The notes under the pieces are model-generated. The model was not told where the DNA came from and ran no database searches. It worked only from the letters and a program-made list of their open reading frames with translations. From IMG/VR virus record IMGVR_UViG_3300009537_003043, positions 1 through 51,909 of that record: a DNA stretch of 51,909 nt, one strand, 5' to 3'. Below, one piece after another: positions 1 to 51,909 of the stretch. This DNA is from a virus (lineage: Duplodnaviria > Caudoviricetes). Every line of letters starts with the position of its first letter. Position 1 is the stretch's first letter. The translations under genes were made by a program, and so were the position numbers.

Positions 1-348
1 GGCATTTCGCTGGCCACGGTGGGCGGCGAGTGGTGGCAGGCTCACGCCGGCAGGTTGTGGCGCGACGGGGAAAATTATACGGTGGCCGGCGCCGACCTGT
101 TGTTGCGGTTCCGGCGTCCGACCGTCTGGTCCGTGTTTGGGTTCGGCGTGTCAAATTGGGATCGCCGCACGGAGCGGCTTGGCTCAACCCAGGAGTTTCA
201 CATGTTGGTGCGCCTGGGCACGCAATTGGGTGATTTGCTGGCGTTTCTCTCACTTGACCATTGGAGTAACGGAAGTGCGGTGCTGAACACTCCGGAACCG
301 AATGGTGGCGAGGATTTCGCCGGCGCCGGAATCGGCTGGAGGTTTTGA
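1..348 (+). CDS. PagL-like lipid A 3-O-deacylase (outer-membrane beta-barrel), 5' partial
   Basis: Frame 1 is open from base 1; RLGSTQEF, HWSNG and PNGGEDF match the PagL pattern LGS-x-x-x-F / H-x-S-N / N-x-G-x-E(N); ends GIGWRF with a terminal Phe (beta-signal). Confidence 0.7.
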   Translation, partial: GISLATVGGEWWQAHAGRLWRDGENYTVAGADLLLRFRRPTVWSVFGFGVSNWDRRTERLGSTQEFHMLVRLGTQLGDLLAFLSLDHWSNGSAVLNTPEPNGGEDFAGAGIGWRF

Positions 349-554
349 TGAACACAATCCTAGTTTGGCTTTCCTGCTGTTTGATCCTCGTGGCTGCGTG
401 GTCTCGCTGGGAAAGCGAGGTATCCATGCTAGACCCTGTCCTGCTACTGCTGGGGGCCGTCTGGTGCCTGTCGGTGGCGCGGTATTTTCGGCCAGCGGCG
501 GAACGGCGGCGGAACATTCCGCGGTGGAGGCAGCGGGAGCACGACCCGCAATGA
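345..554 (+). CDS. Small membrane protein (2 hydrophobic segments, basic C-tail), lysis region
   Basis: ATGA overlap with the upstream stop; two hydrophobic stretches. Confidence 0.55.
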   Translation: MMNTILVWLSCCLILVAAWSRWESEVSMLDPVLLLLGAVWCLSVARYFRPAAERRRNIPRWRQREHDPQ

Positions 555-724
555 AAGCCGTGTTATGGGTTCTGCTGGCGCTGCTGGTGGCTTCCCTCGC
601 CATGTGGATGCAGGCGGAGCGGGGCATGTCCCGCTGGGATTACCGTGTTGTCTGCGAAAGGTACTGGGTGATTGCCTGGAATGAGGGCCGCGGAGAACCG
701 GAAATGGTGCGGGTTTGCAAATAA
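551..724 (+). CDS. Small N-anchored membrane protein
   Basis: ATGA overlap; MKAVLWVLLALLVASLAMW hydrophobic N-terminus. Confidence 0.55.
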   Translation: MKAVLWVLLALLVASLAMWMQAERGMSRWDYRVVCERYWVIAWNEGRGEPEMVRVCK

Positions 725-743
725 CCTCAGGAAAGGAAATGTG

Positions 744-1046
744 ATGAATTTACTGATGATGGTTGTCAAGGCCGTTGGCCCCGTCTTGGTCGGCCGGGCC
801 GCGCAGTCCCTCGACACCGAGCACGGCACCAGCGTTGTGCCCGGCGCGAAAGGGATGCTCACATCCAAAACCGCCGTGGGGATTCTCGTGGCAGTACTAC
901 CGCTGTTGTGGCGGGCGCTGGGGTGGGAGTTCGCGGAGGCGGAAACCCAGGCCATCGCCGAGCAACTGGTGCAGCTGGGCGGGCTGGCCCTGGCCCTCTA
1001 CGGGCGCATCGACGCGGGCCGCACCGGGACGCCAATGTTCAAGTGA
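744..1046 (+). CDS. Holin-like membrane protein
   Basis: SD aaagga; SKTAVGILVAVL and LGGLALALYGRI hydrophobic segments resembling a common phage holin-like family. Confidence 0.6.
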   Translation: MNLLMMVVKAVGPVLVGRAAQSLDTEHGTSVVPGAKGMLTSKTAVGILVAVLPLLWRALGWEFAEAETQAIAEQLVQLGGLALALYGRIDAGRTGTPMFK

Positions 1047-1076
1047 CCGGCCCCCTGCCGCCCGGCGGGCGCGATT

Positions 1077-1101
1077 GACCACGGCCTGGAGGTGTGGTTT
1101 T
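1077..1101 (+). terminator. Possible intrinsic terminator closing the late block
   Basis: Imperfect hairpin accac-g-gcct-gg-aggt-gtggt followed by T residues, between convergent genes. Confidence 0.35.
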
Positions 1102-1157
1102 AGGGCGCGTGGGTGCTCAATCTCCTGAACGGGGTCCCTGGTGGGGGATGATCTGGA

Positions 1158-1904
1158 CTAAAACAACTTTTCCTGCGCCAGTCGCCGGGCCGCCATTTCG
1201 CAGTAGCGCTCTTCGATTTCAATGCCAATGGCGCGGCGAGCGAGCGTTTTGGCCGCGACCAGCGTTGTTCCTGCGCCCGCGAAAGGATCAAGGACAAGAT
1301 CGGATGGTGCGGAGTGCAGCGAGATAAACAACTCCATGAGCGCAGGCGGCTTCGGCGTTGGGTGCCCGTCGGCCGACGGTTTGATGCCCGAAATGCGAAC
1401 AACGTTTGCCTGTGTGTGCCCCCCATACCATTTGCAGGCTGCACCCGGCTTTTCGCCAACAAGAATTAGCTCATAGTTCCGCCGATAATGCCAGCCCATT
1501 CCAAGCCCACCTTTATCCCACACCACGGCCTGTTTGAAGCCCACCGCTTCATCCAACCATAGCGACCACCGCGCGAATTGCGGGTCCGGCCCGCCGCCGC
1601 CGGCGCAGCAGCAGCAGCAGCAGCAGCCAGGTTTCAGAAGCCTTTTTGCCTCGCCAAACATCCAGAGCACCAGACCATTCGCCTCTGGCCCATCGTTTGC
1701 GATTGGCCGCGCATCGTTATCTGTGGTTTTTCTGATTCCGAGTGCTGATTCCCGCCGATGGGCAAGGTCACCGTTGTTGTTGTTGTGCCCGTAGGGAGGA
1801 TCGGTAAGAATCTGCTCGACACTGCTATCCGGCAGCCCCGGCAGCACGTCCCGGCAGTCCCCGTGGTAAATCGTGATCCCGGCGTGCTCGTAATATGGTT
1901 TCAT
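1158..1904 (-). CDS. DNA amino-methyltransferase (N4-C/N6-A, beta class)
   Basis: IYHGDC, TDPPYG, HPTPKP, VLDPFAGAGTT and IGIEIE motifs; start at MKPYY. Confidence 0.93.
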   Translation of the reverse strand: MKPYYEHAGITIYHGDCRDVLPGLPDSSVEQILTDPPYGHNNNNGDLAHRRESALGIRKTTDNDARPIANDGPEANGLVLWMFGEAKRLLKPGCCCCCCCAGGGGPDPQFARWSLWLDEAVGFKQAVVWDKGGLGMGWHYRRNYELILVGEKPGAACKWYGGHTQANVVRISGIKPSADGHPTPKPPALMELFISLHSAPSDLVLDPFAGAGTTLVAAKTLARRAIGIEIEERYCEMAARRLAQEKLF

Positions 1905-1911
1905 CGGGCTC

Positions 1912-2142
1912 CTAGAGCAGGCCCATCCCGCCCGGCACGGTGTATCCCGTGGCCGGATTGGCCGCGTAGGCCGTGGGCCTGGCCGGCATGGCGTCCGGCA
2001 GCCGTTCGATCTGCCCGCCCCGGGCAAGGAACGCGGCCACCGCCATCTCCACCTGCGCCTGCGTGGGCGGCGGAGTGCGGTAGCTGTTCACGAACGTGAG
2101 TTCCACGCGATTATCCTGCTGTCCCCGCTTTAACTTCGGCAT
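1912..2142 (-). CDS. SutA-like RNA-polymerase-binding domain protein
   Basis: SD aaggag; AVAAFLARGGQIERLP resembles the SutA core (xxEEFLxxGGxV). Confidence 0.55.
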   Translation of the reverse strand: MPKLKRGQQDNRVELTFVNSYRTPPPTQAQVEMAVAAFLARGGQIERLPDAMPARPTAYAANPATGYTVPGGMGLL

Positions 2143-2252
2143 TGGCTTCTCCTTGGTGAGGATTCCCCGCCGGGGCGCGCGCCGCCGCGCATCCTCTTTA
2201 TCCATGCGGATATAGTGCGCGATGATCGGGTGCGTGTAGATGTAGCGGGGCA

Positions 2253-3014
2253 TCAGTCCCCACACATTCCTGAATCGCAAAAGTTGTAGTCGTTTGGATC
2301 GGGATTTCCACGCGCCCATTCTACAACAGCCCGAATACCAACCGCGCCTTTGTGCCGTTTGGGGGAAAACATCACGCGGGGGTTGCCCTTGCTATTTATC
2401 CCAGCATCAGCCTCCATTCTTTCAATCTCAGCAATCCGTTTCTCTGGCAAATCAAGCAAGTCAGGTTTCGCGGCGTTCACACAAGGAAAACATTCTCGGC
2501 TGCGATGAGGAAGCGGGCGAAATGGGGTTTTAGCAAGGAGAGCGTCACGGTCCCATTGCTGGTGTCTGACAAGAGGCGCCCAAAGTGACCGCCCGCCGTG
2601 ATTTGCACTTTCTTCAATCCATTCTGGAAAGTTTGCGCGGCCTTGACTTTCAGCGCGACGGATTCCGACCATACAGGTTGCCTCTTTATCAGGATCGTGT
2701 CGGTCAAGCCATGTTAGCGCCGGAATGAGTTTAAGGTTTTCTGTGCAAAACTGATATTTCCTGCCCCCTCCGCGAGGCCATGCCTTTTTGCGAGCCAACA
2801 AATTGGCCATTCCCTCGCTCTCGGTTTGTGCCGTGCTAAATCCAATTGTCGCGGCCCACTTTTCACCCTTGGCAACCCTCATCGGCCATAAAGCATCAGC
2901 CCAGCCGGTGTCTGAGTACAGTACCGTGACCGCTGCTGGTGAACGTAAATTTTCATATGCCCATTGAATCAACGCAACACTATCGTTCCCGTAACTCGCA
3001 AAAAGTACGTACAT
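2253..3014 (-). CDS. PAPS-reductase family (PP-loop) protein with Cys clusters
   Basis: SYGNDS PP-loop, DTG, FCTENLK, GIRRAES, ECFPC, C-terminal CDSGMC; TGATG coupling to the upstream gene. Confidence 0.85.
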   Translation of the reverse strand: MYVLFASYGNDSVALIQWAYENLRSPAAVTVLYSDTGWADALWPMRVAKGEKWAATIGFSTAQTESEGMANLLARKKAWPRGGGRKYQFCTENLKLIPALTWLDRHDPDKEATCMVGIRRAESQGRANFPEWIEESANHGGRSLWAPLVRHQQWDRDALLAKTPFRPLPHRSRECFPCVNAAKPDLLDLPEKRIAEIERMEADAGINSKGNPRVMFSPKRHKGAVGIRAVVEWARGNPDPNDYNFCDSGMCGD

Positions 3015-4036
3015 CACCTCTCCATAATCGTCGGGATTCCCGCCGCAAACATCAGGCGCCGCCACGCTTCCGCCGCCGCCGGGGGGTAGACGCCGTTGCC
3101 TGCGACACGGATTTGAGCAGCCCGACGGGCCAGCCCATCAGCACCTCGCAAAACCGCGGGTTCAATACCAGGGTAGCGCCGGAGGTACTCGCTCCACCCT
3201 TCGAGGTCATCAGGTCCGGGTGGGCTCGGCAAAATTCCCCCACCTGTTCCGACAACGGGCGCGCGTTCCGGGCATGGGTTGTCTCTGACGCATGGATTGA
3301 CCGCCAATCCCGCGCTGTCAGGGCCGCACATCTTGCGGCTTGCGCCGGAAGCGGCTCCCCACCCGCTCCGAATTTCTGGTTCGGGCCGCCCTTTGCCTCG
3401 TCCGTTGCTCGAATCGACGCCCAGCGGTTCGCCGCCGTTTGCAGGTTCAGCCCGCCTTGCCGTCCTTGATTCCCCACCCCTCTTCCTGCCGCGGCCGTGA
3501 CGAGCGGCCAGCGCGAACCACCGCTTGCGAAGTTGTGAAGCCCCGCATTCCGCAGCGGATACAACGTCCCATCGGAGATCATACCCGACGCCGGCCACTT
3601 CGCGTTCAACGGCGGGGAGCCATTTTCGGATTCCGGGCCAGACGTTCTCAAGGAATAGGAGATCGGGCTGGATTTCTGCGGCCAGGCGCATGATCTGGAA
3701 GAAAAGGCGGCTCCGCTCTCCCTCCAGACCCGCGCGGCGGCTTGCCGTGCTGAGGTCCTGGCATGGGAATCCCGCCACGATGCAATCCACCGATCCACGC
3801 CAGGGTCGCCCGTCGAGGCCGTTGACATCCCCCTGGTAGATCGGCGCCCAGTCGAGCCAGCCCCAGTCAATCCCGCCACGGAGAACCGCAACTGCATCGG
3901 GGTCGATCTCACAGTAGGCGATGGGGCGGAGCCATGGGCGTAGTCCTGCATCCAGGCCGCCACCGCCCGATCCGATGCTGATGCTGGTAAGTCGGGGATC
4001 ATCCACATCTGTGTTCAAGGGTATCGGCCATTTCAC
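3014..4036 (-). CDS. C5-cytosine DNA methyltransferase, alpha part (motifs I-VIII and X)
   Basis: GSGGGGLDAG, YCEID, GFPCQDLS, LENV, QLRKRWF, AGNGV; the true start may be the GTG near 4006. Confidence 0.88.
   Translation of the reverse strand: MKWPIPLNTDVDDPRLTSISIGSGGGGLDAGLRPWLRPIAYCEIDPDAVAVLRGGIDWGWLDWAPIYQGDVNGLDGRPWRGSVDCIVAGFPCQDLSTASRRAGLEGERSRLFFQIMRLAAEIQPDLLFLENVWPGIRKWLPAVEREVAGVGYDLRWDVVSAAECGASQLRKRWFALAARHGRGRKRGGESRTARRAEPANGGEPLGVDSSNGRGKGRPEPEIRSGWGAASGASRKMCGPDSAGLAVNPCVRDNPCPERAPVVGTGGGILPSPPGPDDLEGWSEYLRRYPGIEPAVLRGADGLARRAAQIRVAGNGVYPPAAAEAWRRLMFAAGIPTIMER
3052..3828 (-). CDS. Overlapping alternative-frame C5-MTase beta part (TRD-like repeats plus motif IX); start uncertain
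   Basis: Long open frame nested in the MTase gene; WPASGMISDG, TARDWRS and LNPRFCEVLMGWP (motif IX-like, absent from the alpha frame). Confidence 0.7.
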   Translation of the reverse strand: MSTASTGDPGVDRWIASWRDSHARTSARQAAARVWRESGAAFSSRSCAWPQKSSPISYSLRTSGPESENGSPPLNAKWPASGMISDGTLYPLRNAGLHNFASGGSRWPLVTAAAGRGVGNQGRQGGLNLQTAANRWASIRATDEAKGGPNQKFGAGGEPLPAQAARCAALTARDWRSIHASETTHARNARPLSEQVGEFCRAHPDLMTSKGGASTSGATLVLNPRFCEVLMGWPVGLLKSVSQATASTPRRRRKRGGA

Positions 4037-4151
4037 GGCACAATTCTTCCTCTGTAATCGAGGGGTCCCGGGTGAGCAATTTCAAATTGAGTAGTTTTGC
4101 GCCCCCATCCGCTGGGAAAAGGGCACTCATCAAACGTTCTTTCTCGCTCAT
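3999..4151 (-). CDS. Hypothetical protein
   Basis: MSEKERL..., coupled to the upstream stop, SD gagggg. Confidence 0.5.
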   Translation of the reverse strand: MSEKERLMSALFPADGGAKLLNLKLLTRDPSITEEELCREMADTLEHRCG

Positions 4152-4600
4152 CACCCCTCTCCATTCATCGCTAGGAGGGGCCACAGCCGCTCTTTGTGGC
4201 GGGCCATGACCGCCATCGCGTACAGCATCCCCACACCTTTTGTGTAACGGGTGGGGCCGGCGTAGGGCGCCCGCGGCCCCTGGTTGTAGCAGTGGGCCAG
4301 CCGACTCACCCGCCAACCCCACCGAGCGCGGCATTGCCGCAGTATCTCCAGTGCCCATGCCCGGTTGACCCCCGGCTCCCACAGGTCGGCAATGCGTCCC
4401 CGGTACCCCGCCGCAATCGCTGACCATGCTTTGATCTGGCACCGGCCAATCTCCCCGTCGCGCCCCGGCGTGTTGTCGGGATCGGCCAAGCCCCGCGTCT
4501 CCCACGCATCACAGATAACATCGCGCAGGAGCGGAATGTCCGTCGCGCTCGCAGCCGATGGCCACATCAGCAGGGCCGCGAGGATGAGGAGGCGGGTCAT
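4151..4600 (-). CDS. Lytic transglycosylase (SLT-like) with signal peptide
   Basis: Sec-type signal ending ASA; catalytic E in AWET, GRCQI (GLMQ-like), YNQG (AYNAG-like). Confidence 0.8.
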   Translation of the reverse strand: MTRLLILAALLMWPSAASATDIPLLRDVICDAWETRGLADPDNTPGRDGEIGRCQIKAWSAIAAGYRGRIADLWEPGVNRAWALEILRQCRARWGWRVSRLAHCYNQGPRAPYAGPTRYTKGVGMLYAMAVMARHKERLWPLLAMNGEG

Positions 4601-4854
4601 GTGAGCCCATCCCCCTTGCGCCGCTGAATGTAGTAATCGAACGCCGCTTGCTGGAATGCCCCCAGGACGTAGGTGCGATTTTCCTGCACCCCAACGTTCC
4701 CGCTTCTTACTGTCCCGTCCTGCTCAAAAACCAAATACACGATGCTCCGCAACGCGCCGGATTTTGCCTGGGCCAACAATTCCTCCAGGCACTCCACGAG
4801 TTCGGGAATGGGCGCAGAGCGCACGGCTTCGAGGGATATTGGTTTGTCGGTCAT
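4597..4854 (-). CDS. Hypothetical protein
   Basis: ATGA-type coupling within the operon. Confidence 0.7.
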   Translation of the reverse strand: MTDKPISLEAVRSAPIPELVECLEELLAQAKSGALRSIVYLVFEQDGTVRSGNVGVQENRTYVLGAFQQAAFDYYIQRRKGDGLT

Positions 4855-5045
4855 GGCGTTCTCCTTAGGTCGGCCAGGGCGCGTGTTAAATCCATCGACG
4901 CACGCCGCAGTGCCCCGCCTTCGCGTGATCCAGAAATCGTCATGCGATTCTCCTCACTCTTCAACCGCTTCTCGTAGGCACGCACCCGGTCAATAAAACG
5001 GTGCGCCTCTTTTTTGGCTGTTTCAATCAAGTCGCGGTTCATCAT
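4851..5045 (-). CDS. Hypothetical protein
   Basis: SD aaggag; overlaps both neighbours by 4 nt. Confidence 0.7.
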   Translation of the reverse strand: MMNRDLIETAKKEAHRFIDRVRAYEKRLKSEENRMTISGSREGGALRRASMDLTRALADLRRTP

Positions 5046-5869
5046 TTCTCCTTCTTCGCAGCGAGGCAGCCGGGTTTGTGGGTTTCGGGGAACCCCGTTG
5101 TCCCATCCCATGAGGCCAAACACACACGGCAGAGCCAACTCCCAGCTACACGGTGAATGACGTATGCGCGATACGCCTCCAGCAGCGCGGCATTCTCGGC
5201 TTCAAGCTCCTTAACCCTTTTCGCATTGTCGCCTTGAGCGTGCAAGCGGCGCACCGCATCGCTCCACCAACGGTCTCGCTCATTGTAGGCGGCTTGCAGC
5301 GCCCGGTACGCCCGCGATTGACGCCGGGACTTTGCCCGAAGGGCCTTGGCCTCGGCCTCCAGTTTCAGGGCGCTTTTGGCTTCAATGTCGAATGCTTTTC
5401 TCCATGAATCAGCCTCAGCCTCCGCAGTATCGGCGCGAGCTTTCTCCTGCTCTCGCTCATCCATTGCGTACCCGTAGTCAGTCTGGGCCTGATCGTAGAT
5501 GTTTTGGAGGTCTGCCACAGTTTTTCTTAGCGCCCTGACATTATTTATCAGCTTCTTGATCCTGTGCTCGTATCCGTGGTCGTATCCACGCCACCAGCCG
5601 GGGCATGCGGCGTCCGTTCCGTCGAAAAGCGTGCCGGGGACAGGCTTGCCGTCCAGTTCCCCTTTGTATTCGCCGCGGCAGATGGAGCGAGCCCCCCGCT
5701 CCCCCGCCATCTTGTTCGCGATGATTTGGGCAATTTCTTCTGCTGTTGTAGTCTCCACCACAACCGCGCGAATGTGAGCAAGGGTAAGCGCCCCATCCAA
5801 ACGACTGCATATCAGTGCGCAGATTTCCCCCGCAGCTTCGCGGTCGGCTTTGGTTGGGCTGTGTTTCAC
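5042..5869 (-). CDS. Hypothetical coiled-coil protein with C-terminal CxxC...HxxxC zinc motif
   Basis: Operon coupling; heptad-rich middle; CRVC and HKPGC. Confidence 0.7.
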   Translation of the reverse strand: MKHSPTKADREAAGEICALICSRLDGALTLAHIRAVVVETTTAEEIAQIIANKMAGERGARSICRGEYKGELDGKPVPGTLFDGTDAACPGWWRGYDHGYEHRIKKLINNVRALRKTVADLQNIYDQAQTDYGYAMDEREQEKARADTAEAEADSWRKAFDIEAKSALKLEAEAKALRAKSRRQSRAYRALQAAYNERDRWWSDAVRRLHAQGDNAKRVKELEAENAALLEAYRAYVIHRVAGSWLCRVCLASWDGTTGFPETHKPGCLAAKKEK

Positions 5870-6165
5870 GCCTTTTCCTCCTGTTCATTGAGCCGCGCGG
5901 CTTCGGACCGGGCAGCGGCTTCGGGGATTGGAGCCCATCCCTCTAGTTTTCGATCCCATACCCACCACGACGCCACAGTTCCGACCGTTTCCGAGAGGTA
6001 GATTCTCGCCTCATACCTTTCCGGCTCTTCGATGATGCGGACGCGGGCGGACTTAGCGTTGTAGAGGTGGGCTGCTTTCAGCGCCATTTCTTGTGTTGAA
6101 TAATCCCGTGAGGTGATGTTGGGAGCCGTTACCCTCCACCGGATTTCGCCTTTTCCCTCGGTCAT
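5866..6165 (-). CDS. Hypothetical protein
   Basis: SD ggag; coupled to the next gene. Confidence 0.65.
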   Translation of the reverse strand: MTEGKGEIRWRVTAPNITSRDYSTQEMALKAAHLYNAKSARVRIIEEPERYEARIYLSETVGTVASWWVWDRKLEGWAPIPEAAARSEAARLNEQEEKA

Positions 6166-6199
6166 TTTTGCTCCAAGTCGTCAGAAAGAGTTTATGGGA

Positions 6200-6679
6200 T
6201 CAGCCCGCAGCACGCGCCACGGGCCAAATACAGTCATCTAAACGTTGATCTAGTGCGCGCTCGGCGGGCCAATAAACAAACTCGGCGGTATCGTCGCTGC
6301 CAACGATGCCGGAACGGCTACATTTTTCATGATGCTGAATATCGTATGGACCTACATTTACATTCCAGGCATATACCTCCCGCGCACATTCAAGGCACGT
6401 CCATGAGAGAATTTCCCCTCGGTAGGAATATGAGGCTGTTATTCCTGCTGGCACTCTATATCTGAAGGCAGGCGGTGGGTCTGCTTCGGGGCCAGTTAAC
6501 AAGCGCAGAACAATTGCACCGGGTATTCCCAATATAGCCACGGGAATTAAAACCGGCCCCCACAGTAGCCCAGCGGCTAGGCGTGCGAGTGGATACTGTG
6601 CAGCATCTTCCCAATTAACCAGCAGGGACATGGCCGCTCCGAACCACACCAAACCCGCCGCAATCATCCACTCAGTCAT
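6200..6679 (-). CDS. Membrane protein with C-terminal zinc-ribbon-like motif
   Basis: SD ggagggg; 2 hydrophobic segments; CLEC...HHEKC. Confidence 0.65.
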   Translation of the reverse strand: MTEWMIAAGLVWFGAAMSLLVNWEDAAQYPLARLAAGLLWGPVLIPVAILGIPGAIVLRLLTGPEADPPPAFRYRVPAGITASYSYRGEILSWTCLECAREVYAWNVNVGPYDIQHHEKCSRSGIVGSDDTAEFVYWPAERALDQRLDDCIWPVARAAG

Positions 6680-6891
6680 TTCCCCTCCCTTCGGTTGGGG
6701 TTGGTGCGACGTTCTGTACGATTCCCTATGTCTTGCGGCCAAACGCGCCGCTCGCAATGCACGCCGTCACAAGGAGACGGCGGTTGCGGGCGCTCATCAC
6801 TGTGGTGAGGCCACACCTTGGGCCTCGTACAGAGACACCAGTCTGAAAATTCATGGGTTGGCCGCCCCGCCGGGCATTTGTGGTCGGTCAT
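6676..6891 (-). CDS. Small Cys/His-rich hypothetical protein
   Basis: MTDHKC..., 4-nt overlaps on both sides. Confidence 0.5.
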   Translation of the reverse strand: MTDHKCPAGRPTHEFSDWCLCTRPKVWPHHSDERPQPPSPCDGVHCERRVWPQDIGNRTERRTNPNRREGK

Positions 6892-7283
6892 GCCCTCACC
6901 TCCGGATAATCGTCGTGCGTTCCCCGGGGAGCGGCCCTCCTGGCCCCACATCGCACGCAGGTGCCATCCACCCAGCGGTGGTACCGTCCCCGCTTCTTCC
7001 CGCGGTGGGCGGCGGCCATCTTCGCCCGCGCCTCGGGGGTGTGCTTCTTCCCGCGTTGGGCGGCGGAAACCTTCGCCCGCGTCTCGGGGGTGTGAGACCG
7101 CGGCTGACTGACGGCCGCATCGGCCGGGCGGTAGCAGCCCGGCGTCTCGCACAGCAGCCCGGGCGGCGCCTCCTGCCAGCAGTGCCGACCCGGCGTCTCC
7201 CGCTCCACCTCCGCCCGGTGCCGCACGCACAGCACCAGGGTCAGGATGGCCTCGCGGGGAACCTGTTTCAGCGTCGCGCCCAT
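6888..7283 (-). CDS. NUMOD3-motif DNA-binding protein
   Basis: Two 17-aa repeats HTPETRAKVSAAQRGKK and HTPEARAKMAAAHRGKK, flanked by Cys pairs. Confidence 0.7.
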   Translation of the reverse strand: MGATLKQVPREAILTLVLCVRHRAEVERETPGRHCWQEAPPGLLCETPGCYRPADAAVSQPRSHTPETRAKVSAAQRGKKHTPEARAKMAAAHRGKKRGRYHRWVDGTCVRCGARRAAPRGTHDDYPEVRA

Positions 7284-7286
7284 GCC

Positions 7287-8219
7287 TCACTCCGTCAGGT
7301 GGCGGGGCATCTCCCGCACGCGCAGGTCCGCGGGCCACTCGGCCATGTCGCCGCCCTTGGAGTGGCGGAACTTGGGCTGCGCGGGCTCCCGGTCGTTCAC
7401 CAGCGCACCCGTGTCTGCCCAGGGGTCGATGGGATTGGCCCCAAGCTGTTTGACAAAACAGGCCACGCCAGCGGCCTTGCAGTCTGCGATGGTGTTGCGC
7501 GCCCAGTGCAAATTGAAGGGCCGCGCATCGGGGCCGGACTCGCCGCCCATCACGATCCAGTCGAGGCGCTGCGGGCCGGGCCGAAGCGCATCGAGCCCCC
7601 CTTTGGCGTGAGCGACAAGCCGCGTAAAATCCACCGGCCCCAGGGCGGGCTCATAGGACACCCACCGTATGGCCGCCGGGGTATCCAACAGCGCCGGAAT
7701 CCGCTCGTCCGCCGTGGCCTGGTCCTCCACCGAGACCCCAAGCCAGACGTTGGGGAGGGGATTGTAGTAGATTCCGCCGATACCGTTAGGGTCGGCGGCG
7801 TCAATAGCCGCTCCCTGCATCGACGTCGTTAAATACTTCCGCATCCGCCCCGCCCGCTTGGTGAGCACCTGGTAGGTGTGGTGGGGCGTCAGCGCCATCA
7901 CGGCGAAAATGCGGTCGATCCAGGCGTCCGGCACGGACGGGTGGAACAGGTCGCTCATGCTGTTGACAAACACCCGCCGGGGCTTCCGCCAGCGCAGGGG
8001 CACCTCCAGGTCTTTCTCGACCAGCCGCACCTCGCCCGTCCACACCGGACGCCCGTTTATCTTCTTCACCAGCCCCTCGTAGGGCTGACCCGGCCCGCTG
8101 AACCGCCATGCCTGCCGCATTGCGTAGCAGTTCCGGCACCCTTCGCTCTCCAGCGAGCAGCCCCGAATCGGATTCCACACGCTCTCCGTCCACTCGATCT
8201 TGCTCTTGCTTGCGGTCAT
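7287..8219 (-). CDS. DUF5131 / phage Gp37-Gp68 family protein
   Basis: SKIEWTE, WNPIRGC-x6-C-x2-CYA, FVNSMSDLFH, LTKR, NVWLGVSVEDQ, GGESG, FVKQLG. Confidence 0.93.
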   Translation of the reverse strand: MTASKSKIEWTESVWNPIRGCSLESEGCRNCYAMRQAWRFSGPGQPYEGLVKKINGRPVWTGEVRLVEKDLEVPLRWRKPRRVFVNSMSDLFHPSVPDAWIDRIFAVMALTPHHTYQVLTKRAGRMRKYLTTSMQGAAIDAADPNGIGGIYYNPLPNVWLGVSVEDQATADERIPALLDTPAAIRWVSYEPALGPVDFTRLVAHAKGGLDALRPGPQRLDWIVMGGESGPDARPFNLHWARNTIADCKAAGVACFVKQLGANPIDPWADTGALVNDREPAQPKFRHSKGGDMAEWPADLRVREMPRHLTE

Positions 8220-8263
8220 TGCTCGCCTCAATCGTTATTTGCTGTCAGCCTCCCCGCAGGGGA

Positions 8264-8297
8264 TGCCATCCCTGGCAATGGACTCGTCCCTGAGTCC
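8264..8297 (-). promoter_or_regulatory. Two tandem CsrA/RsmA-type binding hairpins
   Basis: Minus strand reads GGACUC-AGGGAC-GAGUCC and UGCC-AGGGAU-GGCA. Confidence 0.65.
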
Positions 8298-8317
8298 TCC
8301 TGCTCAACGCCGCAGGG

Positions 8318-8965
8318 CTATCGGCTAAAATCTTTATATTTGACCTTCGTAATGATTCGCCTGCCCATCCGATCAAATAGGGTTTTCTCCGGGCGCAGTA
8401 CCAAACCCTCAGCATCCCGAGGTCGAACCGAAGCCTCAGACGCGAACCCGTTTTCCGCTAGGTCAATAGCCGCTGCCAAGGGGCCACAGCACACAAGCGG
8501 CGCGACGGGTATGTGTAGTTTGTCGCCAACATCCATCACGTTATCCCATTCCAGCCAAATGTTTTTACTAGAGCCCACCAGTACATCAAACAATATGAAT
8601 CCCGGATCATCCCGGTAATCGCCGCCACCTTTCTGAATCTTAGGCCCGTAACCCTCACCGTACAAAACTGCCCCGTCAGGAAAAATGGGAGCAAACAAGT
8701 CGGGCCTAAAATTCTCGTGCAACACAGCCAGAAGGAAGGGCGGAAGATTGGCGTTGTCCGTGCGCCCTTTGATCGTCACCACTGGTGATAAACCAGGCAT
8801 CCACTCGATGCGAATGTTCATGCCGTCAATCTTCTCCGTCCAAAGCCAGTCCAGACTAGCCAAATAACCAAACTCCGGGCGAGACCACCGGCCCTCCAGA
8901 AACGTCTTGTGATGGTTTTCAGGGTCGCGCAAGTACACGCTGTCAATCTTCGGATATATAGACAT
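8318..8965 (-). CDS. RNA ligase (Rnl2-like nucleotidyltransferase domain)
   Basis: EKIDGMN, YGEGYG, FDV, EGLVLRP, ITKVK ligase motifs. Confidence 0.85.
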   Translation of the reverse strand: MSIYPKIDSVYLRDPENHHKTFLEGRWSRPEFGYLASLDWLWTEKIDGMNIRIEWMPGLSPVVTIKGRTDNANLPPFLLAVLHENFRPDLFAPIFPDGAVLYGEGYGPKIQKGGGDYRDDPGFILFDVLVGSSKNIWLEWDNVMDVGDKLHIPVAPLVCCGPLAAAIDLAENGFASEASVRPRDAEGLVLRPEKTLFDRMGRRIITKVKYKDFSR

Positions 8966-8995
8966 AATGCCTCCATATATATTTTGGGCGTGTAT

Positions 8996-10381
8996 TTAAA
9001 ACGGTTCCGGCTCCGCGGCGTCGAGCAACTTGTTAATCATGTCCACCCCTTCCTGAACGGCGTCGCGCTGTTTTTTGGTGAACTTGATCGTTTTGATTTT
9101 GACCTTCTCCCGGGCCTCGTTGCGGTCTTTGGGTGCCGCCGCCTGGTACTCGGCCAGCACCTCTTGCACCGCAGGGTCGGTCTCATCCTGCACAGCCGGG
9201 TCGGGAGAGGGGGCGCCGTCCGTGGCGAGCTGCCCGGCGTCCTCTGCCGGCGCTTCCGGTGCCGGCGCTCGTTCCTTGAGCGCGTCCTTTTTCCCCTCCA
9301 GCCGTTCCCACTGCTCGGGCGTGCAGCGGGCCTTGAGTTGTTTGGCGTGGGCTTTCCACCACTCGGGGCCTTTGCCTTTGTCGAACGCGGCGGTCATGTC
9401 CGTAATGTACTCGTCCAGTTTGGCCGGGAGCAATTCGCCGGTGCCCTCCGGCAGGTCGCTCTTGCTCGGGAACGGGCGCTGCTGTGCGCGGACGGGGGGT
9501 TGGCCTGGCGCCGGAGTGTGAGATTGTGCGTCCGGGTAGAACTCCGCGGCCACGCCCTCCACATCATCGTCGGGAAACACGCCGGCGGACGAGGAAGTCA
9601 GAAGTTTCCGGGTCTGCTCCTCGATTTGCGCGATCTGGAATCCGGCCTGCGCTTGTTGCGTGGCGTGCTCCAGGGCTGCTTGCCTCAACCCTTCCATGGT
9701 GCCGCGGAACTCCAAACCCACGACGTAGATGGTTTGCTGGCGCCCATCAGGATCGGCCACTTTCTTTGGCGTCACCACCAGTTCCAGGGGTATCCCCGCA
9801 ATCCGCCCGCCAGCCGCGCGGTGAATGAACATCAGGCTCCCAAACAGGGCGTCGTGGGAATTGAAGCTGGTGGTGCGAAACTTCCAGGTCCCGCCAAGTC
9901 CCGCGGCGCCGTCTATCAGTACGGACAGGCTGGCGTTGATTTTGCATTTCGGGTCGGTCTTTGTGGCCTTGAAATCTCGCTCGATGCGCTCACACGGGCA
10001 GGCGCATGTGGAATATGACCCTTCTGCGCCGATCCGCTGAGCCTCCACACCGTTACCGCGGCACCACACGGTTTTCCCCAAATAGGCGGCGTAACTACCC
10101 TGGAAATTCAACTCCAGGTCATCAAACAGCAGTCGCACGGGGATTCGCGTGAGGTGATCGGCCTCCTGGCCCGTGGCCTTTGCCACCTCCTGCATAAGCG
10201 CCGCGTCCGGTAGAAAATTATCGTCGGCGTCCTTCTCCATCGTCGTGATGATGAAGTGGTCGTATTTCTCCGGCGCCTGGAACTCCACGCCTTGCTTGCT
10301 CTTGCGGACGGCCCCTTTGCCGCCAATCTTGATTTTCCCGCTTTCGCGCAGGGACGGGGGCCTATTCAGAATGAGAGACAT
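8996..10381 (-). CDS. Gp3-like (recombination-directionality-factor-like) recombination protein
   Basis: GKIKIGGK, WCRGNG, CPC, CK...L, WKFRTTSFNS; acidic tail; paired with an exonuclease. Confidence 0.7.
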   Translation of the reverse strand: MSLILNRPPSLRESGKIKIGGKGAVRKSKQGVEFQAPEKYDHFIITTMEKDADDNFLPDAALMQEVAKATGQEADHLTRIPVRLLFDDLELNFQGSYAAYLGKTVWCRGNGVEAQRIGAEGSYSTCACPCERIERDFKATKTDPKCKINASLSVLIDGAAGLGGTWKFRTTSFNSHDALFGSLMFIHRAAGGRIAGIPLELVVTPKKVADPDGRQQTIYVVGLEFRGTMEGLRQAALEHATQQAQAGFQIAQIEEQTRKLLTSSSAGVFPDDDVEGVAAEFYPDAQSHTPAPGQPPVRAQQRPFPSKSDLPEGTGELLPAKLDEYITDMTAAFDKGKGPEWWKAHAKQLKARCTPEQWERLEGKKDALKERAPAPEAPAEDAGQLATDGAPSPDPAVQDETDPAVQEVLAEYQAAAPKDRNEAREKVKIKTIKFTKKQRDAVQEGVDMINKLLDAAEPEPF

Positions 10382-11255
10382 TGGACTCCTTAGCTTTAGT
10401 GTGTGCTTGAAACTGCGAGCACCAGGGATTTACCGGGCAGTAATCCTCACAACGCGTGCGCTCGCCCGGCCTGACTTCGATGGTGATTCCGGGGCCGGTG
10501 TGGCCTTCCTTGGCCGCCCATTGTTGGGCCTCCTCCATGGAGAACAGTACCCGGAGCGCGGACTTGCGCCCGGCCTTTTTCACGGCGTACTTGGTGGGCT
10601 TCTCCCATATTTCCGCCGGCGTGCATTCCGGGAGATCAGCGTCGGGCACTTCCTCAGCAGCGACCAGGGCCTCCACCCGCTCCGCTATCCACGCCCGACG
10701 CCTGGCTTGCGGCCAGAGTTCCAGCGGAACCACGACCACCTGAGTCTGCGGATATTTCCCGTCCGCGCGGGCCTTGGACTTTGACCAGTCGCGCAGCATG
10801 ACTACGCACTGGATTTTTTCGACCGGGAAACCATGCTGCTCGTACAATTCCGCGTACACGTTCAACTGCTGCGTCCATTCCTCTATGCGGCTCCGGTACA
10901 CGATAGTCCAGGCCGAGGTCGATTTGTAATCCGTGATGAGTCGCGTGGCCTCGTACAAATCGGTCGCGCCGCTGATCGTCCGCCCGGCGATTCGCATAAA
11001 CAGGCGTTCCTCCGTCAGGGCGTTGTCTGGGTTGGACTGTTCCAGGATGGAGTGAAGAGCCGTCCCGAACAGGCTCCAGATGCGGTCGGCGACGTCCTCC
11101 ACGACCTCATCATCATGGCGGCGGTTCAAAATCGTGACCCGCAGAGGAGCCGTCAGGTCGGTCGCGGAATAATCCGAGTCACCGCGGGTGTATTTGTCGT
11201 TGAGCACCGCCCGGTAGAACGTGTCGGGCAGCCCGAGCTTGTTGGTGAGTTTCAT
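10362..11255 (-). CDS. PD-(D/E)XK RecB/Cas4-like exonuclease
   Basis: GTALH, SGATDL, DYKST, QLNVY, RCEDYC...WC. Confidence 0.85.
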   Translation of the reverse strand: MKLTNKLGLPDTFYRAVLNDKYTRGDSDYSATDLTAPLRVTILNRRHDDEVVEDVADRIWSLFGTALHSILEQSNPDNALTEERLFMRIAGRTISGATDLYEATRLITDYKSTSAWTIVYRSRIEEWTQQLNVYAELYEQHGFPVEKIQCVVMLRDWSKSKARADGKYPQTQVVVVPLELWPQARRRAWIAERVEALVAAEEVPDADLPECTPAEIWEKPTKYAVKKAGRKSALRVLFSMEEAQQWAAKEGHTGPGITIEVRPGERTRCEDYCPVNPWCSQFQAHTKAKESNVSHSE

Positions 11256-11257
11256 TT

Positions 11258-11839
11258 TTACTCCAGATCGTTAGGGAGCCCGCCCGTGTCGCGGAGGGCT
11301 TGTTTCAGGACGGCCTCAGCTTCCGGCAGAAAGTATTTATCACGTACCACCGCCACCGCCGCAACGCGCAGGGGGTCGCATATCATCTGCGCGCTTGACA
11401 GGTGAAAGCCGTTCGCCGTAAGCATGATTCCGCATTCCGGGCACCGCTGGTGTTGGTGCTTCTCGCTCACTTCAGCGGACCGCTGGTGTTGGTGCTTCTC
11501 GCTCACTTCAGCGGAAGGCGGCACCGCCGGCACATAAGGCATGGCCTCGGCGGTGATGTGGGCACCCGCCGGAAACTCCAATTCCACGCGCGTATGATCG
11601 CCAACCTGGCCGGTGACGCGAACCCTGCTGACGTGCAGTTCCTTTCCGTTCAACCGCACCTTGCCCTCCTGGGCCACCAGCGGTAGATCAATCTCGAACT
11701 GGCGCTGGGGCCGATCCTCCCCGCATTCCGGGCACCGCTGGTGCTTCTCCCGCAGGCCGCGGGCTTGATCGTCCGGGAACTCGTCGGCGGCGAGCACAGC
11801 ATCCAGGCGGTTCAGCGCCGCTTTTTCATGGTCAGGCAT
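11258..11839 (-). CDS. Hypothetical protein with duplicated RCPECG and a 12-aa tandem repeat
   Basis: SD aggagg; internal DNA repeats. Confidence 0.65.
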   Translation of the reverse strand: MPDHEKAALNRLDAVLAADEFPDDQARGLREKHQRCPECGEDRPQRQFEIDLPLVAQEGKVRLNGKELHVSRVRVTGQVGDHTRVELEFPAGAHITAEAMPYVPAVPPSAEVSEKHQHQRSAEVSEKHQHQRCPECGIMLTANGFHLSSAQMICDPLRVAAVAVVRDKYFLPEAEAVLKQALRDTGGLPNDLE

Positions 11840-11887
11840 GATTCCTCCTTCGGTCGAGTACGTGTTGGGGCAGCGGCGGGCGGTTCA

Positions 11888-12178
11888 TCATGCGGTGTCC
11901 GAAATGCCGGGCGAGTGCGAGTTCAGCGGAAGGGACGCGCCCGCCTTCAGCAGCCCCTGGTCGTGGTCCGATTCCTCGGCCGTCAGGTCCTTCTCCTTGA
12001 TGCCGCGTACTAGGCGGATGTCGGCCTTGATGTCCGCGATCTTCTTCTCCAGGTGCGTGCGCAGCGCGCTCTTGGCCTGCGGAAGCGTCGCGTAGATTCC
12101 GCTGATCGGAATGTCCGTCTCGACGCCACGTTCGGTGAGGCGGATGGTACGGGAACGAAACGTAACCAGGTAATTCAT
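11888..12178 (-). CDS. Hypothetical protein, first gene of the leftward block
   Basis: SD aagga; lies downstream of the predicted promoter. Confidence 0.65.
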   Translation of the reverse strand: MNYLVTFRSRTIRLTERGVETDIPISGIYATLPQAKSALRTHLEKKIADIKADIRLVRGIKEKDLTAEESDHDQGLLKAGASLPLNSHSPGISDTA

Positions 12179-12240
12179 GGTGGTTCCTTCTGTGGGGTTT
12201 GCCGTATGGCTTGACAGCCTGGTGTTGATGTGACACCCTC

Positions 12241-12269
12241 AAACTACAACCCTGTGGGGCGCTTGTCAA
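12241..12269 (-). promoter_or_regulatory. Sigma70-like leftward promoter in a divergent switch region
   Basis: TTGACA-17-TAGTTT on the minus strand; opposing TTGACA at 12211; inverted ggtgttga/tcaacacc at 12221 and 12266. Confidence 0.6.
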
Positions 12270-12288
12270 CACCTTTTTGCAGAGCCTG

Positions 12289-12501
12289 ATGAACATCTAC
12301 CCTGACACAACGCCAGAGCGGCTCAGCCTAGTACAGAACCACGCGGACAACCTCGGCATCAGCCTGTGGCGCCTGCTCAAGATGGCCGGCATGACCAAGC
12401 AAGCCAGCACCCGCTGGCGCACCGGGCGCTGCAAACCGAGCAATCTGGCCTTGCACCGGCTGCTCTCCATCACCGCCGCCGACGTGGAGCGCAGCGCATG
12501 A
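12289..12501 (+). CDS. Cro-like HTH protein
   Basis: 70 aa; LLKMAGMTKQASTRWRTGRCKP; first gene of the rightward block. Confidence 0.65.
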   Translation: MNIYPDTTPERLSLVQNHADNLGISLWRLLKMAGMTKQASTRWRTGRCKPSNLALHRLLSITAADVERSA

Positions 12502-12971
12502 CCGCCTTGAAACCCGACCAGGTGACGGTGTTGGTGGACACGCGGGAACAACGACCCTACGACTTCCCCACCATGCGCGTGCAGCCCGCCACCCTGACCG
12601 CCGGAGACTACTCTGTGCGTGGGATGGAAAACGATCTGGCGGTGGAGCGGAAGGAACTGTCAGACCTCATATCCTGCATCGGGCCCGGCCGGGAACGCTT
12701 CGAGCGCGAGATGGCGCGGCTGCGGGGGTATCAGCATCGCATCGTGATCGTCGAGGCTGACTGGTACGCCGTGCGCTCAGGCGCCTACCGGAGCGCTCTG
12801 AACCCGCTGGCGGCTACGCACTCCATCCTGTCCTGGCAGGCCCACTACCGCGTGCCGTTTCTGTTCGCGGGCGACCGGGAGGCCGGCGAGGCGGCTGCGG
12901 CGTACTTCCTGTTCACGGCGGCCAAGCACGCATGGCAACGCGGAGAAGCGTTCAGGGAAGCGCTGGCGTAA
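12498..12971 (+). CDS. ERCC4-domain nuclease
   Basis: VDTREQ, GDYS, VERKELSDL. Confidence 0.9.
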   Translation: MTALKPDQVTVLVDTREQRPYDFPTMRVQPATLTAGDYSVRGMENDLAVERKELSDLISCIGPGRERFEREMARLRGYQHRIVIVEADWYAVRSGAYRSALNPLAATHSILSWQAHYRVPFLFAGDREAGEAAAAYFLFTAAKHAWQRGEAFREALA

Positions 12972-13113
12972 TTCCCCACGGCCCGTCGTTTTTTGTTTTG
13001 ATCTTGCAGCCGGGGTTGTGATACGCCGGATTTGCGACCGCAGTCCCACCGATCTTCAGCAGCCCCACGGGCGCAGGCTCCCTCTCCTGCGGTCGCTCCC
13101 CCGTGGGGTTGCC

Positions 13114-13129
13114 CATCCATGGATGGATG
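13114..13129 (+). promoter_or_regulatory. CsrA-type hairpin over the ribosome-binding site of the csrA-like gene
   Basis: CAUCC-AUGGAU-GGAUG ends 2 nt before the ATG at 13132. Confidence 0.65.
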
Positions 13130-13131
13130 AA

Positions 13132-13317
13132 ATGCTGATCCTGACCCTGGGCCCTTCTGACACCATTTACATTGAGCACGACGGAGAAGTTGTCGAGATC
13201 ACGCGGACCATGCACCAGCGGCTCGCTTTCCACGCCCCCGACTCGTTCCGGATCGAGCGGCGTCCTACTGATGATGGCCTGCCGTCCGCGACTTTCCAGA
13301 GCCCGGAGGCCACATGA
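13132..13317 (+). CDS. CsrA/RsmA-like RNA-binding protein (divergent)
   Basis: 61 aa; MLILT start, TIYI, and RLAFHAPDSFRIER aligning with CsrA RIGVNAPKEVSVHR. Confidence 0.7.
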   Translation: MLILTLGPSDTIYIEHDGEVVEITRTMHQRLAFHAPDSFRIERRPTDDGLPSATFQSPEAT

Positions 13318-15836
13318 GCGCCCTGGTCTGTCAACTCTCTCCCCGTGATCTCGCTGAGGCCCTGGGTGGCGCGGAGCAGCGGGGCAAAAAATGGCTTGCA
13401 CTGTGCCCCGGCCACGATGACCACAATGCTAGTTTGGAGATCGAGGCTCCCACCGGCACTACGGTATTCTGGTGCCCGGTGTGCCCGGATCAGCGCGTGG
13501 TCTTCAAGCGCGTGCGGGAGACGGTGCCACACGCCTTTCAGGTCAACGGAAAACCATCCCCCACGGCCCAGCCGGCGACAATACCCCCGGCCTCGCCCCC
13601 CACTGTGGGGTCGCAATCAGAGCCGCCCAGCACCACTAAGGGCGCCTCCAGCCCACCGCCCTGGGAACGTGATGCCGAGGCTGTCTATCTATATGTAGAC
13701 GAGACCGGAACGCTGCTGTTCCAGGTGGTGCGGTTTCGTGACCGACGCGACCCGCGCTTCATGCAGCGAATTCCGCGCCCTAGGGAGAAGTGGGATTGGC
13801 GCGCACAACCCAAACCGCCCCGCACGGGCTGGAAAGTCCGCGGCACGCGCCAAGTGCTCTACCGCCTGCCCGAGATCGCACCCCGTACAGCCGTGGTGCT
13901 GGTCGAGGGCGAAAAGGATGTGGACAACCTGTGGTCCCTGGGCATCGCCGCAACCTGCAACCCGGGCGGCGCCAGCAAATGGCGCCCCGAGTACTCCGAG
14001 GCCCTGGCGGGCATGCGCGTGGCGATCATCGCCGATGCAGATCGGGCTGGCCGTGACCATGCGGGCCGGGTCGCGGTGGCACTACATGGTGTGGCGGTGA
14101 GCGTGCGCGTGCTGGAATGCCCGGACGGGCACAAGGACGTGAGCGACTGGATTGCCGCCGGAGCGACCTGGGACGACATTTCAGCCTGCCTTCGGCGGGC
14201 GCCCGAATGGACGCCATCTCCCGATCCGCCGCCAATTCCGGTTCAGCCCGAGTCCAAAGGCGCCCCCACGGCCGCGCGCCCCAGTTCCCGCGACGTGGTG
14301 CAACCCGACGACCTGCCGCCTGACCGGCCAACGATTCGCCTGGTTGCTGGCGAGTTGCCCCACGTGGTGGATGAGGCGGAGGCCGCGTTGCTGAAAACGC
14401 CAGACCACGGCGGGATGTATCAGCGAGGTGGGCAACTGGTGCGCATCATCCGCCTGGAGGCGCGCGAGAACGGGGCATTGACCCTCGCGGCCGGCACGCC
14501 GATGATCCGCCAAGTACCACGCGCCGCGCTGGCCGAAACCCTGACCATGGCGGCCGCGTGGCTCAAGTACGACGCCCGCGCCAAAGGTTGGGTGGCCAAG
14601 GACTGCCCTGAAACCGTCGCCGCCACCTACGAGGCCCGCTCCGGCGCGTGGAAACTGCGCCCGCTGGTCGGTGTGGTGGACATGCCCACGTTGCGGGCGG
14701 ACGGGTCGCTTCTCCACGAACCGGGTTACGACGCGGACACAGGGCTGGTGCTGCTGGAGCATGACATGCCGGACATTCCCGAAAAGCCGACGCACGAAGA
14801 CGCGGTTGATGCGCTGCGGACGCTCTCCTGGCCGCTCAACTCGTTCCCGTGGGCCGGCGCCACTGAATCTGAGCGCGGAACTTCCCGCTCGGTGATCCTG
14901 GCCGCGCTTCTCACCACCTGCATTCGCCCGATACTGCCCACGGCCCCGCTGTTCGCCATCGACGCCCCGGCTCCAGGCACCGGCAAGTCGCTGCTGGCCG
15001 ACATCGTGAGCTTGATAGCCACCGGCCATCCAGCGCCGGCGCTCTCGCAGGCGGCAAACCCGGAAGAAGACGCCAAGCGATTGTTTGCTGTGCTGTTGCA
15101 AGGGTCGCCGCTGGTCTGCATCGACAACATCGAACGCGACCTGGAGGGCGACGCCTTGTGTTCGATTCTGCAACAGGAAATCTACGAGAGTCGCGTTCTC
15201 GGCGTCACTGAAATGAGACAGGTCCGCACGACCAGTACGACGTTTCTTGCCACCGGGAATAACCTGCGGATCAAGGGCGACCTGGCCCGCCGGGCCATCC
15301 TGTGCCGAATCGACGCCGGAGTCGAGCGACCGGAAACGCGACATTTCACCCAAGACCCGCGCGACCAGGTGCGCGCTGACCGGAAGGAGTTGGTGGCCGC
15401 GGCGCTCACGGTGCTGCGGGCCTACATTGTGGCCGGGCGCCCGGATCAAAGCGGCGAGACCTACGGCGGGTACGAAGAATGGTCGCGCTGGGTTCGCGGC
15501 CCGCTGCTGTGGCTCGACCAAGCTGACCCATGCGCCAGCCGCACCCATATCCGGGGCGGGGACGAAGTGGCCCGCCAACTCGGCGCGATGCTGGAAGCGT
15601 GGACCGGGGCGTTCGGTTCACACACGATGCCGGTGGCGGCTGCGCTGCAAGAGGCTGATGAGCGGGTCAAACTCGCCATGTCCGATGTCGCCAGTATGCG
15701 AAACGGTGACATCGACCGACGCCGGCTCGGCAAGTGGATCGCGCGCCACGAAGACCGCATCATCGGCGGCCGGCGCTTCATGCGCGGCCCGGTTGTCAAC
15801 GGAGCGCAGTCCTGGAAGGTGGACTACGTCAACTAA
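13314..15836 (+). CDS. Primase-helicase (Zn-binding, TOPRIM, P-loop ATPase)
   Basis: CPGHDD...C; VEGEKD and DAD TOPRIM motifs; APAPGTGKS, IDNI, ATGNN. Confidence 0.88.
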   Translation: MSALVCQLSPRDLAEALGGAEQRGKKWLALCPGHDDHNASLEIEAPTGTTVFWCPVCPDQRVVFKRVRETVPHAFQVNGKPSPTAQPATIPPASPPTVGSQSEPPSTTKGASSPPPWERDAEAVYLYVDETGTLLFQVVRFRDRRDPRFMQRIPRPREKWDWRAQPKPPRTGWKVRGTRQVLYRLPEIAPRTAVVLVEGEKDVDNLWSLGIAATCNPGGASKWRPEYSEALAGMRVAIIADADRAGRDHAGRVAVALHGVAVSVRVLECPDGHKDVSDWIAAGATWDDISACLRRAPEWTPSPDPPPIPVQPESKGAPTAARPSSRDVVQPDDLPPDRPTIRLVAGELPHVVDEAEAALLKTPDHGGMYQRGGQLVRIIRLEARENGALTLAAGTPMIRQVPRAALAETLTMAAAWLKYDARAKGWVAKDCPETVAATYEARSGAWKLRPLVGVVDMPTLRADGSLLHEPGYDADTGLVLLEHDMPDIPEKPTHEDAVDALRTLSWPLNSFPWAGATESERGTSRSVILAALLTTCIRPILPTAPLFAIDAPAPGTGKSLLADIVSLIATGHPAPALSQAANPEEDAKRLFAVLLQGSPLVCIDNIERDLEGDALCSILQQEIYESRVLGVTEMRQVRTTSTTFLATGNNLRIKGDLARRAILCRIDAGVERPETRHFTQDPRDQVRADRKELVAAALTVLRAYIVAGRPDQSGETYGGYEEWSRWVRGPLLWLDQADPCASRTHIRGGDEVARQLGAMLEAWTGAFGSHTMPVAAALQEADERVKLAMSDVASMRNGDIDRRRLGKWIARHEDRIIGGRRFMRGPVVNGAQSWKVDYVN

Positions 15837-15856
15837 CTCTTCACGAGGAGAACGCA

Positions 15857-16453
15857 ATGTCAGAGCGCACCACGAAGAAAAATCGACAACACGCCGAGGA
15901 GCGCAAAAACACGATGTCCCTGGAACTCAACGCCGACCTGCCGATGCTGGACATCAAGGCCGAGCCCGTCACCAGCGACGAACTGGGCAGCATGGCGTTC
16001 ATGCTGCAGCGCAATCTGGCTCAGGGCACCTTCGACGAAAATGATGCCGATCACATCCAGGCCACGATCCGGGCACTGGAGACGGCACAGCAGGGCTCAC
16101 AGGTCTCGCTAGGGCAATGGCTCGCCCCGGTTGTGGCCCGCGGGGAGGGCGTGGACGAGGTCAAAAGTTTCCAGTGCTTCGCGCTCGGCCGCCGGTTGGA
16201 GCGGGGTGGCATGGTCAAGTTGCGGGCCGACGACGTGAGCCTCATCAAAAAGATCGTCGGCGCGAACAAGCAGCACGTCCGCTGGGTCAAGGACCTGGTG
16301 ATTGGCATTCTCGACCCGAACAGCATCGAGGGCGAAATGGAGCGCGAGGTTCTGGAGGAAATCACGGGCGAGATGCACCGGTTGTGGCGCGAAGAGCGCG
16401 GATCGGCGAGCGACGGCGATGGAGCCGTCGCACACGCGGCCGGGCCTCCATGA
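15857..16453 (+). CDS. Hypothetical protein
   Basis: SD gaggag; genome-typical codon use. Confidence 0.7.
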
Positions 16454-16469
16454 TGTTTCCCACGATGTT

Positions 16470-16758
16470 CCTCACTGAAAGGCGCTTCGGTAGCGCGCTC
16501 CAGTTCTTCGGGGCGCTCGCGCAGCACCTGGAAGAAGGCCACAATGTCGCCGTCCAGGTCGTTCAGCACCTCGAAATCACTGGGTGGCTTCTGGAGCAGC
16601 ACGCTCGCCGCTCCCATGAAGGGCTCCACGTAGCACTCGTGGGGCGGCAGATGGGAAATGATCCACGGGGCAAGGCGCCACTTGCCGCCGCGGTAGCGTA
16701 GCGCCGGGCGCTCAATAGAATGCGTTGCTTTCACGTCCGAACCCTTTTTCTCAGTCAT
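16470..16758 (-). pseudogene. Truncated Dam-like (D12 class) adenine methyltransferase
   Basis: [17 protein letters not shown] and EVLNDLD present; no DPPY half; the frame runs on into the antisense of 15857..16453. Confidence 0.75.
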
Positions 16759-17477
16759 GGTGTGCTCCTGTCGTAGCGTGTGAGAATCCGCCGCACCTGT
16801 TCACGGTGCCACGTTTCCCTCCGGCGGGGCCTGGCCGTGGCGTTGAGCCGGCGCACCACATCCGCAATGGTAGCACCGTCCGCCCGCCACGCGGCCATCC
16901 GCGCGATTACCGATTGCTCGGCCGCGTCCTGTCGTAGCGTCTTGGGGCCACTCGGGTCGCCGTTGATCGGCGCCCAGCGCCAGCCGTAGGGGGCTCGGCC
17001 GTTGATCTGCCGCCCCCCGGCCTGCTCGCGCTTGTAGGCCAGGACGTGCCGGATGCGCGCGCCCGACCGCTGGGATTCGAGTTGCGCCAACGCGGCCATC
17101 AACGTGCAGATAAACTGCCCCGTCGGCGTGGTCGTGTCTACGGCCTCCCGGATCAGATGCACCGAGACGCCCCGCTCTTGCGCAAGCTGGAAAAACGTCA
17201 CGGCGTCCACGGTGGAGCGAAACAGCCGGTCCAGGGCCGTGGCGACCACATGCTGCACCTGGCCGGCGCGCACCATGGACACCAGCCGTTGCGCTTCCGG
17301 GCGGCCGGGCAGGCGCGTGCCGCTGATTCCCTCATCGGCCAGAACCAGGGGCACGCCCAACTCCCGCAGCGCGCAGTAACGCTCGATGGCCTGCCGCTGA
17401 TCCGGCAGGCTCAGGCCGTCGCGCGCCTGCTCCTCGCGGGACACGCGCGCGTAGCCGAGGGTCGGGGGGGCGGTCAT
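16755..17477 (-). CDS. Serine recombinase (catalytic plus recombinase DNA-binding domain)
   Basis: YARVS, DEGISG, LDRLFRS, DTTTPTG, APYGW. Confidence 0.92.
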
Positions 17478-17665
17478 GGGGCCATCTGCATTCCCCTGCG
17501 CGCCCGCGCCCCGGCGATGTCCAATTGCCGGCGCAGCCCACGTGGGGCTTTTCGCAGACGTACCGTGTGGCCGTCGCTTGCTTGCGTTACTACCATCACG
17601 GCGGCGCATCCTGACGGCACAGGCCCGCTTATCTTCACAACATCCCCTGGCGCAAAGTAGTACAT
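17474..17665 (-). CDS. Hypothetical protein
   Basis: SD ggagggg; ATGA overlap with the recombinase gene. Confidence 0.55.
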   Translation of the reverse strand: MYYFAPGDVVKISGPVPSGCAAVMVVTQASDGHTVRLRKAPRGLRRQLDIAGARARRGMQMAP

Positions 17666-17667
17666 GG

Positions 17668-17970
17668 TTACCCCTCCATGAGCGTGTCGTAGAGTTCCCC
17701 GCGCCCGACTAGGCGCAGGTTGCTGAGCGGGAGTGCGGTAACCAACGTGTTGCGCACGGTGTCGTAGACCACAAGCACTTTGTATCTCCCATGATTGACC
17801 AAGTGCCATGTCACCCGGGCGCTCTGCCGATGGACGTGCATGCTGTCGCCGCGGTGAATCGCGGCCATGATGCCATCGTAGTCTTCCGCCGGCAGGCCGG
17901 CCCGTTGAGCAAGCCGGCGCTTGGCGTGGATGGTCTGAGCGCGGGCCTTGTCCCCGCGGCGGCGGCGCAT
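17668..17970 (-). CDS. Hypothetical protein (HAxxRxxxR...VVYD...T pattern, possibly BECR RNase-like)
   Basis: HAKRRLAQR and VLVVYD...LVTALP. Confidence 0.55.
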   Translation of the reverse strand: MRRRRGDKARAQTIHAKRRLAQRAGLPAEDYDGIMAAIHRGDSMHVHRQSARVTWHLVNHGRYKVLVVYDTVRNTLVTALPLSNLRLVGRGELYDTLMEG

Positions 17971-17974
17971 CGGC

Positions 17975-18388
17975 TCACCATTCGTAGGTTGGCAAGCCCT
18001 CCACCACGGGCCCATCCGCGTCCAGGATCAGGTATCCGCAGCCTAGGGAACGGGCGCGATCCAGGATGGCCCATAGGCCAGTGCTCCAGAATTCTTGCGG
18101 CGACCAATTTTCCTCCGGGTGTCCGCAATAGATCAGGTAGCCGAAGGAGCGGTTATCCACGATCAGGCCGAGGTCATCGCCTGCGGCCATCCGCGCGTTT
18201 TCCGCCGCGGGGATGTGCTTGGTGCTGGCGATGAGGGTGCGGACAATCTCGTGTCCAGCCCCGGGACCCTGTCCTAGGGTGCCCAGATAGGGACGCCCGT
18301 GCTCATCCTTGACCAAGTCCTCGGGAACGCCGCGGCCCTCCACGTCGGTGACCGAGCCGTTCTGGATGCTGATGATGCGGTCGTTCAT
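17975..18388 (-). CDS. DUF5983-like protein
   Basis: STKHI, GCGYLILDADGP...LPTYEW. Confidence 0.6.
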   Translation of the reverse strand: MNDRIISIQNGSVTDVEGRGVPEDLVKDEHGRPYLGTLGQGPGAGHEIVRTLIASTKHIPAAENARMAAGDDLGLIVDNRSFGYLIYCGHPEENWSPQEFWSTGLWAILDRARSLGCGYLILDADGPVVEGLPTYEW

Positions 18389-18421
18389 AAGGCTACCTCC
18401 GTTGCAGGTTGATCGGGGATG

Positions 18422-18652
18422 TCAGGCGGCGGGGGCGTCGTAGCGTTCCGATGCCGCGCCCGCCGCCGTTGAGCAGTCGCCCACGCCGTCCTTGTGAGAC
18501 GCGCAGTAGAGGCGCCCGCGCGGGTTGACCCAGCGGGCCGGGCCGTGGCAGTGCGTGGCGCACATGGCACCGATCCACTGGCAGCGCCGCGCGGCAGGAT
18601 CGGGCCCGTCAACCGTGCGCGGGTGGATGCAATCACAGCGTGTCCGGGTCAT
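18422..18652 (-). CDS. Cys-rich hypothetical protein
   Basis: Several C/H pairs; ATGA overlap. Confidence 0.5.
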   Translation of the reverse strand: MTRTRCDCIHPRTVDGPDPAARRCQWIGAMCATHCHGPARWVNPRGRLYCASHKDGVGDCSTAAGAASERYDAPAA

Positions 18653-18840
18653 GGGGTTTCCCCTTTCGCCTTGGCGATGGCGGCGGCGGCTTTTTCGACC
18701 GCCAAAGGTAGCGGGTACGGGCTCATAATCAGGCAATTTTCAGCCCACTCCTGCAACCCCTCCAACGCCGCCATCAGGTCCGCGTTCATCTCGCGCACGC
18801 GGGCGAGTTCCGCAAAAACGTCCGTGCCTGGCTTTTCCAT
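18649..18840 (-). CDS. Hypothetical protein (DLMAALE...AAIAKA type)
   Basis: SD ggagggg; pattern common in small phage proteins. Confidence 0.65.
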   Translation of the reverse strand: MEKPGTDVFAELARVREMNADLMAALEGLQEWAENCLIMSPYPLPLAVEKAAAAIAKAKGETP

Positions 18841-18887
18841 GTCAACCCCTCCATTCACTATTGTCCGGGCAAGGCCCCGGCGCCGGA

Positions 18888-19706
18888 CTATTCCCCCATT
18901 TCCCACCCGTCCGCGCGGGCGACAATCAGTAGCGATTCCAGGACGGCAAGGCGCCGCCGCGCGTGGCCGTCCCTCTCGCCGCCCAACATGGCATCCCAAT
19001 GCTCGCGCAACCACGCAGGGTCGCGCCAGTGGCACCCGGCTTGGATCATCGGGTCTTCGGCGTGCCGGACAGCGTACATCATGCGGCCGCCAGCCGGGCC
19101 GGCAGAAAGTATGCCGTACGTGCCTCTCAGGTCCGTGCCGGCCAGGTCCGCGCCTTTCAGGTCCGCGCCGGCCATGTGCGCGCCTTTCAGGTCCGCGCCG
19201 GCCATGTGCGCGCTGGCCATGTGCGCGCCTTTCAGGTCCGCGCCTTTCAGGTCCGCGCTGGCCAGGTCCGCGCCGGCCATGTGCGCGCTGGCCAGGTCCG
19301 CGCCTTTCAGGTCCGCGCCGGCCAGGTCCGCGCCTTTCAGGTCCGCGCCGGCCAGGTCCGCGCTGGCCAGGTCCGCGCCTTTCAGGTCCGCGCCGGCCAG
19401 GTCCGCGCTGGCCAGGTCCGCGCCTTTCAGGTCCGCGCCTCTCAGGTCCGCGCTGGCCAGGTCCGCGCCTTTCAGGTCCGCGCCGGCCAGGTCCGCGCTG
19501 GCCAGGTCCGCGCCTTTCAGGTCCGCGCCGGCCAGGTCCGCGCCTTTCAGGTCCGCGCCGGCCATGTGCGCGCCGGCCAGGTCCGCGCCTTTCAGGTCCG
19601 CGCCGGCCAGGTCCGCGCCGCTTTTGATCGCTTTTTTTATCGTGGCCTTGACCGTTCGGTGCTTGCTCTTGAACAAAATGCTGCCGTCATCGCTCTTGAT
19701 TTCCAT
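18888..19706 (-). CDS. Pentapeptide-repeat protein
   Basis: 33 (G/S)ADL(A/K)-type units; C-terminal IQAGC domain. Confidence 0.92.
   Translation of the reverse strand: MEIKSDDGSILFKSKHRTVKATIKKAIKSGADLAGADLKGADLAGAHMAGADLKGADLAGADLKGADLASADLAGADLKGADLASADLRGADLKGADLASADLAGADLKGADLASADLAGADLKGADLAGADLKGADLASAHMAGADLASADLKGADLKGAHMASAHMAGADLKGAHMAGADLKGADLAGTDLRGTYGILSAGPAGGRMMYAVRHAEDPMIQAGCHWRDPAWLREHWDAMLGGERDGHARRRLAVLESLLIVARADGWEMGE
19126..19620. repeat. 15-bp tandem array, 33 units
   Basis: Near-invariant units such as ggccaggtccgcgcc and tttcaggtccgcgcc. Confidence 0.95.
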
Positions 19707-19766
19707 GGTTTCCTCGTTCAGCGGGGTATCCCGCACCGAGATGGCGGCGCCCCGCAATGGGTGGGG

Positions 19767-20033
19767 TTAGGCTTGATGGGCGTGGCGTGGGCAATACCAG
19801 CGACCGTCCTCGCCCTCCCGCCAGCCAGCCGCCCGCGCTCGGCTCTTCAACCGGGCAGTAGCCTGATCGTTGTGCTCCCGCGCCGTAGCCTGTTGGGCAT
19901 ACGTTCTTCCGCTCAACGGCACTGTGCGGATTTTTTCGGCGCGCCCAGGAGACTGCGCTGGACATTCGGCCATACAGTCCTGAACGCGGCCGTAGCCGTC
20001 GCATTTCAGCCGATTGTTCTGTATCGTGGTCAT
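19767..20033 (-). CDS. Small zinc-finger-like hypothetical protein
   Basis: CD...C and AGW...WYCPRH; SD ggagg. Confidence 0.7.
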   Translation of the reverse strand: MTTIQNNRLKCDGYGRVQDCMAECPAQSPGRAEKIRTVPLSGRTYAQQATAREHNDQATARLKSRARAAGWREGEDGRWYCPRHAHQA

Positions 20034-20151
20034 TATATTCCCTCCGTTCAGTGTCCCGGTTCCGCCGGGCCGGTGTCCCCGAAGAGATGCGCCCCGGGAG
20101 ACGCGCTAGCAGGGGGGGGGTTAAAGTACTTCCCCGGACAATTTGATGATT

Positions 20152-20454
20152 TCATCCGTCCCGCGTTTTCCCCTCGCAATTTCGGCGTATTACTCCGGCG
20201 TAGCGCGTCATGACTTGCCCAAGTCTAAGCAAGTCCCCGTCCGGCAATCCCCATACTATTTGTGTTGCGTAATCATCGGGATCGTTTTGAGGCCCCAATG
20301 GGCTTTGTCTGTATTCCCACGTTTCAGGTATGGGAAGCCCACGCATGAACATTTCCTCGGCCACGGTAAACCACCAATGCATGCAATCGCCCCACGGCTT
20401 CGAAAAACACAGCCGAAATCCTGTCATGGCGCTTGAATAAGTTTCCACTTGCAT
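20152..20454 (-). CDS. Hypothetical protein
   Basis: SD ggagg. Confidence 0.65.
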   Translation of the reverse strand: MQVETYSSAMTGFRLCFSKPWGDCMHWWFTVAEEMFMRGLPIPETWEYRQSPLGPQNDPDDYATQIVWGLPDGDLLRLGQVMTRYAGVIRRNCEGKTRDG

Positions 20455-20587
20455 CTCCCAACCTCCGTATTCTGTCTGCCCTCGTCCCGGGCTGGGTCCA
20501 ACCGCTCAGCGGTGCGCCCCTACGGGAGAGGCGCACGGGCTCAGGGGTTAGGGCCTTATTACCCATAGGGCTGTAATGTTTTTCGAC

Positions 20588-20821
20588 TCATAACGTTTCT
20601 TCTTTCGGGTGTATGATGACGGCCCCGGTGGCGTCAAATTCAGCACGCCCGGTGCAAAGCCGTAGCAGTGCGTCCACCCAACACGTATGCCCAGGCATAC
20701 AATCCCAAACACGGCGCACGGCGCGCCATTCTGGCCCGTCAAACTTTACCGGGAACTCTCCAAAAGGTTTACAATCCCGGAATATTTCCAGCGCCCGCTC
20801 TTTTGTTATTGTTTCACGCAT
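20588..20821 (-). CDS. Hypothetical protein
   Basis: Overlaps the upstream stop. Confidence 0.6.
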   Translation of the reverse strand: MRETITKERALEIFRDCKPFGEFPVKFDGPEWRAVRRVWDCMPGHTCWVDALLRLCTGRAEFDATGAVIIHPKEETL

Positions 20822-21281
20822 GATAAATCCCCAGTTCTTTCGCGGTGGCAATCCAATCCCGATAGTCCGCCAACGTGGCTTGGATATTCACGGCGCGGGA
20901 ACTTGTTGACGGTGGAAGTTCTTTCGGACAGTTTTTGTATTCCGCTTGATATACCCCGACAAGCTCCTGTTCTTCCGCAAAGGCAAGCCACAACCGCCGC
21001 GGATTCCCGTTGATGTCCTGGGGAGCCTGCAAAAGCACAACAAACCTGGGGCTGAACACCCACGCCCAGCCGGACTTAGTGGCGCCAGGGCGCCATTCAA
21101 GCGCAGTTCCGGGCCAGCCAAACTTTTCCAGAAAGACCGCCACGGCCACCCGGTGGGAATCCTCCATCAATTCTTTATCGGGGTTCGGAATGGTCACGGA
21201 AAGCCCGCTCTCACAATACGCTTTAATCCGTGAGCCCTTGAAATTGGTGGGGCCAATGTATTTTGTGCAAATTGCTTGCAT
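20814..21281 (-). CDS. Hypothetical protein, probably a two-domain fusion
   Basis: SD aggagg; MQAICTKYIGPTNFKGSRIKA half plus DINGNPRR half. Confidence 0.7.
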   Translation of the reverse strand: MQAICTKYIGPTNFKGSRIKAYCESGLSVTIPNPDKELMEDSHRVAVAVFLEKFGWPGTALEWRPGATKSGWAWVFSPRFVVLLQAPQDINGNPRRLWLAFAEEQELVGVYQAEYKNCPKELPPSTSSRAVNIQATLADYRDWIATAKELGIYHA

Positions 21282-21370
21282 GGTATTACCTCCTATCCAT
21301 TCAGTGTCCCGGGTCCGCCGGGCCGGCCTAACCGCTCCCGTCTGCCCCCCGCAAGGGGCAGGGGCAGGGG

Positions 21371-21598
21371 TCAGGCGGCGACTTGGTAAAACCGCCGCGC
21401 GGTAGGATGGTGCGCCAAGTGCCATGCAGCTTCGCCGGCGTCTATGTAGAGACTCGCCAATGCGGGGGAGCGGTGAAACCCGAGTGGATGCACTTCCAGC
21501 ACGGCTAGGGTTGTGGCATCCCACACCAACGCGACAATGACATGGTGCCCATTGTAGCCATCGGGGCGGGAGCATGTGGCAAAGTGAGTTGTGTTCAT
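21371..21598 (-). CDS. Hypothetical protein
   Basis: SD gagga. Confidence 0.6.
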   Translation of the reverse strand: MNTTHFATCSRPDGYNGHHVIVALVWDATTLAVLEVHPLGFHRSPALASLYIDAGEAAWHLAHHPTARRFYQVAA

Positions 21599-21619
21599 GG
21601 CATCCTCTCGATTCAGGGT

Positions 21620-21832
21620 TCAGGCCACGACGCGCAGCGCATCGCGCCAGTCCGCCAGGTGTTCCAGCTGCGCCGCAATTCCGTCCAGCGCCCCGCGCTC
21701 CGGTGATTCCGCGTCCGTCGCATCGCGGGCAGCGTACCGCACGCCCGCCGCGGTTACCCGCAGTTCGGCGGCGGACCCGGTCGCCGCCAGTCGCGCCAGG
21801 GCCAAAGCAAAGGCTGCTGTTTTGGTGGTCAT
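21620..21832 (-). CDS. Hypothetical protein, first early gene
   Basis: SD ggag; downstream of the predicted promoter. Confidence 0.6.
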   Translation of the reverse strand: MTTKTAAFALALARLAATGSAAELRVTAAGVRYAARDATDAESPERGALDGIAAQLEHLADWRDALRVVA

Positions 21833-21875
21833 GGTGTATCTCTCCGGTGTGGTGTGCAATGTGCCACCTGTCTCA

Positions 21876-21911
21876 ACGGTATCATATGCACACCGCAAGT
21901 CAACAAAAAAA
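21876..21911 (-). promoter_or_regulatory. Putative sigma70 early promoter
   Basis: TTGACT-16-TACCGT with an upstream T-tract. Confidence 0.45.
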
Positions 21912-21968
21912 TGTGCCTTCCTGTCGATTTTTCCGCCAGGACGCGCCGGACGCGGATTTGCGACGAGC

Positions 21969-22283
21969 CTAAAACGCCTCACCGTCCGGGGCGGGGGGAG
22001 CGTCGTCGAGATCGGGAGCCCTGGGGTCGCGCCAGGGGCGGCTTGGGTTGTAGTCGGGATGGGTCTCTCGGTCCACCTGCTCCCTGGCCCACACCAGGTC
22101 CGCCGGGCGGATTTTGCCCTGCCGCAGCAGGATCAATAGCCGCTGCGCCCAGGCCGGCAGCGGGGATTCCCCGCGCTCCCAGCGGCTCAGCGTGAGCCGG
22201 GATACGCCGAGTACGTTGGCTAGGTCTGCCTGTGAGAGGGACAGCCTGCCGCGGCAGGTCCAGACGATCTGATTTTTCAGCAT
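21969..22283 (-). CDS. XRE-family HTH regulator
   Basis: LSQADLANVLGVSRLTLSRWERG. Confidence 0.85.
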   Translation of the reverse strand: MLKNQIVWTCRGRLSLSQADLANVLGVSRLTLSRWERGESPLPAWAQRLLILLRQGKIRPADLVWAREQVDRETHPDYNPSRPWRDPRAPDLDDAPPAPDGEAF

Positions 22284-22960
22284 GATACACCTTTTGTGGA
22301 TGATTTTTTCACCGCGATACACGTAAGTTACTGGTTTGATACACTCGGGTTACTGGTTTGATACATTTTCGAGGCCGTTTGCGCGTGCCAATGTTACAGG
22401 ACGACATGCTTGCTCACGATACCTCAAGGTACACGACGATGCAATAGGGGGTGAGATGGCGCCGAAACGAAGCGGTGTATTACCACGATACATCGGATGT
22501 AAACTTGTGATACATCTGTCGTAAAAAAATATATCATCTTGGGTATTCCATGGATCAAAAAGATACACGCCCGGGGATTGCCGGTCGGCGGGAAGCCTGG
22601 AAACCGCGTAAAAAGGTGTCGCGGTGATACAAAATGGCCATGAAACAGGGGTTTGTAGGGGTTTCGAAAATGCTAACCCCTGCCGGAAAGTGGCTTTAGG
22701 TATGACAAACGGGGTTATAGGGGTATTAGGGGGTTAGTTAGTAGACAGGGAAAATTGGCAGTTAGTGATGTATCAAGAAGTATCTAAATGGATGATAAGT
22801 ATCACGATGATGCTAAACGGTGTAGCGCGTGACATGCCCTGAGGGCTGGGGCCAAAAACCGGGGTGCAAACCCCTATAACCCCGCCCGTCAATACAGACG
22901 CGGATTTGCGGGCAGGGGTTTTGTAAAAGCCGCCAGGGCAGCGGGTTTGCGGAAAACGAG
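22284..22960. repeat. AT-richer non-coding control region with GATAC repeats and an inverted repeat
   Basis: 9 GATAC then 3 GTATC; 17-bp direct repeat at 22327 and 22349; 15-bp inverted repeat at 22710 and 22870. Confidence 0.75.
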
Positions 22961-23041
22961 GTGTAGAGCTTGACAAACGGGGCGCAAAACGAGACTACTA
23001 CGGTAGATGCAATATCAGTAATCGCCAGATGGGGGACATCT

Positions 23042-23572
23042 ATGCCGCACCCCACAACAACCCCTCCCGACACACCACTATCCGCAAATGGCCTACCACG
23101 GCTAACCACAGGGCTGACACCCGCGCAGTGGGATAACGTGATAGACGCCGTCCGCCAGGGAGTGCCGGTAGCCACAGCCGCGCGGGCCGAGGGAGCCAGC
23201 GACACCACCATCAGTACAGCAATACACCGATGGAGGCGCAGGGAACTGCGGTCGCCAATCCTCATCGCGAGGGTGAAAGCCATCGTGCGCGCGGAGGCGG
23301 AGGCGGAGCAGGAGGCGGTACGCCTGGTCCGCGCGGCGGCAAAAAACAACGAGCGGTCGGGCATGATGTGGTGGCTAGAGCGGCGCTACCCCGATAGGTG
23401 GGCTCCTCGGCAGCGGATGGAGATTACCCAGACGGTCAAACAACTGCGGGCGCTGTCAGATGAGGAGGTCGCCAAACTGGCCCAGGAGGCGGCTCGCAGC
23501 GGCGGGGCGGCGCTGGAAATGGTACAGGGCAGGGATTACGAGGCCGCGAAAGGCGCAGAGGGGCCACAATAA
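23042..23572 (+). CDS. terS: Terminase small subunit
   Basis: HTH-like N-half, WWLERRYPDRW, LSDEEV; first gene of the late block; start uncertain. Confidence 0.75.
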   Translation: MPHPTTTPPDTPLSANGLPRLTTGLTPAQWDNVIDAVRQGVPVATAARAEGASDTTISTAIHRWRRRELRSPILIARVKAIVRAEAEAEQEAVRLVRAAAKNNERSGMMWWLERRYPDRWAPRQRMEITQTVKQLRALSDEEVAKLAQEAARSGGAALEMVQGRDYEAAKGAEGPQ

Positions 23573-23741
23573 GGGGTTGAGGCGACACAAAAACTGTAGT
23601 TTGTGTGTCAGGCTTTTATCTAATCCAGCCGCAAAGCCGCTCTGGCGTAGTCATGGCGCGCAAATGCGGGCTGACCCCCCGGCGGCGGGAGGGGGGTAGC
23701 GTATATGTAGAACCCAGCCCCACTTTCTGAGGGTATTTCAG

Positions 23742-23987
23742 ATGAAACCCTTCCTTCTCCCCCTTGACCCGTCCGCCCTGCCGGCCATCGGGCAGTTGGT
23801 GGTAGTGGGTCACCGCTGTGGCATGGTGGTTACGCGGATAGACCAGGAGGCCGGCGTGTACGAGGTTTCGCCGTTGCGTGCAGCGATGTTGTCGCAGAAG
23901 GTCGGCAATCGCCGCGTTCGCCGCCGTGTGGCAGCCCGGTCGCGCCACCCGGGCCGAAACAACGCGGCACAGAAGGAGACCCGCTGA
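23742..23987 (+). CDS. Hypothetical protein
   Basis: SD gaggg; TGATG coupling. Confidence 0.55.
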   Translation: MKPFLLPLDPSALPAIGQLVVVGHRCGMVVTRIDQEAGVYEVSPLRAAMLSQKVGNRRVRRRVAARSRHPGRNNAAQKETR

Positions 23988-24130
23988 TGGGCGCGATATT
24001 GAAGGTGGAGAAGCTTTCAGCCGCTGAACAGCGGCGGCAGGATTCAGCCGCTGAACAGCGGCGGCAGGATATTGAGGCTGCGGCCCGCCGTCGCAAGCCC
24101 AAGCCCCGCCCGCGCCCGAAGCCGTATTGA
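23987..24130 (+). CDS. 47-aa basic protein with SAAEQRRQD duplication
   Basis: SD aaggag; 27-bp tandem duplication at 24016-24070. Confidence 0.55.
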   Translation: MGAILKVEKLSAAEQRRQDSAAEQRRQDIEAAARRRKPKPRPRPKPY

Positions 24131-24239
24131 TTCGAGCCCGGAACCGGCCGCCCGCCACACCGTCCGGTTCCTGCGCCCCGCGGTTATCGTGTGCCCGCCG
24201 CGGGGCGCTCACCTGGCGGCGTAAGGTGAAAGGCGCAGC

Positions 24240-24312
24240 GCCCTGGTAGCTCAGGTGGTAGAGCACCCGCCTCGTAAGCGGGCGGTCGGCGGTTCGACCC
24301 CGCCCCGGGATT
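24240..24312 (+). tRNA. tRNA-Thr(CGT)-like, degenerate acceptor end, no encoded CCA
   Basis: D arm gctc/gagc; anticodon arm cccgc-ctCGTaa-gcggg; T arm ggcgg-ttcgacc-ccgcc; acceptor gccctgg/ccgggat mispaired at the top. Confidence 0.8.
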
Positions 24313-24319
24313 TTAGAAG

Positions 24320-24593
24320 GTGATGAAGATGAACCAATCTCATCCAGACAAACATCTGCCTGGGACCCGACGGTTCATCCAGCCGCATGGCCGTGGGGCG
24401 GTGGTATCGGCGCAGGACGTGCGGGAGGCGGTGTCGTCATTCGTGCGCACGGGGGGGGCTGGTGCAAAAACTTCCGCCCGGGCCCCAGGAGCGGCGGTTT
24501 TCCGTGCGGCCGAAGGCTGGCGAAAATTGCGCGGTATTCGAGGACATTTTCAGCTTGGATGTTGAAGAAGCGACGGACAGCCATGGAGCCTGA
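24320..24593 (+). pseudogene. Second SutA-like gene, frameshifted at a G8 tract
   Basis: VREAVSSFVRTGG continues as LVQKLP only if one G of 24451-24458 is removed. Confidence 0.55.
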
Positions 24594-25134
24594 TGTGAGC
24601 GCGCCTATTCCAGCCCAAGGCGAGTGGATTGAGATGGCGGACGTGCGGCGGCGGTCGCGGCCGGTCTGTTTGGTTCCGCACGAGATGCGGGCGTTTGTGG
24701 CCGACGCCGACGAGGCGCTGCTGTACAAGTCTTACCTGCGGAGCCTGTGGCGGTACGGCGTGAGGTTGACCTCGATGCATGGTGCCGCGGGCATGGCCGT
24801 GGATCACGACGTTTTCATGGACGGGCAACGGGCTCTGATGGGGCGGTTGCTGCACCACTCGCAGGCGCAGATGGCCTGCAACCCGGAGGATCGGTGGCAG
24901 GTGCTGGGGTACGTGGTGTTCGACGATTTGCCTTCCGGTCTGGTTTTGCACTACATCTACGTGAAGAAGCCGTACCGGGCGGCCGGTCTGGCGACCTCGA
25001 TGTTGCTGAAGTTGCTGGGGCGGCGGAATTTGCTGGTGGTCACGCACTGGACGGCGCCGTGGCTGGGTTTGCGGCGGGCGTTGAAGCGCAGCGGCGTGCA
25101 TCGGCTCGGTTACAACCCTTATTTGGCGCGATGA
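24583..25134 (+). CDS. GNAT-family acetyltransferase-like protein
   Basis: LHYIYVKKPYRAAGLATSML (motif A). Confidence 0.75.
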   Translation: MEPDVSAPIPAQGEWIEMADVRRRSRPVCLVPHEMRAFVADADEALLYKSYLRSLWRYGVRLTSMHGAAGMAVDHDVFMDGQRALMGRLLHHSQAQMACNPEDRWQVLGYVVFDDLPSGLVLHYIYVKKPYRAAGLATSMLLKLLGRRNLLVVTHWTAPWLGLRRALKRSGVHRLGYNPYLAR

Positions 25135-25152
25135 TGCGCGTGGAGGAGTCAC

Positions 25153-25632
25153 ATGTCAGGAAAGCCAAATAGGAAGCCGCCGTCGCGGCGGGCATCGGCA
25201 GCGCGGCGACCCCCACGGGGGGCGGAATACCGGCAGAACTTCGTGGAGGTCGTGTTCCAGGGCACGGTCTCAATGAAGACCCGCACCAACTCGCACGTGG
25301 GGGAATGGCGGTTTGCCACCGTCCTAGGCGAGGGCTCGTACCGGGTGGATCGCATCTGGACCGATGGCGTGCTGCTGTTCCTGGAGAGCCGGCGCCACCT
25401 GCCGGTTGCGGTGCCACTTTCGCAGGTGCGCTACGCGGTTCCGATGGATGAGCCTGAGCAAACCGTTCTGGCTGACATCACAGTCGACAGGGGTGTTACG
25501 GTCGAGCCTCCTCCTCTCCTGTTTAATGATGCTTTCTCCGGAGAGCTTTCGACGGCGTCAGCGCCGGAACCCCCACCGGCCCCCGAAGGCGATGTCGCGG
25601 AAGGCGAGCCCATGCAACAGGCCGGGGAGTAG
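25153..25632 (+). CDS. Hypothetical protein
   Basis: SD ggaggag. Confidence 0.65.
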   Translation: MSGKPNRKPPSRRASAARRPPRGAEYRQNFVEVVFQGTVSMKTRTNSHVGEWRFATVLGEGSYRVDRIWTDGVLLFLESRRHLPVAVPLSQVRYAVPMDEPEQTVLADITVDRGVTVEPPPLLFNDAFSGELSTASAPEPPPAPEGDVAEGEPMQQAGE

Positions 25633-25635
25633 CTG

Positions 25636-27111
25636 ATGGACCCGCATCTTGGTGAGTTGATTCTGGCCGAGTACAACCGGCGGTTGGACCGCGGCACCCG
25701 GAAGGGCGGCGGCCTGGCGCGCCGCATCCGGGCTGAGTTGTTCAACAAGCAGGTGGAGTTCGTGAACGAACCGGCCCGGGCTGCAGCCGTGAAGTGCGAG
25801 CGGCGTGCCGGCAAGACCGTGGGGTTGCGGGGCAAGCTGATGGACACGGCCAACGCCGACTTGGCCAACGACTGCCTGTACCTGAACCCGCTGCGCCAGC
25901 AGGCGGAGTTCGTGATGTGGGACGGCCCGGACGGGATCAAGACCGCGTGCGCCCGGCTCAATATCGGGGCCCACTTCGACAACCAGAGTCTCGTGGCCAC
26001 GATGCCGAACGGGGCAAAAATCTACGTCGGGGGCGCGGAGAAGCGCAAGGACATTGAGCAATACCGGGGCCGCAAGTTCAAGATCGTGGTGATCGACGAG
26101 GCCGGATCGTTCCGGCCGCACCTGGAGCAACTGGTGACCGAGGTGCTGCAGCCGACGCTGATGGACCTGCAGGGCCAGTTGATTCTGGCCGGCACGCCGC
26201 CGAAGATTCTGGCCGGGCTGTTCTACAACGCGATCCGCTCCGACGGCGAGCGCAACCAGGCGTACCGGCTGTTCTCGTGGAGTATCTTCGACAACCCACA
26301 CATCAAAGACCCGGCCGCGTTCCACGAGTGGATTCTGGAGACCAACGGCTGGACGCGGCACAACTCGACGTTCCGCCGCGAGTACCTGGGCGAGGACGTG
26401 CGCGAGGAGGCGACGCTGGTCTACCGCGGGTACGAGGCGGCTCGGAACGGCTACCGCGAACTGCCGCCGCTGAACGACTGGTTCCACATCCTGGGCATCG
26501 ACCTGGGTTACGAGGACGACACGGCCTTCCGGGTCATCTCGTTCAGCCCGTCGCACCCGCGCGCGTTTCTGGGCCGGTGTTTCAAGCGCAAGCACATGAC
26601 GGTCACCGAGGTGGCGGACGTGGTGCGGGCCTGGGATTCGGAGTACGGCTTCGTGGCCAAGGTGGCGGACTTTGGCGGCGGTGGTAAGCAGATCGTGGCC
26701 GAACTGAACGAGCGGTTCACCCTGGCCATCGCGCCGGCCGATAAGGCGGCCAAGGCATCGTTCATCGAGATGCTGAACGACGACCTGTGGGCAGGGCGGC
26801 TGATGGTGCCGGTGGGCGACCCGGTACTGGACGAGTGGGAGAAGTTGCAGTGGAACGAGATTGAGCGCCTGCGCGGCGGTGAGCGTGTGACGGTGCGGAT
26901 CGAGGACCCGCGGATGCCGAACCACCTGTCCGACGCCACGCTGTACGCCTGGCGCGAGGCGAAGCACTTCGCGTTCGTGCCCCAGGCCGAGACTCCGAAG
27001 CCCGGCGAGGCCCACTACGCCGATTGGGAGGCCGAAGAGATGGCCCGTCTGACTGAGAAACGGTTTGGCGAGGCCGCCGGGCAATGGTGGGAAGAGGGGT
27101 GGACGTCATGA
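25636..27111 (+). CDS. terL: Terminase large subunit
   Basis: RRAGKT, VVIDEA, GTP, GIDLG, NHLSDA. Confidence 0.95.
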   Translation: MDPHLGELILAEYNRRLDRGTRKGGGLARRIRAELFNKQVEFVNEPARAAAVKCERRAGKTVGLRGKLMDTANADLANDCLYLNPLRQQAEFVMWDGPDGIKTACARLNIGAHFDNQSLVATMPNGAKIYVGGAEKRKDIEQYRGRKFKIVVIDEAGSFRPHLEQLVTEVLQPTLMDLQGQLILAGTPPKILAGLFYNAIRSDGERNQAYRLFSWSIFDNPHIKDPAAFHEWILETNGWTRHNSTFRREYLGEDVREEATLVYRGYEAARNGYRELPPLNDWFHILGIDLGYEDDTAFRVISFSPSHPRAFLGRCFKRKHMTVTEVADVVRAWDSEYGFVAKVADFGGGGKQIVAELNERFTLAIAPADKAAKASFIEMLNDDLWAGRLMVPVGDPVLDEWEKLQWNEIERLRGGERVTVRIEDPRMPNHLSDATLYAWREAKHFAFVPQAETPKPGEAHYADWEAEEMARLTEKRFGEAAGQWWEEGWTS

Positions 27112-27201
27112 ACATCCAGAACGAGAATTGGACGAGATGTTGGCCGGTTTATGTTTTGCGGAGAACTAATCGGCTTGCGAAACCCTTATGGAGTTGCTGG
27201 C

Positions 27202-27471
27202 ATGATCGACGAGTACGCGCGGAAGCAGATCGCCGAATTTCTGGACATGGTGCGCGACCGGGGCATCCGGGCCATCAAGATCGAGCACGAGGGTATGAGC
27301 CTGGACGTGGTGTTCGACACCGGGGAACTCGCTGAGCAGTCCATTGCCGTTGACCCCGGGGCCGTGCCCCACTACCCGTATCAGGACCCGAAGCGCCCGG
27401 CCGGCGCTGTGGACGCCGAAGACGGCGCCACCGAACTGACGGAAGAAGAACTCTACGCGGCGAGCGGCTAA
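27202..27471 (+). CDS. Hypothetical protein
   Basis: SD ggag; lies between TerL and portal. Confidence 0.65.
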   Translation: MIDEYARKQIAEFLDMVRDRGIRAIKIEHEGMSLDVVFDTGELAEQSIAVDPGAVPHYPYQDPKRPAGAVDAEDGATELTEEELYAASG

Positions 27472-27483
27472 GGAGAATCGGCC

Positions 27484-29418
27484 ATGGCACGAGACACAGG
27501 ACCGCGCATCGAGCGCAAGATCGAGAGTGGCCACGACCTGGAGCCGCAGACCGTCTACAAGGGCAGTCAGGCGCAGCGCCAAGCGTCCCTGTGGTGGCAG
27601 CTTCCGGCTGCGGCCGGGGGTTCGGCTCCCGAATCCGACAGGCCCCACCGCCCGCTTTTCACCCTGGTGGATCGGCTCAAGGAAGAGCAGCGGCCCCGGT
27701 TCGACCGCATCGACCGCTACATGCGGCTCTACGGGGGGCGGAACTTCACGCGGCTGGACGCGAAGAACTACTTTCGCGAAGCCCCGGCGGCGCAGGACCA
27801 GTTGGTTTCCTTCAACGGCATCCAGTCCGTGGTGGACACCGTGATGTCCAAGGTGGCGAAGAATAAGCCGGTGCCGCAGTTCCTGACCGAGGGCGGCCAG
27901 TTCGACGAGCGCATGCGGGCCAAGAAGATGACCCGCTATGTGACCGGCGTGTTCCACGACCAGGCCGTGTACAAGCAGGGCCGGTACGTCACTCAGAGCG
28001 CGGCCATCCTGGGCGACGGGTACTTTTACCCGTACCGGATGGGTGACCGGGTGGCCGTGGAGTGGGTGTTCCCCAAGGAGTTGCTGATCGACCCGGTGGA
28101 AGCCTTCTTCGGGCAGCCCGGGAACATCTACCGCGACAAAAACGTGCCGCGGCACAAGCTACTGGCCATGTTTCCGAAGCACCAGACGAAGATTCTTGCC
28201 GCGCCGTCGGTCGAGGACACCGGCTCCGACACGACGCTCGACCACGTGCGGGTCGTGGAGGCGTGGCACCTTGCGTCCGGCCCGGAGGCCGAGGACGGCC
28301 GGCACGTCCTGGCCATCGAGGGCGAAACCCTGCTGGACGAGGTGTACAAGCGGCACTACGAACCGTTCGTGAAGCTGCACTGGAGCGACCCCCTGATCGG
28401 CTGGCACGGCCGTGGCCTCTCGGAGGAGTTGCAGGGCCTTCAGGTGGAGGCGAACCGGCTGCTCATCAAGATTCAGAAGACATTCCACCTCGCGGCCGTG
28501 CCGTGGGTGCTCACTCCGTCCGGGGCCAACATTTCGACCGCGGACATCCGTAACGAGATCGGGCTGGTGCTGCGCTACCACGGCGCCGTGCCGCCGCGCA
28601 TCACGACCCACCAGACCGTTCACCCGGAGGTCTTTTCTCACCTGGAACGGCTGGTGCGGATGATGTACGAGAAGGCCGGCATATCGCAGATGAGCGCGTC
28701 GGCCAAGAAGCCGCCCGGCCTGGAAAGTGGGATTGCGTTGCGCGAGTACCACGACATCGAGACCGAGCGGCTGGTGCTGTTCGCCCAGGCGCACGAGCAG
28801 ATGTACCTGGAGTTGGCGCGCCGTGTGATCGACCTGTCCCGCGAGATCGCCAAGCAAACCGGTCTCAAGGAGGGCCAGCCGGGCATGAGCGTCCGGTCGC
28901 CCGGCCGCCGGTACTTCGACATGATAAAATGGGAGGACGTGGACCTGAACGACGAGCGGTACATCATGCAGGTCTTCCCGATTTCCTCACTGCCGTCGTC
29001 TCCCGCTGGGCGGAAGGACGAGGTGTTGGACTTGTTGGAAGCCGGGTTTCTGGACATGCCGACCGCGATGCAGTTGCTCGACTTCCCGGACCTGTCGGCC
29101 GAGAAGCAGATTCAGCTTGCTGCCATCGAGAACATCGACTGGACTATCGCCGAAATGCTGGAGTCCGGGCGCTACCATCCGCCAGAGTCCATGCAGGACC
29201 TGACGCTGGGTCTGCAGCGCGTGAACAGCGCCTACCTGATGGCGCGCACCGACGGCGCGCCGGAAGCGCGTCTGAACATGATGCGCCGGTGGCTCACCAC
29301 GGCCGAGGCGATGCTGGCCGCCGCGGCGGAACCGCAGGCGCCCGTTCCCCCAGAACCAGCTGCGCCGGCTTTGCCCGCCGGGCTGCCGGCCGAGATGGTG
29401 CCGCCGGCCGCCGCCTGA
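27484..29418 (+). CDS. Portal protein
   Basis: 644 aa after TerL; helical; GISQMS...SGIAL portal-like segment. Confidence 0.85.
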   Translation: MARDTGPRIERKIESGHDLEPQTVYKGSQAQRQASLWWQLPAAAGGSAPESDRPHRPLFTLVDRLKEEQRPRFDRIDRYMRLYGGRNFTRLDAKNYFREAPAAQDQLVSFNGIQSVVDTVMSKVAKNKPVPQFLTEGGQFDERMRAKKMTRYVTGVFHDQAVYKQGRYVTQSAAILGDGYFYPYRMGDRVAVEWVFPKELLIDPVEAFFGQPGNIYRDKNVPRHKLLAMFPKHQTKILAAPSVEDTGSDTTLDHVRVVEAWHLASGPEAEDGRHVLAIEGETLLDEVYKRHYEPFVKLHWSDPLIGWHGRGLSEELQGLQVEANRLLIKIQKTFHLAAVPWVLTPSGANISTADIRNEIGLVLRYHGAVPPRITTHQTVHPEVFSHLERLVRMMYEKAGISQMSASAKKPPGLESGIALREYHDIETERLVLFAQAHEQMYLELARRVIDLSREIAKQTGLKEGQPGMSVRSPGRRYFDMIKWEDVDLNDERYIMQVFPISSLPSSPAGRKDEVLDLLEAGFLDMPTAMQLLDFPDLSAEKQIQLAAIENIDWTIAEMLESGRYHPPESMQDLTLGLQRVNSAYLMARTDGAPEARLNMMRRWLTTAEAMLAAAAEPQAPVPPEPAAPALPAGLPAEMVPPAAA

Positions 29419-29442
29419 TCCAGACTCTCAAGGAGGTATCCC

Positions 29443-30564
29443 ATGGCAGTCGAACGAACCGTGGTTGACGAGCAGCAGGTCGCCGCTGGCGCGAATCCGA
29501 ACTACGCGGCCGAGGCTGAGCGCGTGATGAACTCAGCGTCGGCGCCCGCCGATGAACAATCTACGCAGGGCCAACCTGCCCCCGAGGCACAGCCGAGCGC
29601 TGCCCCCGCCGATGGGACTGCGTCTCCCAAAGCACAACCTGAAGGGGGAGCCTCGCCCGCGACGCCGCAGCAGCAGGAGCAGCCCAAGCCGGGCGACCCG
29701 GAAGGCCCGCTGGCCCAGCACTACGTCGACCTGATGCGCCGGGAAGGGAGCCTGACACGCAAAGAGGTTGACCTGCGGCGGCGGGAGGAAGCCGTGCAGG
29801 GCAAGGAATCCAACCTGAGCGACCTGCAGCGGCTGGCGCAGGAGAACCCGCTGCAGGCCATCGAAAAGCTGGGCCTCGACTACGCGGCCGTTACCCGATT
29901 CGCCATCGAGCAAGGCCGCGGCGGCGGTGAAAACGCGCTCCATCGCCAGATGAACACCGAAATGACGCGCCTCTCCGAGGAAGTGCAGAACCTGAAAAAG
30001 GAACTGGAATCCGAGCGTACCGGCCGGGTGGCGCACACGCTGGAGTCCGACGCCAAGATGGCGCTTGACAAGAACCCCGATTGGGAGTTATCACAGTTTC
30101 ACGGGCAGGACGCCATCGACTTCGCTCTTCGGGTGTATGGTGCCGTCGAACAGGAATACGGCTACCGCCCCACCTGGCAACAGGTGTACGACCAGGTGGA
30201 AAAGCACTACGAGGATACGGCGTCCCGGCTGGCCCAGCTCCCAAAGGTCCGTTCATCGCTGAACCCGCCCGGATCACAACAGCCGAGTCCCAACGATTCA
30301 ACCCAGCAGCCGCCAGCCCCACAGGCCGGCGCACCGCAACCGGCAGCCGCCGCGGGCACTCCCCCAGCGCAGCAGGCGCCGCCACAAACACCCCCACAGG
30401 CCCAAGCGCAGCCGGGCACCGTCGCTCAACCACAGGCCGCAGCGCCCACGTTGAGCAACGAAATGAACGCCAACGCCGGCGTTCGCGCGCCGACCGGCGT
30501 GCTGTCCGACGATGAGTTGCGCAGGCAGGCCATGGAGTTGATGGAACGGGCGGAAAAGGGCTGA
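29443..30564 (+). CDS. Capsid scaffolding protein
   Basis: Low-complexity and coiled-coil; between portal and capsid. Confidence 0.75.
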   Translation: MAVERTVVDEQQVAAGANPNYAAEAERVMNSASAPADEQSTQGQPAPEAQPSAAPADGTASPKAQPEGGASPATPQQQEQPKPGDPEGPLAQHYVDLMRREGSLTRKEVDLRRREEAVQGKESNLSDLQRLAQENPLQAIEKLGLDYAAVTRFAIEQGRGGGENALHRQMNTEMTRLSEEVQNLKKELESERTGRVAHTLESDAKMALDKNPDWELSQFHGQDAIDFALRVYGAVEQEYGYRPTWQQVYDQVEKHYEDTASRLAQLPKVRSSLNPPGSQQPSPNDSTQQPPAPQAGAPQPAAAAGTPPAQQAPPQTPPQAQAQPGTVAQPQAAAPTLSNEMNANAGVRAPTGVLSDDELRRQAMELMERAEKG

Positions 30565-30684
30565 TCGCCCCGCCCGCGTAGTCCCCACAGACCGGGAAGT
30601 GTCGGGGGTCTCCCCGCAGGAATGCGGCCCACGGCGTCGAAAACAACCGACAAGCCGTGAACCACATTCCACTGGAGGCCCACC

Positions 30685-31887
30685 ATGGCCCTCGACATGA
30701 CCACCGCCGCCGCGGTACTCAAGACCCTCTACCCGCCCGAGCGCATCAAGCGCTTGTGCTATGAGCACAACCCGTTCTTCGCCATGGTGGCCAAGGACGA
30801 GTCGTTCACGGGCGAAAACCTGAAGCAACCCGTCCAGTACGGCAACCCGCAGGGGCGCAGCGCCACGTTCGCCACCGCGCAGACCAATGCCGACAACTCG
30901 AAGTACAAGGCGTTCACCCTGACGCGCGTGAAGGACTACGGCGTCGCCGTGATCGCCAACGAGACGGTCAAGGCCGCGGCCAACGACCGTGGCGCGTTCA
31001 TCCGGACCCTGGAGTCCGAGATGAATAACATGCTGTTCAGCCTCAAACGCTCCATCGCCACGTCCCTGTACCGCAACGGGTCGGGCTCCATCGGCCGCCT
31101 GTCGGCCACCTCCGGCGTCACCACGGCGATCACGCTCTCCGAACGCCTCGACCACGTGAACTTCGAGGAAGGCATGGTGCTGCAGCTGTCCACCGCGGAC
31201 GGCACCGGCTCGCTCAAGACCGGCACCACGAAGATCACCGATGTCAACCGCGGCACCGGCGTCCTCACCGTGGACACGTCCCTCGCCACGTTCACCCCCG
31301 TCGGGGCCGTGAACGACTACATCTTCATGCAGGGCGACCACGCCGCGAAGATCAGTGGGCTGGCGGCCTGGATTCCGACATCGGCGCCGACGGCCACCAC
31401 GTTCTTCAGCGTGGATCGCACGGCCGACACCGAGCGGCTGGGTGGCGTGCGCATCACTGGCAGCGGGGCCCCCATCGATGAGGTGCTGATCGACGCCATG
31501 GGGGAAATGGGCTCCTACGGGGCCGCGCCCGACGTGTTCTTCATGAACTACAAGCAGTGGCAGGCCCTGGCGAAGACCTTGGAAGGCAAAGTGCAGATCG
31601 TCAACCTGAACGTCGATGGCCTGGTCGGCTTCCGGGGAATGCGGCTGCAGGGGCCGACCGGCGCCGTGGACATCGTGCCCGACGTGAACTGCCCGGCCGG
31701 CTACGGCTACCTGCTCCAGATGAACACCTGGAAGCTGTACAGCCTGGGGCCGGTGCCGCACCTGTTCGACACCGACGGGCTGTCCTCGCTGCGGCAGGCG
31801 AGCGCCGACGGCGTGGAAGTGCGCGGCCAGTACTACGCGCAGCTTGGGTGCTCCGCGCCGGGCTGGAATGCCGTCATCATCTTTTAA
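30685..31887 (+). CDS. Major capsid protein
   Basis: 400 aa after the scaffold; strong codon bias; ends LGCSAPGWNAVI. Confidence 0.88.
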   Translation: MALDMTTAAAVLKTLYPPERIKRLCYEHNPFFAMVAKDESFTGENLKQPVQYGNPQGRSATFATAQTNADNSKYKAFTLTRVKDYGVAVIANETVKAAANDRGAFIRTLESEMNNMLFSLKRSIATSLYRNGSGSIGRLSATSGVTTAITLSERLDHVNFEEGMVLQLSTADGTGSLKTGTTKITDVNRGTGVLTVDTSLATFTPVGAVNDYIFMQGDHAAKISGLAAWIPTSAPTATTFFSVDRTADTERLGGVRITGSGAPIDEVLIDAMGEMGSYGAAPDVFFMNYKQWQALAKTLEGKVQIVNLNVDGLVGFRGMRLQGPTGAVDIVPDVNCPAGYGYLLQMNTWKLYSLGPVPHLFDTDGLSSLRQASADGVEVRGQYYAQLGCSAPGWNAVIIF

Positions 31888-31966
31888 CGGGGCGTGCCCC
31901 TGAACCAGACGGGTGGGTGCGGCCGATGGTCGCCCCACCTCGACATCAACCATACGGAGGCACCCC

Positions 31967-32350
31967 ATGGCGGACCGCACCGGGTACCAGGCTAAGAGCC
32001 TGGACATCAACGTCTACGCCCTCGCGTTCTCGTTCGCACCGAACGGGGCCAGCGCGGTCGATCAGGACAGCATCGTCGGCCGCGGGATCGCATCGGTCAC
32101 CCGCGACGACACCGGCGACTTCACCATCGTGCTGGAGGACAAGTGGTACGCGCTGCTTTCCGCTCAGTTCACGATTTCCCACAACGCCGATACCGACGTG
32201 GTGGCGCAGATCGCTTCGGAGGACGTGAACGGCAGCACGCCAAAGATCGTGATTCGCATTCTGGCCGTCGCGACGCCGACCGACATCGCTGCCAACGCGA
32301 ACAACCGCGTGTACGGGCTGCTGATGCTTCGCAACAGCGGCGTGGCCTGA
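31967..32350 (+). CDS. Putative virion (decoration-like) protein
   Basis: Beta-rich; directly after the capsid gene; SD ggagg. Confidence 0.6.
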   Translation: MADRTGYQAKSLDINVYALAFSFAPNGASAVDQDSIVGRGIASVTRDDTGDFTIVLEDKWYALLSAQFTISHNADTDVVAQIASEDVNGSTPKIVIRILAVATPTDIAANANNRVYGLLMLRNSGVA

Positions 32351-32413
32351 CCCTCAAGGTGACGCCGGGGCTGCTTGTGGCTTCGGCGCCCCGCCACCCA
32401 CAGGGAGGCCCCA

Positions 32414-33361
32414 ATGGCCCGGATGGTCAGCCTGCAAAACATGATGGACAGGGCCCGCCGCGCGGCCGACATGGAGCGTAGCACCGTGTTCATCAGCGAC
32501 GCGGAACTGATCGACCTTCTCAACGAGGGGGTGCCGGAGTTGTACGACCTGCTGGTGGCTGCCTATGGAGAAGATTACTTCCACAAGACCGAGCTCAGCA
32601 CCTTCACTGCCGCCAAGGTCTCCTACCCGCTTCCCGCCGATTTTTTCAAGCTCAAGGGCGTCGATGTCGAAAGCGACACGGCCAACAGCGGCGACTGGCT
32701 TCCGATCCGCCGCTTCGAGGAGCGTCAGCGGACGATGGGCGAAGGCTACCAGTCCGTGGCGTCCGTCTGGATCGAGTACAGGCTGCGCGGCGCCACCATC
32801 GAGTTCAAGCCGCCGCCCGCCGACACCCGCCGGTATCGCGCCCAGTACGTTCCGACCGCGCCGGTGCTGGTGAAGGAGACCGCTGCGGCTGCGGCCGTGG
32901 ATGCGGGTGACGACACGATCACGTTGACCGACCACGGCCTGTTCACCAAGCATCCGGTGCGGGTCAGCACCGACGACACTCTCCCGGCCGGCCTGGCGGC
33001 CAGCACGACCTACTACGTGATCATCGTGGACGCCGACACCATCAGTTTGGCCACCAGCGAGGAAAATGCCGACGACGGGACGGCCGTGGACATCACGGAT
33101 GGCGGCACCGGCACCCATACGGTGCTCAGCATGTTCGACGGGGTGAACGGATGGGAGAAATTGCCGATCCTGACCGCGGCGATCAGCATGTTGGCCAAGG
33201 AGGAAAGCGACACGCGCGCCCTTGAACGGGAGCGCGACCGGATGTGGGCCCGGCTGGAACGGATGGCCGACAACCGCGATCAAGGCGAGCCGGCAGTCAT
33301 TCAGGACGTGCAGGGCGACATGGAGTTCGACCAGTCGTTGTTGCGCTGGCCACCCCCGTAA
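32414..33361 (+). CDS. Head-tail adaptor-like protein with inserted repeat domain
   Basis: ISDAELIDLLN...YPLPADF adaptor-like start; insertion at about 32880-33126. Confidence 0.7.
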   Translation: MARMVSLQNMMDRARRAADMERSTVFISDAELIDLLNEGVPELYDLLVAAYGEDYFHKTELSTFTAAKVSYPLPADFFKLKGVDVESDTANSGDWLPIRRFEERQRTMGEGYQSVASVWIEYRLRGATIEFKPPPADTRRYRAQYVPTAPVLVKETAAAAAVDAGDDTITLTDHGLFTKHPVRVSTDDTLPAGLAASTTYYVIIVDADTISLATSEENADDGTAVDITDGGTGTHTVLSMFDGVNGWEKLPILTAAISMLAKEESDTRALERERDRMWARLERMADNRDQGEPAVIQDVQGDMEFDQSLLRWPPP

Positions 33362-33382
33362 CCCGATCAGGCGTGAGGACCC

Positions 33383-33862
33383 ATGGACGACGCGATCAAA
33401 AAGGCATTTCGCAAGCACTGGAAGCAGCGCGAGCACACGAAGTCGGAGTTGGAGGCGTTCGGCGCGGCGCTGAACCCGGCGGTGGAACTGGCAGCCGGAG
33501 ACAGCACGAACAAGATGGTGGATGCGTGCCTGGCCCACATCGAGGCCCAGGGCATCGAGATCAAGCCGCTGGCCGACCCGCCCAACTGGCAGCAGGTGCC
33601 CAACGTGGTGGCCACCGACCAGGCCCCGGGCCCGGCGGTGGAACAGCACGAACATCCGCAGCCGGAAGAACCCCAGCAGTCGCCCAGCCCGTCCGTGCCC
33701 CGGATCGACCGGGAGCGACTGGCCGTGTGCCTGACGCAACTGGAAGAACTGCTGCGGTTGCCCCCGGCGCACCAGAACTATCTCAGCGATTCGGATCGCC
33801 ACCGCGCCCAGACCGGCCAACGGCTGATCGCCGAAACGCGCGCCGCCGCCGGATTGGAGTAG
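33383..33862 (+). CDS. Hypothetical protein
   Basis: SD gagga. Confidence 0.65.
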   Translation: MDDAIKKAFRKHWKQREHTKSELEAFGAALNPAVELAAGDSTNKMVDACLAHIEAQGIEIKPLADPPNWQQVPNVVATDQAPGPAVEQHEHPQPEEPQQSPSPSVPRIDRERLAVCLTQLEELLRLPPAHQNYLSDSDRHRAQTGQRLIAETRAAAGLE

Positions 33863-33865
33863 CCG

Positions 33866-34177
33866 ATGCGGCCTTTCCAGCGCCTGGTGACCGAGGATCA
33901 GGAACTCAACCGCGTGCAGCAGAACATGGCCGAGGCCCTGCGGCCGGTGCTGACCGCCGCGGTGCTGGACGGGCGGCTCGTGGAGGACGTGGCGCTGGCG
34001 ACCGGGCAGGACAACGTGGTCAACCATGGGCTTGGGCGCGCCGTGCGCGGCTGGCTGGTCGTGCGGCAGAACGCGCAGGCAGACCTGTGGGACACGCAGG
34101 CGTCCAACGCCGTTCCAGGCCGGACGCTGCTGATGCGCACCAGCGCGACCGTTACCGTCACCTTGTGGGTGTTCTAG
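33866..34177 (+). CDS. Putative tail/virion protein
   Basis: VNHGLGRAVRGWLVV; position in the tail module. Confidence 0.6.
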   Translation: MRPFQRLVTEDQELNRVQQNMAEALRPVLTAAVLDGRLVEDVALATGQDNVVNHGLGRAVRGWLVVRQNAQADLWDTQASNAVPGRTLLMRTSATVTVTLWVF

Positions 34178-34190
34178 GAGACCGTCACCG

Positions 34191-36401
34191 ATGACCACTG
34201 CGTTGATGAACATGGACCTGCCCACGGTAGGGCCGAGCGGCACCTTGGGCCCCGCGTGGGCCACCAAGCTGAACGTGGCTTTGGAGGTCGTGGACGCCCA
34301 CGATCACGCTTCCGGCAACGGCGCCCGGGTCACGCCGGCCGGCCTGAACATCAACGCCGACCTGGCCTTCAACGGCTACAACATCGACACCGCGAAGTCG
34401 GTGCGGCTGTCCGACCTGTCGGCCACCCTGGCCGCGGCGGGCGACGTGCGCAGCCTGTACGCGGTCAACGGCGACCTGTACTACAACAACGAGGACGGCA
34501 CGCCGGTGCGCCTCACGGACGGCACCGGGCTCAACGCGGCGTCCATCGGCGGCATCGGCGGCGATTACGCCACCAGTTCGGCCAACGTCACCTATTCCGA
34601 CACCACAAAAGCCTTCAGCTTCACGCAATCCGCCGGGGTGACCGCCGACATCACAGCCGGCAGCCTGCTGATCCACGAGAACATCGTCTCGGCCAACCCG
34701 ATCACGGTCCAGAGCCCGTCGGCCCTGGCGGCGTCCTACGACCTGACGCTGTTCGACACGCTGCCGGCCACGGTCACGACCGTCGTGCAGATTTCCACCG
34801 CTGGCGTGCTCAGTCACTCGAACACGCTGGCCAACCTGACGCTTTCCGGCACCGTGCTGGGCACCTACACCCTGGGCGGCACGCCCACCTGGAGCGGCGG
34901 CACCTTCACCGGCACCATCGCGGCCTCCGGCGCCACGCTGACCAGCCCCACGCTGACCACGCCACAGATCAACGACACCAGCGCCGACCACCAGTACATC
35001 TTCGCGGTCAACGAACTGATAGCGGATCGCACCGTCACACTGCCGCTGTTGACCGGCAACGATGAGTTCGTGTTCGCGGCCCACGCCGTGACGCTCACCA
35101 ACAAGACGCTCACTGCGCCGGACATCAACGGCGGCACGGCCGACAGCCTCACCAGCCTGTCCATTCGCAGCACCGGCGCCGCCTTCGACCTGACGCTGGC
35201 CAGCACCGAGGTCTTCACCGCCGGGCGCACGCTCACGCTGACACTGAACGACGTGGCCCGCGCTATCGACCTGAGCGGCGACCTGACGCTGGGCGGCGCC
35301 TTCACCACCAGCAGCACCGCGAGCATCACGGGAGCCTTCACCACCGCTGGGGCCTTCACCACCGCTGGGGCCTATGCGCTCACCCTGACCCAGACCGGGG
35401 CGACCAACGTCACACTGCCGACGACTGGCACGCTGGCGAGCCTGGGCGGCATAGAAACCCTGACCAACAAGACACTTACTGGCGCCACGCTGACCACGGT
35501 GGACATCAACTCCGGGGCAATTGACGGCACGACCATCGGAGCCACCAGCCCGAGTACGGGGGCGTTTACCACGCTGAGCGCGACGGGGAACGTTACGGCT
35601 GGAAGCGGTGCTGCCGGTTTGTACGAGTACCGTATCATTGCGGAGCAGTACGCCAAATATCTTTTCGAGGTCACCGGCGCCGCTACGGACGAGGGCAAAT
35701 GGCAACTTTATGCCACGGGCAACGGCGTTCTGGCAGATGGTTCCATGATTCTCGCCAGTTTGCCGGATTCGGAGGGCGCGGGCGGGGATGTTATTTACAA
35801 ATTCTACCGCAGCGGCCCGGATCACACACAGACGGATTTCAAAGTCGAAAACGCTAATGTGCTTGTTTTGACCGCTGCTGGCGCCACCCTCGCCAACACC
35901 AAAGACCTGCTCTGCGCGACGGACGGCGGAAGCGACATCGGGGCGACGGCCACCCGGTTCGGTACCGGCTACTTCGATGCGCTGAGCGCGGATACGATCA
36001 GCGAGGGGAACGGGGCGAACGGGGTCACGATTGATGGGGTGCTACTGAAGGACTCCGGCATCCAGACTGATTCCGGCGGAACGAATGAAATTCTCCGCAC
36101 GAAGGTCATCGAAATTGGCGACTGGAATATGGATACTACCTTAGGTGTTTCTGTTGCACATGGTCTTACCTTAAGCAAAATCCGTACGATAACCGCTGTG
36201 ATTAGAAATGACGCTGACTCCGCCTACTACCCACTTACACACAACTACTTTACCTCTCCAGCAGAGGTAGACGGGTTCGTGGGCTATGCAGGCACCACAG
36301 ACGTTGCATTATTTCGCCGCGCAGGTGGAATTTTTGATAGCACAGCTTATGACAGTACCAGCTACAATCGTGGTTGGGTTACTATTATCTACGCCGTGTA
36401 A
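34191..36401 (+). CDS. Tail fibre / receptor-binding protein
   Basis: T/G/A-rich; TLTNKTLT repeats; AHDH N-terminal anchor. Confidence 0.78.
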   Translation: MTTALMNMDLPTVGPSGTLGPAWATKLNVALEVVDAHDHASGNGARVTPAGLNINADLAFNGYNIDTAKSVRLSDLSATLAAAGDVRSLYAVNGDLYYNNEDGTPVRLTDGTGLNAASIGGIGGDYATSSANVTYSDTTKAFSFTQSAGVTADITAGSLLIHENIVSANPITVQSPSALAASYDLTLFDTLPATVTTVVQISTAGVLSHSNTLANLTLSGTVLGTYTLGGTPTWSGGTFTGTIAASGATLTSPTLTTPQINDTSADHQYIFAVNELIADRTVTLPLLTGNDEFVFAAHAVTLTNKTLTAPDINGGTADSLTSLSIRSTGAAFDLTLASTEVFTAGRTLTLTLNDVARAIDLSGDLTLGGAFTTSSTASITGAFTTAGAFTTAGAYALTLTQTGATNVTLPTTGTLASLGGIETLTNKTLTGATLTTVDINSGAIDGTTIGATSPSTGAFTTLSATGNVTAGSGAAGLYEYRIIAEQYAKYLFEVTGAATDEGKWQLYATGNGVLADGSMILASLPDSEGAGGDVIYKFYRSGPDHTQTDFKVENANVLVLTAAGATLANTKDLLCATDGGSDIGATATRFGTGYFDALSADTISEGNGANGVTIDGVLLKDSGIQTDSGGTNEILRTKVIEIGDWNMDTTLGVSVAHGLTLSKIRTITAVIRNDADSAYYPLTHNYFTSPAEVDGFVGYAGTTDVALFRRAGGIFDSTAYDSTSYNRGWVTIIYAV

Positions 36402-36416
36402 ACCAGGAGGTGCAAT

Positions 36417-36650
36417 TTGATTCTCGACCTTCCATCCATCGACGCGAAAACGCAGCGGGCCTGCGAGATTGTGGTGCGGGACCTGTCCGCGCATCTTCAG
36501 GTACTTTGCGCCCGTGAGGTGGAAACCCTGCTCCGGCAGACGCGAGCCGCTGCCGAGAAAAAGATGGCCACCGAGGGGGAGGTAAACACGCCCGACCTGG
36601 TGGAAAAACTCGGCCTGTTGACCATCACCGAACAGGAGGCGCGCCGGTAG
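36417..36650 (+). CDS. Hypothetical protein (possible fibre chaperone)
   Basis: SD aggaggt with TTG start; follows the fibre gene. Confidence 0.5.
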   Translation: MILDLPSIDAKTQRACEIVVRDLSAHLQVLCAREVETLLRQTRAAAEKKMATEGEVNTPDLVEKLGLLTITEQEARR

Positions 36651-36653
36651 CCC

Positions 36654-39600
36654 ATGGCCCTGGACACGCAAGTCATTCACCTGCCGTTCGAGCAAGGGGT
36701 CGAGACCAAGACCGATGAGAAGGTGGTCATGGCCCCGCGGCTGACGCTGCTGGAGAACGGCATGTTCCGCAAGACCGGGCGCATCGCCAAGCGCAACGGA
36801 TACTCGCGCCTGAACCAGGCCATCTTGGCCGCGACGGCCCGCGACATCGAGAACGGGCTGTGGGTCGGGAACTACGCGGACGAGTTGCTGCTGATCCAGC
36901 AGACCGACGACAACGGCACCGAGATGTTCAGCTACTCGCCGGGCAACGAGCAGTGGATCGCCAAGACCGGCCTGCCACCGATGCGGACGAGCAACGCGCA
37001 GGTGATCCGCAACAACTACCAGCAGGCGGTGCCGGACGGCGCGCGCGCCCAGGGCATCGAGGTCTTCGCCTGGGAGGACGGCCGCGGCGGCGTGCGGGCC
37101 ACGGTGCGGGATGCCTCCAGCGGCGTGCCGGTGTTGACCGACGTGGAATTGCACAGCACGGCCACGCGCCCCCGCTGCCTCGCCATCGGCGGTCTGCTGG
37201 CCGTGTTCTACGCCGAGGCGACCGGCAACGACCTGTTCGTCCGCATCCTGAACCCGTTGTCACCTACCGCGTTCGGCGCCGAGCAGACCGTGGCCACCGA
37301 CCTGAACGCGACCAACCCGCACTACGACGTGTTCGAGCACGGCACTAAAGCCGTGGTGGCCTGGAACACGACCGCGGCCTCGGTGAAGACCGCCTACGTG
37401 CTCTCCGACGGCACCGTGGGAGCCCCGGTCTCGGGCCTGCCGGTGGCGACCGCCTATGTCCTGGCCGCGAGCAACTTCGACCCGGCCGACGTGGACACCG
37501 GCGCCGACCGCATCACGGTCACCGGGCACGGCCTGACCCAGGACACGGTTGTCCAGTTCACCACCACGGGCGGGCTGCCCGGCGGGCTCTCAGGTGGCAC
37601 CGACTACTACGTGATCGTCGTGGACGCGAACACGCTTCAGGTATCGGCTTCGGCCGGGGGCGCGGCGGTCACGCTGACCACCCAGGGCACCGGCGAGCAC
37701 ACCATCACCCCACAGGGCGAGGCCGCGGACAACGCCCTGGCCATCACGGTCGATCCGGACAACGACTCGATCTGGGTCGCCTACCACGAGGACAACCTGG
37801 GCGTGCGGGCCTTCCGGCTGGGCACCGACTTCGCGGTTGAACTCGGGGCCACCACGGTCGAGGACCTGACAAGCCCCGTGGTGGACAACCTGACCGTGAT
37901 CGTGCCGGCCGGAGTCGGGACGTTGCGGCTGTTTTACGAGGCCAACGATGCGACGCCCAGCGAGCGGTACGTGAAGACCAACACCCTGACCACGGCGGGC
38001 ACGGCGGGCACGGCGGCGGTGCTGGTGCGCAGCGTCGGGCTGGCGACCAAGGCGTTCGAGCAGGACGCCCGCATTCAGGTCGGGGTGGTGCATGATTCCA
38101 CGTTGCAGGCCACGGTTTTCATCGTGACCAGCGACGGCACGCTGATCGGCAAGTTGCTGGCGGGCGTGGCCGGGGGGCGCGTCGCCACCCCGAGCCTGCC
38201 GCGCGTGTTCAGCACCGGCACCGGAACCTGGGCCGTGGCCCTGCCGATCAAGACCCGCATCGTGTCCGACGACGAAATCAGTTTCGCCGGCAGCCAGACC
38301 GTGGTCTACATGCTGACCGGCGTCTCGGTCAGCGCCCTGGACTTCTCCGGCACGGCCCGGTTCGTCGCTGTGGAAGCCGGGCAGAACCTACTGCTCGCCG
38401 CGGGGATGCTGCTGGCCTATGACGGCGCGGTCCTGGTGGAGCACGGGTTTCATCTGTTTCCGGAGGACATCAGCCCGGCGGGTCAGGCCACGGGCGGTTC
38501 CATGAGCGACGGAACCTATCAGTACGTGGCCGTGTACGCCTGGGCCGACAACCGCGGCCAGGTGCATCGCAGCGCGCCCAGCCTGCCGGCCTCGGTGACG
38601 CTGGCGGCCGGCACCTCGGTGCAGTCCGTGCAGGTCACGGTGCCGACCCTGCGGCTGACCGCGAAGAACAATGTGATCCTGGAACTGTACCGCACCGAGG
38701 GAAGCGGCTCGATCTTCTACCGGGTCACCAGCACGAGCAGCCCGACCTATAACGATCCGACCGCGGACACCTCGGTCATCACCGACACGCTGGCCGACGC
38801 CACGATCATCGACAACGAGTTGCTGTACACGACCGGCGGGCTGGTGGAGCACATTGCGGCCCCGGCAGCGTCGCTGGTAGCCGTGGGCAAGAACCGGGTG
38901 TTCGTCGCCGGCCTTGAGGACGGCAACGTGGTCTGGGCCTCCAAACTGGTGCGCCACGGCGCGGGCGTCGCGTTCTCCGACCTGTTCTCGATCCGGGTGG
39001 AAGGCGCCGGCGCCGACCCGGATAGTGGCCCGGTGACCGCTCTCGCGGTGCTGGATCAGAACGTGATACTGTTCAAGCAGCATCGCATCTACGCCTTCAC
39101 CGGCGACGGGCCGGACGACACCGGCCAGCAGGGCCAGTTCTCGCAACCGGAACTGGTCACGACCGACATGGGCTGCAATATCCCGGAGAGCATCGTGATG
39201 ATACCGGCGGGGCTGATGTTCAAATCGGCCAAGGGCATCCACCTGATCGACCGCGGCTTGCGGACGTCCTACATCGGGACCCCGGTGGAAGAGTGGAACG
39301 ATCTGACCGTCACCGGCGCGGTGCTGGCCGAGACCGAGAACGAGGTGCGCTTCGTCACCAGCGAGGGCCGGGCGCTGGTCTACGACTACTTCCAGGGCCA
39401 GTGGGCCACCTGGACGAACCACGCCGCAGTGGGTGCCACCCGTTGGAACAACCGCTTCTGCTACCTGCGCAGCGACGGCGCTGTGCACAAGGAAGAGCCG
39501 GGCGTGTTCCGGGACGACAATTCGCGGTTTTCGCTGCGGATACGCACGGCCTGGATCAAGCTGGCCGGCATCCAGGGCTACCAGCGCGTGCGCCGCCTGA

Positions 39601-39947
39601 TGGTGCTCGGAAACTTCAAGGCCAACCACGTACTCCGGGTATCGGTGGGCTACGATTTCCAGCCCGGCTACCCGGACATCTACCTGTTCGACGCCGCCGC
39701 CCTGGTGAGCACCAATTACTACGGCGAGGGGGCCTACTATGGCGCCGATGAGGTCTACGGCGGAGTCGAAGATGCGATCTACCAGTTCATGGCCACGCTC
39801 GGGCAGCAGAAATGCCAAGCCGTGCGCGTGCTGATCGAGGACGTGATGGCCGACACCGTGGACGAGAGCTACGACATGGTGGGCCTGGCCTTGCTGGCCG
39901 GGGTCAAGCCGGGCCTACACCGCATCCGCACCGGGAAACGGGCATGA
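36654..39947 (+). CDS. Tail nozzle / tubular-B-like protein with inserted repeat domain
   Basis: 1097 aa, beta-propeller-like (LFKQHRIY, DMGC, LVYDYF...W); insertion at about 37470-37712. Confidence 0.78.
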   Translation: MALDTQVIHLPFEQGVETKTDEKVVMAPRLTLLENGMFRKTGRIAKRNGYSRLNQAILAATARDIENGLWVGNYADELLLIQQTDDNGTEMFSYSPGNEQWIAKTGLPPMRTSNAQVIRNNYQQAVPDGARAQGIEVFAWEDGRGGVRATVRDASSGVPVLTDVELHSTATRPRCLAIGGLLAVFYAEATGNDLFVRILNPLSPTAFGAEQTVATDLNATNPHYDVFEHGTKAVVAWNTTAASVKTAYVLSDGTVGAPVSGLPVATAYVLAASNFDPADVDTGADRITVTGHGLTQDTVVQFTTTGGLPGGLSGGTDYYVIVVDANTLQVSASAGGAAVTLTTQGTGEHTITPQGEAADNALAITVDPDNDSIWVAYHEDNLGVRAFRLGTDFAVELGATTVEDLTSPVVDNLTVIVPAGVGTLRLFYEANDATPSERYVKTNTLTTAGTAGTAAVLVRSVGLATKAFEQDARIQVGVVHDSTLQATVFIVTSDGTLIGKLLAGVAGGRVATPSLPRVFSTGTGTWAVALPIKTRIVSDDEISFAGSQTVVYMLTGVSVSALDFSGTARFVAVEAGQNLLLAAGMLLAYDGAVLVEHGFHLFPEDISPAGQATGGSMSDGTYQYVAVYAWADNRGQVHRSAPSLPASVTLAAGTSVQSVQVTVPTLRLTAKNNVILELYRTEGSGSIFYRVTSTSSPTYNDPTADTSVITDTLADATIIDNELLYTTGGLVEHIAAPAASLVAVGKNRVFVAGLEDGNVVWASKLVRHGAGVAFSDLFSIRVEGAGADPDSGPVTALAVLDQNVILFKQHRIYAFTGDGPDDTGQQGQFSQPELVTTDMGCNIPESIVMIPAGLMFKSAKGIHLIDRGLRTSYIGTPVEEWNDLTVTGAVLAETENEVRFVTSEGRALVYDYFQGQWATWTNHAAVGATRWNNRFCYLRSDGAVHKEEPGVFRDDNSRFSLRIRTAWIKLAGIQGYQRVRRLMVLGNFKANHVLRVSVGYDFQPGYPDIYLFDAAALVSTNYYGEGAYYGADEVYGGVEDAIYQFMATLGQQKCQAVRVLIEDVMADTVDESYDMVGLALLAGVKPGLHRIRTGKRA

Positions 39948-40336
39948 ACGCCATTGCCTACGATGCGGAACGGCACTACGGGCCGATCATTGACTGGTTG
40001 GCGGGCCACGGCCTGGCGCCGATCCCGCTGGCGATGTTTCCGCCGACCGGGTACGTGGTCGAGGGCCTGGCCGCGGTGTTCGTCTATCACACGCAGAGCA
40101 CCGTGGCCTTCATTGAGACGCTGGTCAGCAACCCGGGGGCCGACAAGCGGGACGCCAACCGAGCGCTGGACGCGGCCGTCAGGGCGGCACTCAGGGAATG
40201 CGAAGACGCCGGCTGCGAGGCTGTCATCGCCACGACTTCACTGCCGGCTGTGGCGCGCCGCGCCCGCAAGCACGGTTTCCGCAGCGAGCCGACGCGGCTC
40301 TTGATACGGAGGTTGCCCAATGGGAGGCGTAGCTAA
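39944..40336 (+). CDS. GNAT-fold-like tail assembly protein
   Basis: Between nozzle and ejection genes; ETLVSNP...KHGF. Confidence 0.5.
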   Translation: MNAIAYDAERHYGPIIDWLAGHGLAPIPLAMFPPTGYVVEGLAAVFVYHTQSTVAFIETLVSNPGADKRDANRALDAAVRAALRECEDAGCEAVIATTSLPAVARRARKHGFRSEPTRLLIRRLPNGRRS

Positions 40337-41945
40337 AGCCGTTGGTGGTGTCGTTGGCGGCGTGGCGGGCGGCTTAATTGGTGGCGCTGGTCTGGAAAAC
40401 AAGTACCGCGGAACGGCCTACAAGTTCGACGAAGAGGCGTTCAAGGACCCGACCGCCGAGGCCAACAAGAAAAAGCTGGAGCAGCGCGCCGGGGAGGCTG
40501 CTGCCCGCACGGCCGAGCGCGTGGCCGCTTCCAGCGTGGCTGACCCGGGTGCGGTGCGGGCGGCCGACATCGGCGCTGTCGATCAAGGCACTGCGGCAGT
40601 AGTGCGCGGCGTGGCCGGCCCCACGGCCGCCCGGGTGGGGACGGTGCAGCAGGGCCAGGCCGGTCAGACGCGCCAGGTCGGAGTGGGCCCGGCGGCCCGG
40701 ATTGAGACCGATCCACAGGCACAGTTCCGCGGCGGGCAGGCGACCGCGATGGATCTGTTGCGCGCCCGGGCCGAAGGTGGGGGTCCGTCACCGGCTGCGT
40801 TGCTCCTGCGGGAACAGACCGACCGCAACATCGCCGGGGCAGTTGGCCGCGCCGCCAGCGCCGGGCCGGGCGTGAACCCGGCTACTGCGGCGCGGCTGGC
40901 CGGGCAGCAAATCGCCACGACCAACCAGCAGGCCGGGCGCGATGCGGCGCTGTTGCGGGCCGAAGAAACCGCCCGCGCGACCGAGCAACTGGCGACAACG
41001 GCCGGAGCCGGGCGGCAGCAGGACATCGGGCTCGCCGCAGAACAGGCGCGACTGGAGCAGGAGACGACCACGCTCCAGAGCGAAGCCGACCTGCAGCGCA
41101 GCCTGGCTGACATGCAGGCGCAGCAGCAGATCGCGCTCCAGTCCGGCGACATCGAACTGGCCCGAAATATCGAGCAGGCCCGGCTGGCCCAGCAAACGGC
41201 CCTGGCCGCGGGTGAGATTGATCTGGCACGCGCCCTCGAAGACAGCCGGAACGAGCAGCAGATCGCCGTACAGCGGGGTGAACTCGACCTGGCCCGCAAC
41301 ATCGAGCAGGCCCGGCTCCAGACCGAGACCGCCATCAAGTCCGGCGACATGGCACTGGCCCGCAACATCGCCAATGCTCAGTTGGAGCAGGGGGCCGCTG
41401 CGGCGAACCAGCAGGCCGCGTTGCAGCAGCAGCAACTCAACGACCAACTGGTGTCGCAGTACGTGTCGCAGGGACTGGCGCTGGATCAGGCGCAGTTCCT
41501 GGCTGGCATCGAACTGGAGCGCCTGCGTGGCGAGCAGAGCCTGGGCATCCAGGGCATCAACGCCGGAGTCGCGGCGGGCAACCAGGCAACCAAGGCCGGT
41601 GTGGTGGGGGGGATGCTTGGCGCCGGCGGGGCTATCGGCGCGGGTTATGCGGCTTCCGACAAGCGGCTCAAGAAGGACATCGCGCCCGGCGACAAGGACA
41701 TCCGCGCCGTGATGGAACGGCTCAAGCCCTACGCCTTCTCGTACAAGAACCCGGACGGCCACGGCGCCACGCACGGCCAGCTGGTCGGCGTGATGGCCCA
41801 GGACCTGCAGAAGTCCTCCAAGGGGCGCGACATGGTGCTCGATACGCCAGACGGGCTGATGGTGGACTCGGTGAAGGCCGTCTCGGCGGCCCTGGCGGCC
41901 TCGGCCGACCTGCACCGCCGGGTGAGCAAACTGGAACATCGGTGA
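40320..41945 (+). CDS. Ejection/pilot-like protein with C-terminal S74 chaperone domain
   Basis: G/A/Q-rich; SDKRLKKDI, YAFSYK, GVMAQDL. Confidence 0.75.
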   Translation: MGGVAKAVGGVVGGVAGGLIGGAGLENKYRGTAYKFDEEAFKDPTAEANKKKLEQRAGEAAARTAERVAASSVADPGAVRAADIGAVDQGTAAVVRGVAGPTAARVGTVQQGQAGQTRQVGVGPAARIETDPQAQFRGGQATAMDLLRARAEGGGPSPAALLLREQTDRNIAGAVGRAASAGPGVNPATAARLAGQQIATTNQQAGRDAALLRAEETARATEQLATTAGAGRQQDIGLAAEQARLEQETTTLQSEADLQRSLADMQAQQQIALQSGDIELARNIEQARLAQQTALAAGEIDLARALEDSRNEQQIAVQRGELDLARNIEQARLQTETAIKSGDMALARNIANAQLEQGAAAANQQAALQQQQLNDQLVSQYVSQGLALDQAQFLAGIELERLRGEQSLGIQGINAGVAAGNQATKAGVVGGMLGAGGAIGAGYAASDKRLKKDIAPGDKDIRAVMERLKPYAFSYKNPDGHGATHGQLVGVMAQDLQKSSKGRDMVLDTPDGLMVDSVKAVSAALAASADLHRRVSKLEHR

Positions 41946-41955
41946 GGAAGGCTCA

Positions 41956-43827
41956 ATGAGCGAAATGATCCCGCAATTGGCTATGGCGTGGCCGCGCAAT
42001 AACGAGCGCGACCAGATTGGCACGGCTCCGCGACCGGCATCGACCGCGCCTGGGCAAACGAACCTCCTGCTGCCACAGGATGACGAGTTGGATGCCCTGC
42101 AGAGCGGGGGGCTGCTCGATCCGCAGACGGCGGCCCTCGTGCGTGAGAATCGCCTCGCCCCATCGGCCGCGACCCCGGGCCCGCAGTTTGCTGCGCCGTT
42201 AGTCTCGCCGGCCCCCCCGGAGGGCTCCTTGAGCAGAATTCCTCCGGGCGCGCCTGCATTCATCTCGCCTGCGCCTCCGGAGGCATCCTTGTACAGCACA
42301 TTTCCAGGGGGGGAGCCGCCGGTAGTCTCGCCGCCGCCGAAGTCCGCCACCACCGGCCCGGAAGATTCTTTCGGCGTCATGCAGAGCGACGCCAACCCGC
42401 CCCCGGAGACCCCGACGAGCCCTGTTGCTGCCGCCGCGATGGGCCCTGGCGCGACGACGACGCAGCAGGATCAACGCGAACTCAACCGCCTTCGCAACAT
42501 GGGCCTGCCCGACGATGTTATCCGGCAGGGCGATGAGCAGGGGATATGGGGCCCGGCCGGGAAAATGACCGCGGCCATGACGGCCGAGGACGATGCTCGC
42601 CAGGCGCTGGTCAATGCACAGTCGGCGGCGGCCAACCAGCAGGCGTTCAAACTCGGGGTGGCTGAAAATGCACAAAAAATCCTGACGGCCCAACAGGAGG
42701 AGGAGCAACGAAAGATTGAGCAGCAGATTGAGAAGCGCACCAAGCGTGTGGAATCGCTGCGCGATGAGTACGACAAAATGGAGGTCACCGACCCGTGGGC
42801 CTCCAAGAGCACCGGGCAGAAGGTTACGGCCGCAATCGCCATCCTGCTCGGCGGCATCGGCGCCGGGCTGACCGGTGGCCCGAACATGGCCTTGCAGGTC
42901 ATCAACGACGCCATCGAGCGTGATCTGGAGATTCAGGCATCCAAGAAAGCAGCCAAGGGAGAATCGGTGCGCCAGGAGCGGAGCCTGCTCGGCGACCTGC
43001 GAAACCAACTCGGCGACCTGCGCTCTGCCCAAGTTCTGGCCCGCGATCAGATGTGGCGGGGCGTGGAACTGAACCTCAAAAAAATGTCCGCCGGGATCAA
43101 GAGCGAGGAAGTGCGACGCGAAGCGGACGTGGCGCTCGCGCAAGTCGCCCAGAAGCGCGAACAACTCAAGATTGAGATGCGCGAAGCTGCGTCAACGGCG
43201 GCCCGCACCGAGTTTTACCACGACCGGGAGCGCCAGGCCGTGGCCGCCCTGAGCCGGGCTGGCAACGACCCGGCGGAGCAGGCCCGCATCCTGATCGAAT
43301 CCGGTGTGCCCGACATGGTGAGCCGTGGTGTGGCACTCCAGGGCGCCTTGCTGAACAAAGAAGGCAAGGCCGGCGGAGCGCTCAACGACCCCAAGAGCGG
43401 TTTAGGCAAGATCATGCACGATTTCCGCAGCGGCCAGTTCGGCAACCCGGACGACCCGGCGACCCAGGCCATGGCGGGCCGGGCGCTCGAAAACGAACTG
43501 GCGCAGAGCGGAGTCGGCACCGATCGCATGATCGCCCAGTGGATGCAGGACTACGAACAGAGCCCGGAGACGCTGACCAAGGAGCGCCGTACGGCGCTGC
43601 AACTCCTGTCGGTCGTTGGCCGCGACCCGTCAGCAGGCGTGGTGGCGGGGCTTCCGGCGTTTCAGGGCGTGGAACGGGTGCTGGGTCAGGCGGGGGCTCC
43701 TCAGCCGCAAGGCGCGGCGCCGGCAGCACCGGCCCTGCCGCAGGTATCGTCCCGCGCCGATTACGATGCACTCCCCAGCGGGGCGGAGTACGTTGATCCC
43801 AACGGAACCAGGAGACGTAAGCCGTGA
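41956..43827 (+). CDS. Internal virion (ejection) protein
   Basis: Pro-rich start, coiled coil, Gly-rich hydrophobic segment; ends YVDPNG.RRKP. Confidence 0.7.
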   Translation: MSEMIPQLAMAWPRNNERDQIGTAPRPASTAPGQTNLLLPQDDELDALQSGGLLDPQTAALVRENRLAPSAATPGPQFAAPLVSPAPPEGSLSRIPPGAPAFISPAPPEASLYSTFPGGEPPVVSPPPKSATTGPEDSFGVMQSDANPPPETPTSPVAAAAMGPGATTTQQDQRELNRLRNMGLPDDVIRQGDEQGIWGPAGKMTAAMTAEDDARQALVNAQSAAANQQAFKLGVAENAQKILTAQQEEEQRKIEQQIEKRTKRVESLRDEYDKMEVTDPWASKSTGQKVTAAIAILLGGIGAGLTGGPNMALQVINDAIERDLEIQASKKAAKGESVRQERSLLGDLRNQLGDLRSAQVLARDQMWRGVELNLKKMSAGIKSEEVRREADVALAQVAQKREQLKIEMREAASTAARTEFYHDRERQAVAALSRAGNDPAEQARILIESGVPDMVSRGVALQGALLNKEGKAGGALNDPKSGLGKIMHDFRSGQFGNPDDPATQAMAGRALENELAQSGVGTDRMIAQWMQDYEQSPETLTKERRTALQLLSVVGRDPSAGVVAGLPAFQGVERVLGQAGAPQPQGAAPAAPALPQVSSRADYDALPSGAEYVDPNGTRRRKP

Positions 43828-46800
43828 GCGAACCCTGGAACAGCGACCCGATTGTGGAAACTGCCCGGCCGCGCGAGGACGAGCGCCCGTGGGAGGCTGA
43901 CCCCGTTGTGCCGGTGGTGGGGAACGAGCCGGCGCCCACCACGGCGCCCGTCGAACGCCCGTGGGAAGCCGACCCGGTGGTGTCGGCCACTGGCGAAACG
44001 GAAGCCGACGACAGCGCGCTCTCGGCCGTGGGCACGTTCTACCGCGAACTGGCGGTGCCGACCCTGCTGGGGGGCGCCCGGGACGCGCTGCAGGGGCTGC
44101 TGGACCTGCCGGAGGACTTCGGCCTGACCGGCGATCTGCCGGACCTGCCCGAGGTGCCGGAGCCCACCACGCTGGGCGGTCGGATGGTGCGCGACATGAC
44201 GCAGTTCCTGGCCGGCTTTGTGCCCGTGTTCGGCTGGCTCGGCAAGGCGGGCAAGCTCGGGCCCATCGCCCGCGGGGCTGCTGCTGGGGCGGCGGCCGAC
44301 TTCGCGGTCTTCGACGGGCAGGAAGAGCGCCTGTCGAACCTGGTGCAGGAGCATCCGGCGCTGGCCAACCCAGTGACGGAATTCCTGGCCTCCGACCCTG
44401 ACGACGCGGCGCCGCTCGGGCGGCTCAAGAACGCGCTGGAGGGCCTGGGCCTCGGTGCGGCGGCCGACGGGTTTCTCTCCGGCGTGCGGGTGCTGCGGGC
44501 GGCCCGCGCCGGGCGGCGTCAGATCGCCACGGGCGCGACGCCGGAAGTGGTGCAGGAGACGGTGCGCCGCGAGGCCCGGAACATCCTCGATGTACGGGAC
44601 GTGTCGTCACCGCCGCCGACCGGCCCGATGGCCCGGGAAGCCGGCGGCTCGGCGGCCACGGAACCCGGGGCGGCAGGGATGGCCGCACGTCCCGCCATGG
44701 AAGGCGGCCCGGTTTTACGTGAAACGCTGACGCCCGAAGACCTGCTGCGCCAGACCGAGCCGGAGTTCCAGACCCGGGCGGCCGGGCGCAACGCCCCGGA
44801 ACCGACCCGCGAGGTGCGGGTGGCCGGGAACATCAACCTGGATCGCATCGAGTCGCCCGAGGACCTGAAAAACGCGCTGACCGTGCTGGCGCGCACGGAC
44901 GCCCCGGACATCGCTGCCGAGCGGGCGGCAGGGACGGCTCGCGGCGAAGCGCACACGGAGGGCGTGCGCGGCCTGCTGCTGGCCAGCGCGCGGCGCACCA
45001 TGGACAGCCTGCCCCGCGCCGAGGCCGTGCCGGAAGAAGACATGATGCGGGCCCTGGCCAACATCGAGCAACTGCGCGGCGTGGTGGCCTTTTCCGCCGG
45101 TCAGGCCGCGGAAGCCAGCGCTCGGCTGCGTGCCTACAAGCACATCAAAGACGCGGTGGCCCAGCAGGACTACAAGGCCATGCGCGAGATGGTGGACGGC
45201 CTGGGCGGCAATAAAATGGTGGAACGGAAAATAGCCCTGACCGCCGCCATCGACGATCTAGAGGCGTTTGCAAATCATGCGCCAAAGATTTGGGAGGCCA
45301 AGACCATCGACAAGGCGCTGGAGGTGTGGCGGGCCGGCCTGCTGACGGGCTTCCGTACCCAGGCGGCGAACTTCCTGTCCAACACCCTGGTACTGGGATA
45401 CACGGTGCCGGAACGCGCGATAGGTGCGTCCTTCGGCGCTCTTGCCGGCGGAGAACGCATCCATGCCCGCGAAAGCCTCGCGTTCGCCAACGGTGCGCTC
45501 AAGGCCATGCGCCGCGCGTCCTCCGATGCCTGGCAGGTGTTCTGGCGCGAGGCCCCGGGGCCGGAAGGTGCCCCGGAGAGCGTGCGCCGCACCGTGCCCG
45601 GGCTGCAGATGGGGGAGGAACTGCCCGCCGGGGCCTTCAAGAGCCAGGAAGTGGGGCGCCGGCACGCTGTTGGCGGAACGGTTGGATACGCCGTCCGCTC
45701 GCCATTCCGAGCGCTCGATGCGGCCGACGTGTGGTTCAAGACCATCACCTTCGGCGGGGAGGTCGAGGCGCTGGCGATTCGCAAGGCCCTGGCTGAGGGG
45801 TTGGAAGGCCATGTCTTGCGTGAGCGGGTGGCGCAGATCGTCGGTCATCTCGACGAGTTTCCGGACATCGTAGCCGAAGGGAATGCGCGGGCGGCAGTCA
45901 ACACGTTCACCACGCCGTTGCACGAACAGGAGGGCTTTATCGCCGACCTGGCGGGCAGCATCTCCAAGTTCACGGCCAAGCACCCGTCCTTCGGGTTTGT
46001 GGCGCCGTTTATCCGCACGCCGGCCAACATCTTCAAGTTCGCGGCCGAGCGCACGCCAGCCGGGTTCTTCATGGCCGACATGAAAAAGGCGATCAAGGCT
46101 GGCGGCGCCAAGCGGCAGGAGGCGCTGGCCAAGATCACGCTCGGCTCGTCGGTCATGGGCTCCATCGCATGGGCCGCAGCCGAGGGGCACATCACCGGGC
46201 ACGGGCCCACCGATCCGAACAAGCGGCGTCTGTGGCGGGCCAACAACCAGCCCTACAGCGTCCGGCTGCCCGGCAGCGACACCTGGTACAGCTACGCGCG
46301 GTTCGAACCCCTGGGCACACTGATGGGCATTGCCGCCGATGGTGTGGAAATCATCAAGAATGCGCGCAGCGAGGAGGATTGGGACAACATCGCCATGCTG
46401 GGCGTGACGGCCGCAGCCAACGTGATGACGAACAAGACCTTCATGCAGGGGCCCACCGCGTTGATCTCCGCGCTGGAGGACCCGCAACGGTTCGGAGACC
46501 GCTTTGTCGAGATGCTGGGCGGCTCGACGGTGCCCACGCTGATCGCGGATGTGGCGCGGGCCAACGATCCGGTGCTGCGGAACGTGCGCAGCGTGATGGA
46601 CGCCTGGCTTAACCGGGTGCCGGGAGCCTCCGGCCGGCTGCAGCCGATTTTGAACCTGTGGGGCGAAGAGGTTGTCCGCGAAGGCGGGGCGCTGGCGCAG
46701 GTGTTTTCCCCCGTCTACGTCAGCACTGCCGACAAGGACCCGCTGGCCGCCGAGTTGATGCGGGTGGAGTATCACCCGGGGATGCCGGGCCGCTCGATCA

Positions 46801-47930
46801 ACGGGCACGACCTGACGCCGGAGCAGTTCACCGAGTACGTCAAGATGGCCGGGCGTCCGGCGAAGCAGGTGCTGGCCGAACTGGTATCCGACCCGGGCTG
46901 GGCCGAGGTGCCGGACTACTACAAGGCCGAGCGCATGGAGGCCATCATCGGCACGTTCCGTCGCATGGCCCGCCAGCAGATGATGGCCAAACATCCGGAA
47001 CTGGTGGTGCCGGCGCGGCTGGAAGAGGAAATGAAGGCCGTGGCGCCGGCCGCCGCCGGGCAGGAACCATCGGCCCGCACGCCGGCACAGACGGAATTGG
47101 TGGCCGCCGCGCACGGGTTGGGGCCCGTGGTGGCATCGACGGCGCCGCGGGGGCGGGTGCCCCGAGCAACGCTGGACGCCGTGCAGGCCGCAGTGCGAAA
47201 TTCGGCCCGGGGACTGGTGCAGGCCAAGACCATCGGAGAGACAACCGAAACACCGTCGGTGGACACCGAGCGGGTGCTGCAGATGTCCCGCAATCCAGGC
47301 AAGCTGATGGACGCCATCATGTCCCGCACCGGGTCCCTGGCGGCAGATGACCCGGAAGCCTTCGCCGCCCTGGCCTCGCAGGCGCAGCGCGCGATGGACT
47401 ACCTGGCGGAACGCGCTCCGACCAGCGCGGAGCCACCCTCAATCTTCGGCGAAAAAGCGGAAGCGCCGGAGCACGAGCAGGCCGCCTGGCGCCGGACCGT
47501 GGCCGCGGCCCTGGACCCGCTCGCCGCGGTAGAACGGCTGGGGCGCGGGGAACTCGATCAGGAAGCCTTGGACACGCTGCAGGCCCTCCATCCGCCGATC
47601 TTCGAAACCTTTCAAGCCGGCGTGCTGGAAGCCCTGGCGGCGGAAACCGAACCACCCGATTATGAGCGGCGGCTGTACCTGGGGCAGATTCTTGGCCCCG
47701 GCGTCGAGCCCACCACGGCGCCGCGGTTCGTGGCCGCCATCCAGAGCACGTTCGGCGAGCGCGACCCGAGGCAGGGAATGCCCGGAACCTTCCCGCGCCG
47801 CAACGGCAGCCAGACCTTGACCGGGCGCGAATCGCGCCGCAAGAGCCGCAACATCTCACTGGCCATGGCCGAGCGGATGTCCGGCGGAGAAACGCTTTCC
47901 ACGCCAGTGCAGGAATTGGCCAAACGCTAG
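43824..47930 (+). CDS. Large internal virion (ejection) protein
   Basis: 1368 aa, helical; PFIRTPANI, RFEPLG; third of three ejection-type genes. Confidence 0.75.
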   Translation: MSEPWNSDPIVETARPREDERPWEADPVVPVVGNEPAPTTAPVERPWEADPVVSATGETEADDSALSAVGTFYRELAVPTLLGGARDALQGLLDLPEDFGLTGDLPDLPEVPEPTTLGGRMVRDMTQFLAGFVPVFGWLGKAGKLGPIARGAAAGAAADFAVFDGQEERLSNLVQEHPALANPVTEFLASDPDDAAPLGRLKNALEGLGLGAAADGFLSGVRVLRAARAGRRQIATGATPEVVQETVRREARNILDVRDVSSPPPTGPMAREAGGSAATEPGAAGMAARPAMEGGPVLRETLTPEDLLRQTEPEFQTRAAGRNAPEPTREVRVAGNINLDRIESPEDLKNALTVLARTDAPDIAAERAAGTARGEAHTEGVRGLLLASARRTMDSLPRAEAVPEEDMMRALANIEQLRGVVAFSAGQAAEASARLRAYKHIKDAVAQQDYKAMREMVDGLGGNKMVERKIALTAAIDDLEAFANHAPKIWEAKTIDKALEVWRAGLLTGFRTQAANFLSNTLVLGYTVPERAIGASFGALAGGERIHARESLAFANGALKAMRRASSDAWQVFWREAPGPEGAPESVRRTVPGLQMGEELPAGAFKSQEVGRRHAVGGTVGYAVRSPFRALDAADVWFKTITFGGEVEALAIRKALAEGLEGHVLRERVAQIVGHLDEFPDIVAEGNARAAVNTFTTPLHEQEGFIADLAGSISKFTAKHPSFGFVAPFIRTPANIFKFAAERTPAGFFMADMKKAIKAGGAKRQEALAKITLGSSVMGSIAWAAAEGHITGHGPTDPNKRRLWRANNQPYSVRLPGSDTWYSYARFEPLGTLMGIAADGVEIIKNARSEEDWDNIAMLGVTAAANVMTNKTFMQGPTALISALEDPQRFGDRFVEMLGGSTVPTLIADVARANDPVLRNVRSVMDAWLNRVPGASGRLQPILNLWGEEVVREGGALAQVFSPVYVSTADKDPLAAELMRVEYHPGMPGRSINGHDLTPEQFTEYVKMAGRPAKQVLAELVSDPGWAEVPDYYKAERMEAIIGTFRRMARQQMMAKHPELVVPARLEEEMKAVAPAAAGQEPSARTPAQTELVAAAHGLGPVVASTAPRGRVPRATLDAVQAAVRNSARGLVQAKTIGETTETPSVDTERVLQMSRNPGKLMDAIMSRTGSLAADDPEAFAALASQAQRAMDYLAERAPTSAEPPSIFGEKAEAPEHEQAAWRRTVAAALDPLAAVERLGRGELDQEALDTLQALHPPIFETFQAGVLEALAAETEPPDYERRLYLGQILGPGVEPTTAPRFVAAIQSTFGERDPRQGMPGTFPRRNGSQTLTGRESRRKSRNISLAMAERMSGGETLSTPVQELAKR

Positions 47931-47939
47931 GAGCCGACA

Positions 47940-50900
47940 ATGAGAACCGCCAACACCCGACTGTTCGACGCTGTGGAACTGGCCACCGACCAGGTGTCCG
48001 CCTCGTTCAACATCGAGCGCCTGGAGCATTTCGGGGCCGTGGCCACGTGGACCAACACCACGCCCGCGGCTGATACATTCGCCCCGGAGGACGTGATCCT
48101 GGCGGCGGATCAGATCATCATTGCCACCAATGCGTTCGTGGCCGATCTGCCGGTGCAACTCACTACGACCGGCACGCTGCCGGGCGGGCTGGCCCTGGCC
48201 ACCACGTACTACGTGCAGGTCGTCGATGCGGACCGCTTCCAACTGGCCCTGACGGCCGGCGGGGCCGCGGTGGACATCACCGACGCCGGATCGGGCACGC
48301 ACACGATCACGCCGATCGCCGCCGCCCCGACGTTCGGCCTGGGAGACGTGTTCGTGCTGGGCGATGAGTTGAAGGTGACGGCCCACGGCTACGTGGACAA
48401 CCTGCCGGTGAAGATCACCACGACCGGGACCCTGCCGGCTGGCATCAGCGCCGGGGTCACGTACTATCTGCTGGGCCTGAACGTCGATCAACTCCACCTG
48501 TACGATGCCCCCGGCGGCAGCCTCATCGACATCACGGACCGCGGCACCGGCACCCACACCATCGAGCCGGTGGATTACGCACCCACCTTCGGGCCAGCCG
48601 CGGTGTTCCCGACGGCCAACATCATCGTCATCACGGCCCACGGGTACGAGGCCAACCTGCCCGTGCAGTTGACCACGACCGGGACGCTCCCGACCGGCCT
48701 GGCTCTGGTGACCACCTACTACGTGGACGTGGTGACCGTGGATCAGATTAGGCTGCTGGATGCGCCGAGCGGCTCCGTGGTGACCTTCAGCGACGTGGGA
48801 AGTGGCACCCACACGGTCGAGCCGGCCACTGCGGCCCCGACGTTCACGGCCAAGGAGGTCTACACGCTGGGCGACGAACTGGTGCTGACCGCTCATGGCT
48901 ACGTCGATGACCTCCCTGTGCAGTTGACCACGACCGGCACCTTGCCGGCCGGCCTGGCTCTGGTGACCACCTATTACGTCAAGGTGGTGACGGTGGACCA
49001 CATTCAGCTCGCTGCGACGCCCGCCGGCGCAGCCATCGACATCACCGACGAGGGCACCGGTACCCACACGGTCGAGCCGGTGGTGGCGGCCCCGACGTTC
49101 GGGCCGGAGGACGTGGCCCCAACGGGGGACGAGTTCTACGAGGCGAGCCATGAGTTGGTGACCGATCTGCCGGTGCAGTTGACCACCACGGACACGCTGC
49201 CCGCGCCGTTGCTGTTGGCGACGACCTACTACGCCAAGAAGAACGACGCCAACCGGTTCTCGCTTGCGGCCACACCGGCAGGTGCGGCCATCGACCTGAC
49301 CGACCGCGGCGTCGGCACCCACACCATCACCCCGGTCGCCTACGCGCCTACGTTCGAGACCACGGACGTGGATGTCGGCAATGACATGATCTACGAAGGC
49401 AGCCACAGTTTCGTGGAAGATGAGGAAGTGCAGTTCACGACCACGGGGACACTGCCCGCAGGGCTTTCCCTGGCCACGCCGTACTACGTGCTGGTGCAGG
49501 ACGTGGATCGCATCAAGGTCAGCGCCACCGTCGGCGGGGCGGCGGTAAACATCACCGACGTGGGTACCGGCACCCATACCGCGACCCGGCAGGCTGCGGC
49601 ACCATCTGTCGCCGCCGCGGAAGTGTTCCCCATGGCGGACTCGCTCTACATGGCCGCGCACGGGCTGGTGGATGCCGAAGAAGTCCAGTTCACCACCGCC
49701 ACCACGCTGCCCGCGGGGCTGTCGCTGGCGACGCCGTACTACGTGATCGTCGCGGACGCCAATTCCATCCAGGTGGAAGCCTCGGTGGGTGGCGGTGTGG
49801 TGAACATCACCGATGGCGGCACCGGCACGCACACCGCGACCCGGCAGTCCGGCAACGACACCGTGGAGCAGGTCGGCACGACGGCTGACAGCGTCCGGGC
49901 CGCCACCCATGGGCTGGTGGCCGCGGAAGAAGTGGTGCTCACCACGACGGGGACGCTACCCGCAGGTCTGGCCTTGGCCACGACCTACTACGTGCTGGTG
50001 GTGGACGCCAACCACCTCCAACTGGAGGCCAGCATCGGTGGCGGCGCCATCGACATCACCGACGGCGGCAGCGGAACGCACACGGCGACCCGGCAGGCGG
50101 CCAACGGCGCGGGCGAGGACTACGGGCTGGTGGCCAACAGCATCCGGCTCACGGGCCACACCCTGGTTGAGGACGAGCCCGTGGTGCTGTCCACGGCCGG
50201 CACCCTGCCTGCTGGCCTGTCCCCCGGCACCTACTACGTCATCAAGACCGACGCCAACACGATTCAGGTGGAAGCCTCGGTTGGCGGTGGCGCCATCGAC
50301 ATCACCGACAACGGAACGGGCACCCACACGGCCACGCGCTCCAGCCCCGACCAGGCGGTCGAGGAGGTGGGGCCCACGCCGAACAGCATCCGCATGACGG
50401 CGCACGGGCTGGTGGCGAACGAGCCGGTGGCTCTGACCACCACGGACACGCTGCCGGCCGGGCTCACGGTGGCCACATGGTACGTGCTCGTCACGGATGT
50501 CGATACGGTCCAACTGGAGTCCAGCGTCGGGGCCGGTGCGGTGGACATCACCGACAACGGAACGGGCACCCACACCGCGACCCGCAACACCGCGGCCGAC
50601 GACATGGAGGACGTGGGCTACGTGGCCGAGCAAATCCACCTCCCCGCCCACGGGCTGGTGGACGCGCAGATCGTTCAGTTGAGCACAACCGGCGCGCTGC
50701 CGACCGGCCTCTCGGCCAGCACCGACTATTACGTGATCGTGGACGACGCCAACTACATCCGGCTGGCGTCCTCGCGCGCCAACGCCCTGGCCGGCACGGC
50801 CATCAACATCACCGGGGAGGGCACCGGCACGCACACGCTGACCCCCTCCAGTCTGTCCACGGGGATCACCGTGCAATACGCGAACACCGAGACGCCGGTC

Positions 50901-51068
50901 GAGGCCGATTGGGTGGACAGCGCGCTCACGCTCACGATGGACGACGATCCGCTGATCGGTCTCATCGCCGGAACCAACGTCGGGTTCCGCCACCTGCGGC
51001 TCAAGACCACCAGTTCGGGCGGCAGCGGAGCCCTCACCGTGGACATCAACGCCAAGGGCGGCACCTGA
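47940..51068 (+). CDS. Virion surface protein with 11 tandem ~85-aa domains
   Basis: Repeats of HG...V..TT.GTLP.GL...T.YYV...D...DITD.G.GTHT. Confidence 0.85.
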   Translation: MRTANTRLFDAVELATDQVSASFNIERLEHFGAVATWTNTTPAADTFAPEDVILAADQIIIATNAFVADLPVQLTTTGTLPGGLALATTYYVQVVDADRFQLALTAGGAAVDITDAGSGTHTITPIAAAPTFGLGDVFVLGDELKVTAHGYVDNLPVKITTTGTLPAGISAGVTYYLLGLNVDQLHLYDAPGGSLIDITDRGTGTHTIEPVDYAPTFGPAAVFPTANIIVITAHGYEANLPVQLTTTGTLPTGLALVTTYYVDVVTVDQIRLLDAPSGSVVTFSDVGSGTHTVEPATAAPTFTAKEVYTLGDELVLTAHGYVDDLPVQLTTTGTLPAGLALVTTYYVKVVTVDHIQLAATPAGAAIDITDEGTGTHTVEPVVAAPTFGPEDVAPTGDEFYEASHELVTDLPVQLTTTDTLPAPLLLATTYYAKKNDANRFSLAATPAGAAIDLTDRGVGTHTITPVAYAPTFETTDVDVGNDMIYEGSHSFVEDEEVQFTTTGTLPAGLSLATPYYVLVQDVDRIKVSATVGGAAVNITDVGTGTHTATRQAAAPSVAAAEVFPMADSLYMAAHGLVDAEEVQFTTATTLPAGLSLATPYYVIVADANSIQVEASVGGGVVNITDGGTGTHTATRQSGNDTVEQVGTTADSVRAATHGLVAAEEVVLTTTGTLPAGLALATTYYVLVVDANHLQLEASIGGGAIDITDGGSGTHTATRQAANGAGEDYGLVANSIRLTGHTLVEDEPVVLSTAGTLPAGLSPGTYYVIKTDANTIQVEASVGGGAIDITDNGTGTHTATRSSPDQAVEEVGPTPNSIRMTAHGLVANEPVALTTTDTLPAGLTVATWYVLVTDVDTVQLESSVGAGAVDITDNGTGTHTATRNTAADDMEDVGYVAEQIHLPAHGLVDAQIVQLSTTGALPTGLSASTDYYVIVDDANYIRLASSRANALAGTAINITGEGTGTHTLTPSSLSTGITVQYANTETPVEADWVDSALTLTMDDDPLIGLIAGTNVGFRHLRLKTTSSGGSGALTVDINAKGGT

Positions 51069-51160
51069 TGAAGAGCCGGCACGCCGAGCACAACAAGATC
51101 GGGCAGGTGATGCTTAGTTTTTTCCGGCGTCTGCTGCGCCTGCTTTCAGGGAGGAAGGCC

Positions 51161-51679
51161 ATGGGTTCGAAACCGCGTAAAAACTATCGCTTCGGCACGC
51201 ATTCCCGCAGGCAGCTTGCCACGTTGCACCCGTCCTTTCAAGCGGTGTTGCATGAGGTTTTGGAAACCGACGACTTTGCCATCGACCAGGGCGGGCGCAC
51301 GGAGGCGCAGCAGTGGGAATACTACAACGCCGGCACCTCGCAGCTTCATCCGCCGGACGGCAAGCACCTGATTCAACCGGACGGCTGGGCCTACGCCGCC
51401 GACCTGTGCCCTTGGATCAACGGCCATCGGCTGGCGACGGATGCGGAAAGTTTCGGGCCGTATCAGATGGCGCAGTTCGCCTGGTTTCTGCGGCGCGTCG
51501 AACAGGTGGGCGAGTATCTCCTGCGGGCGCAGGCGCTCGTCACCGGAGAGCATTTTCACCTGCGGTTCGGGATCAACTGGGACGGCGACGCGGAGATTCT
51601 GACCGACCAGAAATTTCAGGACTGGTTTCACGTCGAGATGGTGCGGGTCCGCGCGGGAGAGGGTGGCGGACATGGCTGA
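51161..51679 (+). CDS. Endolysin, M15 (L-Ala-D-Glu peptidase-like)
   Basis: GGRTEAQQ, KHL...AAD, DWFHVE; SD ggagg. Confidence 0.82.
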   Translation: MGSKPRKNYRFGTHSRRQLATLHPSFQAVLHEVLETDDFAIDQGGRTEAQQWEYYNAGTSQLHPPDGKHLIQPDGWAYAADLCPWINGHRLATDAESFGPYQMAQFAWFLRRVEQVGEYLLRAQALVTGEHFHLRFGINWDGDAEILTDQKFQDWFHVEMVRVRAGEGGGHG

Positions 51680-51866
51680 ATTTCCGCAACCCATCGAAAT
51701 CCCCGTGGGGTGGCTGGCCGCGTTGGGGGCCGTGCTGCTGTGGGGCTGGCGCGCGGTCAGCGTCGGGCGCCAGATCGGGGAACTGACCCAGGAGGTCAAG
51801 CGCCTGCGGGCCGACTTCACGCACCTGCGCGAGCGGCTGGAAGCGCACCTGGACCGAGGCCCCTGA
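51672..51866 (+). CDS. Small TM plus coiled-coil lysis-region protein
   Basis: One hydrophobic segment followed by heptads; overlaps the endolysin stop. Confidence 0.6.
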   Translation: MAEFPQPIEIPVGWLAALGAVLLWGWRAVSVGRQIGELTQEVKRLRADFTHLRERLEAHLDRGP

Positions 51867-51909
51867 TGGACGACTGCATGTTCAACCCGGAACTGATTGC
51901 GGCGGCGGG
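51866..51909 (+). CDS. Start of an ORF cut by the window end; probably the N-terminus of the PagL-like gene
   Basis: TGATG coupling; MDDCMFNPELIAAAG is open to the end of the window. Confidence 0.5.
   Translation, partial: MDDCMFNPELIAAA

Follow-up and report, generated by a model that had tools for sequence, protein, structure and literature searches.

The window, by which we mean the complete IMG/VR virus record (51,909 bp), opens with 348 bases that very probably form the 3´ three-quarters of a PagL-family enzyme gene carried by the phage. As the best explanation of the sequence, we propose that this gene belongs to a late operon of the plus strand, where it is translationally coupled to the gene of a holin-like protein with two transmembrane domains (TMDs). 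Neither PagL enzymes nor phage-borne outer-membrane barrels are new; a PagL-type enzyme within a late or lysis operon of a phage has, as far as we searched, apparently not been described in print. The full-text literature search (main texts, mostly open-access) turned up neither a phage PagL nor a lysis cassette containing a lipid A deacylase. Automatic database labels for phage PagL do exist: the clusters of ESM Atlas nearest to the predicted protein are PagL clusters, one of them with Uroviricota among its few labelled members. An article on an EHEC "lipid A deacylase" (PMC6863877) was considered as a phage precedent and set aside, because it concerns the chromosomal LpxR.

Sequence, relatives and predicted fold of the PagL-like protein

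Starting at base 1, frame 1 reads through to the TGA at 346-348 and specifies 115 residues with no internal stop. It contains the motifs LGSTQEF (residues 60-66), HWSN (87-90), NGGE (101-104) and a terminal WRF (113-115), the last of which places a Phe at the C-terminus. The ORF matches Pfam PagL (PF09411) at E 3.1e-6 with 27.8 bits, against a curated cut-off of 23, and the alignment puts its residues 11-114 on positions 18-136 of the 136 positions of the profile. PagL is the sole Pfam family found for the ORF at E <= 1; NCBIfam and PHROGs return no family for it. A six-frame PF09411 search of both phage records (the window and the second carrier presented below) gave no candidate, whereas hmmscan of the translated ORFs passes the cut-off in both. 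We read the six-frame miss as a first-pass filter overlooking divergent family members.

Relatives of the protein are few. A HMMER pass over 1,835,955,588 representative proteins returned 20 of them at E <= 1e-3, including 3 at E <= 1e-10; the clade is rare (20 matches in 1.84 billion representatives). They measure 127-236 aa, most carry N-terminal signal peptides, and the closest of them (P0001) shares 44% identity with the ORF. Together with the fragment of the window itself, these relatives make up the 21 rows of alignment A1. Pfam PagL is matched at E <= 0.01 by 14/21 rows and no other family is; in PHROGs, 0/21 members match any family. Three positions, H87, S89 and N101, are identical in 21/21 rows, and N90 in 18/21. 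The acid is E104 in 16/21 rows and D105 in the remaining 5, which leaves one or the other in 21/21. According to PMC4402001, the active site of PagL combines a Ser-His-Glu triad and a conserved oxyanion-hole Asn. The corresponding residues, assigned from motif conservation, are all present in the ORF as H87, S89, N90 and E104.

With A1 as alignment, AlphaFold2 predicts a barrel of 7 strands for the ORF (mean pLDDT 96.7, pTM 0.86). The best match of this model in VIA-align is PagL of P. aeruginosa, 2erv_A, with Z 15.3 and rmsd 1.6 A over 111/115 residues (chain residues 15-150). Foldseek against PDB likewise ranks 2erv first (prob 1.00, E 9.9e-3), and it gives no match at E <= 0.001. The best rows in BFVD are generic cyanophage OMP-like barrels, all of them weak (best E 9.6e-3, rmsd 7.3 A). 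Other eight-stranded barrels reach Z 12-13 in VIA-align (OprF N-domain 13.2, OmpA 12.3), which means that PagL cannot be told from OmpA-like barrels by its fold only. The name PagL holds because fold, profile and motif are taken together.

A preliminary description of this DNA had called the ORF PagL-like on the basis of the four motifs, which indeed occur as it described them, and had suggested a profile search and a structure prediction. Both point to the same family: the profile match lies above the curated cut-off, and the predicted model is a PagL-type outer-membrane beta-barrel with 2erv on top. The proposed identity is thus borne out by profile, by fold and by the invariance of the His and Ser residues in the family.

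It is doubtful, in our estimate, that a PagL fold is present here with another substrate or with no catalysis, for instance in an esterase of outer-membrane phospholipids or lipoproteins, or in a structural protein that merely retained the motif. The clade does stand far from characterised PagLs: identity between the ORF and 2erv is 14-17%, and sequence searches of PDB (phmmer, profile) do not reach 2erv. Furthermore, 7/21 members miss the Pfam PagL model at E <= 0.01 and 5/21 have no Glu at position 104. Nevertheless, the invariant H87, S89 and N101, the nearly invariant N90 and the acid at 104/105 in every member argue for a conserved hydrolase site, and the backbone follows that of PagL at the low rmsd given above.

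Late-arm context in the window and in a second phage

The record is classed "linear" and has no end repeats; its CheckV completeness estimate is 100%. Two opposed arms can be distinguished. The minus-strand arm (1158..21575) holds genes with family support, among them three DNA methyltransferases, a PAPS-reductase-like gene, an exonuclease and a 284-aa serine recombinase. The plus-strand arm occupies 21574..51909 and then 1..1046. It starts at about 21.6 kb, with terminase at 25636 and the major head protein at 30685. Bases 1..1046 also lie on the plus strand and run head-on into the minus-strand arm. The simplest interpretation takes them as the end of the late arm, the record having been cut open within it. 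The two ends of the record are likely to be neighbours in the genome. A promoter and terminator scan of 1..2500 yielded nothing informative, and an exact 40-base pattern from the start of the window had 0 matches in viral contigs.

Table 1. Features surrounding the PagL-like gene in the window and in the second phage (L003). Window features are listed in the order that results if the two ends of the record adjoin.
Record	Feature	Position	Strand	Remarks
Window	Repeat-rich tail fibre, 1042 aa	47940..51068	+	ORF directly upstream of endolysin; repeat units common to L003 tail fibre
Window	Endolysin, 172 aa, without TM or SAR segment	51161..51679	+	phrog_465 "endolysin", E 6.6e-20
Window	Small protein, 64-67 aa, N-terminal hydrophobic segment and charged helical tail	51663..51866	+	Probable start ATG 51672; overlaps endolysin end
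Window	Start of ORF cut by 3´ end of record; candidate 5´ end of PagL-like gene	51866..51909	+	Sequence observed; assignment to PagL presumed
Window	5´-truncated gene of PagL-like outer-membrane lipid A deacylase	1..348	+	115 codons and TGA; barrel strands 2-8
Window	Holin-like protein, 68 aa, hydrophobic segments 1-21 and 25-45, basic C-terminus	348..554	+	Class II holin-like architecture
Window	57-aa protein, one N-terminal hydrophobic segment, without lipobox Cys	551..724	+	Start overlaps previous stop (ATGA, 551-554)
Window	100-aa membrane protein, last gene of plus-strand late arm	744..1046	+	Hydrophobic segment 37-61
L003	Tail fibre	5701..9408	same strand as PagL-like gene	
L003	176-aa ORF with LAGC lipobox	9468..9998	+	Directly upstream of PagL-like gene; no family match
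L003	PagL-like gene (P0003)	10001..10483	same strand	Pfam PagL 25.8 bits; 37% identity to window gene
L003	Two small zinc-ribbon-like ORFs			Between PagL-like gene and secreted 148-aa protein
L003	Secreted 148-aa protein	11405..11851	+	After zinc-ribbon-like ORFs
L003	133-aa membrane ORF			Between secreted 148-aa protein and amidase endolysin
L003	Amidase endolysin	12373..12810	same strand	phrog_822, E 3.9e-35

The extent of the truncation can be estimated from homologues. In P0001, P0002 and P0003, the position equivalent to window residue 1 comes after 36-46 residues (HMMER coordinates). The model of P0003, a full-length phage homologue, consists of a signal helix (2-27) and 8 strands (pLDDT 91.8), and the first strand of the window copy corresponds to its strand 2; the window copy has 7 strands and no signal peptide. 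The preceding residues in the homologues imply that signal peptide, strand 1 and loop 1 of the window copy lie off the record.

A candidate beginning lies at the opposite end of the record. The ORF starting at 51866 has an ATG that overlaps the previous stop (TGATG), a GAGG 6 nt upstream, and 14 codons plus 2 nt up to the last base. A direct join of the two ends without overlap was rejected as a source of the whole PagL gene, as the end ORF enters frame 2. With the ends overlapped by 2 nt (GG) the frame is kept, yet this adds 14 residues against the 36-46 of the homologues and gives a signal-less, seven-stranded product; such a join was rejected as the whole gene as well. We infer that the two cut ORFs (51866.. 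and ..348) are parts of one gene, with about 70-100 nt or more missing between the ends.

Alternatively, the fragment might be a dead remnant or an assembly artefact. The ends would then join directly and the true gene would have neither signal peptide nor strand 1, or else it would have no link to the lysis genes. The overlapping join, which is in frame and adds just 14 residues, would be in line with such a situation, and so would the fact that IMG/VR found no end repeats. We regard it as very improbable nonetheless. The fragment has no internal stop, conservation in the family is strong and the model is near-perfect. The ribosome-binding context is good and the stop/start overlap with the next gene is intact. 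Moreover, the plus-strand arm would in that case open with an incomplete gene that has no promoter.

Returning to a single interrupted gene in the late arm, its stop codon overlaps the start of the next gene (TGATG, 346-350). The whole order would be tail fibre, endolysin, 64-67-aa TM coiled-coil protein, PagL-like protein, 68-aa two-TMD protein, 57-aa protein and 100-aa membrane protein; the part endolysin - TM protein - PagL-like holds only on condition that the two ends of the record are neighbours. The endolysin has no Pfam match and no hydrophobic segment. The ORF with TM segment and coiled coil has weak matches alone (FtsL_2 E 0.005, phrog_3534 E 0.003). No family at threshold is found for ORF 348..554, or for any other of the small membrane proteins, in Pfam, NCBIfam or PHROGs, and for ORF 744..1046 the holin profiles stay below cut-off (Phage_holin_1 E 0.23, Phage_holin_10 E 0.84). 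From their architecture, the small membrane proteins near the PagL-like gene may be holins.

Spanins were looked for as well. A lipobox scan of all six frames of the record produced 3 matches, all off-frame or antisense and none in the cassette region. The Rz family (PF03245) has no match in the window record or in the L003 record, the latter being 56% complete, and no spanin PHROG occurs among the cassette ORFs. The 64-67-aa TM coiled-coil protein appears too short for a typical i-spanin. A spanin too divergent for recognition, or one encoded in the missing stretch, is conceivable.

The neighbourhood agrees in most respects with the preliminary description. The neighbours it listed (endolysin, TM protein, two TM proteins, holin-like protein) are found as described. 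It had seen no lipobox-bearing o-spanin, and the six-frame scan reveals no plausible one. It had also remarked that no signal peptide is visible and that the 5´ end lies on the contig junction; the full-length homologues account for this by some 36-46 N-terminal residues that are off the record. Its statement that the gene is embedded in the lysis cassette stands on the downstream side, where stop and start codons overlap with the holin-like gene. On the upstream side, the link to the endolysin crosses the ends of the record and is presumptive.

Base composition gives a further view of the gene. GC and GC3 of the PagL-like fragment are 0.621 and 0.733, and those of the neighbouring endolysin and TM genes are 0.586-0.624 and 0.724-0.775. 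The GC3 of structural genes, 0.89-0.93, is above that of the PagL-like gene, the endolysin and the next two genes. The gene resembles its neighbours and hence does not have the look of a recent insert with a composition of its own.

Among the other carriers of relatives, three contigs are phage-sized (P0003, 40,182 bp; P0004, 47,717 bp; P0010, 50,582 bp). P0017 and P0019 are on 35,927 bp, one relative is on 8,679 bp and the remaining 14 are on contigs shorter than 5 kb. Within one 90% cluster, the MAGs of origin bear two distinct taxonomic labels, as would be expected of misbinned mobile DNA. By tblastn, the PagL-like fragment and the relatives P0010 and P0004 have no match in GenBank phages, nor has the major capsid protein, which points to an uncultured phage lineage.

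No other contig bearing the window sequence turned up in viral or metagenome contigs. Back-translated patterns of the window protein had 0 matches in viral contigs, and the same result was obtained there for P0019, P0010 and P0004 (0 each) and for the endolysin (0). Patterns of alignment A2 were confirmed in 0/23 candidate stretches in viral contigs, 0/53 in metagenome contigs and 0/39 in genome contigs; those of alignment A4, in 0/26 in genome contigs. These scans of genome contigs covered 185,579 species genomes and, at their limited sensitivity, found no clade member. A word-index protein search had 0 matches. One metagenome locus (L004; 1/45, window-protein pattern) was examined as a phage carrier and rejected, since its PagL-like gene, of 356 aa, is bacterial and has ordinary chromosomal surroundings.

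The relative P0003 was located on an IMG/VR viral record (L003, 56% complete), and this phage offers the second readable context. Here the genes are tightly packed on one strand, and the PagL-like gene follows the tail fibre. It lies 1.9 kb upstream of the amidase endolysin and is not adjacent to it. For the 176-aa lipobox protein encoded directly before the PagL-like gene, a role as exclusion lipoprotein or as unusual partner in outer-membrane lysis is conceivable. Over a 20-kb stretch the two phages have, besides the tail-fibre repeats, three gene pairs in common: the PagL-like gene (37%), the secreted 148-aa protein (40%) and a D12 methyltransferase. As these three pairs are all, the placement between tail fibre and lysis genes is not just a matter of close kinship, with two cases only to compare.

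Possible roles at the outer membrane

We suggest, with a probability of roughly 40%, that the PagL-family enzyme is made late, exported, and deacylates lipid A, weakening the outer membrane at lysis as a helper of spanins or a substitute for them. The presumed sequence of events is as follows. The pre-protein would be synthesized late in infection, exported by Sec and inserted into the outer membrane by BAM, like the full-length homologues that carry signal peptides. Lipid A would then be deacylated during the late period. The packing of LPS would become looser, and the outer membrane would fail once holin and endolysin have removed the wall. The enzyme would in this manner assist or replace the spanins, which were found in neither of the two carrier phage records.

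Three lines of earlier work support such a mechanism, by analogy only. Firstly, about 15% of phages have no spanins, and phiKT uses another outer-membrane disruptor, according to a preprint (bioRxiv 10.1101/515445). Secondly, the LysB protein of mycobacteriophages, as PMC5707550 presents it, is a lysis-cassette esterase acting on the outer layer. Thirdly, lipid A deacylation driven by PagL alters outer-membrane behaviour by vesiculation in Salmonella (PMC4958258). On the opposite side, living bacteria tolerate 3-O-deacylation and Salmonella PagL is latent in the membrane (PMC4402001), so deacylation alone may not breach the outer membrane. It also counts against a lysis role that, of the two phages with readable context, L003 has its gene away from the endolysin.

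The late-operon position suits exclusion functions equally well. It is possible, if rather unlikely, that the same enzyme serves surface remodelling, as the product of a conversion or exclusion gene comparable to those for outer-membrane proteins near the tail and lysis genes of lambda. Acting on lipid A or LPS packing late in infection or in lysogens, the enzyme would prevent superinfection by other phages, hold progeny off debris and vesicles, or alter the host surface. The gene comes after the tail fibre in both phages, and this site is a classic one for accessory genes such as lom and bor of lambda. The lipobox protein directly upstream in L003 is a possible exclusion lipoprotein, and the 284-aa serine recombinase of the window makes lysogeny possible. 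Phages moreover carry small outer-membrane barrels without lysis roles, e.g. the cyanophage OMP-like proteins in BFVD, and cells tolerate lipid A deacylation well (PMC4402001). What speaks against remodelling is the organization of the gene itself. It shows no promoter or terminator of its own, is coupled translationally to the gene that follows, and has the composition of its neighbours, in contrast to a typical self-contained moron. A tyrosine integrase was not found in the record, and the recombinase is small. Finally, a change deep in lipid A does not seem an obvious way to mask a phage receptor. Both roles put forward in the preliminary description, spanin substitute and LPS remodelling for superinfection exclusion, remain plausible candidates.

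Comparison with known systems helps to specify the proposed role at lysis. With P. aeruginosa PagL, a lipid A 3-O-deacylase (2erv, PF09411), the window protein shares a small antiparallel outer-membrane barrel, with H-x-S-N and the downstream acid at the same end of the barrel. Unlike it, the window gene is phage-borne, stands in a late/lysis operon, belongs to a rare clade, encodes a protein of 14-17% identity to 2erv, and has its first ~36-46 residues off the record. LysB, a mycolyl-arabinogalactan esterase, would resemble the PagL-like protein, whose lysis role is a proposed one, as a lipid esterase encoded with holin and endolysin that attacks an outer lipid layer and lets lysis run to completion (PMC5707550). 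It offers the nearest analogy to the way in which the PagL-like gene may work. The folds of the two are unrelated, LysB being a soluble alpha/beta hydrolase, and substrate and host envelope differ as well.

Spanins (Rz/Rz1 of lambda) and the disruptin gp28 of phiKT would share with the PagL-like protein the slot of outer-membrane disruption, encoded beside holin and endolysin (bioRxiv 10.1101/515445). The PagL-like protein differs from them: it has neither a lipobox nor a periplasm-spanning coiled coil, nor is it a cationic peptide, and its action would be that of an enzyme within the outer membrane. Cyanophage OMP-like barrels from BFVD and Lom of lambda are similar in that they are phage-carried eight-stranded outer-membrane barrels near tail genes. 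Lom is a small phage-encoded outer-membrane barrel. These proteins are without the PagL motif, whereas the window ORF has PagL as its sole Pfam family.

How phages without spanins pass the outer membrane is only partly answered, with one alternative known, the cationic peptide. Tentatively, the PagL-like barrel may be the outer-membrane lysis step of a spanin-less phage lineage, a third kind of factor beside spanins and disruptin, and a Gram-negative counterpart of LysB. If this is true, spanin-less phages would have an enzymatic solution in the form of a lipid A esterase encoded within a late/lysis operon. If the role is exclusion or surface conversion, phages would edit lipid A itself. In addition, a compact and divergent PagL clade may be useful for LPS engineering.

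Other features of the two phages

The 1042-aa tail fibre of the window (47940..51068) comprises roughly a dozen units in tandem, ~70-75 aa in length, each with a terminal T-G-T-H-T-like motif. The same unit of ~70-75 aa recurs in the tail fibre of the otherwise distant L003 phage (5701..9408), with ~50% identity over ~65 aa.

The secreted protein common to both phages has 148-149 aa and a signal-peptide-like N-terminus. It is encoded at 4151..4600 on the minus strand of the window and at 11405..11851 on the plus strand of L003, with 40% identity between the copies, and it matches no Pfam or PHROG family.

The serine recombinase of 284 aa (16755..17609, minus strand) matches Resolvase at E 1.1e-32, phrog_95 "integrase" at E 1.9e-50 and phrog_125 "DNA invertase" at E 5.6e-34. 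It is the only recombinase seen in the record, where no tyrosine integrase (PF00589) was found. That it represents one part of a split large integrase was rejected, the next ORF being a D12 methyltransferase.

Three classes of DNA methyltransferase (N6_N4, C-5 cytosine and D12 adenine) are encoded on the minus strand at 1158..4036 and 16051..16758, and the PAPS-reductase-like gene (PF01507) scores 23.2 bits against a cut-off of 22.5 bits. This set suggests heavy DNA modification against host restriction. Within the N6/N4 DNA methyltransferase gene (1158..1904, minus strand; PF01555, E 5.5e-28), a run of GCA/GCT-type triplets around 1600..1625 is read as seven consecutive Cys, and it could be a slippage-prone tract.

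What the first reader, a model, noticed from the sequence alone, without database searches (positions are those of the whole stretch)
13114..13317. Phage CsrA-like protein with a canonical CsrA hairpin on its own ribosome-binding site
Seen: a 61-aa ORF starting MLILT with an AP-x4-I-x-R segment, preceded by a perfect 5-bp stem with an AUGGAU loop ending 2 nt before the start codon. Known: CsrA/RsmA binds C-ANGGAN-G hairpins and blocks translation at SD sites. Inference: an autoregulatory loop that also gates the translationally coupled primase-helicase (ATGA overlap at 13314), or that lets host CsrA activity control phage replication. The protein has LG instead of CsrA R6/R7 and lacks the C-terminal helix, so it could alternatively be a dominant-negative subunit.
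Basis: partly seen in the sequence, partly recalled or inferred. Interest (0 to 1): 0.78.

Follow-up and report, generated by a model that had tools for sequence, protein, structure and literature searches.

The report
Divergent CsrA-like phage gene with hairpin
A tiny orphan gene just ahead of a phage's primase weakly but consistently resembles the bacterial RNA-binding regulator CsrA and has a CsrA-type docking hairpin over its own ribosome site; phage CsrA genes and CsrA self-repression are already known, so this is at most a stripped-down variant.

Summary
A 61-aa ORF (13132-13317, +) starts MLILT and shares an ATGA overlap with a primase/helicase gene. A perfect 5-bp stem with an AUGGAU loop (13114-13129) ends 2 nt before its ATG.

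The CsrA likeness is real but below every curated threshold. Pfam CsrA gives 19.6 bits against a cut-off of 27, E 8.7e-4. It is the only six-frame match in the genome, E 1.6e-4. With my own 17-sequence CsrA profile the ORF beat 20,000 of 20,000 shuffles and ranked first among 20,561 background ORFs. L2, L4, the AP motif and the R44 equivalent are kept. R6, G33, E46 and the helix are missing.

Against: the fold search did not find CsrA, while a control with a true CsrA did. No homologue exists anywhere searched, so conservation of the hairpin cannot be tested. GGA-loop hairpins are as common here as in shuffled sequence.

Phage CsrA genes, CsrA self-repression and CsrA control through a coupled upstream ORF are all published. 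This scan has also noted phage CsrA genes with GGA leaders on other DNA.

Verdict: probably a divergent, helix-less CsrA-like gene; autoregulation is plausible but unproven. Interest is modest.

The parts
12972..13131 (+). 160-nt untranslated gap between the ERCC4-type nuclease gene and the small ORF. It is the presumed leader and holds three GGA (13028, 13121, 13125).
   Evidence: ERCC4 domain E 1.9e-13 for 12366-12971. No sigma-70-like promoter or intrinsic terminator was found in 12200-13400.
13057..13112 (+). Long imperfect stem-loop predicted in the leader, just upstream of the GGA hairpin.
   Evidence: RNAfold of 13020-13160: MFE -55.5 kcal/mol, z = -1.60, 15 of 200 shuffles fold as well. 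In a shorter 41-nt context its 3' arm instead pairs with the GG of the loop.
13113..13126 (.). Unique 14-bp perfect DNA palindrome that overlaps the hairpin.
   Evidence: one exact copy. With up to 3 mismatches there are 4 matches against 3.2 +/- 1.6 expected, so it is not a repeated operator.
13114..13129 (+). RNA hairpin: 5-bp perfect stem with an AUGGAU loop (or 6 bp with a UGGA loop). It covers the only SD-like GGA motifs of the small ORF and ends 2 nt before the ATG.
   Evidence: Energy about -7 to -8.6 kcal/mol; z = +0.20.
13123..13125 (+). Alternative in-frame ATG used by the database's gene call (64-aa form). It lies inside the hairpin.
   Evidence: P0001, 64 aa. The CsrA profiles align from the M at 13132.
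13132..13317 (+). 61-aa orphan ORF, a divergent CsrA-like protein. It has a predicted five-strand core plus a short sixth strand and no C-terminal helix.
   Evidence: Pfam CsrA 19.6 bits, E 8.7e-4. PHROG 9500 E 3.7e-3. Only six-frame match in the genome, E 1.6e-4. Own 17-sequence profile: 12.4 bits against a best of 9.7 in 20,000 shuffles, and rank 1 among 20,561 background ORFs. GC by codon position 0.63/0.46/0.75, as in this genome's long genes. AF2 strands at 2-6, 10-16, 19-24, 29-33, 40-45 and 53-56.
13305..13309 (+). GGAGG Shine-Dalgarno of the primase gene, inside the 3' end of the small ORF and 4 nt before the primase ATG.
   Evidence: It is predicted to pair with 13275-13284, but that fold is no better than shuffles (z = +0.98).
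13314..15836 (+). 840-aa primase/helicase gene whose ATG overlaps the small ORF's TGA (ATGA).
   Evidence: Toprim_2 and the DnaG zinc ribbon are weak. PHROGs 29234, 6088 and 239, DNA primase/helicase. 581 homologues with E <= 1e-10, the best 41% identical.

Best explanation
The ORF 13132-13317 is a real early gene of an uncultivated 51.9-kb phage. It encodes a very divergent, minimal derivative of the CsrA/RsmA family of RNA-binding proteins. The five-strand core, the MLxLT start of strand 1, the AP turn and the arginine equivalent to E. coli R44 are kept. The basic pair R6/R7 and the C-terminal helix are lost.

The gene is made from the same message as the primase/helicase that it overlaps.

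Inferred, not shown:
- The protein acts as a dimer that binds GGA-containing RNA.
- The GGA hexaloop hairpin over its own ribosome-binding site is a docking site for a CsrA-type protein, either its own product or a host CsrA.
- Binding there would block ribosome entry, lowering synthesis of the small protein and, through the ATGA overlap, partly that of the primase.

My odds for the steps: real gene about 0.9; CsrA-derived about 0.65; hairpin used as a CsrA-type operator about 0.3.
For: Gene:
- The codon-position GC pattern matches the genome's long genes.
- It is called as a protein in the public collection.
- The antisense and alternative-frame ORFs have no family match.

CsrA likeness:
- Pfam CsrA E 8.7e-4, with residues 1-44 on model positions 1-45 of 53.
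- PHROG 9500 'CsrA-like regulator', E 3.7e-3.
- It is the only six-frame match in the genome, E 1.6e-4.
- 0 of 20 viral records with related primases give any match at E <= 0.1.
- hhalign against 9 true CsrAs gives P 0.0028 over 43 columns.
- My 17-sequence profile scores it 12.4 bits, above 20,000 of 20,000 shuffles (best 9.7). It ranks first among 20,561 natural ORFs, where the next scores 7.3 bits.
- M1, L2, L4, P37 and R44 (E. coli numbering) are identical in all 10 aligned sequences. L4 and R44 are the residues named as critical for RNA binding in PMC7652899 (passages).
- AF2 strands fall where the review places strands 1-5.
- All ten best family-bearing Atlas hits share one family or clan. 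The CsrA clusters score 0.86 and 0.84, and the second is 74% viral.
- Its net charge of -5 lies within the range of the 9 true CsrAs, -7 to +2.

Hairpin:
- The GGA sits in a hexaloop closed by C-G, with 9 of 12 matches to the SELEX consensus. This is the architecture described in PMC7652899.
- Only 3 of 287 A-N-GGA-N sites in the genome have that form.

Precedents:
- E. coli CsrA represses its own translation at a site overlapping its SD (PMC7652899).
- CsrA represses iraD through an upstream ORF whose stop overlaps the iraD start (PMC5574718, abstract).
- Phage CsrA genes are documented (PMC8450108; PMC7366521). 88 of 50,697 phage records match E. coli CsrA. One of them, in Vibrio phage VvAW1, overlaps an exonuclease gene.
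Against: - All curated cut-offs are missed: Pfam 19.6 against 27 bits; NCBIfam csrA 14 against 70.1 bits, E 0.043, ranked below an evidently spurious dihydroorotase hit.
- BLASTP against E. coli CsrA finds nothing at E <= 100.
- phmmer against PDB chains finds nothing at E <= 10.
- phmmer against 1.84 billion representatives finds no CsrA at E <= 0.001, only the protein itself and 5 repeat proteins.
- With a narrower 9-sequence profile the ORF reached only 5.4 bits, rank 6 of 20,561.
- hhalign's probability is 10.8%.
- Three of the eight columns invariant in 9 true CsrAs are not kept: R6, G33 and E46.
- The single-sequence AF2 model (pLDDT 78.6) is a compact all-beta unit. Its best PDB and viral matches are generic beta-sandwiches at E >= 0.11, with no CsrA among the rows shown. 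The same procedure on a true CsrA (pLDDT 61) put CsrA chains in ranks 1-14. That control shares 38-48% sequence identity with those chains, which helps Foldseek.
- The hairpin is no more stable than shuffles, and GGA-loop hairpins are not enriched genome-wide (56 observed, 49.6 +/- 6.8 in shuffles).
- Only 2 of 8 bona fide phage csrA genes examined have even a 4-bp GGA-loop hairpin within 25 nt of the start.
- No second GGA lies upstream within the 10-63-nt bridging range quoted: the upstream one is 93 nt away and a downstream one 62 nt away.
- The primase has its own GGAGG.
- No relatives exist, so neither the gene nor the hairpin can be tested for conservation.
Confidence: 0.5

Rival explanations
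1. The ORF is a real small beta-rich orphan protein unrelated to CsrA, and the likeness (MLILT, AP, R) is chance. It would serve the replication module it is coupled to, for instance as an accessory or regulator of the primase/helicase, or as a small dimeric DNA binder of the AbrB/MazE kind. The hairpin would then be only local RNA structure that keeps translation of a weakly expressed gene low.
For: - All curated thresholds are missed.
- There is no pairwise or PDB sequence match.
- The confident AF2 model resembles generic beta-sandwiches and not CsrA, while the control CsrA was recognised.
- The second Atlas hit (0.87) is a cluster auto-named AbrB/MazE/SpoVT.
- The closest primase relative, L004 (48% identity), also has a small ORF overlapping the primase start, and that ORF is unrelated and family-less.
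- At this score the CsrA profile should give about one chance hit per 325 Mb (my scaling of E 1.6e-4 for 52 kb). A scan of many windows will therefore meet such hits.
Against: - The match runs from the first residue over 44 of 61 residues in three libraries.
- The ORF tops 20,000 shuffles and 20,561 natural ORFs with a broad CsrA profile.
- The two residues named as critical for CsrA RNA binding are kept.
- No AbrB/MazE or other Pfam family appears at E <= 1 apart from DUF4222 at 0.069.
- The ten best family-bearing Atlas hits agree on one family or clan.
Confidence: 0.3
2. The protein is CsrA-derived but acts as an anti-CsrA. It would form mixed dimers with the host's CsrA and cripple the strand-1/strand-5 RNA-binding surfaces, or it would otherwise titrate a CsrA partner instead of binding RNA itself.
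For: - R6/R7 are replaced by L-G, and R6 is invariant in 9 of 9 true CsrAs.
- The helix is absent.
- The protein is acidic, net -5.
- Each RNA-binding surface is built from strand 1 of one subunit and strand 5 of the other (PMC7652899).
- PMC7366521 says that heterodimers between paralogues are plausible but have not been shown.
Against: - Identity to true CsrAs is only 22-34%, so a shared hydrophobic core with a host CsrA is doubtful.
- The host is unknown, and so is whether it has CsrA.
- One true CsrA in the alignment is even more acidic, at -7.
- The R44 equivalent and two extra arginines on strand 5 (R40, R44) are kept, which argues for retained RNA binding.
- No tool result speaks for heterodimers.
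Confidence: 0.07
3. The ORF is not translated. The 343 bases between the nuclease and primase genes would be a structured leader of the primase message, and the open frame would be accidental.
For: - The ORF has no homologue anywhere searched.
- It is short.
- Its SD is weak, GGA only.
- Long open frames are common in this 64% GC genome.
Against: - The codon-position GC pattern is that of real genes, unlike the upstream in-frame extension.
- The exact ATGA junction is typical of coupled genes.
- The public gene call includes it.
- The CsrA likeness starts at its first codon.
Confidence: 0.06

Closest known systems
Phage-encoded CsrA/RsmA homologues (PMC8450108; PMC7366521; PHROG 9500 'CsrA-like regulator')
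   Same: Both are small phage genes of about 55-75 aa that start ML(I/V)L and carry the AP...R motif. Some lie in replication or recombination modules, for example the VvAW1 gene that overlaps an exonuclease gene.
   Different: The published phage copies are described as highly similar to bacterial CsrA (PMC8450108). The 8 I fetched are easily found with E. coli CsrA (45-100% identity over the whole set). This one gives no BLASTP alignment to E. coli CsrA, misses Pfam's cut-off, lacks R6/R7 and the helix, and has no relatives.
Self-repression of E. coli csrA (Yakhnin et al. 2011, as reviewed in PMC7652899)
   Same: A GGA site overlaps the regulator's own Shine-Dalgarno region.
   Different: E. 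coli has four sites in its leader. Here there is one hairpin site. The nearest other GGAs are 4 nt away in the stem, 93 nt upstream and 62 nt downstream. Binding is untested.
CsrA repression of iraD through a coupled upstream ORF (PMC5574718, abstract read)
   Same: The upstream ORF's translation start carries the candidate CsrA site, and its stop overlaps the start of the downstream gene.
   Different: In iraD the upstream ORF is a leader peptide and the downstream SD is sequestered. Here the upstream ORF would itself be the regulator. The predicted sequestering of the primase SD is no better than shuffles (z = +0.98).
High-affinity CsrA/RsmE RNA sites (SELEX consensus and hexaloop hairpins, PMC7652899)
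   Same: GGA in a six-nucleotide loop closed by C-G, on a short stem, with 9 of 12 consensus positions.
   Different: The ACA element, fully conserved in SELEX, reads CCA here. The stem has 5-6 contiguous pairs, whereas most SELEX hairpins had four or fewer.

Membership tests
CsrA/RsmA family (Pfam PF02599; NCBIfam TIGR00202) | Profile score at or above the curated cut-off | tested here: not met
   Pfam 19.6 bits against 27. TIGR00202 14 bits against 70.1. The Pfam E-value of 8.7e-4 and the per-genome six-frame E of 1.6e-4 are nevertheless significant.
CsrA/RsmA family (Pfam PF02599; NCBIfam TIGR00202) | N-terminal strand 1 starting M-L-x-L with L2 and L4 (L4 is critical for RNA binding) | tested here: met
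   M1, L2 and L4 are identical in all 10 aligned sequences. The role of L4 is taken from PMC7652899.
CsrA/RsmA family (Pfam PF02599; NCBIfam TIGR00202) | Conserved arginine of strand 5 (E. coli R44), preceded by the A-P turn | tested here: met
   R43 and P36 of the ORF align with R44 and P37 in every sequence.
CsrA/RsmA family (Pfam PF02599; NCBIfam TIGR00202) | Basic residue(s) at positions 6/7 of strand 1 | tested here: not met
   The ORF has L6-G7. R6 is invariant in 9 of 9 true CsrAs.
CsrA/RsmA family (Pfam PF02599; NCBIfam TIGR00202) | Five consecutive beta-strands followed by an alpha-helix | tested here: inconclusive
   Five strands are predicted at the family's positions, but a sixth strand replaces the helix (topology). 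The model comes from a single sequence.
CsrA/RsmA family (Pfam PF02599; NCBIfam TIGR00202) | Fold match to solved CsrA/RsmE structures | tested here: not met
   No CsrA chain appears among the Foldseek rows for the ORF's model; the best E is 0.11. A true CsrA treated the same way hit CsrA chains at ranks 1-14. A monomer model cannot show an interdigitated dimer, so this is weak evidence.
CsrA/RsmA family (Pfam PF02599; NCBIfam TIGR00202) | Interdigitated homodimer | not testable with these tools
   No usable prediction was obtained. It needs a structure or solution measurements.
CsrA/RsmA family (Pfam PF02599; NCBIfam TIGR00202) | Specific binding of GGA-containing RNA | not testable with these tools
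   Needs a gel shift or footprint.
Self-repressed csrA-type leader | GGA site overlapping the regulator's own SD, presented in a hairpin loop | tested here: met
   The hairpin 13114-13129 holds the only SD-like GGAs, 5-11 nt before the ATG.
Self-repressed csrA-type leader | More than chance, or conserved in relatives | tested here: inconclusive
   Genome-wide there is no enrichment (56 observed, 49.6 +/- 6.8 in shuffles). The canonical hexaloop form is found at 3 of 287 sites. No relatives exist to test. 2 of 8 known phage csrA genes have a weak equivalent.
Translational coupling of the iraD type | Stop of the upstream ORF overlaps the start of the downstream gene | tested here: met
   ATGA at 13314-13317.
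Translational coupling of the iraD type | Downstream SD unavailable unless the upstream ORF is translated | tested here: inconclusive
   A stem pairing 13271-13284 with 13304-13315 is predicted, at -17.6 kcal/mol, but z = +0.98.

The most novel reading that the evidence does not exclude
A phage of an uncharted lineage carries a minimal CsrA core: five strands, no helix, and no strand-1 arginines, with extra arginines on strand 5 in their place. With the GGA hairpin on its own start site it would form a self-contained translational switch. The switch would set the dose of the overlapping primase/helicase, and so the timing of phage replication, and could be read by host CsrA as a signal of host physiology. 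It would show how far the CsrA fold can be stripped down and still work. It would also be a first case of CsrA-type control wired directly to a replication enzyme.
Probability: 0.12. Interest if true: 0.65.

Novelty: new variant of a known kind. Interest (0 to 1): 0.35.

Why it matters
If the protein is a working CsrA derivative, it marks the outer edge of the family. It falls below every curated threshold, has no helix and lacks the basic pair on strand 1, so similar genes are being missed in virus annotation.

Its place, overlapping a primase/helicase gene, would tie a post-transcriptional regulator directly to phage replication.

The general ideas are already in print. Phages carry CsrA genes (PMC8450108, PMC7366521). 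CsrA represses its own translation (PMC7652899). CsrA can act through a coupled upstream ORF (PMC5574718). This scan has also noted similar cases on other DNA. The gain is therefore an unusual example, not a new principle.

Tried and rejected
Searches for relatives that found nothing:
- The word-indexed search returned only the protein itself.
- phmmer over 1.84 billion representatives returned the protein itself and 5 long repeat proteins. I judged these spurious after reading them.
- Pattern scans of IMG/VR gave 14 stretches, none a relative.
- tblastn against 50,697 phage records gave only E >= 0.3 hits, mostly under (opposite strand to) or beside T7-like terminase genes.
- phmmer against 16,719 ORFs from 161 primase-related loci gave a best E of 1.0 (163 loci were held and L001 and L003 were left out).
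- The Pfam CsrA search of 20 related viral records gave 0 of 20.
- A look-up by sequence in this scan's notes found nothing.

Host inference failed:
- The terminase matches 6 phage records at <= 30% identity over <= 49% of its length.
- The putative capsid protein has no match.
- Primase relatives are spread over many phyla.

Ideas considered and rejected:
- Operator idea for the 14-bp palindrome: rejected, because it is unique.
- Genome-wide regulon idea: not supported, because GGA-loop hairpins equal the shuffles. CANGGANG is only mildly enriched, 48 against 37.6 +/- 5.7, and that count includes SD-like sequences.
- My two home-made gene callers were too crude to count hairpins at true starts, so I dropped that statistic.
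- Rfam at gathering thresholds found only a tRNA.

Jobs that gave no usable answer:
- Homodimer prediction: no verdict. It is not used as evidence either way.
- Sequencing runs: none was listed, and no RNA holder was listed.

Supplementary tables of PMC8450108 and PMC7366521 (lists of phage CsrA genes) were not seen. They might hold divergent members like this one.

Full report
WHAT THE WINDOW IS

The window is a whole viral record of 51,909 bases, rated 100% complete. GC is about 64%. It is far from any cultured phage. Its terminase matches 6 of 50,697 phage records at 30% identity or less, and its putative capsid protein matches none. The host is unknown.

THE OBSERVATION

- The ORF at 13132-13317 (+) has 61 codons. 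It starts MLILT and carries A35-P36-x4-I41-x-R43.
- Stem CATCC (13114-13118) pairs perfectly with GGATG (13125-13129) around the loop ATGGAT. The stem ends 2 nt before the ATG.
- RNAfold picks this register in 36-nt and 141-nt contexts and also closes the outer A-U pair of the loop.
- In a 41-nt context a competing helix pairs the loop's GG with an upstream CC run.
- The ORF's TGA overlaps the ATG of an 840-aa primase/helicase.
- The gene call held in the public collection starts 9 nt upstream, inside the hairpin. All CsrA profiles align from the M at 13132.

IS THE ORF A GENE?

GC at codon positions 1, 2 and 3 is 0.63, 0.46 and 0.75. That is the pattern of this genome's long genes. The in-frame upstream extension does not show it (0.76, 0.54, 0.70). 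The antisense and alternative-frame ORFs have no family match. I take the gene as real, with odds of about 0.9.

IS IT CsrA-LIKE? EVIDENCE FOR

- Pfam CsrA scores 19.6 bits, E 8.7e-4, with residues 1-44 on model positions 1-45 of 53.
- PHROG 9500 'CsrA-like regulator' gives E 3.7e-3.
- A six-frame search of the genome with the Pfam model finds this place alone, E 1.6e-4.
- 0 of 20 viral records with related primases give any match at E <= 0.1.
- I fetched 9 true CsrAs: E. coli's and 8 from three bacterial genomes. I aligned them with and without the ORF. Identity is 22-34%. M1, L2, L4, P37 and R44 (E. coli numbering) are identical in all ten.
- hhalign gives P 0.0028 over 43 columns.
- A profile built from these 9 plus 8 phage CsrAs scores the ORF at 12.4 bits. 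That is above all 20,000 composition-preserving shuffles, the best of which reached 9.7.
- The same profile ranks the ORF first among 20,561 natural six-frame ORFs from the window and 240 loci. Its stop-to-stop form scores 9.1 bits and the next ORF 7.3.
- Single-sequence AF2 (pLDDT 78.6) predicts strands at 2-6, 10-16, 19-24, 29-33 and 40-45. The review places strands 1-5 of the family in the same order.
- The protein language-model look-up puts two CsrA clusters at 0.86 and 0.84. The second is 74% viral. All ten best family-bearing hits agree.

IS IT CsrA-LIKE? EVIDENCE AGAINST

- Every curated cut-off is missed. In NCBIfam a plainly spurious dihydroorotase hit ranks above csrA.
- BLASTP against E. 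coli CsrA, phmmer against PDB sequences and phmmer against 1.84 billion representatives find no CsrA.
- A narrower 9-sequence profile gave only 5.4 bits, rank 6 of 20,561.
- hhalign's probability is 10.8%.
- R6, G33 and E46 are invariant in the 9 true CsrAs and are not kept.
- No helix is predicted.
- The AF2 model matches only generic beta-sandwiches in PDB and BFVD, with a best E of 0.11.
- I ran a control. A true CsrA folded the same way (pLDDT 61) put CsrA chains at ranks 1-14. The negative result therefore carries some weight. However, the control shares 38-48% sequence identity with those chains, and a monomer model cannot show an interdigitated dimer.

Weighing both sides, I put CsrA descent at about 0.65.

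THE HAIRPIN

- Its form is that of a high-affinity CsrA site as described in PMC7652899: a GGA in a hexaloop closed by C-G, with 9 of 12 consensus positions (passages read).
- It is no more stable than shuffles.
- 56 of 1809 GGA sites in the genome lie in such loops, against 49.6 +/- 6.8 in shuffles.
- The canonical hexaloop form occurs at 3 of 287 sites.
- The chance that this particular GGA is so presented is therefore roughly 1-3%. That is suggestive only.
- Among 8 true phage csrA genes, 3 have a GGA-loop hairpin of 4 bp or more within 60 nt upstream, and 2 have one within 25 nt. Such a hairpin is not a hallmark of phage csrA genes.
- Conservation cannot be tested. The closest primase relative (48% identity) has a different, family-less small ORF overlapping its primase start.

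COUPLING

The ATGA overlap is real. However, the primase has its own GGAGG 4 nt before its ATG. The predicted stem that would hide it is no better than shuffles.

COMPARISON WITH WHAT IS KNOWN

- Phage CsrA genes are documented. PMC8450108 used the Pfam model at E < 1e-4 and called the phage proteins highly similar to bacterial ones (passages).
- PMC7366521 found them in 30 of 2517 phage genomes (passages).
- I found 88 of 50,697 records with E. coli CsrA as the query.
- Self-repression of csrA at its own SD is described in PMC7652899.
- Repression of iraD through a coupled upstream ORF is described in PMC5574718 (abstract).
- This scan's notes hold 27 findings with these words on other genomes. 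They include a divergent phage CsrA heading a replication operon and one in a probable Planctomycetota phage. I treat these as leads and did not test them.

VERDICT

The gene is best read as a divergent, helix-less CsrA-like variant whose self-control is plausible but unshown. It is not filed as a family member, because the curated score and the fold test were not met. Interest is 0.35.

Noticed in passing
window 8252-8298 (- strand): Three adjacent hairpins lie in the leader of the gene that starts near 8220-8231 (-). Two have A-G-GGA-N loops 18 nt apart, and the third covers a GGGGAGG. The fold has z = -1.82. One of them is among only 3 canonical hexaloop hairpins in the genome.
   Followed up: partly
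window 23027-23041 (+): A 5-bp hairpin with a GGGGA loop directly abuts an in-frame ATG at 23042 of the ORF 22970-23572. It is no more stable than shuffles.
   Followed up: partly
window 24240-24312 (+): The phage carries one tRNA-Thr gene (anticodon CGU). It is the only Rfam match at gathering threshold.
   Followed up: no
L004 2702-2995: The closest primase relative (48% identity) has an unrelated 97-aa ORF, with no Pfam family, whose stop overlaps the primase GTG. A small ORF coupled to the primase may be a recurring layout with interchangeable content.
   Followed up: partly
G021 (genome of locus L186): This planctomycete genome has 11 separate matches to the CsrA model, all above Pfam's cut-off. 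That is an unusually large paralogue set.
   Followed up: no
L253, L254, L258 401-772: F116-type Pseudomonas phages encode 123-aa proteins with an N-terminal CsrA core and a long extra C-terminal part. They are annotated variously as 'bacteriophage control infection protein', 'transcriptional regulator' or 'carbon storage regulator'.
   Followed up: no
L257 401-613: In Vibrio phage VvAW1 the CsrA-like gene overlaps the end of an exonuclease gene and the start of the next gene. A known phage csrA therefore also sits inside a DNA-metabolism module.
   Followed up: no
P0002-P0006: The whole-library phmmer search returned five long repeat proteins with E down to 1.9e-19, built from 4-14 weak repeated stretches. 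This is an example of summed-repeat false positives for a short query.
   Followed up: yes
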